A stretch of DNA of 64,000 bases from Rhizophagus irregularis (taxonomy: Eukaryota). Every line of letters begins with the position of its first letter. The first letter of the stretch is position 1. The notes under the pieces are model-generated. The model worked only from the letters and a program-made list of their open reading frames with translations. It made no database searches and was not told where the DNA came from. The translations under genes and the position numbers were made by a program. Of the stretch, positions 1 to 64,000 are shown piece after piece. The stretch lies in the NCBI RefSeq assembly GCF_026210795.1, contig NC_089430.1, forward strand, positions 620,001 to 684,000, given 5' to 3'.

Positions 1-661
1 TAAATATATGTGTTTAGCATATATGTACGCCGAGATATTAACGATTTTGTTAATTGAATAAAACTCTGACACAAAAATTTTTAAAATTATAATTCTTACC
101 AAAAGATGATCTTTACAGGTATTATTGGGCTCTTTTTACTTTACTTAACAAGTTTTTATTTGCCATTTCTGTTTTAAATTGAATAAATTAATAAAATCAA
201 TTTTAAAAAGTAATTAACAAGTAGAATAAAATTAGTATAGTAAAAAACAAAAAAAAACATCTCAAAAACTCTAAATCATAACTCACATTTTTATTTTGTA
301 TATATTTTTACTAAAAAAAAGAAGGAAATAAGGTTAAAAATAAATGAAAAAAGATTTTTCTTATTAATAAAAATTATTAATATTTATTTTCTTACTTACT
401 GATTAAAAAAAACCTGCTGTATATGCCTATAAACTTTTCTAAGTCACCTAACAAAAATCTGATTGAAAAGTGATTGAAAAGTGATTGAAAAAGAAAGTAG
501 TTGCCATTGTTATTTTTGAATAAACGTTAAAAAATTTTTTTTATTTTTTGATAGATTTAGATCATCTGATTATGTAACACATACAATTTAAGCTTGTGAA
601 ACATAATTCTTGTTAAAATGTGCAAATCTTTATGTTTGGCTAATTTCACGAATTGGCAGAT

Positions 662-1200
662 ATAAGCAGTATTAAGAAAAATTTGCAAGAATTTTCCTTG
701 ATACTGCTTAATTTTTAAATTAAAGCCTTAATACTAAATTAGTTAAATTAGAATTAAGCACAATAAGCAGTATTAAGAAAAATTCGCAAGAATTTTCCTT
801 GATACTGCTTAATTTTTAAATTAAAGCCTTAATACTAAATTAGTTAAATTAGAATTAAGCAGTATTAAGAAAAATTTGCAAGAATTTTCCTTGATACTGC
901 TTAATTTTTAAATTAAAACCTTAATACTAAATTAGTTAAATTAGAATTAAGCAGTATTAAGAAAAATTCGCAAGAATTTTCCTTAATTTTTAAATTAAAA
1001 CCTTAATACTAAATTAGTTAAATTAGAATTAAGTAGTATTAAGGAAAATTCATGAGAATTTTCCTTAATACTTGCTTAATTTTTAAATTATAATTTATAA
1101 AAATGATTTATAATTGAGTTTTGAATTTAGTATTATCAATCGGACTTTGAACTTAAAAATTAAACAGTATTAACAAAAATTCTTGTGAATTTTTTAATAA
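662..1200. repeat. Tandem array (~5 units, ~80-105 bp) of a hairpin-containing unit
   Basis: AAGCAGTATTAAGAAAAATT(T/C)GCAAGAATTTTCCTTGATACTGCTT recurs near 664, 766, 857 and 949, degenerate near 1031; each copy is an imperfect palindrome. Confidence 0.85.
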
Positions 1201-1292
1201 TTGTGATTTTACATCAGTGAGTTTTTGGGTAGTACATATTAGCAGATACTAGTATTGTTTGATGCTTTAAAGTGTAGAAAAACTTACTCTAT

Positions 1293-3420
1293 CACACGTC
1301 AAATAAATAAAAATTGGCTGATTTTAGCTATATTTGTCCAATTTGTGACTTTTTACAGCTGTATTACCAATTCTTAACCACATTTTTCAGTTTTTTCACT
1401 ATACAAAAAAATTGTATATTACATTATGAAATATATATTTTTATAAAAAATTATATTGTAATATTGAATTAAAATTTAAAAAATATTTTATTAAGCAATA
1501 TTAAATAAAAAACTAATCTTAAATAATTAAATTTTAAACAAAATACATTAAGAATATAAATTTACTTGTAATTTAATGTAATACGCACAATTATAAAAAA
1601 TTAATAACTACACAAATATTAACTGTGCCTTCATTAAAATAAATATTCAAGTAGATTCTAAGCTGCTGAACAATTTTTAATTAATAAAAGAAGTCGATTT
1701 ACTTTGGCTAAAGTGCTCAAAATACGCTCTGAAGTGACAAAACGGAAAAAAATAAAATTCGTAAATGAGTACCGTTGTGAAAATCGTGAATAACTCATCA
1801 AGTATTAACTGTACCTTCGTAAAAATTAATATCCAAGTAGTTTTTGACCTGCTGAACAACTATCAATTAATAAAAGAAGTCGATTTACTTTGACTAAAGT
1901 GCTCAAAATACGCTCTGAAGTGACAAAACGGAAAAAAATAAAATTCGTAAATGAGTACTGTTGTGAAAATCGTGAATAACTCATCAAGTATTAACTGTAC
2001 CTTCGTAAAAATTAATATCCAAGTAGATTTTGACATGCTAAACAACTTTCAATTAATAAAAGAAGTCGATTTACTTTGACTAAAGTGCTCAAAATACGCT
2101 CTGAAGTGACAAAACGGAAAAAAATAAAATTCGTAAATGAGTACTGTTGTGAAAATCGTGAATAACTCATCAAGTATTAACTGTACCTTCGTAAAAATTA
2201 ATATCCAAGTAGATTTTGACATGCTAAACAACTTTCAATTAATAAAAGAAGTCGATTTACTTTGACTAAAGTGCTCAAAATACGCTCTGAAGTGACAAAA
2301 CGGAAAAAAATAAAATTCGTAAATGAGTACCATTGTGAAAATCGTGAATAACTCATCAAGTATTAACTTTACCTTCGTGAAAATTAATATTCAAGTAGAT
2401 TTTGACATGCTAAACAACTTTCAATTAATAAAAGAAGTCGATTTACTTTGACTAAAGTGCTCAAAATACGCTCTGAAGTGACAAAACGGAAAAAAATAAA
2501 ATTCGTAAATGAGTACCATTGTGAAAATCGTGAATAACTCATCAAGTATTAACTGTACCTTCGTGAAAATTAATATTCAAGTAGATTTTGACATGCTAAA
2601 CAACTTTCAATTAATAAAAGAAGTCGATTTAAGTTGACTAAAGTGCTCAAAATACGCTCTGAAGTGACAAAATAAAAAAATAAAAGTCGTGAATGAGTAC
2701 TGTTGTGAAAATTGTAAATAACTCATCAAGTATTAACTGTACCTTCGTGAAAATTAATATTCAAGTAGATTTTAACCTGCCGAACAACTTACAATTAATA
2801 TAAGAAGTTGATTTACTTTGGCTAAAGATCTCAAAATACGCTCTGAAGGTAAAAAAATTTGTAACTTAATACTATTGTATAATATAAAAAATGTAAATAA
2901 TTCCAAAAATATTAACTGTACTTTTATGATCTTAACAGTTTTAAACTTACTAAACTACTTTTAATTAAAAGAATAAGATTTACTTCAGCCAAAATGCTCA
3001 AACCATACTTTGAAATATATGTAAAAAAATATAATATTTGTTTATATTTTAAATTATGAGTTATTTAATTTAAATGTATTTATATTTAAGAAAAAAATAT
3101 TTTAATTCTATTTTATAAAGTATTTAAAAAGTATTTTAGTAAAGTTTTTAAGGCAAAAAAATAATTATAACTGAAATAAAAAAAAAAATCTAAGTTAATA
3201 AATAAATATTAAACCGTAATACATAATCACATGTTATATCAGATATATTAAAATCGAAAAATCCTATTACAAATAACCAAAAATTGGCAATTTCATGTTA
3301 AAAATCAGAAATATTATAAAAATATTTATTAAAATCGGAAATATTATATTAAAATTGCCAAAAAATCAGACAGCCATATTAAAAAGGGCAAAAATCTGAT
3401 TTTTATTTATTTGACCTGTG
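1293..3420. mobile_element. Non-autonomous TIR element (CAC...GTG ends) carrying an internal 186-bp tandem array
   Basis: Left end CACACGTCAAATAAATAAAAAT; right end ATTTTTATTTATTTGACCTGTG (reverse complement, 1 mismatch). No clear TSD. Confidence 0.7.
1615..2850. repeat. 186-bp tandem repeat, ~6.5 copies
   Basis: Unit containing TTAATAAAAGAAGTCGATTTACTTTG...CAAGTAGATTTTGAC; the near-identical 60-aa ORFs at 1677, 1863 and 2049 are 186 bp apart. Confidence 0.95.
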
Positions 3421-4226
3421 TATATCTGTAGAAAATATGTTATAAACGTATGAATTTTAATATACTGTAGAATAATACGTATACCGTATCCTTTATTTAC
3501 AATATTTTTGTGAACCGTATACAAAATATTGATATACAGTAGAAATGATATACGTTATAGACGTATGAATTTAATATACCGTATCACACAGTATGTTTAC
3601 CGTATACTTTATTGTATTTTTTACTAAGCACATTTTGCGAACAGTATACATTATACTGATATGCCGTATGTAAAAATGCAAACTGTATCAAAAATACGTA
3701 TATACAGTATAAAAACTGTATACATATTTTTTATAGGGGAGTATTAAGGCATAATGTTTTGACTTATATCACCAATTTAACTCATAATTCTAATTTATTG
3801 AATTAGTTTATTATAGATTTATTGATATTTTTTTTTATCTGTTATATAATATTTAAACTAATGTACGATTGTGATAATACTACATTTTTGGAAGTAGGTC
3901 TTAACATTTCACCAGGAAATGCTTCGCATCCAGTAACAGTAGATTCCTGGATATTTTTTGAATTTAGCCAAACCTTTCCATTTCATCTGAAGCGAATTGG
4001 TCATTTATACTTTATCTGTAATTAAAATTGTTATTGTAATAAATAACCGGTAACTTAAATCTATTGAAATTAACTTTTAAATTAGATTACAAATTATTAA
4101 AATATTATAAAATTGAATTTAACGATATTTGATTGATTTGATATTTTTAAAGGTAAATTCAATATTTATAGATAATATCATTTTGATATTATTTTGATAC
4201 TGAATTAATATTAAAATAATATTATA

Positions 4227-4410
4227 CAGTCAAACCTTTATATAATGATATGTCGGGACATATATGAAATTTTTAGAAAATATCATTATATCAAAGTTAT
4301 ACCGATATTTATATGTCCTCACATATAGTGGGAAAATAAAATTTTATCGGTATATCAAGTTTTTAATAGTATATCGGTATATCGAATATCGGTATATCGA
4401 GGTTAGACTG
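4227..4410. mobile_element. Tc1/mariner (pogo-like) MITE
   Basis: TA|CAGTCAAACCTTTATATA ... TATATCGAGGTTAGACTG|TA: CAGT-initial TIRs with TA on both sides. Confidence 0.8.
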
Positions 4411-4439
4411 TATTGATATTGCATTTATTAAAAAAAAAA

Positions 4440-5200
4440 ATCATTATTGTTATAACAATATCAAAATGATATCGTTTCGTTATATCAAAACGATATCATA
4501 TTAATATCGTATTTACTTTCTATTTTTCATTATTGTTATAACAATATCGAAATGATATCAATTTGATGTTTCATCAATATCGTTATGATGTCGATTAGAT
4601 AATTATAAAGTGATATCTTTACGATATCATATTGATATTGAATTAATGTTGGAACGATATCATATTAATATCGTATTTACTTTCTATTTTTCATTATTGT
4701 TATAACAATATTGAAATGATATCAATTTGATGTTTCGTCAATATCGTTATGATGTCGATTAGATAATTATAAAGTGATATCTTTACGATATCATATTGAT
4801 ATTGAATTAATGTTGGAACGATATCATATTAATATCGTATTTACTTTCTATTTTTCATTATTGTTATAACAATATCGAAATATTGATATGATATCGATTT
4901 GATGTTTCATCAATATTATTATGATGTTGATTAGATAATTATAAAGTGATATCTTTACGATATCATATTGATATTGAATTAATGTTGGAACGATATCATA
5001 TTAATATCGTATTTACTTCCCATTTTTCAAAAAATTCATTGTTGTTATAACAATATCGAAATGATATCGATCTGATATTTTTCAAATAAATATCTTTACG
5101 ATATTATTTTGATATATTGAATTAATATTGAAATGATATCATTGCAATATCATAATGATATCATTTGCAAATCGATATTGCCACGATATTTATTTAACAT
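4440..5200. repeat. GATATC-rich tandem repeat, ~164-bp unit, ~4 copies
   Basis: ACGATATCATATTAATATCGTATTTACTT recurs near 4490, 4654, 4818 and 4990. Confidence 0.85.
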
Positions 5201-5485
5201 CATTATTATATCAATTTGGTATTGTTTAAAAATTCAAGGTTTTTGTAAAGTATTCTTTTCCTTCTGTATTAATTTTATATTTTTCTAATTTCCATTGATC
5301 GGTCATCAGTGAAATCAAACCTACGATCTTACTATAATCAGGAATCCCAGTGATCTACCAATTAAATAAAGGTGATCAACTCTCAATTAGATTTATTTGA
5401 TTTCATTAATTACTTCCTATCACGTGATCCATCTATTTATATTATATCATGTGACTTAATTATCACGTGACTTACTATTATTATT

Positions 5486-6716
5486 AACCTAGACCAGGGG
5501 GTTTAGGCTTCTTATCCTGGACCTGGGGGGTCCAGACCTCTTATCTTAGACCTTGTGGCACAGCTGATCATTATCAGCCTCATTTGTTTATTTACCACCA
5601 TTTTTTTTTTCACATGAAATAAACGCTATGCTCACTCTCTCTCTTACCTGCTCTTTCATTTGGTTTTTTTCTTTATATTATTTTTTTCTACACAAATTAT
5701 TTTTCTTTTTTTTTATAATAAATATTTTTTTATTACCATTATTTTCATAATAGTGTTTATTAGAACAATAAAAAATCTTTTTTATCAAAAATTTTAAATC
5801 TAATAAATACAAAGTGTTCTTTCTCTAATAATTACGCTTTAACACTTGCAATAGGTAAGTTTATTCTGGTTTCTTTGAGTTTTAGATTAAATTATTACGG
5901 TATGTATTGTTTGAAACTTTTTTCAACTAAAGTTTGTAATTTTACTAACATGTACGTGCTTTTTGTAGATTTTCATGGTATAATTTTAGCATTCTGATTA
6001 AATTAATTGGCTTTGGTTGGTATGTTGAAAATAAAATTGTTTGAATACTTGTATTTACAAAATTTCAATGGAAATTTGTGAAATATTTTCACTTTAATAA
6101 GTAATAATGGTATTTTTTTAATACAAGGTTATTTTGTAAGGAAAGAATAAATAATAATATAATAGATAATTCTTTACCTAGTTGTCAAATATTTGATAAA
6201 CACTTCTAATTTTTGGTTTAGTTTAATTTTTTGTCATAAAATATTCCAAGAAAAATGCTTATACTTCGTATCTCGTTGTGAAATATTGCTTTAATAAAAA
6301 AATTAATTTAAAAATCTTGAAAAATTTCTATAAATGTTACGCGCGTATTAGCGTATAAGTATTATAAAAAAATTTATGAAAATTTCTAAGATAAAAATGT
6401 TACACGCGTATTTATAATGTATATATTATAAAAAAAAATTTATGCTGATAAAAATATTACACGCATATTAATGTATATATTATAAAAAAATTTATGAAAA
6501 TTTTTCTAAGATGAATGTTATAGTTGTTACGCGTGTATACAGTAACATCGTGAAAAATTTTCTAAGATAAATGTTATGCAAAAATAAGTCTTTGTCCAAT
6601 GGATTTCAGTGGTTGATTAAACCAATCATATTTAAGGAGGGTCTAGGATAAGAAGCCTGAACCCCGGGGGTCTAGAATAAGAAACCTGAACCAGAGGTCT
6701 AGGATAAGGACGCTCT
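5486..6716. mobile_element. Degenerate non-autonomous TIR element with internally repetitive TIRs
   Basis: CCTAGACCAGGGGGTTTAGGCTTCTTATCCTGGACC near 5488 is the inverse of GGTCTAGGATAAGAAGCCTGAACCCCGGGGGTCTAG near 6640; the left end looks eroded. Confidence 0.6.
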
Positions 6717-6855
6717 TTTTTATTATGTTACTTTTATTATGTGACTTTTATCACGTGATCCCATCATAAATATTATATCTTATCACATGACTTATAATCA
6801 TATGCCATTTTCTACTTATCTATTTCATATGATCAAGTCCAATATTTACTATTAC

Positions 6856-7281
6856 TAGGGATGGGAACAGTTCGTTCAGTTCCATTTCGGTTCCCCATCG
6901 GTTCCATGTCAGTTCCCATTAAGAAAAATATAAGCTACATGTGTCAAATTAAAGATACAAGTCGAACATATATTGATTATAAATTAAAAAAATTTTGATT
7001 GGTTAACAATCAATAGTTGGTTCATGATCATCATAATTTTGACGTTGATCATATTTTGAACCAGTTTTTAGAACTGGTTCAGAACTGGTTTGGTTCAATT
7101 TTTAAAAGCTATTAAAAATTGATTTGACTTATAAATTTTCTTTTTTTTTATTTATTGTAAAAATATTAGTGTTTCTCTATTCCCAATAAGATTTTTGGCT
7201 CATATAAGTTTGAAACTCACGAGATTTTGATCAGTTCCAAAAACTGCTCAAAATTAAGTAATTGAACTGACCCCATTCCTA
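6856..7281. mobile_element. hAT-type MITE
   Basis: TAGGGATGGGAACAGTTC ... GAACTGACCCCATTCCTA with a perfect 8-bp TSD ACTATTAC (6848-6855, 7282-7289). Confidence 0.85.
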
Positions 7282-8422
7282 ACTATTACACCAGATGAAA
7301 AATATGACCAGACTTTTGGATTGAGGTAAGGGAGGGCTGAGGGAAAGCTTTTTTGATGTCATTTTCTTAATAAATTAGTAACTAATTTACTTTTTCTTTT
7401 TTATAGAGTTTCTGGACAAGAAATATTACCAGATGTTAGAGTTAAGGTAAAAGAATGTTAGGGAAAGGGTTTCATAATTTTTTTTAATAAATTTAACTAA
7501 TTTATTTTTTTTCTTTTTATCCACCTATTACAGCCTGATACATTGGCGCAAGTATACACAAATATTTAGATGTTTAGCTTAATGCATGTAGAGGGTTGCC
7601 AGATGAAAATTATGACCAATTTTTGGAATTAAGGTAAGAAAGGGCTGGGGGAAAAGGTTTTTTTGTTATTTTCTTTAAAAAACATTGCTAACATTTCTAC
7701 TTTTCTTTTTTATAGGGTTTCTGGATGAAAATATAGGTAGTAGGCATCCGTGCAGATAGAGTCAACCTTGATGCGCAAATGCAAAGCTAATGAAATCGAC
7801 AATGGATCTGGAATAGGGTTTTTTTTATTGCAATAGCGATTTAATATTTTGACATTGTTAAAATGATATGTCAAACATCTTTTATAAAGGCATTTATGCC
7901 TTTCATATATTGTATATTTAAAAAAATTATTTCTTTTATTAAATGATTCAAAGAGATATTTATTAATATAATCAAATGTAAAAAAAAATTATCAATTGTT
8001 CGTAATAAATCAAAAAAAATATACAGTATACAAATTCAAAATTGGCATCAAAAATATTATCTTCGGTATTAAAATCCTCTTAATTGTTTCCATCTTTTGT
8101 ATGAGTTTATTATGAATAAAATGATGATATTTAGATTGATTCCTGGCTATGCATCACATAAATAATGTAGATAGTTGTCATAATGAGTATCAGAACTGCA
8201 ATCTCATCACCGTTATCATCATATTTATTTTTTTGTTTAGGCTGTTCTAAATTAAAAATTAGTTTAACGTCCTTTTTGTCAGAAAAAATTAAGGGGGAAG
8301 GTATGATTTAAACAAACATATTAAATAAACATATATATTTATGTATAGAAAAAATTAATTTTTATTATTTATTCATTTCTTTTTCTCTTTGTCCTACATT
8401 AATTTTTCCTTTTGTTGGCCAA

Positions 8423-8703
8423 TTATGACCTTTTTCCCTTACAAACTTCACAAAAAGAATATATTTTTTGATAATTTTTTATCAAATTTTTATTTGGCTC
8501 CAACAATCCACCTTTTTCGCCACAATAGTAACATATAGTTTCTGTATTTAAACATTTACATGAATAGTATACTGCTTCTACAGGTGTTTTGCAGTTAATT
8601 TTTTGTCTAATATAAACAATATCAAATAATGGGTGGTTTTCATAAACAATGGGTGATCTGCAATGATAGACTATATATGCCTTCAATTAAAATTTTAAGC
8701 TGT
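8423..8703 (-). pseudogene. Cys-rich C-terminal part of the Zator-like transposase, split off by the LINE
   Basis: Continues ...CTYCNKPRCIFSRNVLKDNKKLQLKI from ~21307-21400 across the TSD; contains CYYCG and CEVC motifs; frameshifted. Confidence 0.7.
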
Positions 8704-9259
8704 TTATTTATTTATTTATTTATTTTATTACTAAAAGAGTGTTGAAATCCAGTCTATTACAAATAAAAGAAAAAAGAGTTCGAGAAGACTTAAAACTAAT
8801 ATATATGTATAGACCTTTGTTTGTCATCCTCTACGGGACCCCACTCTTCGATCTGTACTATTTGATAAAGTAGGACTATGCTAATAAATCAAATGGAAAC
8901 CATAATAAAAACCATCTGAGAGACTAGCAGCTATCTAAAAAAAGAAAAGTTAAGGGCGAGTAATATAGTCTAACTTTATCTACAGTATGTGACAAGCGAA
9001 GAGGTTATATAGTGTAATAAAACAAATTGTAATCAAAAGTAATAGAATCTATGAAATTAATTGATAAAGAATTGATCCATGGTAGATTATGACGGAAATT
9101 ACTGTTAGTTAAATAGATCCAAAATATAGAATCGTCAAGATTTCTAATAGAAGTCATGAATGGATTAATATATCCAACATTTGTTATATTATAATTAGTG
9201 TTGTCACCGAATGTCGAGTTATCATTGTTGGTTTGACGTCATTTCTTTCATTGTTTTGG

Positions 9260-10753
9260 TCATTTTAAAAACGAATTTTTAGTAATACCATTAATTTTCT
9301 TATGGTCTTTCCATTTAATATTACGAGCTTTCCATAGTTGTTCATAAATATTATGATGTAAATCAACTAAAAATGAAAGGAGTATATGTTTGATTAATTT
9401 TTTGTGAATTTTTGCGTCTTTGAACGGTAATAAGAGACAATCCGGGACTAGATTAATCAGGAGGCAATGTAATTCTGGTGCATCATAAATTGAATTGATA
9501 GGGGAATTGAAAGAAGTAAATATAGGAATATCAAAGTCGATATTGTTAATATTGATCTTTTCTTTATCCATGTTATTAATAATATATGATCGAAATTTTC
9601 TGTTCATGGTTTCTGAATATGGATTTCAAAATATCTATCGACTTTGGGCAAGTCCAAAAATGTTCATTAGATTCTGCAGCAGAGGAACATAAAAAACATG
9701 TGTCGTATCCATTAAGGATATCTGGATAATTCCGATTGAGAGCGTCCAACGTAGGTAAAGTATAATTTGAACATTTGATACGCCAACCAACATGTTTACT
9801 ATACGATTCACTTGTTACTTTTTGAAAGGGGTTATGATTGATCCATAATTGTGAAAACTCCCAGTTGATGATATGATTAATGGTGAATGATTTGAGTGCT
9901 TGCAAGGGTTTGAGTGAAATGTGACGTTCTAAGTTACGGAAGTTAATCAGTTTCTTTAATGTTTTCCTAATATTACGATCAATGATAGTATCATTGTTAA
10001 ACATGATATAACCTTTTTGTGCTTTGACGCCCTTTGGTGAAATTGAAATTATCCTATTGGAATCACATCCGTCTTTGGCCAATTTATCAGCTTTATCGTT
10101 ATATTCTACTCCTGAATGTGCCCTAACTTTCGTGAATTGTACCTGTAAATTCAATTCAATTATGATTTGTTGGACTGCCTGCCAGAGAATAATATTATTA
10201 ATCTTTTGCTTTCGTCTTGGTGTTAGCTTATAATTCAATAACGATGTGAAAGTATCGATTGTACATTGGCTATCTGTAAAAATATTAATTAAACTATTAG
10301 GTGGACAAACTATAAGACATGTTAATACTGCCATAATTTCAGCTCTAGTAGAACTGGGCCATTGTGTAGTTACACCAGAAAATTCTATATTTAAACTAGT
10401 ATCCGAAGTAAATATCCACCCAAAACCCATACGAGGATTATTATCATCTATTTTTAAAGAACCATCAGTATAAAATTCTAGATTTGTGAAAGAAGCTAAA
10501 TTATTAATTAAAATATAAAATTCATTAAAAATATCATTAGGTAATAATAAACCATTCACTAATCTATGATTAATGTTAGAAGGGATATATAAACGAGGGG
10601 TAATTGATTGTGAAGTAATAATTCTATTTCTAAATGAGGGGTCTGTTCTAATTTTGAAATCTTTAAAAGTGTCTGCGCGTAATTCACTGTCAGACTTATG
10701 TACAATAAAAATATTATTAAATCGATTATTATCTTTTTTATGTATATTAACGT
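9260..10753 (-). pseudogene. LINE ORF2 C-terminal half: RNase H and Cys/His finger, frameshifted
   Basis: FYTDGS...RAEIMAV...IFTDSQ...KVRAHSG...NDKADKLAK (RNase HI motifs); CFLC...ESNEHFWTC finger. Confidence 0.85.
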
Positions 10754-11301
10754 TGTTACCCCTAGTCACGTGTAGAGTTACAATTTACTACGCCAGAAGA
10801 TCATGTGGAAAATTAGGATCTACTGTGCCCAACTGTGCCAAGCCGACCTAGCCGCAGCCTATTTAGCCTATTATTTTTATTATATTTATTATATTAATTA
10901 TATTTAATATAATCGATATAATTATTTTATTTATTATATTTAATTTATTTATTATATTTATTATATTAGTTATATTTATTATATTAGTTATATTTCTTAT
11001 ATTTATTATATCTATTATATTTATTATATCTTTATATGTAGTAACTTTTATATAAATAACGTTGGTATTTTCCTTCGTTAAAAAGATAGTTCCTTCAGTT
11101 CGAATTAGTTTATCTTTAGTTCCATAATTCTTATTCTTGTAATTATAAAGTTCTATAATAAAGTATAACCTTTTACACTATAAACGAACTCCCTATTTTA
11201 AGCGTGTCTTGTTTGATTGGATTTCAGTCATAGTTAAACGTACTTAATCTCCCTGACTGCAAATCATAGTTAATCTATTCAACGTACCTAATCGGTTAAC
11301 A
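10754..11301 (+). repeat. 5' LTR
   Basis: TGTTACCCCTAG...CGGTTAACA; near-identical to 19746-20293 (2 differences seen by eye). Confidence 0.95.
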
Positions 11302-11303
11302 AG

Positions 11304-11320
11304 TGGTGATTCCTGCCAGG
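11304..11320 (+). promoter_or_regulatory. Primer-binding site
   Basis: TGGTGATTCCTGCCAGG begins 2 nt after the LTR; TGG pairs with tRNA CCA. The tRNA was not identified. Confidence 0.75.
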
Positions 11321-11349
11321 TAAAAGGCTATACTGTGAATTAACAATTG

Positions 11350-11552
11350 ATTTCTTTTCTCAGACGAACTTGAGAATACTTGCAGACGTACTTGCAGACG
11401 TGATTTCTTTTCTCAGACGAACTTGAGAATACTTGCAGACGAACTTGCAGATGTAATTCTTTTCTCAGACGAACTTGAGATATTTGCAGACGCACTTGCA
11501 AACGAAATTTACTTTCTCAGACGTACTTGAGATATTAGCAGACGTACTTGCA
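11350..11552 (+). repeat. ~53-bp tandem repeat (4 copies) in the gypsy 5' leader
   Basis: TTTCTCAGACG(A/T)ACTTGAGA...GCAGACG(T/A/C)ACTTGCA repeated four times. Confidence 0.85.
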
Positions 11553-11574
11553 ACAATTTGAATTTTGAAATTGA

Positions 11575-14500
11575 ATGCTCTTTTACAATTTATCTAAAGC
11601 AGAATTAAAGTCACATCAAAGAAAACATCGTAGAGGAAGAACAATCAACCAAAAAGAAGTTTACTGTATTCAGTGTTATCCAACAGATTCTATTCCAGCT
11701 GACAATATCCCTGACGGATTTGAGAAATTTTGGCTCTGGATTTCTATTCAGTACACAGCAAAACAATATACTGGAGCAACAGTAGCCGCTTTTAAAGTAT
11801 TAAAAACTGAATTCTTTATAACTACACAACTCAATACACTTGTCGGTATAACTACTAAGATCCTACAAAGTATAAAGTTTCGACAAATAAATACTTCTTT
11901 ATTAGAATTATCTTTTTATTTACATAAATTATTTGAATTAACAAACGGATTCAAGAGTTTACCAACCAATACTCAAGTGACCAACGCATATCAAATTTTT
12001 CATAATATACCAGTAAATAATAACACCAACATGAATGAAGGTCAGATGAAAGATCTTATGAAGTTAGTTTGGGGAACTGACCCAACTGATAATAATAACC
12101 CCAGAAATGTTGGAAACCTCTTGGAAAATACTTTGAATAATAATACAACTGCCATTACTACTGCGTTACAAAATAATCTTAATGCCCTCAATGCTCTTAC
12201 AACTGCCAACCAAAATCGTACAACATCTAAAGTTGTAGATGTTCCCTTTTTCTATGGGCGTGATGATGAAGATCCATACGAATGGTGTCGACTCTTTGAA
12301 GCTGCCTTTGCAGCTAATGGATGGCCAGATAATCGAAAAATTGCTTTAGCCGCTGGATTTCTTAAGGAAGCTGCCCGAGATTGGTATGAAGAGGATAGAG
12401 GAAATATCAACCAATGGCATGTAGATGACAATGCAAATAACTTTGATACCCGACTTATAAACTACTTTGCAACTGCTGCTCGAAGGAATCAGTGGACCAG
12501 AGAACTGCAAAATATTAAACAAGGAGACAATGAATCAGTAGAAAACTACTCCCGACATTTTAAGAAGTTGTTAAATAAAGCTACTCAAGGAGAAGCTTTA
12601 GCTGCAAGATACCAAATTAACTACTATATTAATGGTCTCAAGTCCTTTTTAGTTGGACAGGTAGTAATTGGAAATACTAATACTTTGGAAGCAACCATTA
12701 CCCGAGCCAAGTTAGTAGAATTAGGTGTAAATACTACTCTTTTAACTACAACACCTGTAACTACTAGTACTACAGAACCTATTCCAACTACTACTACTGT
12801 TAAACCAACTCCACAAGTGGATGAAATGGAAGCATTAACAAAACAAATGCAACAACTCGCTCTTAATTATGCAAATCTTTCATCAGTTTTAATGGTTCAA
12901 CAAAGCACTCCTCGAAATACTAGACCTAGACCTAATAATAATAACAATCAAAATCGTCAAAATGGTCAAGCCCCTACTCAGAATTCCTTTAATCCAAATA
13001 TCACTTGTTTCAGGTGTGGAAATGTAGGTCATATTTCCAGAAACTGCCAAATGGGAAGATATACCAATAATGGAAATATTAATAATAATAATAATAATCG
13101 CCCTCGCCAAAGAGCACCAGTTACACCTATTAATTATGCAGATGATGAAGCAGAAATTTACTATGATGAATATGAGAATGAATATGAGGAAGAATGGGAG
13201 GAAGAAGACGAATATGAAGCATATGTCACAACTCGTTCTAGATCTGTTCCATATGAGATATCCTCTCCTAGAGGAAAAAGAACAAGATTTTCAGAATCTC
13301 AAAAGGAAGACCAATTACGTACCCAACCTATTCCCCCAGTAACTCCTTCTACACCCATGGAAATGGATGCTACAGCAGAACCTTCTACAAAAAGAAAAGT
13401 AAGAACCAAAATGGTCCCTGCGCCTATTGAAAATGTCAATGAATTTGATATAGCTAAATATATTAGTGACCTTCCTTGTGGTCTATCTATCGGTCAAGCA
13501 ACAGCCCAACTTCCTGTTTACAGGAAAGGATTAATTCAAAGTATGAGGAGAAAGCGTGAAAAGATTGATAACAATAATTATATTGGAGAAAGTTACTATG
13601 GAGACTCCAACTCAGAAGAAGAAACTCCCACTACCGCTGCTAAATGTGAATTTCATATTAACCAACAACCAGTTATTGCAGTAATTGATAGTGGAGCTGC
13701 AGTTAGTATTATGACTACTGCCATGATGAAAACTTTGAAATTAACTATCGATGGACCTTCAGAATATGTAATTAAAACTGCCAATGGAACTAGAGTTAGG
13801 TCATTGGGAAAAATCCAAAACTTACCCCTAAAAGTCAGAAATTTAATTATTAAAACCAATGTTCAAATCATAGAATCAAGCGATAGTGTTTTTATTCTAG
13901 GAAATAACTGGATGAGAAAGGTAAATGCTGCTCTTGACTGGGACAAGAAGACACTAACTATCAGATACAATGGACGATCCACAACAGTCCCTGTGATTTT
14001 TACTCTCCCAAAACCTATTAAAATGAAGCAATCATTTGAGTATGATGACGAAGAAGAATATGAGTCTGAAGAGTTAGAAGAAGCTCAAATCTATATATCT
14101 GATTTTTCTGGTTATTCAACAGAAGAATCCCTTGAATTTAACCCATGGGAAAATGAAGTATCTCCTGCCCACCAAAATAATGAAGATGAAGAATTGGAAG
14201 AATCAAATCCTGCCATTTATTTAGCTCAAGCAGAAGTATATAGTGGAGAAAAAGTCAATCCAGACTTACATTTAGGACCGTTAGACTACCATCAACAAAG
14301 CCAATTTCAACAACTCTTGAGTGACTATGCAGATATTTGTGCTAAAAGCCAAACAGAAATTGGAAAAACAAATGTAATTAAGCACAAAATTATTACAAAA
14401 GATGCTACTCCCATCTTTCAACCACCCTACAGATGTAATCCTAAATATAGAGAGTTTTTACAAGGAGAAATCACAAGAATGGAAAGTCAAGGTCTTATAC

Positions 14501-16560
14501 GAAAATCAGCCAGCCCTTGGGCTTCACCTGTGGTAATTGTTGATAAAAAAGGAGGAGAAAAACGTTTATGCATAGACTATCGTAAATTGAATGCTGTCAC
14601 CAAAGCAGATGCTTACCCATTGCCTCGAATTGATGATATGCTTGAATCTTTTAGTAATGCAACATGGTTTACCACATTAGATTTAGCCAGTGGTTATTGG
14701 CAAGTAGCTATGGATTCAGCAGATGTTGAAAAGACTGCTTTTATTACTCCATTTGGACTATATGAATTTTTAGTAATGCCCTTTGGTTTAGCTTATGCGC
14801 CTGGAACTTTTCAATGACTAATGAATAGAATACTCCAGGAGTATCTAGGAAAGTTTGTGGCAGTATACTTAGATGATGTAATCATTTACTCAAAAGGAAC
14901 CTTAGAACAGCACTTGGATCACCTTAGACAAGTATTTGAAACTCTTAGACGAGCAAATTTGAAAATTAAACTTAAGAAATGTTACTTCTGTCTTGGAAAT
15001 ATTCATTTCCTAGGACATGTAGTCGGACGAGAAGGTATCCGGCCTGATCCAGAAAAAATTGAGAAAATTAAAACTTTTCCGGTTCCAACAAATCTAACAC
15101 AACTTCGCTCAGCATTAGGCTTATTCTCTTACTATCGAAAGTTCATCAAAGATTTCTCAAAAATAGCCAAACCAATGTTATTACTTTTAAAGAAGGAAAC
15201 TCCTTTTCATTGGACTGAGAAACAGCAAACTGCATTTGATTATTTGAAGGAAAGATTAGCTAAATCCCCGATCTTAACATACCCTGACTTTGAACAACCC
15301 TTCATTATTCATACAGACGCATCTGGTACTGGACTTGGTGCTGTGTTATTACAAATAAGAGAAGATGGAAAAGAACATGTAGTCGCTTATACCAGCAGAT
15401 CTTTAAATAAGGCTGAATGCAATTACCCTATAACCGACCAAGAATGTCTTGCGATAGTGTGGGCTATCAAACATTTCCAACACTACTTAGGATTAAAACC
15501 TTTCACAATTGTTACTGACCATTCTGCTCTAAAATGGTTAAAGACATCCAAAATCCCAAAAGGCCGCCGTGCGAGATGGGTCATGGACCTTCAACAGTAT
15601 GACTTTAATATTAAGCATCGAGCGGGAAAAGCGAACGCAAATGCAGATGCATTATCTAGAATGTTTGAAGAAGATAGCCAAACTCTTAGTTGTTTCATGA
15701 TTTCTATCGAAAAAGAAGGACAAATTAATGCAAATGAAAGTTCTACTCCAGTACACGAAGAGTACGATGCAGATTCAGAAGATGATTATACTGATAGACC
15801 TGCTCAAAGAGCTATTGATTTGTTAAATCGTTGTGATAATCTAATATATGATATGCAAAGCTACATTGAAGAACGATCTGAAAATAACTCTCCTATTAAT
15901 ATTGTTTCAGGAATTCGATATGATTTTGACAACCCCAATGGACCTCATCCAGAAGATTGTATTTGTAAAGTTTGTCAACCTCCTCCAGCCCGTTCACCAT
16001 CACCATATAGTTGTTGTAACGAAATTATTTGTCAGTGTAATGAAGATAACTATTCGATTGATACAGAAGAATATAATAATTCGTGGGAAAGACAAATTTA
16101 TGGAGATGCATTCTCTGATTATTCAGAAGAAAATCAGATTAATATTGAAGAACATATCGCCTGGACCATGTGTGGTATGAACCGTCAAGCTCTAGAAAAT
16201 ATGTATTTGGAAAATATAAAAATTAAACAAGTAATCGCCGGTCAACAAATCAATCATGGTGGAAGTCGATGTACTATGGAATGTGATACAGAAAATCATC
16301 ACGTGTATACATATTGTACGATGTGCAAGAAGAATCTATTTTATGGAACTACTATGCACGACTGTATCATTGGATTCACTTTAGGAAAAATTAGGCCAGA
16401 TATGAATCCCAAATTCCTTATTAATAATCAATGGTGGAAAGAACCTCAAGCAGTACAACTTGAAAATAATATCAATTATCTTAAATATATCGAACGATTA
16501 ATGAATGATTTACCAGTTTACAAAGCATCTTTGGAACCTTTCATTGCCAATTTGGACTAA
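11575..16560 (+). pseudogene. Gag-protease-RT-RNase H polyprotein with one in-frame TGA (14815-14817) and a Cys-rich tail
   Basis: Gag core; CFRCGNVGHISRNC zinc knuckle; IDSGA protease; LDLASGYWQ, MPFGL and YLDD RT motifs; TDASG and TDHSAL RNase H. ORFs 11575 and 14821 are in the same frame. Confidence 0.92.
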
Positions 16561-16654
16561 AAGTCCACCTCTTTTACATATTATAATTAACAAAGTATCA
16601 AAGGGTGAAAGCGAAAGTGTCCGCATCGTGACGAGACAGCCTAAATTTTCAAAA

Positions 16655-17916
16655 ATGGATATTGAACATTACAATAACATATATAATTATTTAAAATATA
16701 ATCAATTACCTTTTACATTAAATAACCAACAACAACAACAAATTCAAAAACAATCAGTATATTTTATTATCAAAAATAATTTCATTTATAAAAAGGATAA
16801 AAAGAGACAAAATAATTTACTACGAGTAATTAGAAGACATGAATTGGAACCAGTTCTTTTTATGTTCCACAACGATCCTACTGCTGTGCATTTTTCAGTT
16901 GACACAATGTTTGACAAAATTCAATCAAGATATTATTGGCCACAAATGTACAATGACATCAGAGCTTATGTCATGTCATGTGACTCTTGTCAACGAAGAG
17001 GAAAACAAAAGACAAAGTTACCTTTACATCCTATTCCAGTAGAAAGTCCTTTCATCAAATAGGAATAGATTTTGTAGGACCTTTACCTATAACTAAAAAT
17101 GGAAACAAATATATAATTACAGCAATGAATTATTTAACAAAATGGCCAGAAGCACGACCTGTAAAAGAAGCTACTGCAGAACAAGCTGCACTTTTTATTT
17201 ATGAAGAAATAATTTGTCGACATGGATGTCCAGCAAAAATATTATCAGACCAAGGAACTCATTTTAGAAATCAAATAATTGAAAAATTAATGGAAAAATT
17301 TCAGATAAAACATTTATTTTCAACACCATACCACCCTCAAACAAATGGACTTGTAGAAAGATTTAATCGTACTTTATCAGAATCTTTAGCAAAATTATCA
17401 ACAGATCATATTGATAATTGGGATAATTATATTGCACCAATTTTATTTGCTTATCGTACTACAAAACATTCGACTACAAAAATCGCACCTTTCTTTTTAT
17501 TATATGGACGAGATGCTAAACTACCAACTGATTCATTAGAAAATAATGGAAATCCAACTTTAATAAATCACATAGAAAATTTAGTTGACCAACTACCTCA
17601 AGAAATCGAAATAGCTAAGACAAATATTGAAATATCTCAACAAAAACAAAAAGAACGACATGATAGAAAATTACGTCATCAAATAAAATTTTCTATTGGA
17701 GATAAAGTCTTATATTATGACGCAGCAAAAGAAAAGCAATGGACTGGAAAACTAAATCCAAAATGGAAAGGACCATACTATATTCATCAAGTTGGAGAAA
17801 AAGGAGCGTACAAATTACGAACTATAGATGGAAAAGTCTTACGAACTCCTGTAAATGGAAGTTTATTAAAATTGTATCACGATCGACAAAATTGGGAACC
17901 AATAATTGTAGTATAA
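16655..17916 (+). pseudogene. Gypsy integrase as a separate ORF, frameshifted near 17050
   Basis: H-H-CDSC zinc finger; IGIDFVGP, SDQG and NGLVERFN DDE core; WKGPY motif; ATG at 16655 after the pol stop. Confidence 0.9.
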
Positions 17917-18131
17917 TTAGTCACGATTAAGATCTACAACTCGTGGCAAATAGTTAATTTTATTTACAAGTGTTACAGACGATCAAAATGAATTTGCGAC
18001 TCAATGCCCCAGAAAAATTTATTAAAAAGATGAAAAATTTTAGAAATTTTATTGTGAAAAACTTAATGAAAAATTTATTACAAAAATATATTAGAAAATT
18101 ATAGGGAAAATCAGAAAGAAGAAATTTTTTT

Positions 18132-18480
18132 TTAATCAACTTCTTCATAACTAGGATTAGAAGTAGAACCGTTTGACAAAATTATATTACATTCCTCAAA
18201 AAGCATTTGTTTTGCTTCTTCAAATGCTGCTTCAGCACGACCTCTACTACTCTGCAAGCTAATATTATGTGAAATTAATTGACAAACTCCTTCTTCAAGA
18301 CCTTCTATTGTTCGCTGCTGGTCGATAATTAATTTTTGGGCCTCCCATAATTTTCGCTGCTCTCCAGCCCAGATTTTATTTTGGAATTCTATCTCGAGAC
18401 TCTTATGGGTCCCCATTTCCAGCAAGTTTTCAAATTTCTCTTGAAGATCTTCTTTTTCTTCCTTAGCTTTCGTAAGGTCC
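18132..18480 (-). CDS. Antisense accessory ORF inside the LTR element, coiled-coil-like
   Basis: Open frame of 97+ aa rich in E/Q/K/L, extendable to a possible AG acceptor near 18483. Confidence 0.35.
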
Positions 18481-19320
18481 TCTATTAGAAATAAAAATGG
18501 AGATTTATGGTCACTCCAAGTTAGTTAAAAACTAAGTGAATAAGGTCGATAGTACAAAAAAGTTCTACAGGTAGAGGCCTTTCAAGACTTAAATATCCTA
18601 GAAGTACAAGTACCCCGTCTACAAGCTGCGCAAAATCAACCTTTCAAGAACCGGATATAAGGTCGAAACCCTGTCTACAGGCAATCATACCGTTCAAGAG
18701 ACATCTTAAGAACCTTGCGTACAATACCCACCTTCAAGTTGACGAACTTTCATTTTACGCGCTTCTTTAAGTCTTTGAAATCTTGCTCGAGATTTCTGAC
18801 GTGAGGTATTAGATCGACGACAGGTCATGTTAGATAGATAGGTAGACAAAGAAAACTTTGGAAAAATTTTGGGATAATATCAAAGATTTTACGTGAAGAT
18901 AAGAAAAAGAGAAAGGGAAAAATTTAGACCTTATATAAGAAATAGGCACGACGCGAAAACACGTTAAAATCAGGCACAACAAAAATATCACGAAAAATCA
19001 CGACGCGAAAAATTATGAAAAATGTGGACGCATAAGACGCGCAAAAATCACTTTTGAAAATATTTCTGGAAAGTTCTAGAGAAAAATGTGAAGATATTTT
19101 TAGAACAAGGAAAAATAATCTTAAAATAGAAAAAAAAAAAACGCGGTTAAATAATTTAAGCGCTAAAAATAACTGATAGATGTGGTGAAACATGACAAGT
19201 AATACAAAAATCTTATCAGAAATAAACAAAAATCTAATCAGCAAAATGATCTACAGAAATTTAAAATATATATATAGATGCGGATAAGTTGACAAAAGAG
19301 TTTAAACCGCTTGAAGAAAA

Positions 19321-19734
19321 ATGGATTTTTCAGAAATACTAGAAGATATTCAACAAACTACTTCAGAAGAAATTAATTTTCCACCGCCACCCTACATGGA
19401 AGATGAAGATTTCCAAGTTAAATTTTCTGCAACTTTAAGAAGTGTAACGAAGTCAATACGACTAAAGGACACACAATTGGCTATGATTAACTCTTTCTAT
19501 TTGGGACAACTCCTAGACCAACTATCAACTCCTAGCGAACGATTAAAATACAAGCATAAAATGTCACTACATTATGCAACAATTGTAAAAAAGACTTTTG
19601 ATATTTTTGAGTTTTTTCCAGAACAAATCTTAAGGACGAAGAAACTAGACGTCCAGGTTATTAGGAAAATTACCAGACCTCAGATAAGGAAACTTAGAAA
19701 TAATTTATTGATTTTCGCAGGAGCTGCAAATTAA
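19321..19734 (+). CDS. Accessory ORF (137 aa) just before the PPT, unknown function
   Basis: Intact ATG-TAA ORF with AAAAATGG context and non-repetitive composition; ends at the PPT. Confidence 0.55.
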   Translation: MDFSEILEDIQQTTSEEINFPPPPYMEDEDFQVKFSATLRSVTKSIRLKDTQLAMINSFYLGQLLDQLSTPSERLKYKHKMSLHYATIVKKTFDIFEFFPEQILRTKKLDVQVIRKITRPQIRKLRNNLLIFAGAAN

Positions 19735-19745
19735 GAGGAGGAACC
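19733..19745 (+). promoter_or_regulatory. Polypurine tract
   Basis: AAGAGGAGGAACC directly before the 3' LTR. Confidence 0.85.
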
Positions 19746-20293
19746 TGTTACCCCTAGTCACGTGTAGAGTTACAATTTACTACGCCAGAAGATCATGTGG
19801 AAAATTAGGATCTACTGTGCCCAACTGTGCCAAGCCGACCTAGCCGCAGCCTATTTAGCCTATTATTTTTATTATATTTATTATATTAATTATATTTAAT
19901 ATAATCGATATAATTATTTTATTTATTATATTTAATTTATTTATTATATTTATTATATTAGTTATATTTATTATATTAGTTATATTTCTTATATTTATTA
20001 TATCTATTATATTTATTATATCTTTATATGTAGTAACTTTTATATAAATAACGTTGGTATTTTCCTTCGTTAAAAAGATAGTTCCTTCAGTTCGAATTAG
20101 TTTATCTTTAGTTCCATAATTCTTATTCTTGTAATTATAAAGTTCTATAATAAAGTATAACCTTTTACACTATAAACGAACTTCCTATTTTAAGCGTGTC
20201 TTGTTTGATTGGATTTCAGTCATAGTTAAACGTACTTAATCTCCCTGACTGCAAATCATAGTTAATCTATTCAACGTACCGAATCGGTTAACA
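19746..20293 (+). repeat. 3' LTR
   Basis: Direct repeat of 10754-11301. Confidence 0.95.
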
Positions 20294-21306
20294 ACGTGTA
20301 AAGTGATTGTAAAATTAGAAAAATAGCTAATAATGCATTTGGGACAAACGTCACCAATATAGAATGAATTATGAAGTTCACAACCAGTGCAAGGTGTAAG
20401 TAAATTAGGTGTGGAGTGAGGAGTTATATTATGATTAAGGATTAGACATATCTTTAAAGGGGATATGATGTTCTAAATAGACCTTTGGTGAATCTCCAGG
20501 AAAATGTGATTTTTCCAAAATTTTTCCATAAACTATACATGACACTCGTGGCGACCAAAAAGCAGCCCATTGATTTTTACAAGGAACACTATGATTATTA
20601 CATTTAATTATTTTAGGCTGTGGAAATCCAAGATCAGGTGACATATTATCGGATTGAGTCATAAATTGTAAACGATTTGTTGAAGGATTTAATACGATAT
20701 TATCTTTAAGAAAATCATACCATTTAGGTCGACGCCCTCGATTATTTTTTAATAATTTCTTGATCTCTTTCCAAGTTTTAAGAAAAGCACCGTCATTGCT
20801 AATTATTTGATCCAAGAAGAAAATATTCTTGTTCTTCAGTGATTTAACAAAACCAAAATATTTTTTGGGGTCAACGATGAAATAACTAATTGGATGTAAA
20901 CCACCAGTAACATTATATTTAAAATTTGTATTAAAGGATAAGTTATAGAAATGGAAAATGCATAATAGATTTTCTAAACGATTAAAATGTCTAGAAGGTT
21001 TGTGAAAATATTTAGTCATTTCACTTATATCATTTGTCCAAAGTTTACATTGTGATGTTAAAAAAAGGAATTCTATAACTTTTGACGTGACTGGGTTATT
21101 GATTTGTGCATTTAATAAGGATGCTTGGGAACGCAATTGTGAATCCCAAATATTCAAATATTGGGGTATATCGGATTATGTACCACCGAATTAAAAAAGG
21201 ATTTTGGTAATGATAGGGAGTGTTTAAAAATTGAACGTAAAATTCTATTGAATTTGTTACATTTGTTTGGTTCAATAAAAATGTGTTGCATTAAATATTC
21301 TATCCT

Positions 21307-24300
21307 AAATTTTAAGCTGTAATTTTTTGTTATCTTTAAGAACATTCCTGCTGAATATACACCTTGGTTTGTTGCAATATGTACAAAAAACAAAATCACG
21401 AACGCGATTATTATTAATTAGACCAGTTGGAATTGTTTCTTTTGAAGAATTGGATAAATTTGGCAAATGCTCCTTTGTTTCAGTTCCATATAAATCATTA
21501 AAATCTCTATAGTGTTATAAATCTAAAAATATTTTAAAATATTTTAGTTCATATATATAATTTAAAAATAGATCAATTTTTTTAAAGATATAAATGCAAT
21601 TCACTAAATATTTCTTTTGGTAATTGTATTGGCAAACAAAAGTTATATTCAAGTTCACCACATTTTTTTATCTAAAATTAATAATTTTTTAAAAAAAAAT
21701 TAGAATAAAATATTTAATAAATGAATAATAACTTTTATAAATTCAATTTGTACATACTTGAAAACTATATGTACGAATACAACAATGGGTTTTAATAAAG
21801 TCTTAAAGAATTCCATGCTTACTCAATGCATTTCTTAGTGAAGTTTCATGTAATTCTAAAGTTTCGTCTATCTTATAAATTTTCTATGATATTTAAAAAT
21901 AAATAAAATTAAAAATAATTTGTTAATATTTATCAAACCAAATATATTTATTATATTATTCATAAAACAATTCTTACTTCAAATAATTCATCAATTTGCA
22001 TTCTATAAGCAAGTTTATAGTGCTGAAAGCTTTTTTCATTAAGTGACAATCGGATAGTTCTCTCTTTTAATAAAGATTGCACCTCTTCAATAGATTTTTG
22101 CAATTGAATTGCTAACTGTTTATTTCCTTCAGCTGCCAAGCAAATTTCTTCTAATGTATTTTTACTTTTAAATATATCTTCTAAAATATCATCCATCTTA
22201 TCATGTTGCAGTGTTACTCCTTGTAATGCTAAATTTAATATTGACATTACACGCTCTGCAGGGTTCATCCAGCTATGGTATGGTGCAGTTCTAACACTAG
22301 CCAAAAAATCAAAATTACTACAAAGAAACAAACAAATTAATGAAATTTATACAGATCCAAATGTTACTCTATGATCAGGACCACCATCAGTGTATAAGTA
22401 TTACCTACATTTGCATAATCGTGTAAATGGTGCCGATTAGGAGATAATAAAAGCATTTCAGGTAAATTTTCTTGATGTTGCTTTTTAATATTATTATAAA
22501 TTTCAGTGGCATGTTGTATTGCTGTACTTGGTTGAAAAGTTGTATCTTTATATGATACATAAACTTGTCCATGATAAAAAGATTCATTAATACTTTCTGG
22601 TATATCTATGAATAATGTTACTGATGGTGTTAAAGATAGTTTCGTATAATCATGATCAGATGATGTTAAATCCACATTTTGTGGCACAAGTGATTTTTTA
22701 TTACGAACTCCAGTTGAAGTTGCAATTCCTTCTCCAATTGCTATTTTATGTTTGTCATCTGCACAGATAAATGAAGTATATTTTCGAAATTTAATTGAAA
22801 ATAATCTCATGTATTGAAAAAGTGCTGCACAATAGTGTGCATCTGGATGGAATTTTGATAGTTGCCGTGTTTGTATTTTATATTTTATATTGAATCTTCC
22901 AGTATATTGTGAAGCAGTTTGTGTAGCAGGATTCTTTGGCCAGAATTGAAGTCGGATATATTCATCAGATGGTATACATATTTCTGAATTTAATGGAGCA
23001 CCATATTTTGATTCTAATTTTTGTATAATTATTTTTTTGAGATCGGATATAGACATTGCAATAGGCAAATATAAAACAGAACTGGCCCGTCTATAACAGG
23101 GCGGACATCCTTATATCACCTTGCCGATCATTTGCCGATCTTATAGTAAATTGGGTGATATCAGACTTTAAAACTTCGGCCAAAGTCACAGAAGTTTGGC
23201 CGAAGCTTGAAACTTTTATGGGTTATAGTTTAACTGATTTAAAATCAATGGCCGAAGTAATCATTCCTAATTTTAGGTAATCAAGAAGTTATGGCTAAAT
23301 TTATACTTGCAATTATATTTGTTATAATCTATATAATAAATAGAAATTTTCAAAATGCAATTTCTCAATCAATTTGGCGTAAAAAATTATAAAATTACTA
23401 TCAAAATGTTTGTCTTGACGAGATGAATCTAAAAAGCTATAAAACATTAAATTTTAATCACTGGTTGTCACAATATCATTAAAATAATTTCAATTTTCTA
23501 ATTATTATTAAAATTCTGCCCATTTTTGGGTTTTAGTTAATTTTTGGATTTGAAAACATTAATTTTCGGACTTTGGATAAATTTTGATAACAAATAAAAT
23601 TTATATAGTTAAATTTGCAAAAAAATAGTATTTTTTATGTGATAATATTTAAAATAGATGATCGGCAAAATGATCGGCAATAATGTGATAATATGAGGAT
23701 GTCCGCCCTGTTCCCGTCTATCATGTACAGCTGGAACTATCTAGTATATAAAATTAATAAATTAATACAAATGACATCAATATTAAATAAACAAAAAATA
23801 AATTATTATTATTATTATCATTATTATTTTACCTCATTAAAATAATTGTTCATTTCATCCCAAAAAATATCAAATTTTGTGCCTTTGAATCCATTATTTA
23901 TAATTTACTCTTAAATCTAAGATAATTTCTGGATCTTGTAAATCCAATACAGTTTGGATCCGATCTTGCATTTCTTTTGTTAATTCATTTGATGATGATG
24001 ACGAATCTCCAGACAAATCTTGTAATAATTTATTCCAAATTAATGGCGTTAACTTTGCAATTAAGCTGTACTATAAAAGTAAAATAAAAATTAGGTTATA
24101 TAATTTTATAACTGAATTAAATTAAAAGCTTTCTTATACTAACCTTTTCAATTACATTTTTCTTCATTTGTCTTGTAAAGAATATTGGTACCATTTCATT
24201 TGCTAATAAAATTAATTGAGACTCTTTAGTTTTACTTCTATCATCAAAATATGGTAATTTCCAAATAAAATTTAAAGTTCCTAAATAGTTCCCATGATAA

Positions 24301-25456
24301 TACCGATATAAAGTAAATGCAGAATCAACTTCCAAATTTAAAATAAAATCGTAACGTGCTCGCTTATCATCAGAAAGATAAGTATCAAGTGATATTAATT
24401 CATAATAATCAGAATTGTGAAGTATTGAAGAAATATCATCATATTTCTTATCAAAGCTTTCTTTCTTTTCACGTATTTCTATCAAAATATTATCAATTTT
24501 GTTGCGTATAAAATCTACACTCAAATGATTTTCTTTAACACTCTGATTTACTTCTTCTAAATACTTTATATACTTTCTTGCATTATGACATAAATCAAGT
24601 ACTGAAAAGACAAATTGTTTCCATCTTTCTGCACTAGCCCATGGTTGAGATACACATGATTCAACTTCTTTAACATATCCATCTAACTTTACCACAGATA
24701 ATTGTTCTTTTTTATGCTTTCCAGTAAAATAAAATCTGTTATAATTGGAATTAATTTTATATTCTGGTAAATTTAAAATTATGTTTGGCAAATTACATCC
24801 ACGATCTTTTAATTTTGCATGATGTGGGTCAAGATACCATAGTAAATCAATAATTAAACAATTAATAAATTTGTCTCCAAATGTTTCGTGCATACCTCTG
24901 GTCCATCCTAGTGAATTTTGTTGTAAAATCCATAATATATCATTAAATAAAAAGTCCCGTCTTGTTGATGATTTATGTGCTACTGGAAGACAATATCTTT
25001 GACTATTCACCATTAATATTGGCAAAGGATTAACATGTGGTACTAAATCAGGTTCAATGTCTTCCAAATCTTCCAAAATATATTTAACTTGACATGGTTC
25101 AAAATTTTTACAAAATGATAATTTCATATCAAGTTTTCTAATATTGGCCCAATGTTTTGTTATTGGGTTGTAGAATTGTACAGATATTCTCCGATCATTA
25201 ACTGTATAACCCGTACTTCACTCAGCAAGTCTTCAAAATTTTTATTTTCTTCAATATCTATGGCATCATCTTGTAACAATTTATTGTGCTTATAAATGGC
25301 AACAATGAAATACATTATGATGACAGAAATAGAGTTAGAGTTAACGATAAAAAAAAGATTAAAATATAGGTCAGATCGTGTGGTACATGATCCAATTTTA
25401 TCATATCTGTGCGAGGTGCGTTGCTTGGTTAAAACTATCAAATCATATACAGTCAT
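21307..25456 (-). pseudogene. Intron-containing DDE transposase (Zator/TP36-like), disrupted
   Basis: Motifs CADDKHK, YTDGGPDH and TAPYHSWMNPAERVMS; GT-AG introns; stops and frameshifts; MITE insertion. The 5' boundary is approximate. Confidence 0.75.
23095..23712. mobile_element. MITE with 9-bp TSD (Mutator-like) inserted in a transposase exon
   Basis: TIR AACAGGGCGGACATCCT / AGGATGTCCGCCCTGTT; TSD CCCGTCTAT (23086-23094, 23713-23721). Removing it restores VPAVHDRRASSVLYLPIAMS. Confidence 0.9.
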
Positions 25457-26453
25457 GTGACATATATTATGTTTATTTAAATCTGAAATTTTTCAAAAAA
25501 AGAGGGGGGAGGACGTTAAACTAATTATTAATTTGGAGCGGCCTAATTAATAACTTAATGTCTAAAATTTTATTTGCATATTTTTACAGGATTTTCAATA
25601 TCAGGTGTCAATTATGCATACTACTGTGCCGTACTACTCATATAAAAAGTCTCTGCGTATAGCTCATAGTAAAAAAATTTTTCGCCACCTGACCCCTATA
25701 TATATTTCTGGATCCTAATGCACCATTTGCAAGAAAATTGGAATATTTGACAAAAAAAAAAGCAAAATTTGATTTTAATTGACAATGTTATAACAATGTT
25801 GTGAAATGTTACAATAATATTACATTTGAGGTGTAAAGTAGCATTTTCCCAAATTTTCATAAAATTTGCTAAATTGGATAATGTTGTAACAATGCTATTC
25901 CAAAAAATTGCTCAGCGTAATGCAGCATTTTCCATAATTTCCTACCATTTTTCAGGAAAATGTGAAATTTGCATTTTTTGAAATTTGGACAAGGTGCTCC
26001 TTTGACCTGTGAGATATTGCAAAAATCAAATGTGATGATTTATATATATTTAATAATTAAATAAGTTACAAAAAAAAAGAATTATTCAAATTACAAACTA
26101 AAAAACTTGTAAAATATTCTACTACTTTAACCTTAGTGTTTAAATAATTCTAATAAAAATAAAGAGAATTTGAATATTTAATAATTTATAAGAAATAAGA
26201 ATCATTTAAATTACAAACTAAGAAATTTGTAAAATATTTTACTACTCTAACTTTAGTGTTTAAATAATTCTAATAAAAAAAAAATATACATATAAAAAAA
26301 ATTTGTTAAATGAACAATAACATCAAATCATATCATTTAAAAAAAAAGTTTTTAAAAATAATTCAAATTAAATCTTTTTCATTATCTGAATAATTAAAAA
26401 AAAAAAATTAATTTCATATAAAATTATTTGCAAAATTATTTTATTTTTCTATA

Positions 26454-29400
26454 TTACATACCTTCATTAATAATGATACAATCTCTCAAACTTCCGCTTT
26501 CTTGAATTTCATTCACTTTTCCACTAGTAGAATGACTTAAATAATATACATGTGTATCTTCATTTTCAAGAATTTTATTCAATTCTTTACTAGTAAAACT
26601 AAGTAAGCGACTTGTATGGCATACTTGTGGATGAGATTCGGTAATTAAATTGTTACATTGAATTGATGCATTTATAAATTCCATAATATTGCTTTTTAAT
26701 TCTTCATTTATATCACTTATATCACTGATTTCAGGATTAAAAATCCAATTTTTAATGATATTTTTAACTTTTAATGCAGATGGCCTTTCTAATGGATCTT
26801 CATTCCAACATTTTTTCATTAAATCTATATAGCATTGTGGAGTATTTTCAATAATTTCAGGACGTTCACCTTTACAAATACTTAAACTAAGTTGAATATC
26901 ATCATATTTTCTGTCACTAAATGGTGGAACTCCAGATGTAAATTCCCACATAATCATAGAAAAACTATATATATCACTAGCTGGAGTATATGATTTACCT
27001 CTTAAAATTTCAGGTGCCATAAATGGTATAACACCATAAATACTATCTTTGTTTAAAAATGATTCCAAAGGTTGACATAATCCTAAATCACTAATATAAA
27101 TTTCATCATCTTTATTTTCATCATCTTTTAAATTATTTTTATACTTATTATGTTTTAAAATATTACCATCATGAAAATCACAATGAATAAGATTTTGTTC
27201 ATGTATTTTATGAAGTCCAGAAATAATTTTATATAATATATATAATCTCTGTTTCCAATTATTTTTAATTATTTTTGTTAAATTTTCTCTTAAATTGCCT
27301 TTATTTGCATAATCCATTATTGCCATATATTTCGAATCTGGATTTCTTGTAAATCCGTACAAGTTAATAATTTCAGTTGAATCTAAACAACTTTCATGAT
27401 ATTTCCACTATATAAAAAGTTAAAAGATTATTAAAATAAATTTATATAAATAAATTATAATTTAAGTTTAAAAAAAAAAATAAATAAAATGTTATAAATA
27501 ATATATATCTTACTTCTTTTAAAAATTTACTTAAATTTTCATTTAAATCTTTGGGACATTTAAGAACTACTTCCATATCACCGTTTTCTTTTAACCAAAT
27601 AGCTTTATAAACACTACCAAATCCTCCTTCATTAAGATATTCAACATCCTTAAATTTTTTATAAGGAATCCATTTTAATTTTTTTTCTAAAATAAAATTA
27701 TCCATAATTATATTTCCACTTTTTCCAAATCTAAATAATTTTAAATAATTAAAATTCATTAAAAAATTACGTTGAAATCGTTGAAATATTAAATTTTAAA
27801 AAAAATAACATTAACACTTACCCTAAAATTTAATAAGAAATTTTAATAAATGATAAATTTTAATTTATTTTTTACATAAATAGTAACGTAATAATAACCA
27901 AAATTTGTAACTTACTAACTAAAGTAAATAAACAAATATAAAGAATTTAGTTAATTAAAATTATTTGTGAATATTAAATACAGTAAATATACAAGGATAG
28001 CAATATCTAATAACTTACAACCTAAATTAAATTAGAATCTAGTTAGTTTAAATTATATGCAAATATCACATAAATATATAATAATAAAATTACTTGTTAC
28101 TTACAAAAATCTAAATAAATTATCAATCAATTTTTTTTAATTAATTTAAATATATATTGAATATAATAACAAAATTGAATAAATAATTTATTACAACTTA
28201 CGCTCTACATTATTAAATAACAAATTTAGTTTAAATTATATGTGAATATGATATAAATACGTAATAATAGAATTAATAAACAACTTACTTCCTATATTAC
28301 CAAATAATTTATAAATAAAGAATTTAGTATAAATTATATTTAAACATCAATTAATCATATAATGACAGAATTAAATTAAGTAACTTACGAACTATATTAT
28401 TAAATAAAGAATTTAGTTAGTTTAAATAATACATACATATGCATAACAATACAATCAAATAGAATAGTTTATATAACTTACAATCTAAAATTATTAACGA
28501 TTATTTTTAAATAAAGGATTTAATCAATAAATCATATACAGTCATCATATAAACAATGTAATAACATAATTTATAACTTACAATCTATAAATAAAGAATC
28601 AAATTAGTTTAAATTATATATAAACATTACATAAATATATAATAATAGGATTACTCACTTTCTATATTTTTGAATAATTTTTTAAACGAAAAATTTAGTT
28701 AATTTAAATTATATGTAAATATGAATTAAATAAATAAATTATAACTTACCATCTATTAAATGACGAATTTAATTTTTTTTTTTCGAATTATTTGTAAGTA
28801 TTTTATAAAGAAAATAACTACATTTAACCGTGAGGAAAATTAACCGGTGGGCAGAATTACACAATTCCAAGTCAACTCATTACCAGCATTAACATTAATT
28901 CCTTCATTTACCGGTTAATTTTCCCCCTGGCTAAGATCCTTATATAAATATGTGATAGACAAATTACCTTCTAGATTATTGATTTTTTTTTTTAAAAAAA
29001 AAAATTTAGATTAAATCATATGTAACAGGTATTATATAAATACATAGAATAAAATAACTTACTCTCTATATTATTAGCAATATTTAAATAAAGAATTCAG
29101 TTAATTTTAGTTAGTTTAAATAATATTATATAAATGTCAAAATAAAATTAAATAAATAACTTATAACTTACTAACTAAAATAAACAAATAGTATTTTTTC
29201 AAATAGAAAATATAGTTAAATTAAATACAAATGCTATACATGTAATAGAATAAATAAATAACTTCTAACTTACCAACTAAAACATGTAATAATTTGCGAA
29301 AAATTTAATTAGTTTATATTATATGAGAATGCAATAAAATATATAATGGTAGAATAAAATAAATAACTCACTCTCTAGTATATTATTAAATAGTTTTTCA

Positions 29401-32400
29401 AAGTAAAGAAGTCAGTTTAATTTATAGTATGTATTATAAATATACAAATACAAATAACTCACGTGCTGTATTATTAAAGAACAAATAATTTAGTTAGTTT
29501 AAATTATATAAATATCATATGTAATAATAGAAATAAATAACTTACAATCTAAATAAATTGTCAGATATTTTAATAAAGAATTTGTTAGTTAACATAAATT
29601 TAAATGTTATGCAAACGTATAATAATACTATCGATAAATAAGCAACTTACTCCCTATATTATTAAATATTTTTTTTTAAATAAAAAATTTAGTTAGTTTA
29701 AATTATGTATGTGTAAATATCAAATAATATATAATAATAAAATCAAATAAATAATTATTACTTACGCACTATATTACAATTTTTTAAATAAAAAGTTTTA
29801 AATATATTAGTGAATATTATATAATAATAGAATAAATAATTAACTTATAACTTACAAACTAATACAAGTAAATTGTTCAAATAATTTTTATAATAAAGAA
29901 TTTCGTTAATTTAAATTATTTGTAGATATATAAATAGAATTAAATAAATAACTTGTCACTTACGTGCTATATATTAAATATTTTTAGATAATTTTAGTTA
30001 GTTTAAGTTACGTATAAATTATGGTAAAAAATAAAAATAAAAATAACATACGTGCTTATTATAAAAATAATTTTTAATAAAAAATTTAGTTAATTTAAAT
30101 TCATATAAAAAGTATGCAATAATAGAATTTAATAAAGTAACTTACGATCTATATTATTATAATAAAGAATTTAGTTTAATTTAAATTATATATGATAGTA
30201 TTAATGGTATGATAATAGAATTAAATAAATGATTTATAACTTACCATCTAAAAGAAATTGCCAAATAATTTTTTAATAAAGAATTCAATTAATTCAAATT
30301 AAATATTTGTAAATAATAATAGAATTAAATAAATAACTCACTCTCTATTATTAAAAAATTGAAAAGTTAATTTAAATTATTTACAAGTATTATATAATTG
30401 CATTATAATGTAATAATTAAATAAATAATTTATAACTTACCAACTAAAATATTAATTTTTTAAATAAAGAATTTGATTATTTAACTGAAATTATACGTAA
30501 ATATTATTTAAATACATAACGATAGAATAACTTACTCTCTATATTATTAAAATAAAAATTTAGTTTATAATTAATTTAAATAATCACGTAAATATTTTAT
30601 ATAAATGTATAATGGTAAATTAAATAAATGACTTATAACTTACCAGCTATAATAAATTTCCAGATAATTTGTTAAATAAAGAATTTCGTTAGTTTAAAAT
30701 ATATAATATATGAATATATGTAAAATTTCATATAAATATAATAGAATTAAATTAATAACTTGCCAACTATAATAAAATTACAAAGTGATTATTTTAAATA
30801 AGAATTTCGTTAGCTTATATTATATACAAATATTCTATAATGAAATTAAATAACTTACTTCCTATATTATTAACCGTTTTTAGAAAGAATTTAGTTAGTT
30901 TAAAATATATGTAAATATCATATATCATAAAGTCCGCCCTTTTTGCACATAATGCTAGCCAAGAACATCGTAATGTAGCCCAAAATTGCGAACTTTATGA
31001 TAGATCTGTAATAATCAAATCAAATAAATAACTTACTCCCTGTATATTATTAAATGATTTTTAAATAAGGAATTTAGTTCAAATTATATAAATATTATAT
31101 AAATATGCAATAATAGGAATAAATAAATGACTTATAACTTACAATCTAAAATAAATTACCAAAGTTAGTTTAAATTATTGTAAATAGTGTATAAATATAT
31201 ATGTATGATAGAATTAAATAAATAACTTACCAACTATAATAAACCACCAAATAATTTTTAGACGGAAAATTTAGTTAATTTATTAAATTACAATATTAAA
31301 TATATATTTAAAATAATAAAATTAAATAAATAACACATATTTAACTTACGTCCTAAGAAAATTACCAATATTTATTTGTGATTAGTTTAATTATATTAGA
31401 TATCATATAAATAAGTAGTAATAAAATAAAATAAACAACTCACTTGCTAAATCATTAAACCGTTTTTTAAAAAATATTATAAATTTTTGTAATAAGGGCA
31501 GCGTAATATATTACGTAACGCCCGTAATCCAACAACAAATTTCGGGTGATATCAGCGTAAGATAGGTAACCAATTAAAATATAATATAATTATATATCAC
31601 ATGATTTTATTATGTGTCCAATTCTCGTAATAAATGTCAATGTTCCTAATAAAATTAAATAAATGACATATAACTTACATGCTATATTATTTTTTAATAA
31701 TAATAGTTAGTTCAAATTATATATGAAGCGTAATAATGGAATTAAATAAATAACTATAACTTACTATCTAAAATAAATTACCAATTAATTTTTTTTTAAA
31801 TAAAAAAAAATTCAATTAGTTTAAATAATATGTATATATCATATATAAATATACAATTGATAGAATTAAATAACTTGAAATAAACTCACTTTCTACATTA
31901 TTAATAATTTTTTAAATAAAAAAATTTAGTTAATTTAAATCACATGTAAATATTTCATAAATATGTAATGGTAGAATTAAATAAATAACTTACCAACTAA
32001 AAAAAATTATGTAAAATAAAAAAATTAATTAGTTAAAGTTATATGTGAATATTATATAAATATATGATAATAAAATTAAATAAATAATTTATTACGTACC
32101 AACTATATAAATAAATTACCAAATAATTTTTTTTTTAAATTAAATATTTTTTTTTCTTTTAGTATATTAAAATATTTAATAAATAAAATTAAATAAATAA
32201 CTTACATGCTATATTATTAAAATAAAGAAATAATTAGCTTAAATAATGTCGTTAAATATGTAATAATGGAATTAAATAAATGACTTATTACTTACACGCT
32301 ATATTATTAAATATTTTTTATATAAAGAATTTAATTAGTTTAAATATTATATAAATATTTTATAATAATATTAAATAAATAAGTAGAATAACTCACTCTC

Positions 32401-33203
32401 TATATTATTAAAATAAAGAATTTAGTTAGTTTAAATTTATATGTAAATATCTTAATAAACATGTACTAATAGAATTAAATAAATAACTTGCAACTTACCA
32501 ACTAAAATAAATTACCAATAAATTTTTCATTTTTTTCTAGTTAGTTTAAGTTATATACAACTTAAAGACATAGATAACATATAACTTACACCCTGTAATA
32601 TTATTATTAATTAGATAAAAACATTATTACAAAAATACATGATGTAAAAAAAATTAATTATATTACTTACAATCTAATTATTTAAATAAAGAATAAAATG
32701 ATTAGTTTTGAAATATGCGCAAAAATTAAATAAATAATAAAATTAAATAACTTACCATCTATAACATCATTAATGAATGAATAATTATTTAAACAAAGAA
32801 TTTTGTTATTTGAATATTATGCAAAAAATATGGTAAAAAAATAAATAACTGATAATTACTTACTAACTAAAGTATTATTAATCATGATTTAGTTATTTAG
32901 AATATGATAAAGATAAGTAATTTTCAATTATTATTCGAATTATATTAACTTACGATCTAATTATTTAAATGATTATTAAATTAGAAATAATTCAAATTTA
33001 TATGTGAATATTACGTAAGGTAAAATAATATGAAAATTGTTTAAAAAATTATTTCAATATTTTATTTACCTTCAGATTCCTTGGTACTGGTACTTGAAAC
33101 TAGTTTTGGTATTTATTACAAATTCGTTTCAAAATTTAGAATATTCTAATTTAAATTAAATATTCATGCTATTTCTTTTACCTTCATCGTTACCATTAGC
33201 CAT
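26454..33203 (-). CDS. TKL-like protein kinase with 54 predicted exons (50 micro-exons of 1-6 nt), ~457 aa
   Basis: Exons 33182-33203, 33070-33099, 50 micro-exons (32956 down to 27822), 27514-27730 and 26454-27407 total 1374 nt with no internal stop. Kinase motifs EGGFGSVYKA, VVLK, HCDFHDGN, SDLG, MAPE, SDIYSF. The kinase exons are high confidence; micro-exon inclusion is predicted. Confidence 0.8.
28824..28934. mobile_element. ~110-bp MITE inside a micro-exon intron
   Basis: TTAACCGTGAGGAAAATTAACCGGT ... ACCGGTTAATTTTCCCCCTGGCTAA imperfect TIRs. Confidence 0.7.
30925..31000. mobile_element. 76-bp hairpin MITE inside a micro-exon intron
   Basis: TA|TCATAAAGTCCGC ... GCGAACTTTATGA|TA. Confidence 0.65.
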
Positions 33204-34215
33204 TATAATAATTATGTTTGAAATTCTTCCTAAAGAGACGGTGTATAATATATTCTTTATTAAATACCTTTATTAATGTGGGTATATATACAGGATAACC
33301 ATACAGAATGCAAAATGCAGACGCCAAGTAGGTAATCGGTTTCAGAACAATAAGGACGTATTGTATGCATTATGTGCAATTATGTCGATCACAAGCCACG
33401 ACAAACAAGTTTTTTTTTTCTTAAAAATGATGATCAAAATATTCTTTGAAGAAAAGCCGATTAAAAAAAAATTTACTATGAAACTACATACTGTTATTTT
33501 TTATTCGCAAAAGTAACGGTAACACACATTTCAGATTTGTCAACCATCTTAACTGCAAAAATTTCATGATAATCTGAACCGAGTGAGGCGAAAGTCCAGA
33601 TTACGTTGTAATATAGGTTTAGTTAATATCAATAATTTAACGTAAGAAATAAACTTTTTAAAGGTAATTTTCTTGAGTTTGCTTTAGATGAGAAGAAAAT
33701 ATAACTTCTTTACTATAATTATTAAATATTAAAAGATCAATCAAGCGATAACGTTGATCACTTTCTAAGAAAATTTCGAATGATAAACGCTATTGTACAT
33801 ATATATTTTATTTTGGCCGCATATTGATTCTTTAAAAGAAGACGGTATCCGTTAAAGTTCGTCACGTTTACTTTCTCAGGGTCTTTTTTATTATCAGTGT
33901 CACAAAGAAAAGGAATAATTGAAAGGATTTTTTAAAACATATAGAAAATCATTGTTTAAATTTGAATGTTAAAAATTTCTTCAATGTGATAGTCCTAAGA
34001 ATTAACTATGGAAAAATTTTGCATAATAATTCAAAATCAAATAGTCTTGTTAATTTAGTTATGTTAATATGAAATCAATTTAATAAATTGATAAAGTGAA
34101 CAAATTAATTTATGACTTATGTAATATGTAATTGTTATTTGTTGCTGACTTAGCCAAGTTTTTTAAAAAACTTGTTGTCACCTGATCACCACGTTGAGGT
34201 GCAGCAACATTGATC

Positions 34216-34935
34216 AGGGGGGAAGGGGAAAGCGAAAGGAAAAAGGGAAACGGAAGGGAAAGGTAGGAAAGGGTAAACGAAGGGAAGGGTAAGACGAAGG
34301 GGAAAGGTAAGACGAAGGGGAAAGGGTAAAACGAAGGGGAAAGGGTAAGACGAAGGGAAAGGGTAAGACGAAGAGAAAGGGTAAGACGAAGAGAAAGGGT
34401 AAGACGAAAGGGAAGGATAAAACGAAGGGGAAAGGGTAAAACGAAGGGGAAGGGTAAAACGAAGTGGAAAGGGTAAAACGAAGGGGAAGGGTAAAACGAA
34501 GTGGAAAGGGTAAAACGAAGGGGAAGGGTAAAACGAAGGGGAAGGGTAAAACGAAGGGGAAGGGTAATACGAAGGGGAAAGGGTAAGACGAAGACGAAGG
34601 GGAAAGGGTAAGACGAAGGGAAAGGGTAAAACGAAGGGGAAAGGGTAAAACGAAGGGGAAAGGGTAAAACGAAGGGGAAAGGGTAAGACGAAGGGGAAAG
34701 GGTAAACGAAGGGACGAAGGGGAGGGTAAGACGAAGGGGAAAGGGTAAGACGAAGGGAAAGGGTAAGACGAAAGGGAAGGATAAAACGAAGGGGAAAGGG
34801 TAAGACGAAGGGGAAAAGGTAAGACGAAGGGAAAGGGTAAGACGAAAGGGAAGGATAAAACGAAGGGGAAAGGGTAAAACGAAGGGGAAAGGGTAACGAA
34901 GGGGAAAGAGAAAGCGAGAGAAGGGAAGGGGAAAG
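34216..34935 (+). repeat. Purine-rich minisatellite, ~18-19-bp unit GGGGAAAGGGTAA(A/G)ACGAA, roughly 35 copies
   Basis: Directly visible tandem repeat; it generates the overlapping F/P/L/S/Y-rich ORFs on the minus strand. Confidence 0.95.
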
Positions 34936-37900
34936 AACAAGGAAATAACACACCACCTACACACAAACCCACACGCAAACTTACAAAACTTACACACAAC
35001 AACCCACATACCTATAGGAAGACGTAAAGATAAGAGGCCTAAGAGTATAGACAGAGAGAAAACAGACCTAAAAAAAGAAGATAAAGAAGACCTAAAAAAA
35101 AAAAAAGACAAAGAAAAAAAAAGGATAAAGAAAATCGACATATTTATATTATTATTCAAATTGTGAGTAATGATAAAACTCGCATCATGTATTACATGAG
35201 TAATTTTTTCGCGTAAGTAATATGACCGATATGAGTAATTACATATAATCAAAAAAGGAAAATGCAGGGGTGAAAAGGATGACGTCGTGGGTGGAAGGGA
35301 GGAATATTACATGGGTTAACTATCAACTCCTTCGCTATGTTCCGGACAATAAAAGAGTGAATCTATTCCTAAGATTTGATATTACTCACCCCCTAAATTA
35401 AATTTTTGATTGGTCAATTTTTTAATCAGCTAATTTTCATTTTGCTGCAACGCAACTTTTCGCAAAAATTTTCACAAAGTATAAAAATTTCCAATATAAC
35501 TTTTTTCGCAAAAAACATTTTGTTAAAAATTTTGCAACGTAGTATTTTTATCTTACATAAACAATGATACATAATAATTTAAAAATTTTTATATAAAGTT
35601 AAGGAAGCACCGTTAAATTCATTATGTATTTTAACAAAACTACGCCTGCCAAGCGACAATGACAAATAAAATAAATAAAATAAAAGAATATAAAAAACAA
35701 TCAGAAATAAAGAAAACGAAAAAGAAATAAAAAAAAACAAAAAAAAAACGGACGAAAAGGATATAAAAAGAATAATGGGAGAGGAAATTAGGAAAAACAA
35801 GTGTAAAGAATGAAACCAATAAAGTAAGGGATGAAAAAAATGAAATCAAGATGTCAAGAACGAAATGTAAAGAGCAAACCCATGATGAAGATAAAGAACA
35901 AAACGCATAATGCATGATGAGTTAAAAGAACGAAATAACAAAGCCCACGAAATTAAAGAACAAAATCCGTAATGTTGAAGAATAAAACCCGTGAAGTTAA
36001 AGAGCAGTATAAAGTAAATGAATTTAATTAGTAAAGAACAGAAATTAGGAAACAAAACAAAGAAAAAGAAAAATAGAAACGTACGAGAAGAACATAAGAC
36101 CTAAAAAAAGAGAAAAGGAATTAAAAAACAAAAAACAAAAAAAAGGCAATCAATACCAAAAGAAAAGAAAAAAAAACCAGAATGAAGTTAAAGAACGAGA
36201 TCAGTGAAGAAAGCTAAAGAACGAAACAAGAACAAAACCTGCAAAGTTAAGTGCGGCATAAAGTAAAGGAATGTAGTTAGTAAGGAACAAATTAAGAAAC
36301 AAGATAAAAAAGAGAAAAGGAGAACGTACTTTAATTCCAAGCGAGAAAAACCCAAAGACCTAAAAAAAGAAAAAGAAAATTAGAAATGGAAAGCTAAAGA
36401 AGAAAAATACCTTCGCCGCAAAACTGGAGAACCTAAAGATCTAAGAAAAAGAGAGAAGGATTAGAAATGGAGAAGCAAAAAAAAACAACAAAAACAAAAC
36501 AAAAGAGAGAGGAAAAACATACCTTTGCCCGCAAAATAGAGAAACCTAAAGACCTAATAAGAAAGAAAAGATCAAAAAGAAAATGAAATTAGGAACAAAA
36601 TAAACGAACAAAAAAAAGAAAGAAGCGAAAAAAATATACCAGCCGTTCGTCGCTAAAGATAAATTTTCAAGCTACATTTAACAAATAAAATAATCACTAA
36701 TGATGAAGTTATTTTCACGTATTCTTTTTTCTTAATAAAAAATCGATATATCACATTATAGCCCGAGCAGTAGCAAATCTTATTCGTCACACACTTTCTC
36801 ACATGTGCGAAGTCAAATTGCGTAATGCCGACCATTTCGTTCAGGTAATGAAATTGGATTTGGCTAGAACTGAAAAAGAAGCTATTGGATATTTTTAACA
36901 AAAGATTTAAAAACAGCGGAATAAAAGAAACGTTGTGGCTCAGAGATGAATGTTTTGTCACGAATAAAGATGATTCTTTTTTTTTGAAACAGCATGTCTG
37001 GAGTCAAGGATGTAGTTACGTCACTTTCGCGAGGGCGTTATGAAAAACAACATTCGACCCGTCCAAGGTCAGAAACTGGATGCAGAAGAAGAGCCACCAC
37101 GGAAAAATGAGACAAATCAGGAAGACGGTAGGAAGACGAAAAAGTCATATACGAAAAAACTAGCGCCTTACTCCTTACTGCGCCTTAATTTGATACGGGC
37201 GAGCTGTTCTTGTAGTAGTCCCAATACAGTTGTAGATAAATTTTCTTAATGTTACGAAAATGTTATAATAGTAGTTGAAATACTTTGTGAATAAGTTCAA
37301 GGAACCTTTCGTTCAATTAAAAAAAATTTTTTTTTTGCTCTCGTATGTCATGTATGTCATGGGAGTTACCTACCTACATCACCTACAACAAATCAGTTGT
37401 TGCCTGTTGGACATAAAGTTATAATTATTGGCGATCGGTCTTGGCATCAGTAATCTCCATATTTCAATTATTTCAATTATTTTGTAATTATAATTGTCTT
37501 TTATCACTCTAATAAACAATGAAAATTTAAAATTAACTGAAATCTTCATATTCAACAAAAAAACTAATTTTAAAACCGATTGTTGCAAATTAATTAAATC
37601 ACTTACATCACTGCGCTCCCATCATCGTAGCCTTGGCAAAAAAGATCATAATTTGGTACTATATCCAATATCATATTGACAGTATGAAATCGAAGTTTAA
37701 GAAACCTACTCTAATCATTCCTCTTCCTTTTTCTTCATCTTATTCCTCAGTTTGAATTTCTTCATTTTCTAAAAAGTTATGGAGAAATATTAACAATCAT
37801 TAACATGCAAAATAACAAATCAATACCTGTAGAAATAAGAATGAACGAGCGTTCATTTTTTAGAATAATTCTTTTTATGGAAGAAACTCTCCAGAAAATT

Positions 37901-38779
37901 TGTTATTTGTTGAGACTAAGTCCCTGATAATCTCCAAGCAAGGGGTATTTGGTCCTAATACTTTATCCATTTTTAATGTAAAATTGGGATTAAAATACTC
38001 CAACATCGTTTAGAATATTATTCAATAGCGAAAGCGGTAGATGATGTTCGAAATGTTATTAAGGGTGATATGACTCATGACCAAAAGAAACGGGCTACGA
38101 CTATCACGATAAAAAAGACGATAGGTGTGAAGGCGGATGAATTACACCAAAAAAACAATATTTCTTCTCAACTCAATAATATGTAGAATTGTTACGGCCA
38201 CATTCTCCAAGAGGTAAATAGCTACTTGTTATTTTGTGTTAATTGTAGATGTTCGAAACCATGATATAAATTTAAATATGGTCGAAAGGTTGTCTATATT
38301 GTTAAAGTTGATCATCCTATGAGCGCCACAATGTAGTCAAATAAAATTATTACATTTTGATATTCAAATTGATGTTCTCTGAAAGTCAGCCTTTATTTTC
38401 GGTGGCAGGTAGGAATAAACTTGAAAATTCTCTATGCAATGATTCATACACCCGAAATGCTGCACCTCATGAAAATATAGTTTAAACATAGTTCTATAAT
38501 CAATATCGATATGATAAAAAAAAAGAAAAAAATTCTTAATTTACAATTTTCTTATCACCTCTGATATATGACGTCACTTGTGTTATGATAAATTGTTTCG
38601 TCAAAATATTTTTAATTTTTTTTTCTTATTAAAACGAAATCCTGAACTCAATACTTTTGAATCTTAAAAAGTTATATATGGAGTATTAACATAACTGTTG
38701 ACGAATGAAGTAATTGTGATTATCAACACATCTTTGGTGGGGCAGGTGGGTATAAGAAAACCACATTTTGTTTGAAATT

Positions 38780-38905
38780 AATATGCGAGTAAATTGGTAC
38801 AAGATTTCTGTGAAACAAGATGAAAAGAAAATTAAATATGCGAGTAAGTTGGTACAAAAGTAAATTTATATGCGAGTATATTGGTACAAAAATTTCTGTG
38901 AAACT
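38780..38905. repeat. Short tandem repeat, 3 copies of ATATGCGAGTA..TTGGTACAA
   Basis: Visible near 38781, 38836 and 38867. Confidence 0.7.
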
Positions 38906-41900
38906 TACAAAAAAATAGGTTTATTTGTGGGAGTTTGGTATCCGGAAGTTTCACAAGTTTCACAAGAGAGCAAATACAAGAATTTGATTGGGGATGAACA
39001 TGGTTTTGTCTACAATTCTGGGCGGGTTAATAAGAAATAATAATTTTTTTTAATAATTTCAGCTGAAATTAAGATCAACCATATAAAATTCTTGATAAAT
39101 ATTTCAATGACTATATTTATTTAGGGAAATTTTCTTTACATGGTTAATTCTTTTTTTATTTAACATATATGTATATATATATTTTTTGATTTAAACTATT
39201 TAAAACTGCAACTTCCTTATCATTTGATCATCGGGTTTAATTTCCAATGTCCGAATGAAATAGAACTTTTAGCCAGTTGTACAAGACTTGAAATATTTAT
39301 CATGACGATTTTTTATGGAAAAATAAAAATTGTTTTACATGACGCACCAATTAAAAATAAAATTATTCATTGATATCAAAAAGAAAAAATTTTATAAATT
39401 TTATTATATTTTGCTTGTAAAAAAATCTGGAAGAAATAAAATGTAGAGTTTCCGCCATTAAGAGTTATTGTACATATGATATATAATTAATTTAGTATTA
39501 TCAATATATATACACTTTTTTATATGAAAATAAATATGGCTTAAATCAGATTTGTCATTAGCTTAGTATGGATTTCAATAATTTATAGAGATTGGGATTT
39601 TCGAACAAAGAGATCAAAGGGACGTGATACAAGCACGTGATTTTGGTGATTACGAAATATTACGCAATCAACACATGCGTCTTTTGATAATTTGATTGGA
39701 AGAGGAAGTGTGTTGTACTCCATGATGCTTCACAGAACAGAATAGCAAAAAAGAAAAATTCGGTCTATCAGATAATGCAAATTCGTGTGACAAAATTTGC
39801 AATCATATTTTTCCGAATAAAATTTTTAATTATAGTTATCATTAAAAGAAGTGGGGACGAAAAAAAGAAATCAAAAAAGTATTCTTAAAAAATTATTTAC
39901 ATGATACATATTTTATATTTTGAGATGAATAACATTGAAAAAAAAAATTTTTTTAGAAAAAATTATTATTTTTTTTTTATTATTTTTATTTACAGTATTT
40001 CACGCTAAAAAAATCAATAAAAAAAATACCGTCAAACTTCTGCCATTGGATTCTTTTTTCTTTTTTTCTAATTTGTTTATATTGATTATGTTTTTATTGT
40101 CATGATGCAGGTGAAATGAATATATCAAAACATGTATCAATTATTCCTTATTAATTATAAAAAAAAATTAAACTGACGACAAAATTTTGATAATCCCTCC
40201 GGATATATAATATTTACTGTATAAATAAAAAATTTATATTATTATCATCGGTATCATCGGTTTTATTCTGTGATACTTTAATTGCATATCTTTTTTAAAC
40301 AAGTTTTTTTTTTTTGGACTCAAATTAGGATAATACATACTTTTTTTATTCATTTGGTTTTTCATTTAAAAACTTTAAAGACAATCAATTATTACTAATA
40401 AAGATTTATATTATTAGATTGTAAAACATACTTTTCTTTTTTAATATAATTAAAATTTCTTTGTTATCAATCGCTTAATCAATTTCTAATGTTTTTCATT
40501 GTGTGAGAAAATAATTTTTTTGATTTATAATTTATTGTTAAGAATTCTATAAATTATGTAATATTACCTTATCATTATCTAAAAAAATTGGCGTTTTTCG
40601 TTCGTTTCATGATTCGCATTTTCTGTGAAAAAAAAAGGTTAGAATAAAATAAAATAAAAAAAATAAATAATATATTTAATATTTAAATTATAATAGATCG
40701 ATTATTTATATTGTTTTTTAATTTAATGACTCATCATCGGACATTCGGACCCTTTTTTTTCATCAGTTCCTTCTTTTTTCCATCAGTTTCTTTTTTTCTA
40801 TCAGTTCCTTTTTTTAAAAAAAAAAGATTTTTTTTTTGAATAATTTTTCTTTTAAAGTTACTCCTATCGCATTTGATCATTAAAGTTTAATTAAATAAAT
40901 CATTTGTACTACCATCATTATTAAAAATTATTTACGTTTATTCATAATAATATTTTTCGAATAAATTATAATTATAAATTTTATTTTTTATTTTTTTTAT
41001 ATAATTATTTAACTTTTGAAACCAAAAATTTACAATGCGACTAACAAATATATTTCCTATATAAAAAATAATAAAAAAAAAATTTTATAAGACAATTATG
41101 AAAAAATATATCTGACATGAAAAATTTGATATTATTTTTTTAAATTTTTTTTAATGGGAGTACAAAAAAAAATTTCTTTTGTTCCTCTTTCGATTACCTT
41201 TTAAAGAATTCATTTGGGTATCACGAAATGTCATACAATGAAACTACAAACAAATCGATTGGAGATGAGTATATGAAAGATGATGCACATATCCAAAAAC
41301 AATCCAACAAATGTTTCCAAATTAGGATTAGGCTTACAAAACATCGATTTAAACCAAATATGATTTCATATAAATATATATCAATATTTCAAATTCGGAA
41401 AAAAATTCGACTCATCATTTTCATTTAAAGTTTTTTTTTTCTCTTTACGTGCAAATCTTTTTCAGCCCACTAAGAAATAAATAAAAAAAAAAATGTAAAT
41501 AAAACAGGTTTTTTTTTCCCAACCACCATTAGTAAATAAACCTTAAGTATTTTAATTAAAAAAGGAAAGTGCATATCTAAGTGGCTTATCTAAATAATTT
41601 ATTTATTATTTTATATATATTTATTTACGCAATAACAATAAGTTTAAGTTTCTTTTCGGATCAAAAAATCAGAAAATTGGAAATATTGTTAAACTATACT
41701 AACTCCGTGGGAATAAAAATATTGACCTGCTGATAATTTGTCATGGTACGTTAATTGTACGTTAATTGCAGATAAAAAAATTGCAAGTCCTAATGGTTCC
41801 GAAAAATAAAAAAGAAAAAGGAAAATAAGTTCCTATCTTGATATTTGTGACTATACTATTTGTGGTATACTAAACCCATCTTTGATAAGATGTTGTAAAA

Positions 41901-42712
41901 GAAAAGAATAGAAAAAAAAAGTTCATGGTTTCATTGTTTTAAAAAATGAAAGATCTGCAGATAAACCATCGTAATACAAAAGTATACAACTGATACGTTA
42001 TACGTTACCGCAGTTCATGAAAAAAATCTCACAAAACAAGTTTTTTTTTTTTTACAATAAAAACAATATTTCGTATTCTTATCTCTTTTCTTATCTTTTT
42101 TTTCATTTAACCCAATTTGTTCTTTTTATTTAAATGTTTACAGGAGAAAAAAAATTGTTTCAAGATTGATAAAAATTTCTTGATATATTCAAAATCATGT
42201 TTTTTAATTATTAATTCGTGATTATTCTTTATTATTTGTAATCCTGTAAATATATTATATGATAATATAATAGTGATCTAATTTATGATTTATATAATTT
42301 TCTCACGTATATGCGTAATGCGTTACATGCATTTCAATGCGTTATATTAAAGTTTTTTGAATGATGATGAATTATTATTATTGTTTATTATTATTATTAT
42401 TATTTTGATATTTACAGTAATCTCCAAAATAAGGAAATTGAATAAAAGTGCATGTCAATCAATCAATTTATAGTTCATTCATCGTTTATCAATTTTCTTC
42501 AAAGATAATCTTTACCGAATATATAAACGTTAAAATATTACTTATAAAATTAATAATGATGAAAATAGTTATAAATAGGCCTTACAAAAGACCAAGGGTT
42601 TTTTTTTTTCCTCAAAAACAATAAAAAAATATTAAAAATAATTAACTTTTGATCATATTAAAAACAATACAAAAAAAAACAAAACAATCCCCAAATTTTT
42701 TTAATAAACGTA

Positions 42713-43357
42713 ATGGAATCAGTCTCATTTTCATCGGATCATACTTCTTATGATTGTTGTATTTATCAGTATAATCAATATCAACAACATCAACAATACC
42801 AATTATACCAACATTGCCAACAATATCAATTAAATCAACATTATCAACAACCTCAACCCCAACCCCAACTTCAATACCCTCAGCATCCTCAACATCAACT
42901 GCCTCAACAACCCCAACAACTTCAACAACTTCAACAATTTCAACAATTTCAACAACCTCAACAATTTCAACAATTTCAACTACCCCAACAATTTCAACAA
43001 TTTCAACAAGAGCCTCAACAAGAGCCTCAACAACCTCAATATGTTCCTCAACAACCTCAACAGCCTCAATATGCTCCTCAACAACCTCAACAACCTCAAT
43101 ATGCTCCTCAACAACAACAACATTATCAACAACAACAACAACAACAACAACAACTACTATTCCAACATCTTACCTCCAGCACTATGACAACAACGGTAAT
43201 TACAAATGACGGCAATCGGTACGATCTGGAGGCCGTATCGATCACTAATGGAGTGGCTAATTCAGCAGCCACAATATTAAATAATCAAGAAAATGTGAAT
43301 ACCGTTTATGTAAACGGTATTCTATATAATCACTTTCATTTTATTACCTTTTTTTAA
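42713..43357 (+). CDS. Gln/Pro-rich low-complexity hypothetical protein (214 aa)
   Basis: Single ORF with non-repetitive termini; CAA repeats vary in codon frame; TATAAATA near 42570. Confidence 0.5.
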   Translation: MESVSFSSDHTSYDCCIYQYNQYQQHQQYQLYQHCQQYQLNQHYQQPQPQPQLQYPQHPQHQLPQQPQQLQQLQQFQQFQQPQQFQQFQLPQQFQQFQQEPQQEPQQPQYVPQQPQQPQYAPQQPQQPQYAPQQQQHYQQQQQQQQQLLFQHLTSSTMTTTVITNDGNRYDLEAVSITNGVANSAATILNNQENVNTVYVNGILYNHFHFITFF

Positions 43358-44373
43358 ATTTTTAAATTTTTTTATTTTTATTTTAATTTTTTTTTATTTT
43401 ATAAATTAATTTATTGTATTTTTTATTTCAAAATAATAAAAATAAAAATTTCGTTTATTTAAAAACAAGCCAGTATTTTTTGAACTGTAAACTGTAATTC
43501 TAACTGAAATTGTTAACGTATTACCAAAATAGCTACAGTAATGCCTAAAAACTGCGCCACAAATCGATCATGTGAAAAATTCTTTTAACCAAAAAAAATG
43601 GAAAAATTTCACAATCGGCAAAACGTTTATATATGAGAATACAGCGCGTAAATATTTTAGGAATCTGAAAGGAAAGATTTTTTCTTTTTTTGTATATTTT
43701 CTCTTTGAAAAATTATGAATCTTTCTTTAAAAAAAAACAGGTTAAATTTTATTCTCCACTATGTATAATACGACCATAATTACCCAAATAAATTCAAAAT
43801 CCAAGCCATTGTATCTTTGAGTATGCCAAATACTTATGAGGCACTAATTGTTTGATATTTGGTAATTTTCAAAAAAAAAATTAAATAATTTATTTGCAAC
43901 TTGTGATTAATTTTTCACTTTTGCATCGCCGCTTCACCTTACATAAGTCACATGATGTGTTACACAAATTTTTTGTATTGTTCAATTACTGGCCATTAAC
44001 TATTTATTATAATTATTTATATGATAAACTAATTCTAACATTTATTTCAAGAAAAACAAATTATACTTAGAAAGCTGTTGTATCATTATTATTATGAAAA
44101 GAAAGGATGGATGGTAATTATCGTTATAGGAATTAAAAAAAGAGAATTCCATATACACTTGATTAGGTGATTCATTATTTGTGTAGCTATAACTGATTTT
44201 GAGCTTTTTTCCTATATCTTACACTTCTTAGTAGTTTAACAATTTCCAGATAATTACAAGGTTTTTATGAATTCTAATTATAATTCAAAGTGATACCGTC
44301 TATTTGTGTCACCGGTACCCACGTCCATCATTTGGACTATTAGTTTAGGTATAGAATGAAATTTAAATAAAAT

Positions 44374-45404
44374 AAAGAAGCGCCAAGAGAGTTTTATAAG
44401 TTATATAATCAATGGAGTTATAAGGCAGAATTTTTATCCTTGGACATGTGTCGATATTATAGATTTAATAATTCAATGGAAAAAGTTGATTGGTGTCGTT
44501 CAATCAGAATTATCATGAAAGCTTTTAATGATGAAAATACAGATAGGAATAATTTTGATAATGCTTATAAAGTCAAAAATTTTTTGGAAATTTTACCTGT
44601 GGCGAATTTATTAAATAAGCGTAATCCAGAATTATATCAAAGTGGAAGATGTATACGTTGTAATTACACAATTGAAACATGGACACATATCTGGATATGT
44701 AATAAAGCAGATACGTCTATCATTCAAATAATTAATGCAGCTTTTGAAATTTTAAAAGCTAAGTTAGATGAAAAAGATTTTAGGATACATTATAATTACC
44801 ATGCACGTTTACTACGTATTTTGAATGAAAAGCCGAGAGTGGTTTTTAATGGTAGAATCTTTCATGAAGCCATTAAAGGCATAGTTAATGAAAGGTTGTT
44901 TTTGGAGATGGAGGATAAATTTTTTAAGGACGCTATAGCAAGTTTTGTAGAGGATATACATGATATGGCCAGAAAATTCATGTGGAGTGAGCGTTGTAAA
45001 AGTTTTAATGAATGGGAAATAAAGCAGGGCATAACGAAACAAATGAAAAAAAGTGAGTAAACTGTATAAATCTTCATTACCTAGCTTGGGTTATGATGAG
45101 AAAAAGAAAAAAAAATTTATTTCTGATGTTTTGCAAAGGTGGACAGGGTATTATATTAATAATGATATAGCAGCTAAAAGTATTTGGTATGAAATAGGTG
45201 TAGAAGATTTATGGAAATATAATAGTTTAGTTACATTTAGATCTTCTAATTATGCTTCTAATTTTAGTATTCTAGATTAGTTCGGTTAGTATAGTTTTTT
45301 TTTTTAGATAGATGCTTTATTAACAGATGTTTACGTCTATATTATAATAGGTTGTTTTATATAATTATTATAATATTAATAAAGTTTTAAATTGGAAAAA
45401 AAAA
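44374..45404 (+). mobile_element. 5'-truncated LINE (3' end of ORF2 plus poly(A))
   Basis: CIRC...ETWTHIWIC finger; AATAAA at 45378; poly(A) from 45396; 15-bp TSD AAATTTAAATAAAAT (44359-44373, 45405-45419). Confidence 0.85.
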
Positions 45405-45560
45405 AAATTTAAATAAAATCGTAAAAAAACAAGTGAAGATAAAACGAGTTTTTACTTCACATATTTAAAAAATAATAAAAAAATATTATGTTAAATTTCT
45501 ATTTGTGTAGTGAGTATAGTAAGTATGAGTTGAAAATATGCCGCATAGTAAACTTTTGGG

Positions 45561-46321
45561 TAGTGCTCCTTCCGGGTCAAGTCGGGTCGGGTTTTGAGGA
45601 AATATTCGACCCGATCTGAATAAAAAAATATAAGACTCAGATTTATTCGGGTCTCATATTTTCGTAACCCGACCCTTGACTCGACCGAGTATAATTTAAC
45701 TCGTGTAACCCGGGTTAGACCCGAACATTTAAGTAAAATGGGTACTAACTGAGGATTTCTTATAATAATAAAAAAATTAATTTCCTTTTATTTGAAAAAA
45801 AGGTGACTTAGTGATTAACCACTAGTAGCCACCTGAAATTTGTATCATGAATGGTTATACAAAACATGTAACACTAGCTCTTATTTTTCTCCTTGACTAA
45901 TTAACTAAAAATACGAATTTTGAACCTGGTTTAATATACTGTAATAAAAGTCAAAGAATTAGGCAAAATAATTAGCAGATATTCAAATCAAAGATAAATT
46001 GGAATTCTAAAGCTATCAGAAAAATATTATTCTCAAAAGCCAAAGGTTAATTTTTTTATTTTTCTGCTTAAGCTATGCTTAATATTTGTTAAAACTAATT
46101 CTTGGCTTAATTTTGGCCAAAATTATAATTTTGCCAGAATTAAAAACATCCGGGTCGATCCGGGTCAAACCCGGGTCAAGGAAATTTATGACCCGACCTG
46201 GCGGGTTGGGTCATGCGGGTCATGCAGGTCACGAGTCATTAAAAATCGTTAGTACCGACCCGATTTAAAAGTCGAGTCAGGTCAAATTAACCCGGGTCGA
46301 CTCGTATCGTTCGGAGCACTA
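45561..46321. mobile_element. hAT-type MITE with GACCCG subterminal repeats
   Basis: TAGTGCTCC...GGAGCACTA; 8-bp TSD CTTTTGGG on both sides. Confidence 0.9.
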
Positions 46322-46333
46322 CTTTTGGGACTA

Positions 46334-46472
46334 TTAGCCGAAAAATGGAGCTGAATTCCTGATTGCCGATCATCCGGATCCGGTTTAATCACAGAAAATC
46401 CACTGGAATTCCACGACGATCTACGCCTGAGCCGGGTCCGGATCACGTTGCGGCTAATTATTTTTCGGCTAA
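46334..46472. mobile_element. Small MITE-like hairpin
   Basis: TTAGCCGAAAAAT ... ATTTTTCGGCTAA with internal ATCCGGA inverted matches. Confidence 0.55.
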
Positions 46473-47951
46473 CTACACCATTATTGTTTAAAAAGGTGAA
46501 ATCATCTAATTAATAAATATATTAAAATAAAAGAATAAAAAATATAATTTAATATTATTTGGAAAAATTATTTTTGGTTAATACTTAATATAATTGATAA
46601 AAAAAATGTATAGTTATGTTGAAAAAATTATCTATTATTATATGAAAGTTCTTAATCGAAGCTTTTATTTATATAAATTCCATTAATTTTTGTCAATTTT
46701 TTTTTTTATTTTATAATGTTACAACGATATATAAAAAAAATCAAATGTTGATGTATAAATCAAACCGTAAATTAATATTTTATGTTTGGTTTATATTGCC
46801 ATTTACCAAATCTACTGTATAAGTAAAGATGGAATCTGTATCCGTGCGAGAAAATAAAATACGTGTTCACAAGATAAATGTTTGAAACAAAACAAAGAAT
46901 ATTTTTTTTAAAAAATAAACAATAATTGAAATAATAGGTTAATTATTTTACATAAAAAAAAACTTATAAACGTCATCGTTGTTGTTTATTTTTACATCGC
47001 CGACGACTTTCATGATGACTCAGTAGATGAGGATCCATCATTATCAGTTAGGTTCTAATAGTGTTAACTTAATAATGAACAATTAATTAATCGATAGTAT
47101 GCTAGTTATCATTCTTTTATTAGATTTGACTTTAGATTATCTATGGAATTTTGTAAGAATGATAAAAATAAATAATTTAATTATATATTAAATGTTAGCA
47201 AAAAAAATATACAGTATATATATTTCGTCACTAATAACGTGACAAATTTAACGTGGATATCACGTGATTAATAAGGCAATCCCGCAGAAAGAGGGTGACA
47301 TTTTGGCGTAATTCCCTAATTGTCACACGTCAATCGTCCCTAAAATTTATAATATACACCAATAAAAACAGTACGCCGACCACGTGAAAAATTGTGACAT
47401 TATCGAAAATTTATTTATATTATTTTACTTTAATAGTTGACTACACTAAAATAAAATGAATAAAATTTTACTTTAATAGCACTATAAATTTTAAATAACA
47501 AACTATGTTGTTTGACAAATTTTTTAATAAATTACTTCCAAATTAACTCTAGTCCTACGGGCTTACCATATTACTTAATAAAAATTTTGAAATCCTTTTT
47601 ACAGATATTTTTTTTTTTGCACCATGCGCAGCAAGTATAATCAACACCCGGTAAACCTGGCATCATAAATTGCTAAACGTTAGCTACACACAGAGGCGCA
47701 GAACGTGATCAATAATAACTTTCCCGAAAAAATTCCGTATATTACATGATTGCAGAATTTTTTCAGGTGTTACTGGGGTCGCTATCAATTGTTGCTTATA
47801 TTGAAACTCTCCAAAATAAAATGGTTCAATGTTATACATAACCAGTCGACTTATTTAATAATCCAAAATCTTAAATATTAGTAATATTTGAATAATAATT
47901 GGTAGTTTAAACCAAGTTAATCAGAGATAATACTTGCACGGAATGATAAAC

Positions 47952-48256
47952 TAGTGTTCCGAAAGGGTCGGGTCAAACCCGAGTTGACCCGACTTGTATT
48001 TAGGAGTCGGGTTGGGGTCGCATGATTTGATGACTCGTAACCCGCATGAACTCGACCCGACCCGTCGAGTCAGGTTACTTTCTATTATATTTTTAACTAA
48101 AAATTTCAATTTTAAATACAACTTGACGGGTCGAACCCGGGTTATCCGAGTCAGACTATAGTCAAGTCAAGTCGAATCCGAGTCGTTACTTTTACACTCG
48201 GGTCGAGTTCGAATACACCTCAAAACCCGACCCGACTCGACCCCTTCGGAACACTA
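47952..48256. mobile_element. hAT-type MITE related to 45561-46321
   Basis: TAGTGTTCCGAAAGGGTCG ... CGACCCCTTCGGAACACTA; GATAAAC occurs on both flanks (imperfect TSD). Confidence 0.85.
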
Positions 48257-49247
48257 TCAGATAAACTAAGTAATTAAAAATTCTATATTTTCAGTATATA
48301 CTTATTAATATATTAAATTCTGTTTAAATTCTCCCTCAAATTCATCTTAAAAATCTATTATATTCGAATTTTTCAACTATTCTTCTCGCCTCATATTTTA
48401 AACTATATATTTTTCTAAGTTATTTGACTAAATTGTAATAACGTAGGATGCCTACCTTCCCATTTATCAAAGGATAATTTTAAAGATTTGATTTAATATT
48501 ATTACGAAAATAACCAAATCTAAATAACTTTTTCTAATGAAATCCTAAAATAAACAATCCAATTAATTGTTGAAATTTTTCTAATTCTAAAAAATACAAT
48601 AAAAATTATAGAATACCATTAGATCCTTTTAAATTATGTAATTAAAAAATTATTTAACTTTTAACAATATTATTATTAAATAAAAAATATTGTTACAAAA
48701 AATTGATGTTACGCGAAAATAAGGTGATAGTCAGATGATGGATGATGATTTTAAAATTGTTATTTAGGAAGGAGATTTTATTCTGTACGTCTTATTGAAT
48801 CCAGAATTTTTTTATTGGACAAAATCATATTTGTTACAAATTTACATTTATTATTAATTTATCGTAAAGAATCAAAATTTCAATTTAATAAGCATTTTTT
48901 TTTTTTCAGAACGTTTCGACATTTATCTTATTACATCCTGTTTGATATACAGTATACTTGTATTATTGAATTATTTTTTCCCTCATATTATTTAATCAAA
49001 ATATTACCATAGCTTGTGAGTGAGACTATTGTGGTCAGTGATTACACTTATATCACAATTAATCACAATAGAAAACATCGTTAGTATGATGTTACAATAC
49101 TTCATATTTTCAACGAATGTTTATCGGTTGGACGTGTTTTGATATTTAAATATTTAGCTTTATTTATAAGCAAATAAAAAACAATAAACAAAATAAATCA
49201 ACCCTAAAGTTAAATATTAACCTATAAACTCTACAATAATACTAATA

Positions 49248-50786
49248 TTATATGCCTTCATAAACACCATGTATATTATCAAATTCCGTTATTTTAACCC
49301 CTTTAGCTTTAATACTATTCAATAACATTGATTCCTCATCATCCCATTGTCTATTCAAATTAATCAAACCAAGAATTTTTAAACTATTGTTACTTCTTTC
49401 AATATAATTTAAAACAACTTTAAGAAAGTCTAACTTAATAACGTTATTCAAACTAATTATTTCAAACTTATTATGACAATTTTTTAAAAATTCCTTGAAT
49501 TGGAAATTCTTATCACGATTATAGTAATAATAAATAGAAATTTTACTAATATTAATAGGTATATTATTTGATAAATTTATAAAAAATTCAGCATCATATG
49601 TAAAAATATAAAAATTTAATATTCTTGTTCTTAAATTTCTAAAAAATGGTAACACTAAACGATTAAAACTTAAATAAGTTCTTATTTCTAAAAAAATAAG
49701 ATTTGAACAATACATTGATATATTTTCAATAGAAAGAATTGTCGGATTTCTAATTAATAATCTTTGTAATGATGCACCTAAATATTTGATCATTAATGAT
49801 GTGACATTAGCATCCCAACTAATGCGTACAAATGATAATTCCTTGAGCTTAAATTGAGCAAATTTTAAAATCTCACATTGATCTAATGATATACCTTCAC
49901 AATTATCAAATCTTAAATACTTCAAATTATATAAATTATTAAAACTTTTTAAACTAGCATTACTAAAGTTAGAATTTGTGAATTCAATATTAACTAAAGA
50001 ATTCTTTTGAAATTCTAAAGACAAAAGAATATTATTTAATAAAGAATGACAATCCAATATCTTAAATTTTTTAAGTTTGTTTTGCTCTTGAATAATTGTA
50101 CAAATCTTTTCAAAAGTAGTAATATCGACAAAATTTTTATAAAGATTAATTATTAATTCTCGCAAATTATTCGCCATATTACTTAAAAATTCTTGTTCAA
50201 TTTTATTATTACTAGTTGTGCCATTTAAATTTAATGATAACGAATTTAATTTTGTTAAATTTGATGTGAAATTTTTAACATTGAAATTTTTAAACGCTTC
50301 TCCATAAAATAAATATGTCGAAATATCTAATTGTTTGATGTTTTTACTTTGACGTAAAATTGATTGATGAAATATTGGAATAATATCATATACTTTATTA
50401 TAAGGAATCAATAAACCTGAACAACATCTTACAAGACAACTATCAATTACGTTATCTATTGTAACATAATCATAGTTTTCCAAATATTTCGGATATTCAA
50501 ATAATGGTTTGCATTCTTCATCCAAATTAATATTATTAATTTGGTTTAGTTCTAGTTTATTTTTCAATTGTAAAATTTCTTCTTTATTAAAACATAAAAT
50601 TAAGGTCGTGATTATCGAGTACTTTTCTTCAGTTATATTTATAAAAGGATTTGCATAAAGTAAAGGAATCGTTGATTTACACCAAAATCGATTAACTAAT
50701 AAACAATTAAATAAAGTTGAATGATTATTTTTAAGATGTTGTAAAATGTAAAAAATACAATCATCTGTTAAATAAGGTAAAGTCAT
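49248..50786 (-). CDS. F-box-like / LRR (RNI-like) protein, paralogue 1 (512 aa)
   Basis: LPYLTDDCIFYIL...CLLVNRFWCKSTIPLLYANPF N-terminus; LxxLxL repeats; intact single exon. Confidence 0.85.
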   Translation of the reverse strand: MTLPYLTDDCIFYILQHLKNNHSTLFNCLLVNRFWCKSTIPLLYANPFINITEEKYSIITTLILCFNKEEILQLKNKLELNQINNINLDEECKPLFEYPKYLENYDYVTIDNVIDSCLVRCCSGLLIPYNKVYDIIPIFHQSILRQSKNIKQLDISTYLFYGEAFKNFNVKNFTSNLTKLNSLSLNLNGTTSNNKIEQEFLSNMANNLRELIINLYKNFVDITTFEKICTIIQEQNKLKKFKILDCHSLLNNILLSLEFQKNSLVNIEFTNSNFSNASLKSFNNLYNLKYLRFDNCEGISLDQCEILKFAQFKLKELSFVRISWDANVTSLMIKYLGASLQRLLIRNPTILSIENISMYCSNLIFLEIRTYLSFNRLVLPFFRNLRTRILNFYIFTYDAEFFINLSNNIPINISKISIYYYYNRDKNFQFKEFLKNCHNKFEIISLNNVIKLDFLKVVLNYIERSNNSLKILGLINLNRQWDDEESMLLNSIKAKGVKITEFDNIHGVYEGI

Positions 50787-53700
50787 CTTGAAAATTTTAG
50801 GAAGGAAAGAAAGTTTTTTACGGAGTATCGGAGTAAATAAGTCATTATAAGCCTAATTTTGGATATCACACGGTTGTACATAAATTTTGTAACATTCAGG
50901 TAAACCCTGTAATAGGTGACACACTGACACTACCGTAATGATTTTCTCCAAATTTTCTTCGTTATGTATTTATATCAAGTTGAACTTCGGTTGTACAATA
51001 ATTTGTAGTAATAATTGATATTCAGTAAATGATAAAATCATATATGGCTATAGCCGCTTTGTCCGATTAACATGTTGGCCCGGAGAATAAAACATAGCAG
51101 ACATGAAAAATAGTTCGTAAAAACAGGTCGATCTTTTTTGATGAGGCCTTGTCAATATTTATACTGTACGTCTGTCAAATTTAATACTGCCCATATATCA
51201 ATTATTTTTTTTGTATAGAATTAAACGGCAATCCCGATTCTTAGATAAATTATAAATGAATTTTTTTGATATAAGTAGCCTCTTGTAACGATAGAAAAAA
51301 TGTGTCCTGTAATTAATAAAATTGATATTTTTACCGACTGTTCTCTAAGCTATCTTATTGTACCATTCGTATATAATTTGAATTTCCAACTTAAATTTAT
51401 CATTTCCTTATTGTTAACCGATTTGTGTATATTTTCGTTGGGGATTGGTCGCTACAACAGGCGCGCCGAGAGAGACAGTATCAACAGATAATTCGAAGAA
51501 TTTTAATACAACTCGTTAATTTTATCCCTCTATAACTTTTCGTTTATCGCCCGTTTCTAGTGGTAACAATATATAGGGTTTGGATAATTCTTTTATTGCT
51601 AATATTATCATAATTATTTAATATATCTCCACCGTATAATATGTAATTTAATTGGATAAAAATAGATTATATTTTAATGACTTGAGATCTTTGGTGTCGA
51701 TCAATAAGTCCGATAAATAATTAACATAAAAATATATTGAAATTAAAATATCGATTATAGAATCAACTATTTTTTTTTTTAAATTTTTACAAATAAGTCA
51801 GTCGAGTCCATTATTTAACTATAAATCATCAATACACAGATGATTTACTGTATGTGATTTAATAATATATGATCACCTGAGTGGGATGAGCGTGCATTTA
51901 ATCACATGCACATGTCTTCTGCAAAAACTGGAATAAGAATATTTTATTTAGTATAAAAACAATTGCCTATTTACAACTTGTAGGGGTAATAGCCACCGGT
52001 CCTAAAAGACTGCGGATCTCTTGGTCCTACATTTCAAAAAAAAAAGAAATGTATTAATTTATTTAATAAAAAATTACATCACTAGACGAACTTACCTTTC
52101 AAAAAAAAAACTCTGGTTCGAGGTCTATCCAATTATCAAAATAAAAAAATAATCTGTTTAAATAATATAAAAGACAAAAAAGTTGTTACGCAAAATTTAT
52201 CTCTTCATCTAAAACCTTCTAAATAAAAATTTCAACAAAACAAAAAAAATGGGATGTAAAGCTCACAACCGAATTACTAATAAAAGAGGAAATCCAAATA
52301 ACAGATTCTAAAGAATGAAAATCCTACCTTGCTAAAAAAGATGTGAAAATGAAATCAGAGGTTCTACTGCGCCGCGACCGACCGATGACGGCAGTATGAC
52401 GGCCAATGACACCCACTCAGGCGCAGTGGGTGCCTTTGCTCTGAGCAATAACTTATTCGGATTAGATCAGCATATAAAAAGATTCTTTTTTTTTGCCTTC
52501 TGCCATATACCTATTTATATATTTGCTTGGAGCTACGCCAATGTCGGTGTATAGCAAGATCAATTTATGAAGGAATTGTTTTTTTTCCGTACAGCAGAAA
52601 TTATTCAAAATTTAAAAAAATTTTTCATAAAGAAATTCTTGGTTCAACATAAATAAATTATAATAATTAAACTTCCTGCATGAAAAACTTTTGTATAGAT
52701 ATTGTCTGCTACCGTGATCCATTTAGAAGGAAAAAAAGTTTAATTATTCATGCATCTACTGGAATATTCATTCCGAGATGCAAAATATCTTCTTGACCCT
52801 GTGCGATACTCCTTCTTAACATAGTCTACTATATATAAAATAATATGTGCGAATCAAGTCAGTAACACAAGGAGGGTTCTAAGATACTCACACGTCACAT
52901 TTTACGCCTCGGAAATGATTTAACTTATTCGGATTAGATCAGCATAGAAGTATTACTGTCGGGCGTATATGTCATCAATTCTATGAAAATTCTTGGTGTG
53001 ACTTTAAATGAATTATAAATATCGAGTTTTGTTAAATCGGACAATAATTTTAATATTTCTTACCCGACTTATAATTATGTAATATACCGTTTATTGCTAC
53101 AAATTATTTTTTAAATCTAAATTTGTAGTGTAGCGATAAAGTCGTTATACTACAAACGATTTAATTTTTTAAAATTACTTCTAGTGGACAAAATCATATT
53201 TGTTACACTTTTACATTCTTTAATTTTCGTAAATATACTTGTAATTTAAAATTTTGATCGAATTCTATCATATAAAGCGTTCAAATATTTTAAATCTAAA
53301 TTTGTAGCATAGCGATAAAGTCGTTATAAACGACGTTTCTTCACATCATCACACTTAGTTTAACACTTATTTTCCCGTTATATTTCGCATACATAATTAC
53401 ACTTATGATTACATACGTTTATCATCACACTCGTTTGGCAAATATATTGAATTATTTCCCGTTATACTTACATACTTCACAATTTCCAAATCGGTCTGAT
53501 TTATATAGATCAAATTTCAATTTTTTCTTACTTGAGGTAAATTATATTTTAATATTGGCTGTATTAAATTATATAATGGGTTTGGTAAACTCAAAATCCC
53601 AAGGTACAGTACATTATCCCGACACTAAATCCGAAACGTCAAAATCCCGAATTGCCATAATCCCGATGACACTTCATAAGCTTTATTGTTAAAGCTGTTA

Positions 53701-54606
53701 AGGAATAGATTGTTAACAAAAACTTAACAGTTCAACAAGTAATTAAAACAAGCGGACGTACTTCTTGCTTTTTATACTTATTTGTCATAATAATAAACAG
53801 GGTACATATAAATAAACTTTTTTCATAAAATGTATAGACTTTGATTAATTTAATAAAAGCATTCCATTTGGAGAAAGATTTGAACTTCAAGAATATTCTT
53901 TCCAGATGTAAAAATTACCTTCTTGACCCTTTACTATTCGCCTTCTTAACCTACTATATGTAAAACAATATGTGCGAGTTAGAAACTTCTAAGATACTCA
54001 CTACATGAAATTTTACTTACGTCACTTTACGCCTCATTCAAAAATGGAATGATTTGAATTGAGCACTTACTATAGAATAAATATCAGTAACATAATGTCT
54101 TAATCGTAGAAAAATCTTAAACTAATCAACAACAAATATGTCCTAATATAATACTCCTGTACGTCTTATTAAATCTAGAATTTTTTATTGGACAAAATCA
54201 TATTTGTTACAATTTTACATTTATTAATTTATCGTAAAGAAATCACACTCGAATTAAAATTTAAATTGAATACACAATTTTTTTTTAAGAACGTTTCGAC
54301 GTTTATCTTATTACATCCTGTTTGATATATACTTGTATTTTTGAATTATTTATAGATTATTGTGGTCAGTGATTATTACACTTATCACAATTATCACAAT
54401 AGAAAACATCGTTAGTATGATATCGGTTGGACGCCTAATGAACAAATATTGAGATTAGTAAAATCTTTAAATATCAAAACTGATTTAAATTCAACGAGTG
54501 TAACAAAATATAAAAATTTGGCTTTATTTATAAGAAAATAAAAATAATAAACAAAAACAAATAAACCCTAAAGTTAAATATTAACCTATAAACCCTAATA
54601 CTAATA

Positions 54607-56136
54607 TTATATGCCTTTATAAACACCATATAAATTATTAAATTCCATTATTTTAATCCCTTTAGCTTTAATACTATTAAATAACATTAATTCCTCATCA
54701 TTCAAATTTTTATTCAATTTCTTCATACCAAGAATTTTTAAACTATTATCACTTCTTTCAATATAATTTAAAACAAGTTTAAGAGAGTTTAACTCAATAA
54801 TACAATTTAAATTAATTACTTCAAACTTATTATGACAATTATCTAAAAATTCCCTAAATCTGAAATACTTATTAGAATTATGATAATAAATAGAAATTTT
54901 ACTAATATTAATAGGGATATTATTTGATAAATTTACAAGAAATTTATTATTATATGTAATAACACTAAGATTTAATATTCTTGTTCTTAAATTTCTAAAA
55001 AATGGTAACGCTGAACAATTAAAATGGGTATCAATTCTTATTTTTAAAAAAATAAGATTTGAACAATACATTGATATATTTTCAATAGAAGAAATTGTCG
55101 GATTTCTAATTAATAATCTTTTTAATGATGCACCTAAATATTTGATCATTAATGATGTGACATTAGCATCCCAACTATTTCGTGCAAATGATATTTCCTT
55201 GAGCTTAAATGGAACAAAATTTAAAATCTCACATTGATCTAATAATATACCTTTACAAGTTACAAATCTCAAATACTTCAAATTATATAAATTATTGAAA
55301 CTTTTTAAATTAGCATTACTAAAATTAGTATTTATAAATTCAATATTAACTAAAGAATTCTTTTGAATTTCTAAAGATAAAAGAATATTATTTAATAAAG
55401 AATAACAATTCGTTATCTTAAATCTTTTAAGTTTGTTTTGCTCTCGAATAATTGTACAAATCTTTTCAAAAGTAGTAATTTCGACAAAATTATTGGAAAA
55501 ATCAATTATTAATTCTTGTAAATTATTTGCTATATTGCTTAAAAATTCTTGTTCAAATTTATTACTAATTCCATCAAAATCTAATGATAATGAATTTAAT
55601 TTTGTTAAATTTGATGTGAAATTTTTAACATTAAAATTTTTAAACGTTTCACTATAAAATAAAGATGACGAAATATCTAATTTTTTGATGTTTTTACTTT
55701 GACGTAAAATTGATTGATGAAATATTGGAATACTATCATATATTTTAATATTAGAAATTGATAAACCTGAACAATATTTTATAAAACAACTATCAATTAC
55801 GTAATCTATTTTAAAATAATCATAGTTTTCCAAATATTTCAGATATTCAAATAATGGTTTGTATTCTTCATCCAAATTAATATTATTAATCTGGTTTATT
55901 TCTAGTTGATTCTTCAATTGTAAAATTTCTTCTTTATTAAAACAAAAAATTAAGGTCGTGATTATCGAGTAATTTTCTTCAGTTATATTTATAAAAGGAT
56001 TTGCATAAAGTAAAGGAATCGTTGATTTACACCAAAATCTATTAACTAATAAACAATTAAATAAAATTGAACGATTATTTTTAAGATGTTGTAAAATGTA
56101 AAAAATACAATCATCTGTTAAATAAGGTAAAGTCAT
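54607..56136 (-). CDS. F-box-like / LRR (RNI-like) protein, paralogue 2 (509 aa)
   Basis: Colinear and highly similar to 49248-50786; flanks are also duplicated. Confidence 0.85.
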   Translation of the reverse strand: MTLPYLTDDCIFYILQHLKNNRSILFNCLLVNRFWCKSTIPLLYANPFINITEENYSIITTLIFCFNKEEILQLKNQLEINQINNINLDEEYKPLFEYLKYLENYDYFKIDYVIDSCFIKYCSGLSISNIKIYDSIPIFHQSILRQSKNIKKLDISSSLFYSETFKNFNVKNFTSNLTKLNSLSLDFDGISNKFEQEFLSNIANNLQELIIDFSNNFVEITTFEKICTIIREQNKLKRFKITNCYSLLNNILLSLEIQKNSLVNIEFINTNFSNANLKSFNNLYNLKYLRFVTCKGILLDQCEILNFVPFKLKEISFARNSWDANVTSLMIKYLGASLKRLLIRNPTISSIENISMYCSNLIFLKIRIDTHFNCSALPFFRNLRTRILNLSVITYNNKFLVNLSNNIPINISKISIYYHNSNKYFRFREFLDNCHNKFEVINLNCIIELNSLKLVLNYIERSDNSLKILGMKKLNKNLNDEELMLFNSIKAKGIKIMEFNNLYGVYKGI

Positions 56137-56297
56137 TTTGAAAATTTAGGAAGGAAAGAAAGTTTTTTTACGGAGTATCGGAGTAAATAAGTCATTATAA
56201 GCCTAATTTTGGATATCACACGGTTGTACATAAATTTTGTAACATTCAAGTGAACCCTGTAATAGGTAACACTACCTGCTACCGTAATGATTTTCTC

Positions 56298-56451
56298 TGT
56301 TGTAGACCAAATCAAACCATGTCCCAAACCTTACCATCGGCCTAAATTAGGAGATCATCGTTGGTACAGTCTTAAGGCATTATTAGATTGGGCCGATAAT
56401 TTAGACCGATGGTAAGGTTTGGAACGACATAGTCAAGTTTGGTCTACAACA
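56298..56451. mobile_element. Palindromic MITE with TGT..ACA ends and a 4-bp TSD (Ginger-like signature)
   Basis: TCTC|TGTTGTAGACCAAA ... TTTGGTCTACAACA|TCTC; the empty site ATTTTCTCCAAA is present in the paralogous copy at ~50941. Confidence 0.85.
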
Positions 56452-58571
56452 TCTCCAAAATTTTCTCGTTATGTATTATATCAAGTTGAACTTCGGTTCT
56501 ACAATAATTCGTAACAGACATGAAAATTAGTTCTTACTATTATATTTCGTAAAAACAGGCCGATCTTTTTTTGATGAGACCTCGTCAATATTATTTATAC
56601 TGTACATCTTGTACAGTACATCTGTCAAATTTAATACTGCCCATATATCAACTATTTTTCTTGTATAGAATTAAACAGCAATCCCACATCTTAGATGAAT
56701 TATAGATGAATTTTTTTTATATAAGTAACGATAGAAAAAATATGTCCTGTAGTTAATTAATAAAATTGATATTTTTACCGATTGTTCTCTAAGCTATCTT
56801 ATTGCACTATTCGTATATAATTTGAATTTCCAACTCAAATTTATCCTTTCCTAAAAATCATTGTATTGTTAACCGATTTGTGTATATTTTCTTCGGGTTT
56901 GGAACTGGCCGCTACAGACGCGCCGAGAGAGCAGTATCAGCAGATAATCTCTTATAACTTTTCTTTTATCACCCTTTTCCGGTGGTAGCAATATCTAAAG
57001 TTTGGCTAATTCTTTTATTGTCAATATCATCATAATTATTTAATATATTTCCAACGTATAATATGTAATTTAATTTATAAAAATAGAAATAATAACTATA
57101 TATACTATATTTTAATGACTTGTCGATCAATAAGTACGATACTTTATTTAATTAACATAAAAATATTTTCAAATTAAAATATCGAATCAACTGATTTTTT
57201 TTTACATCATCCAATTTCTCTAAATCCAAATTTCAATGATTTTTTTTAATTGAGATTAATTGATTCAGTCGAGTCCATTATTTATCTATAAATGATTTAA
57301 GTGATTTAATAATACAATTTTCTACAATAATTTTGTATATTTTTTTTTCTTTCAGTTAGCGGCTGAATTTTAATTGGATAACGACAGTAAACCATGATTG
57401 TATTAATGCAGATGAAGATGAATTGGGCCGTTCCTAATTTTTTGTGGCGCAGTAGAATCGTTAGTTCAACAGCGTAACCTGATCAAAATTTCACTATCAC
57501 GTGACTTTGGACCGCATTACGACATTATGCACTAACGTGTGAAAATAAACAATGACGAATAATATAAGCTTTTGCCCACTCGAAAAAAACTAAGTCCCTC
57601 AGATAAATATAGTTTGGGTGAACAGTAGAGGGTGTGATTCCTGTGATGAATATTTTTCACTTTCTCGTGATAGTGAAAATTTGATGGTGTTACTGGGGAA
57701 AATAAAAAACTTTATGCACGAAAAATCACGTGACATTTTTCATCACCGGCGTCCTTTCCATTTTTCATAAGTGTCTTGGAGTAACAAAATCCTACTCGTC
57801 ACGCACTATCCGTCACATATGCGCCACACTTCAAGTTGCGTAATTTCGAGACATTTTTTTCAGGTTAGTTAACCGAACAACGTTCGGTCCATAACCAGCC
57901 AATCTTCTTTTCTTTTAGGCAAATTCTTCGATTTCACTTTCACATCTTTTTTTAGCCAGGTAGCATTTTTCATTCTTTAGAATCTTTAGGTTATTTGGAT
58001 GTCCTCTTTCACTAGCAATTCGGTTATGGTGAGCTTTTTATGGTGGTTTCCTTTTTTTGTTTTGTTGAAATTTTATTTAAAAATTTTTAGATGATGAGAT
58101 AAATTTTGCATAACAGCTTTTTTGTCTTTTATATTATTTAAATTGATTGTTTTTTTATTTTGATAATTGGATAGACTTCGAACCAGAGATTTTGAAATTT
58201 TTTTTTTTTGAAAGGTAAGTTCGTCTAGTGATGTAATTTTTTATTAAATAAATTAAGACATTTCCTTTTTTTTTTGAAATGTAGGACCACAATCTTTTAG
58301 GACCGGTGACTATTACCCCTACAAGTTGTGAATAGGAACAAATTGGTACAATTCTCATTCCAGTTTTTGCAGAATACATGTGCATGTGATTAAATAAATG
58401 TTGCTCTGGGCAATAACTTATTCAGCATATAAAACGATTCTATAGAATTCTTTTTTTTCCCTATGCAATATACATAAAAAGCAAACAAGAAATGTGTAAA
58501 TCGTTCCTTTTTTGGATAATGCAGACTGGCATTGCCCTTGAAGATGATGCATAGAGCTAATAGTAACTATA

Positions 58572-59820
58572 TCCCTATAAAAAAAAAATGTCCAGTTTTT
58601 GTTCAGAAATCGTCCGCCTATATTTTCCGGACAAAAACAGGATCTATAAACATCCGGAATATTGCAATATTCCGGACATTCATAAATAAGGAATTCGTCC
58701 AGTTTTTGCCATATATTTGTCCGTCATTTGTCCAAATTTTGATTATTCATAAATAAGTAATTTGCTTATATGATTTACTTTATAGTTTTTTTAGCAGTAT
58801 TATTTATTTATTCAAATTAAAAGCATAACAATAAAAATCATAGACTATTTATTATATTATAAAAAAAATAACTTTATTATAAATTAATCAATTAATACGA
58901 TATGCCTCCATTAATATTATAATCTACTTTCATTAAAATTAAGATACAAGTAATTTTAACCTTGCTGAATAATTTTACTTAAGCATAAAAGAGTAGTTTC
59001 ATTTGAATAAAGTGATGAACTTACATTCTAAAGTTGGAAAATAGAAAAGTAAAATTTAAAAATTAGTATTCAATTAAAAAATGCAACTTACTCTATGCAT
59101 ATCAGCGGGTTTGTTTCATTACCTATAATTATTGAATTTTGTTATATGAATAAAAATAAATGTTGCGAAGTTAATGCTTAGTATGATGTGCATATAATCC
59201 TAAAAAAAAATTTAAATTTGTCGCAATTTTATTTCTGGCCAGAATTAACATAATTTGGCTGAACTTAATTCTGGCCAAAACTTTATAATATTATTTGCGA
59301 CGGAAAAAAAGAATACAAAAGAATATGTATTCTGTAAAATATATGTTGCGTCATGCTGCGGTCTTTGATAATATTAATGGGTTAACATTAAGTGTAAATA
59401 AAAAATTGATCATCCAATTGCAAAATTGGTTCATATAAACAAAACATGATGACATAATACATATACAATTTAAGAATCATATGTAAGTTTGTATCACACT
59501 TGATTTCAAAAAAAATTTTTTCTAACACTAATTTCAAAATAACAAAATGGAAGAAGATAGTACTTATCCAACAAGTCGTTTTATTAAACTTTATGATAAA
59601 AAAAGAACTTTCTATTACAAAATCATAAAAGAGGGAATATATCCTCTTACCAATCAACTTCATTACACCAGAAATCCAAAACATCCAATTCCTCACAATT
59701 ATATTGTTGAAACTCAATATGGAAAAGCAAACCATATTGTAAAATGTTCAATTAATTATGTGGAAGGAAAACCTTTATTTAAAGTCAACTTTGGAGAAAA
59801 TTTTGCGAAAGATGAATTTT
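58572..59820 (+). mobile_element. Probable left arm of a DNA element with a truncated ORF (59547-59828)
   Basis: CCCTATAAAAAAA start with repeated TCCGG/GTCCA subterminal motifs; the ORF ends where the composition shifts into the next element. Confidence 0.35.
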
Positions 59821-61052
59821 GTGAATAATAAGAAGTTAATAAATGATTGAAAAATTCAAAAGTATTATGAGAAAAAGAAAAGTTATTAGTAATAAACCCG
59901 TAAACTACTATACTTCTATGAAGAAGGTAAAGGCAAGCCCGGTATAGGTTACTAAATAAAAAGAAAATTAAATGATATTATAAATATAAGAAATAATGAA
60001 ATGTTATTATTTGATATATGAAAAATAATTTTATTACAATAAAAGAATAATATGAAAGATTATAAAAGATAATAATGAATTATATGAAATAAATGATGTA
60101 ATAATGATGTAATATAAAAATAAAAAGAAATTGCGTAAGCATGTTGCGTAAACAATATAAAACGTAATAAAATATTTAATTGGAAAGAGAGAACATGAGT
60201 TCAATTACAAAAATGAATAAATAAAATAAAAATTATACTGCGACAAGTCATGTGTTAAAAGCGCAGTAAAAATCATGTGATTAAAACGCAGTAGAAAAAT
60301 AAAATGTTGTACAAATCACGTGAGTAATGTAAATCACGTGATGAAGCGCAGTAAATAAAAGAAATAAGAGAAAGTATAAGTCACGTGATAAGGCGCAGTA
60401 AAAGAAATATATAGCTACCCTTAGGCAGAGGCGACTGATTAATAAAAATATAAATGAATAAGAAAATAATAGAAGAAATAGTTGTGTCGCCAGGGGCGTT
60501 ATGTCAACAGAAATTTTAGTACGTTGATCGCTTAAAAATCCGTGGCTATCCAATTATAATAAGAAAATGTAAATGTATTATAAAATAATATACGAGAAAT
60601 AAAATAATATGAAATAGATTTGAAATAAATATTTTGAAAGTTAATATAAGAAAAAGATTAAAAGTTATTAAAAGTTTAATGTTGTGTATAGAACTGGGAG
60701 AACCCGGTATAAATAAGAGCACACTGGGAGGACCCAGTATAAATAAGCCTTTGTTAATGATCATATTAGTCTGACACTGGGTGGCCCCAGTTATAAATAA
60801 TCCCTAGCTTTGATCACAGTTTATTTGTGCAAGATATAGAAATTTTATAAATAAAATTGCGATTATAGATTATATTATAGAATGTATAGAGAAATTATAG
60901 AATCAAAGCTGGAACTTTGAAAATATTAGAATTTAAATTGTGTTTTAAAGAAGTAAAAGATAAAAATAGTAATTTAAATGATGTTAAGTTAATGATAAAA
61001 TTTTATAAAATATAAATAAAAGTGAAATTATAAAATGTTTAAATAAATAAAA

Positions 61053-62804
61053 ATGTCTGATATATACGATGAATTAGAAGAGATTAAAAGAAGACATGAA
61101 ATAAAGAAACATAATGAATCAAAAGAAGAATATCAAGCAGATCCTTCATGCTTAAAATGTTATAGAACTGATGAAATAGAAATAAGAGATTGGTTTAAAA
61201 GATTTTGGAAAATTTTTCAAAAAGTAATACTGGAAGCAATGAGTTATAATAGAAACACATATACAAAATTAATGGAATATATAGTATTGACAAGAAAGGA
61301 TGGAGAAGAAAGTTATCCATCTAGTAAAAAGAAAAGAAATAAAGAATTTGAGAAAATAAAAAAAGAAGGAGAAAAACTGTTAGATATAGTCGTAAGGTCA
61401 ATTAAGTATAGAAATAAATCAGATTATAGAAAAATAGGAATTATATCAGTAATAAAAGTAATATGTGAACATTATATACTCAGTGAAGATAACGAGTTCA
61501 TATTAGATGATCAAACAGAAGAGAATTTGTTAGGGAATAAAGAATTGTTGATGTATAGATATATAATAGAAGATGATGAATTGGATATAAAATTTGCAAA
61601 ATTTGAAGAATGGTTGGAAGAAATAGAATTAGTAACTATTAAGAATAAAGGATATGGTACTATGAGAAATTTTAAAGAAATATTACATTTAGAAGAAAAT
61701 ATTGCAGAAGAAGAAAATAGAGAGAAAATCAAGAAGTTTCAGAAAAGTATAACATATCAATGGTGGGATGGAAATAAATATCCAAAACCATGGATGAACG
61801 ATGATTTAACAGATAAGATAATAGAGAAAATTGTAGAAACAAAAGGTTTTGTTGAAGAACAAAGTGACGTAGGAGAACTAGAAAGTTCAGATGATGTGGG
61901 AGAATCAAGTTCAAATGAAGGAGACGAACATATAGAAAGAATATACAGAAATTATTGGTTAAAGAATGGTTGTAAAATTGATATTGAAGAAATAAGATGA
62001 ATAATAAATTTTAGAGTAGAATATGAAATAATAAAAACTAAAGAATTTATGAAATTTTACAAAACTATTGAAGAATTAGATGACAAAGGAATAGAAGAAG
62101 AGTTAAGAATATGGCATTATATGTATACAATAGAATGTCCAATGTGTAACAAAATAATATTAAAGAAAGAAGCAATAAAAGCGGTAGAATATAATAAAGA
62201 ATTTATAGAAAGAATATGTAAAAGTTGTTATGAAAAAGAATTAGAAAATGTAGAAGATGAGAATGAATTAGATGATGAAACAGAAATAGAGAAAAAATTA
62301 GAACAGTTAAAAAATCTAATCAAAATTTTAGAAATTTAAGTTTCTGATGGAGAATTATTAAGATTAATAAGTATGGGATATAGAGATGTTGATATATTAA
62401 GTGCAGACTTTATAAGAAAATTTCAAGAATATAAAAATGAAACAGAAAAAGAAATAAGGAAAATATTAGATGAATATTTAAAGAAATTTGAAATTGAAGA
62501 AAGTGAAGAAGAAGTTGAAAAAGAAAATGATGATACAAATGATTCAGAAAAGATTGGAGAAATATTAGATCCAGAAGAACATGAGATTTGGGAAGAAAAT
62601 ACTGAAAGTTTTGATGAGAATGAATTTGAGAGCGAAAATGAAAATGTTATAAATACAGAAGGTTTTAGTTTAAGTCAAAATTCAGACTTGAATAATTCAT
62701 TGAATATTGAAGATTCTGATAGTGAAAGTGAAATATCTGATTATAATTTACAAGATTTATTTCAAGAAAATTTATTATTAAACATGGCAACATACGTTAT
62801 TTAA
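61053..62804 (+). pseudogene. Glu-rich ORF1 of the second gypsy element with in-frame stops
   Basis: ORFs 61053, 62049 and 62373 share one frame; CLKCY and CPMC...CKSC motifs. Confidence 0.65.
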
Positions 62805-62849
62805 TTTTAATATCCTATGGGTGGCGTGTCACATTTTTGGTGCATGCTC

Positions 62850-63895
62850 CGAGAATTATCAGCACATTTTGGGATTCAAGCTACATATGAAAAAGTAAAA
62901 GAAAAATATTGGTGGAAGAATATGAAACGAGATGTAGAAAAATATGTAAAAAGTTGTGATAATTGCCAAAGAAGAAATAATCCACAAGGGTTACATGAAT
63001 TACATCCAATAGAAGTAAAAGAACCTTTTCATATGATTGGGATAGATGTGATAGGACCATTACCAAGAACAGAAGAAGGAAATAAATATATAGTAGTAGC
63101 AATAGATTTCTTTACGAAATGGCCAGAAGCAAAAGCAATAAAAGAAGCGAATGCAAAAGAAATATCAAAATTCATTTATGAAGAAATAATTTGTCGACAT
63201 GGTCACATGGATGTCCAAAGAAAATACTTACAGATAATGGATCAGAATTTAATAATCAATTAACTAAAAATCTTACCAAAAAATTTAATGTTCAACATAA
63301 ATTCTCAACTCCTTATCACCCTAAAACAAATGGATTAGTAGAACAATTTAATAAAACATTAATAGAATCATTGGCAAAATTAGTAAAAGAAAAATTAACG
63401 ATATATAGAAATAGAGAATATGAAGATAAAAATTGGGATCAAAGAATAGCACCAATATTGTTTGCATATAGAAGTAAAATACAGAAATCAAGTAAAATGA
63501 CACCATTTTATTTGACTTATGGAAGAAGAGTAATAATACCAAATGATGAAGAAGTTAAAGGAATTACAATGATTAAAAGAATAGAACATATAATAGAAGA
63601 ATTACCAATAAAAAGACATGAAGCAAAGAAGAATATTGAAAAAGCACAAGAACAACAAAAGAAATATCATGACAAAATTGGAAAACAAAAACAAAATTTT
63701 CAAATAGGAGATAAAGTATTATACTTTGATGCAGCAAAATACAAAACACATACAGGAAAACTAGAAGAAAAATGGAAGGGACCATATTATATACATGAAG
63801 TAATAATAAATGAATCGTACAAAATTAAAGAATTAAATGGAAGAATTTTAAGAAGACCACTCAGTGAATGGAGAATTATTAAAAGAATACTTTGA
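62850..63895 (+). pseudogene. Gypsy integrase, frameshifted
   Basis: AHFG...CDNC, IGIDVIGP, TDNG, NGLVE, WKGPY; a short duplication near 63200 shifts the frame. Confidence 0.9.
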
Positions 63896-64000
63896 TAGAG
63901 AAATATTTGAACCATATATAATAATATAATATGTTTGAGACCCGAATTCAATTCTTAATTTATGGGACATAAATTTTTCAAGAGGAGGATAAATGTAATA

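What the first reader, a model, noticed from the sequence alone, without database searches (positions are those of the whole stretch)
27822..33203. Kinase N-terminus spelled about one codon at a time by 50 micro-exons (48 are 3 nt)
Seen: 5.1 kb with no ORFs contains 50 minus-strand AG|exon|GT cassettes (one GC donor). In transcript order (lowest coordinate, exon): 32954 ATC, 32864 TTA, 32756 ATG, 32671 ATT, 32590 GGT, 32499 TTG, 32397 AGA, 32296 CGT, 32206 CAT, 32100 TTG, 31994 TTG, 31890 AAA, 31765 ATA, 31679 CAT, 31444 CAA, 31350 GAC, 31231 TTG, 31143 ATT, 31037 GGA, 30859 GAA, 30764 TTG, 30644 CTG, 30536 AGA, 30441 TTG, 30342 AGA, 30245 ATG, 30146 ATC, 30052 CAC, 29964 CAC, 29856 TTT, 29766 TGC, 29651 GGA, 29546 ATT, 29463 CAC, 29372 AGA, 29274 TTG, 29172 TTA, 29063 AGA, 28968 AAG, 28750 ATG, 28659 AAA, 28582 ATT, 28482 ATT, 28389 TTC, 28289 GAA, 28202 AGC, 28105 ATTTTT, 28019 GTT, 27916 TTA, 27822 G. 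Joined after exons 1-2 they read MANGNDEVSSTSTKESE-DLNDWFETSFVENTSRLDWRIAEIENDPPLLRNSQIVKKDENYFRKHFCFR-FGKSGN..., in frame with the kinase. Established: micro-exon genes exist (Schistosoma MEGs, exons mostly 6 nt or longer), and TKL-like kinases are expanded in Glomeromycotina. Inference: this is a real gene architecture that gene finders and spliced aligners would miss. I do not know of a described array of dozens of consecutive 3-nt exons.
Basis: partly seen in the sequence, partly recalled or inferred. Interest (0 to 1): 0.97.

Follow-up and report, generated by a model that had tools for sequence, protein, structure and literature searches.

The report
Kinase spelled one codon per exon
In front of a protein kinase gene of a root-symbiotic (arbuscular mycorrhizal) fungus lie 50 tiny exon-like pieces, 48 of them only three bases long, which are likely spliced together to build about 50 amino acids at the protein's front end, a layout that database gene models of this kinase lack and that recurs, with fast-changing triplets, before related kinases.

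Summary
Confirmed: 50 of 50 cassettes lie at the stated coordinates. The gene is a Rhizophagus kinase. The array is a tandem expansion of a ~95-nt intron plus 3 nt with every splice site intact. It is very likely coding: joined in phase 1 it is stop-free (shuffle P=0.014), and 21 other array loci show 0 stops at 164 junctions against 6.3 expected (P=0.0002), 27 in another phase. Two spliced, perfect-match contigs (one study) stop aligning at 27735, which only inclusion of the last micro-exons predicts; their upstream letters were not shown, so full 50-exon inclusion is inferred. Annotated paralogs carry wrong-frame stitchings of such arrays. Triplets differ far more than their introns; no selection for skip tolerance. 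New here: kinase N-termini, Glomeromycotina, split codons, RNA support. Verdict: real; new variant of a known kind.

The parts
33182..33203 (-). Coding part of exon 1 (start codon at 33201-33203), ends in phase 1
   Evidence: Sequence; similar N-termini in annotated paralogs P0004, P0049, P0077, P0085, P0117, P0124, P0136. Not covered by the RNA lay.
33070..33099 (-). Exon 2 (30 nt, phase 1 to phase 1)
   Evidence: Sequence; similar Ser/Glu/Lys-rich segments in paralogs P0031, P0097, P0117, P0124. Not covered by the RNA lay.
27822..32956 (-). Array of 50 micro-exons (48 x 3 nt, one 6 nt at 28105-28110, one 1 nt at 27822), 151 nt, predicted to encode residues 18-68; lowest coordinates as listed in the finding
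   Evidence: 50 of 50 verified; open in phase 1; phase likelihood best for exon start at codon position 2 (-188 vs -207 and -202); 31 of 50 lie in the stretch laid with RNA.
27731..33069 (-). 51 short AT-rich introns that separate exon 2, the micro-exons and the kinase exon; related to each other, with donor, branch-like motif and acceptor
   Evidence: Donors: 39 GTAAGT, 7 GTGAGT, 5 others; acceptors 47 TAG, 3 CAG, 1 AAG; branch-like motif 15-60 nt from the 3' end in 46 of 51; median pairwise z 2.9 over shuffles, best 15.7; TRF periods 91 and 196.
28753..28967 (-). Long intron (215 nt) with an unrelated insert; the same insert is used as a false exon in database protein P0121 of another strain
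   Evidence: Two more long introns: 30862-31036 and 31447-31678.
27514..27730 (-). First kinase exon (217 nt, starts in phase 2): glycine loop and catalytic lysine; holds the internal ATG (27703-27705) where database models start
   Evidence: RNA-type contigs cover it without mismatch.
26462..27407 (-). Second kinase exon (946 nt): rest of the kinase domain and tail
   Evidence: Pfam PF00069 E 2.7e-32, PF07714 E 1.2e-31; intron 27408-27513 spliced in 4 of 4 runs.
26363..26385 (-). Last coding exon with stop codon
   Evidence: Joint 26385-26462 in 4 of 4 runs (1 read only in X22); same C-terminus as P0003.

Best explanation
This is an expressed Rhizophagus protein kinase gene with 50 intact micro-exon cassettes before its kinase exons, which are likely all spliced together so that 151 bases, each codon split across two exons, encode a predicted 51-residue N-terminal segment. 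Shown: the cassettes, their intact splice signals, the open phase-1 frame here and in other arrays, splicing of the kinase introns, and a transcript end point that needs at least the last two or three micro-exons. Inferred: the array grew by tandem duplication of an intron plus 3 nt inside a phase-1 intron position (a 3-nt step keeps the frame, so copies are tolerated); the short introns are each recognised across the intron (intron definition) and removed one after another, because a 3-nt exon cannot hold two spliceosomes; the full-inclusion product is the selected one; unequal exchange between look-alike introns adds, removes and reshuffles codons, which makes the segment in front of the kinase domain hypervariable between paralogs. 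The segment sits where other kinases of this fungal group carry a cysteine-pair region, so it is predicted to be a variable regulatory or binding arm.
For: Window: no stop in phase 1, 3.2 expected on shuffling exon order, P=0.014; skipping all 50 shifts the frame. 21 other loci, 188 units, 164 junctions: 0 stops in phase 1 vs 6.3 (P=0.0002), 27 in phase 2 vs 26.8. Exon before the array ends in phase 1 in 6 of 6 loci where it is present; kinase exon begins in phase 1 in 5 of 5. Middle base is never C in 48 of 48 window triplets, as for third codon positions of the kinase (C 4%). Contigs X1 record 6 and X3 record 17 match with 0 differences and stop at 27735, with 155 and 383 letters left over; 1 of 51 truncation models (full inclusion to exon 50) and 0 of 123 direct donors in 27760-33300 give that end; 1 of 872 donor-like sites further upstream does, a non-consensus GC site 10 kb away. 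An X1 contig of a paralog shows an array-type intron end, AG, 10 letters and the kinase exon, as a part-spliced product would (table 5c). Splice dinucleotides kept in 51 of 51 introns while interior consensus C positions are kept in about half. Triplets vs introns, identity: L085 0.41 vs 0.91, L108 0.36 vs 0.86, window 0.30 (background 0.29) vs 0.77 (shuffle 0.72). P0121 reproduces 24 of the triplets read as whole codons, and six more paralog models have such runs with 3 Pro/Thr/Ala in 209 residues against 10% in the kinase.
Against: The upstream letters of the two contigs were not printed, so only the last few micro-exons are directly implied; both contigs come from one study, the runs are RNA by guess, and only 24 of 413 pieces were listed. 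Skipping exon 48 alone, or retaining the intron before it, gives the same end point. The 383 leftover letters exceed the 198 needed to reach the start codon by 185, which may be a long 5' UTR or retained introns. No database protein among those whose N-termini were printed carries the predicted segment or a transcript-derived version of it. The window test alone is modest (P=0.014); the 21 loci were picked by eye from 109, come from 20 contigs, some are close relatives, and the caller misread 2 units in L108 and missed a few. 4 of 188 units elsewhere have lost the GT, and one array (L059) has no kinase behind it, so some arrays decay. Seven wrong-frame runs were picked by eye.
Confidence: 0.8

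Rival explanations
1. The array is a combinatorial alternative-splicing device like the truffle nank genes: each transcript includes a different subset of triplets, and isoform diversity, not the full product, is what is selected.
For: 3-nt exons keep the frame; simulated random skipping at 5-10% per exon leaves 74-57% of transcripts stop-free with thousands of peptides. Reported for nank (original not read). Part-spliced paralog contigs exist.
Against: Single skips make a stop in 6 of 48 cases, against 2.9 for stop-free shuffled orders (P of at least 6 = 0.03), so the order is not tuned for skipping. 46 of 51 donors are the two strongest hexamers. One contig runs 383 letters upstream without a break, which heavy isoform mixing would tend to fragment (inference). 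The same test on the pooled other arrays was not run.
Confidence: 0.12
2. The cassettes are spliced but form a non-coding 5' leader; the protein starts at the internal ATG as annotated.
For: Database models P0001, P0002, P0003, P0145 all start at the internal ATG; no protein with the predicted segment found.
Against: Stop avoidance specific to one phase in the window and 21 other loci, phase match at both ends, third-position-like middle base. Starting at the internal ATG would drop the conserved GKSGN stretch that 31 of the 40 hits cover in full. An in-frame ATG lies upstream in exon 1.
Confidence: 0.05
3. The region is a decaying minisatellite of an intron-like unit inside one long intron; the spliceosome ignores most copies.
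For: Units are related by duplication; some units in other contigs have lost donors.
Against: 51 of 51 introns keep both splice dinucleotides while interiors are near saturation (63% vs 58% shuffled); direct splicing of exon 2 predicts an end at 27732 and a frameshift, not the 27735 seen.
Confidence: 0.03

Closest known systems
[quoted passage not shown] 2012, doi 10.1016/j.funbio.2011.11.009; not held; known here only from citing passages in PMC4986451, PMC3689799, PMC13449251, PMC10197012)
   Same: Tens of 3-nt exons in members of an expanded fungal gene family; a variable segment joined to a signalling protein.
   Different: Here a kinase, not an NLR; Glomeromycotina, not an ascomycete; segment N-terminal to the catalytic domain; codons split across exons (phase 1; phase in nank not seen by me); no sign of selection for skipping, whereas nank diversity is ascribed to alternative splicing.
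Expanded tyrosine-kinase-like / Ser-Thr kinase family of Rhizophagus (PF07714, PF00069); 2,533 kinase genes in R. irregularis (PMC10234402, passage seen)
   Same: Kinase exons 95% identical to R. diaphanus RGB33904.1 and matching R. irregularis OCT59_011583.
   Different: Database models lack the array-encoded N-terminus or stitch it in the wrong frame; the word microexon does not occur in the main text of PMC10234402.
Schistosoma micro-exon genes (MEGs) (recalled, not read)
   Same: Many short frame-preserving exons in a row.
   Different: As recalled, MEG exons are mostly 6-36 nt and make up most of a secreted protein; here they are 3 nt and give 151 of 1,386 coding bases of an intracellular-type kinase.
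Recursive splicing at zero-length exons (recalled)
   Same: Back-to-back acceptor and donor signals, stepwise removal.
   Different: Every cassette here leaves 1-6 coding bases in the message.
Introner elements (recalled)
   Same: Families of similar introns made by copying.
   Different: Copies here are tandem with a 3-nt step in one gene region; dispersal over the genome could not be tested.

Membership tests
nank-type codon-sized microexon genes | Tens of 3-nt exons with splice sites | tested here: met
   48 of 50 are 3 nt, all with AG and GT/GC
nank-type codon-sized microexon genes | NACHT and ankyrin domains | tested here: not met
   Only kinase families hit the gene's large exons
nank-type codon-sized microexon genes | Extensive alternative splicing of the microexons | tested here: inconclusive
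   No isoform letters seen; order not tuned for skipping
Rhizophagus expanded kinase family | PF00069/PF07714 domain with glycine loop, lysine, catalytic Asp/Asn, DLG and APE motifs | tested here: met
Rhizophagus expanded kinase family | Closest relatives in Rhizophagus | tested here: met
   All named hits among the best 120 of 1,114 are Rhizophagus; 8 are unnamed JGI calls
Rhizophagus expanded kinase family | Catalytic activity | not testable with these tools
   Motifs only
Schistosoma MEG (features recalled) | Micro-exons form most of the coding sequence | tested here: not met
   151 of 1,386 coding bases
Schistosoma MEG (features recalled) | Signal peptide, secreted product | not tested
   No predictor run; N-terminus is polar by eye
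Recursive splicing ratchet points (features recalled) | Zero-length exons | tested here: not met
   0 of 50 cassettes are zero-length
Introner elements (features recalled) | Near-identical introns dispersed over many genes | not testable with these tools
   No genome held; within the window the pattern is confined to the array and the gene's three ordinary introns score 0.53-0.61 against it, at or near the shuffle level 0.58

The most novel reading that the evidence does not exclude
Arbuscular mycorrhizal fungi use codon-step intron arrays as a dedicated diversity generator for a large kinase subfamily: look-alike introns act as recombination handles that add, delete and swap single codon steps, while the three exon bases are under diversifying selection, giving each paralog, strain or nucleus its own 20-50 residue sensing arm for non-self recognition; hundreds of these genes would be mis-annotated in all current assemblies.
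Probability: 0.35. Interest if true: 0.92.

Novelty: new variant of a known kind. Interest (0 to 1): 0.8.

Why it matters
It is an extreme test case for splicing: 50 exons too short to be recognised as exons must be joined in order, in a model symbiont with public RNA data, so the order and fidelity of such splicing can be tested at once. It shows that part of the large kinase repertoire of these fungi is likely mis-annotated at the N-terminus, and gives a simple signature to find the cases (database N-termini made of Gly/Ile/Leu/Met/Val/Glu runs with almost no Pro/Thr/Ala). Triplets that change much faster than their introns point to a way of diversifying signalling proteins one codon at a time, which seems to have arisen more than once in fungi (truffle NLRs; unchecked scan notes on HET genes).

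Tried and rejected
The run search listed no holder on record as RNA (no evidence either way); RNA status of X1-X3 rests on spliced joints. RNA was laid on 26200-30900 only. Three homolog searches, a cluster look-up and a representatives search gave no transcript-derived protein with the array segment. Viral contigs as a control: 35 pattern hits, longest chain 5, none an array. Of 109 metagenome loci, most were satellites or chance; L093, L061, L116 had chains of 5 or more but are an identical repeat, a coding repeat and a satellite and were left out. Reading triplets as whole codons (phase 0) was rejected: it does not fit the phase of exon 2 or of the kinase exon and has the lowest likelihood. 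Simple block duplication of intron plus following exon leaves only a weak trace (Mantel r 0.13, P 0.001; 1.08 vs 0.90 identical bases of 3 for the 25 best intron pairs). A skip-one test on the pooled other arrays was not run. No fold or complex prediction was made. Paper searches without a relevant hit: microexon + Rhizophagus (3 papers), micro-exon + arbuscular mycorrhizal (4), Rhizophagus irregularis + kinase + short exons (0), Glomeromycotina with five exon terms (0); listings and abstract starts only.

Full report
Observation. All 50 of 50 cassettes are at the stated places on the minus strand, flanked by AG and GT (one GC). 48 are 3 nt, one is 6 nt, one is 1 nt. The 51 introns from exon 2 to the first kinase exon have median length 95 nt; 48 are 74-122 nt and three are longer through unrelated inserts. 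A strict two-unit pattern matches 15 times, all in the array, and never in 100 shuffles. The region is 13-18% GC against 21-37% for most of the window.

The gene. The downstream exons encode a kinase (PF00069, PF07714) with the usual motifs. Its best relatives are Rhizophagus proteins: 95% to R. diaphanus RGB33904.1, and R. irregularis OCT59_011583 matches both ends of the kinase part. These models start at an ATG eight codons into the first kinase exon. Both kinase introns are spliced in 4 of 4 runs laid, which fixes the last exon at 26363-26385 and a 462-aa product if all exons are used.

Are the cassettes coding? Exon 2 ends one base into a codon, so each triplet gives the last two bases of one codon and the first of the next; the final 1-nt exon brings the frame to the phase-2 start of the kinase exon. 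This frame has no stop; shuffling the order of the 48 triplets gives 3.2 stops on average and none in 1.4% of 100,000 shuffles; skipping the whole array shifts the frame. The middle base is never C (0 of 48), like third codon positions in the kinase, and a position model from the kinase exons favours this phase by 14 and 19 log units. Both splice dinucleotides are kept in 51 of 51 introns, whereas intron interiors are 63% alike against 58% for shuffles and interior consensus C positions survive in about half.

RNA. Laid on 26200-30900 (31 of the 50 micro-exons), two contigs with no mismatch, X1 record 6 and X3 record 17, align up to 27735, five bases beyond the acceptor at 27730, and have 155 and 383 further letters with no listed piece in this stretch (24 of 413 pieces listed; both from one study; RNA by guess, but X3 record 17 also spans the spliced kinase intron). 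The last micro-exons happen to share five bases with the intron end. Of 51 models that stop the array after exon k, only k=50 gives 27735; a direct join of exon 2 gives 27732; none of 123 donor-like sites in 27760-33300 gives it, and 1 of 872 further upstream, a poor GC site, does. Skipping exon 48 or retaining the intron before it would give the same end, so the result proves use of the last two or three micro-exons, not of all 50. A paralog contig shows an array-type intron end, AG, 10 letters and then the kinase exon, as expected of a part-spliced message, though a genomic exon extension is not excluded. In the raw poly(A) run X22, most of 2,442 laid reads are paralogs (121 at 99% or more); 75 have loose ends at 27730 whose consensus (agreement 0.63) differs from this gene and, read by eye, is open in the kinase frame.

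Other arrays. I took 21 AT-rich loci with array-type introns (20 contigs; chosen by eye). In 188 units and 164 junctions there are 0 stops in phase 1 against 6.3 on shuffling (P=0.0002) and 27 in phase 2 against 26.8 (the caller misread 2 units and missed a few; 4 units lack GT/GC). The exon before the array ends in phase 1 in 6 of 6 loci, and the kinase exon starts in phase 1 in 5 of 5. L037 holds a whole array of about 18 exons between a start exon and a kinase. These kinases are 46-53% identical to ours; for L044 the nearest named protein is from Funneliformis geosporum (65% over 59%), Rhizophagus 53-60%, so the layout spans more than one Glomeromycotina lineage. There the array sits just before the F..NF..WTSGN-type stretch, where other relatives carry cysteine pairs.

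Database proteins. P0121, a model of the same gene in another strain, contains 24 of our triplets read as whole codons, i.e. in the wrong frame. Six more paralog models have N-terminal runs with 3 Pro/Thr/Ala in 209 residues (all seven, picked by eye) against 10% in kinase domains, the mark of triplets without a middle C. Several paralogs share exons 1 and 2. This suggests many Rhizophagus kinases have arrays, but their DNA could not be fetched.

How it works (inferred). The introns descend from one unit (median z 2.9 over shuffles, best 15.7; periods 91 and 196). Copying an intron plus 3 nt keeps the frame, so the array can grow or shrink by unequal exchange. Short fungal introns are recognised across the intron, and adjacent introns 3 nt apart must be removed in turn (established knowledge, recalled). 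The triplets vary far more than the introns: 0.41 vs 0.91 identity in L085, 0.36 vs 0.86 in L108, 0.52 vs 0.93 in L120, background level in the window (11 arrays examined, exon identity lower in all). This fits diversifying selection on the exons or homogenisation of the introns; the data do not separate the two. Single skips create stops more often than in stop-free shuffled orders (6 vs 2.9), so I favour a constitutive full product with diversity between genes over nank-like isoform mixing.

Comparison with what is known. [quoted passage not shown] 2012, which is not held. So the kind is known, if little noticed: PMC11121469 opens by saying functional microexons had not been described in filamentous fungi (passage seen). 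This gene is not a nank gene (no NACHT or ankyrin). My searches found no report for Glomeromycotina or kinases, and the long-read annotation paper PMC10234402 has no occurrence of microexon in its main text (supplements not seen). The lead to nank came from an earlier scan note; other notes describe like arrays before HET genes and behind a kinase in other genomes, without RNA support in the lines shown (unchecked). None was found for this genome or protein.

Verdict. Real feature; coding, largely full-length splicing is about 80% likely; new variant of a known kind; interest 0.8.

Noticed in passing
L079, minus strand, whole 3,930-base contig: About 38 micro-exons, mostly 3 nt with some of 6 and 12 nt, separated by introns that are not alike (0.53 vs 0.52 shuffled); the first run is open in all three phases and hydrophobic in phase 0. 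An old array in another AT-rich eukaryote, no kinase hit.
   Followed up: partly
L069 1-1350, L140, L081 900-1370, L133: GC-rich (49-57%) tandem intron units of about 86-96 nt with a 3-nt step, branch-like CTCAC and varied triplets: a third, unrelated lineage with the same layout; host gene not identified.
   Followed up: partly
L111 plus strand 400-1183: An array with Glomeromycotina-type introns follows exons that look like tetratricopeptide repeats by eye, so arrays may also sit behind repeat domains.
   Followed up: no
L059, L108, L102, L121, L056: Arrays with lost donors or deleted triplets; L059 has no kinase behind its array. Birth and death of units.
   Followed up: partly
L091 minus strand 280-560: Five varied 3-nt cassettes between near-identical 53-nt introns, a shorter unit type.
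   Followed up: no
window 59025-59092, minus strand: Two isolated micro-cassettes (1 nt and 3 nt) 64 nt apart with good splice signals, after a possible short exon; no array.
   Followed up: partly
window 11575-17916, plus strand: Ty3/gypsy-type retrotransposon (gag, protease, RT, RNase H, integrase) interrupted by stops; further integrase piece at 63182-63895 and RNase H at 9576-10784.
   Followed up: partly
window 34222-34908: GC-richer 18/37-nt purine-rich tandem repeat about 1 kb upstream of the start codon.
   Followed up: no
window 42642-43357: Gln/Pro-rich repeat ORFs without Pfam match; other unannotated long ORFs at 24117-25217, 49248-50852, 54607-56145.
   Followed up: no
window 27822 and 27730: The 1-nt last exon makes up for a phase-2 start of the kinase exon; paralog models that read through the acceptor suggest a phase-1 start there, so the last intron may be a later gain inside one codon (inference).
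   Followed up: no

Follow-up and report, generated by a model that had tools for sequence, protein, structure and literature searches.

Codon-sized mini-exons with alternative splicing have been described for the nank family of Tuber melanosporum (PMC4986451; PMC13449251). The MEGs of Schistosoma combine exons of 3-81 bp with introns of up to 5 kb and encode secreted proteins (bioRxiv 10.1101/2023.06.21.545858). Introns can also be gained by tandem genomic duplication, where doubling of an exonic AGGT segment yields one intron and an imprecise form of the process adds coding nucleotides (PMC3443670); this mode of gain is also treated elsewhere (PMC4974935). In Rhizophagus irregularis, high-copy Ser/Thr/Tyr kinase genes were reported, for which a role in environment perception has been proposed (PMC8647823). 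All these systems are taken here as described in parts of the published accounts. No report of microexon arrays in AM fungi was found in the openly accessible literature searched.

The stretch of DNA analysed here (the window) comprises 64,000 nucleotides of R. irregularis. Its AT-rich, fungal DNA surrounds a kinase gene on the minus strand, for which a gene model of 55 exons with an open frame of 462 aa (1389 coding nt) was obtained, 76 residues longer than the public model POG60025.1. The gene carries a phase-1 microexon array, predicted to encode a segment of about 50 residues ahead of the kinase domain and likely (with a probability of roughly 0.7) grown by repeated duplication and exchange of exon-centred cassettes through a shared intron core. 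The parts of the gene are the following.

33182..33203, minus strand: predicted first exon of the coding sequence, 22 nt with the ATG and an end in phase 1, from the gene model and paralogue N-termini
33100..33181, minus strand: ordinary intron of 82 nt without the array layout (score 0.006 against the array introns)
33070..33099, minus strand: predicted second exon (30 nt, Ser/Thr/Glu-rich, phase 1-1), like the stretch before the gap in paralogue models
27731..33069, minus strand: microexon array of 51 introns (5188 nt) and 50 exons (151 nt), about 50 predicted residues, in an open frame
27916..32956, minus strand: 48 three-base phase-1 exons at a spacing of ~100 nt, the first at 32954-32956 and the last at 27916-27918, from splice-signature coordinates
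28105..28110, minus strand: six-base exon inside the array, from splice-signature coordinates
27822..27822, minus strand: one-base exon leading from phase 1 to phase 2, required by the frame and compatible with the RNA run-on
30647..30763, minus strand: intron with a GC donor, from the gene model
30055..30145, minus strand: intron with an AAG acceptor, from the gene model
28753..28967, minus strand: long intron 40 with an inverted-repeat insert, repeat arms 28824-28848 and 28910-28934
30862..31036, minus strand: long intron 20 with an inverted-repeat insert, repeat arms 30920-30943 and 30982-31005
31447..31678, minus strand: long intron 15 with an insert of ~130 nt, on inspection without convincing terminal repeats
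27514..27730, minus strand: first kinase exon (FGKSGN motif, glycine-rich loop, catalytic Lys region; Pfam PF07714, E 7e-4)
26462..27407, minus strand: main kinase exon (Pfam PF00069, E 2.7e-32; PF07714, E 1.2e-31)
26363..26385, minus strand: last coding exon, up to the stop, from the gene model, with the joint 26385/26462 in record 1 of sequencing run X1

The open reading frame 26454-27407 encodes a protein kinase, whose domain scores 112.7 and 110.4 bits against Pfam cut-offs of 31.7 and 23.1 (PF07714/PF00069); the kinase exons match kinase families only. The 386 C-terminal residues of the gene model are identical to protein P0128 (POG60025.1, R. irregularis), which carries the glycine loop, Lys, HCD, DLG and APE motifs. 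At E<=1e-30, 1067 relatives were found, and among the best 120 all named ones belong to Rhizophagus. A scan of genome contigs and viral contigs with the kinase query gave no match.

Public models of this family treat the region upstream of the kinase exons in different ways. POG60025.1 begins inside the kinase exon and leaves the array out, and many paralogue models begin at or near this exon. Others join the Ser/Thr/Glu-rich exon directly to the kinase exon, over the gap, and further models contain odd Gly/Ile/Leu/Met strings, as a phase-0 misreading would give. The triplet order is kept, in phase 0 (25 of 25 tested residues, versus a shuffled mean of 6.4), by P0133, a public R. irregularis model whose first kinase exon is 97% identical; this model reads on through the insert of intron 40. 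N-termini similar to the predicted first exon are present in the paralogue models P0017, P0021, P0027, P0077, P0088 and P0117. The predicted N-terminus is polar and acidic. Protein database searches found no protein with the segment of the window gene in phase 1. This negative result, together with the start of POG60025.1, fits an explanation in which the array is a degenerate satellite in a large intron, or non-coding DNA in front of a gene starting at the annotated Met, with triplets that would be no exons.

Comparable arrays were collected by a pattern scan of metagenome contigs, which yielded at least 112 stretches, with 109 loci kept for inspection. From these, 18 AT-rich loci (GC 0.14-0.22) were chosen by eye as similar arrays and locus L047 was used as a contrast; the other 90 loci, mostly short-period repeats and satellites, were dropped. 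A kinase is linked to the array in 3 of the 18 AT-rich arrays (3 of the 109 loci): those of L002, L010 and L030 continue into an exon of a related kinase (44-68% identity, tblastn pieces), and all three are in phase 1 and open. The L002 array is complete and has 18 microexons, versus 50 in the window array.

Of the 50 microexons of the window, 48 are 3 nt long and the other two measure 6 and 1 nt; 97% of the array length is intron. The 51 introns measure 74-232 nt (median 95) and are ~85% AT. GTAAGT is the donor in 39 and GTGAGT in seven of them, GTAAAT and GCAAGT occurring once each; the acceptor is TAG in 47 introns, CAG in three and AAG in one. On the minus strand of 27700-33200 there are 50 instances of the splice signature for a 3-nt exon, 48 being model exons, and none of the other signature lengths within 1-12 nt occurs more than twice per strand. 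As an architecture the array thus stands far above chance. The original prediction had placed the array at 27823-33069, a range that holds 50 of the introns, the 51st lying outside it at 27731-27821. It was exact for the rare splice sites, with the GC donor after 30764-30766 and the AAG acceptor before 30052-30054, and for the donors GTACGT, GTATGT and GTAATT, which are present once each. Its description of diverged units with kept splice sites agrees with GT or GC and AG in all 51 introns, the interiors of which differ. Its triplet counts (TTG x7, ATT x5, AGA x5) were also correct. Identical triplet pairs number 55, versus 29 under column shuffle, but this recurrence does not exceed that of phase-1 triplets drawn from local coding sequence (55 versus 43.5, P=0.14). 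TTG is the commonest triplet in the window array (7 of 48) and in the other arrays (18 of 160). At the middle letter of the three-base exons, the wobble position in phase 1, C never occurs (0 of 48).

The flanking exons put the microexons in phase 1. Codon-position composition gave a log-likelihood of -189 for this phase in the window array, versus -204 and -200 for the others, and of -654 versus -678 and -679 for 160 triplets of the 18 other loci, 8 of which, mostly short, individually favour another phase. In their natural order the window exons contain no stop, versus 3.2 expected on shuffled order (P 0.013); the other arrays contain none versus 5.4 expected (152 junctions, 22 runs, 18 loci; P 0.0015), and reading them in phase 2 gives 29 stops. 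Phase 0 is also stop-free for the microexons, but is ruled out by the flanks and the composition. The repeated unit had been proposed to consist of an intron and a codon. The flanks, the composition and the avoidance of stops show instead that the exons are in phase 1 and that each spans two codons, so that with each new unit one residue is gained and a neighbouring residue can be altered. Each added unit would bring one intron and a net gain of one residue.

Almost all microexons (49 of 50) are symmetric, phase 1-1. Skipping of the whole array results in a frameshift with a stop at residue 24, and omission of the one-base exon in a first stop at residue 74, while the frame stays open (412 aa) if the one-base exon alone is kept. 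In the gene model the one-base exon is therefore obligatory and the other 49 are frame-neutral. Computed on this model, the frame stays open in 43 of 49 single skips and in 1132 of 1225 block skips.

Reads from four of 24 listed runs (X1, X2, X15 and X24) were compared with positions 26300-31250. None of the 24 is on record as RNA, which says nothing about expression. That X1 and X2 are RNA is a guess, though their contigs skip introns. These contigs skip the ordinary kinase intron 27408-27513 with 0 differences (joint 27407/27514 in X1 record 5 and X2 record 21) and cover the first kinase exon with 0 differences; the ordinary intron 26386-26461 is skipped in X1. Record 6 of X1 (273 nt) is exact on 27618-27735 and continues with 155 letters that have no match on 26300-31250. 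Intron 51 is thus removed in this record. The model predicts a run-on to 27735 (five letters), and skipping of the whole array one to 27732 (two letters); a run-on of at least five letters results from only 20 of the 1176 pairs of last two exons. In the raw polyA reads of X24 (13 reads) and in X2, 27734 is covered and 27739 is not. Inclusion of the last two or three microexons fits the RNA, and all 50 exons are presumably joined in the transcript. Splicing probably proceeds by intron definition, because the introns are ~95 nt long and 39 of the 51 have consensus donors. At 88% likeness the X24 reads are mostly from paralogues, 119 of 2379 matching at 99% or more. These reads show a loose end at the start of the kinase exon (75 reads, agreement 0.63) which differs from the window gene; read manually, it gives an Asp/His/Cys-rich stretch free of stops that probably comes from paralogues. 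In the DNA run X15 the array is present in long pieces that differ by 0-13 substitutions and some indels, a finding that speaks against an artefact of assembly.

These results weigh heavily against the satellite or non-coding DNA. Such DNA would not be expected to keep GT or GC and AG in all 51 units while their interiors diverge, nor to avoid stops and show codon-position bias in phase 1. Moreover, skipping it whole shifts the frame, and the RNA runs on to 27735. We regard it as the least probable of the explanations considered.

The array introns were reported to share a layout beyond the splice consensus, and this was borne out. Among the 51 introns, 48 do not exceed 130 nt; leaving splice signals aside, these have a mean identity of 0.639, versus 0.595 after dinucleotide shuffling and 0.598 after shuffling of 12-nt blocks; 38% of the intron pairs exceed the 99th percentile of the block shuffle, and the best pair in the window is only 80% identical. 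Three layout motifs occur in 22, 22 and 30 of the 51 introns, and after shuffling in 0, 0 and 2.8, a contrast that is partly circular because the motifs were derived from the array introns themselves. Elsewhere in the window (the other 117 kb, both strands) the same motifs occur 1, 0 and 28 times. When 107 introns of eight other arrays were placed in the tree as well, 47 of the 48 window introns formed one clade (support 0.81), and for 45 of the 48 the nearest neighbour lies inside the window.

The array profile was compared with a background of six ordinary kinase-gene introns and 54 AT-rich GT..YAG segments, taken ab initio from elsewhere in the window. The ordinary introns score 0.006-0.163, the highest of them within the low end of the array range, and the segments have a mean of 0.037 and a maximum of 0.144. 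The central array introns (n=40) score 0.233 in a leave-one-out comparison and 39 of the 40 lie above the segment maximum; these 40 were selected after the low scores (0.10-0.17) of introns 1-6, 50 and 51 had been seen. The edge introns thus fit the profile poorly. Against this small background, the central array introns are set apart from random AT-rich introns.

Without any common descent, short AT-rich introns next to 3-nt exons could have converged under strong selection for splicing, and this would account for the modest difference in identity (0.64 versus 0.60), for the ordinary intron at 0.163 and for the overlap of the shared core with the branch-point region. However, the introns of L047, an equally AT-rich single-codon-like array, are unrelated to those of the window (score 0.06), layouts differ between arrays (0.24 within, 0.10-0.15 between the window and other arrays), and the identities of up to 0.95 found elsewhere are incompatible with convergence, which we consider highly unlikely. 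Within the other arrays, intron identity is 0.61-0.95 and exon identity 0.11-0.56. Near-identical introns are present in L091 (0.95, 3 introns), L094 (0.91, 7 introns) and L053 (0.83, 12 introns), where exon identity is 0.33-0.52. The three neighbouring introns of L091 share an internal 11-nt doubling and flank different exons. Arrays with 83-95% identical neighbouring introns look recently copied. Tandem duplication, the proposed source of the array, is therefore upheld as far as common descent of the units is concerned, on the shared layout, the clade and these nearly identical introns elsewhere.

The extent of the copied unit was addressed by comparing the terminal 30 nt of 38 window introns with the adjacent exons. 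Likeness of the 3' 30 nt follows the downstream exon (rho 0.135, P 0.002) and not the upstream exon (P 0.18), and likeness of the 5' 30 nt follows the upstream exon (rho 0.106, P 0.016) and not the downstream one (P 0.40). The same was found for 107 introns of eight other loci, where the 3' 25 nt follow the downstream exon (r 0.34, P 0.001; upstream P 0.97) and the 5' end the upstream exon (P 0.045; crossed test P 0.90). Six of the seven GTGAGT donors stand after an exon ending in A (P 0.003). Whole-intron similarity tracks the upstream exon (P 0.0007) and not the downstream exon (P 0.24). Classing of the intron ends as A or B gave P 0.0003, which is no independent result since the motifs were chosen after the exons had been seen. 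Since the ends of introns vary together with the exon next to them, the unit that was copied appears to be centred on the exon. Compensation between splice signals could be a partial source of this linkage.

The linkage bears on the simplest form of the original prediction, in which unequal crossover adds one whole intron and the following whole codon per event. The shared layout, the clade of window introns, the near-identical neighbours in L091 and L094 and the lag-2 excess described below agree with it. The phase-1 exons do not, and neither does the finding that whole introns track the upstream exon while their 3' end tracks the downstream exon; an intron plus an exon thus does not look like the unit that was copied. 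Simple unequal crossover of this kind appears rather unlikely. In the preferred reading, a cassette would consist of the 3' part of one intron, a tiny exon and the 5' part of the next intron, and crossover or conversion in the shared intron core would move this half-intron/exon/half-intron unit. If exchange points lie in the shared core, the split linkage of the intron ends is expected, and if any two units can exchange, positional order would be erased too. We infer that recombination in the intron core made the units. To judge from the sequences, the likely origin of the microexon rows is copying, many times over, of a tiny exon together with the intron halves on either side of it.

Positional order is indeed not apparent in the window array. 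Similarity of its introns does not decay with distance along the array (Mantel r -0.03, P 0.28), so that stepwise growth is not visible, and a tree of the window introns alone has the shape of a star, in which no small clade reaches a support of 0.95. Higher-order periodicity amounts to a lag-2 excess (z 2.8, 0 of 1000 permutations, one of 15 lags); the other lags are not raised, and lags 3 and 8 are low. A two-unit repeat was not accepted on this basis, one lag of 15 standing out. The stepwise growth that had been proposed has thus left no trace here, and the lack of distance decay also speaks against unequal crossover, as does the finding that in most other loci adjacent introns are not more alike than the array mean. 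No difference in unit number at the window locus was present among the matches examined from one DNA run. The window array is presumably old or well mixed, and the inverted-repeat inserts, which in introns 20 and 40 may be MITE-like, would have come later.

A star-like tree without distance decay would also be produced if a coding stretch already in place had received the introns singly, from a mobile intron-generating element or by intron transposition; their likeness would then stem from the element and not from exon duplication. The abundance of look-alike pieces in X15 (8012 contigs matched, 2329 fitting two places) points in the same direction. However, insertion at every third base and always in phase 1 is left unexplained by such an element, as is the linkage of intron ends to the adjacent exon. 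Furthermore, ordinary introns of the same genes lack the layout, and array lengths differ between L002 and the window. Single insertion is considered very unlikely, and exchange of exon-centred cassettes remains the preferred reading.

As to purpose, the array may provide a variable front segment on a high-copy signalling kinase, a suggestion made by analogy to the Tuber system, to which we give somewhat less than even odds. Since the exons are symmetric, changes in length or sequence at the DNA or RNA level would keep the frame. Doubtful is a further step, in which AM fungi would possess a diversity generator not described before: a subfamily of their expanded kinases would form a hypervariable Trp/Asp/Arg-rich N-terminal recognition segment from 3-nt cassettes, reshuffled in DNA by recombination through a conserved intron core and varied further by RNA skipping, in an immune-like repertoire that present gene models overlook. 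Trp makes up 17 of 152 residues in the other arrays, 7.6-fold over kinase sequence, and 2 of 51 in the window segment; the excess may come from a GG- triplet vocabulary and was not counted as evidence for binding.

The spliceosome faces an extreme test in fifty exons of 1-6 nt in a row, too small to be recognised singly, and the arrays offer a countable case of mass intron gain by duplication. In addition, public models give wrong N-termini for a kinase subfamily of the model AM fungus, in the region where specificity would reside. Should skipping or reshuffling be demonstrated, the arrays would add to protein diversity in fungi that have long been regarded as asexual.

The gene shares the kinase domains PF07714 and PF00069 with the high-copy kinases of R. 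irregularis, whose published account is, as far as known, without a microexon array (PMC8647823). Intron gain of the AGGT type resembles the proposed growth in that a duplication makes a new intron, but here existing intron halves and a microexon would be copied dozens of times. Besides, the window introns resemble other array introns, and the neighbouring exons are 3 nt long.

Like the Schistosoma MEGs, as far as their description goes, the window gene has runs of short symmetric exons, down to 3 bp. It differs from them in its uniform 3-nt exons, its homologous introns of 95 nt (range 74-232 nt) and its kinase domain. Microexons make up most of the coding sequence of MEGs, whereas here they account for 151 of 1389 coding nt.

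The closest precedent is formed by the codon-sized mini-exons of the Tuber nank family. In both cases, to the extent that the nank genes have been described, a mycorrhizal fungus has an expanded family of signalling type whose genes contain tens of codon-sized exons, here 48 of three bases. The nank proteins are NLRs of an ascomycete, whereas the window gene encodes a protein kinase of the Glomeromycotina. The NACHT and ankyrin domains of nank are absent, the remaining 68 predicted residues being too few for them. Set against nank as described, the window gene has phase-1 exons, an obligatory one-base exon, homologous introns and a linkage between exons and their flanks. Alternative splicing is a reported feature of nank; the likeness of the window gene to it lies in the exon layout. 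The window gene thus works like the nank architecture and is not a member of the nank family.

The scan of metagenomes for the splice pattern of 3-nt exons picked up further triplet arrays, among which are the following loci:

L037, 91-1259: GC-rich tandem units of 89-95 nt
L049, 907-1279, minus strand: GC-rich tandem units of 89-95 nt
L047, 3930 nt, minus strand: ~30 exon-like units of three bases with AT-rich introns between them
L099, minus strand: array with 16 triplets

L037 and L049 have a common layout, in which each unit combines an intron-like piece (GTAAG..YAG) with a variable triplet. These two arrays belong to another organism. The introns of L047 are mutually dissimilar (likeness score 0.06). 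The triplets of L099, read in phase 1, are Gln/Lys/Leu-rich with recurrent AAC, and the linked gene lies outside the locus.

Among the public relatives of the window kinase, the models P0133, P0004, P0026, P0031, P0066 and P0139 were found to have N-termini rich in Gly/Ile/Leu/Met. Such N-termini resemble what a phase-0 reading of a microexon array would give. Ser-Lys immediately precedes the FGKS-type motif in 14 of the 156 proteins collected, and possibly represents a misread one-base exon.

Other features of the window and of its kinase-gene array include:

49248-50852 and 54607-56145: two intronless paralogues, ~520 aa
42662-43357: ORF with Gln/Pro/Tyr-rich repeats
11575-17916: retrotransposon-like gag-pol ORFs with frame breaks
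62811-63895: second, partial copy of such ORFs, at the window end
9260-10784, 20435-21175 and 44371-45060: fragments like non-LTR reverse transcriptase/RNase H elements
34222-34908: purine-rich 18/37-bp satellite, just past the 5' end of the kinase gene
1603-2848, 663-1090 and 4489-5080: tandem repeats of 186, 92 and 164 bp, respectively
28753-28967, 30862-31036 and 31447-31678, minus strand: lengthened array introns, each with a GC-richer insert

The ~520-aa paralogues look F-box/leucine-rich by eye; a Pfam search at E 0.001 matched them to no family. The gag-pol ORFs at 11575-17916 were recognised by eye from their motifs. The ORFs at 10863-11177 and 19855-20169 are identical to each other and contain a 9-bp repeat. 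Two of the three lengthened array introns carry inverted arms of 24-25 nt, and the inserts bearing these arms resemble small non-autonomous transposons that would have landed in the array while leaving it unbroken.
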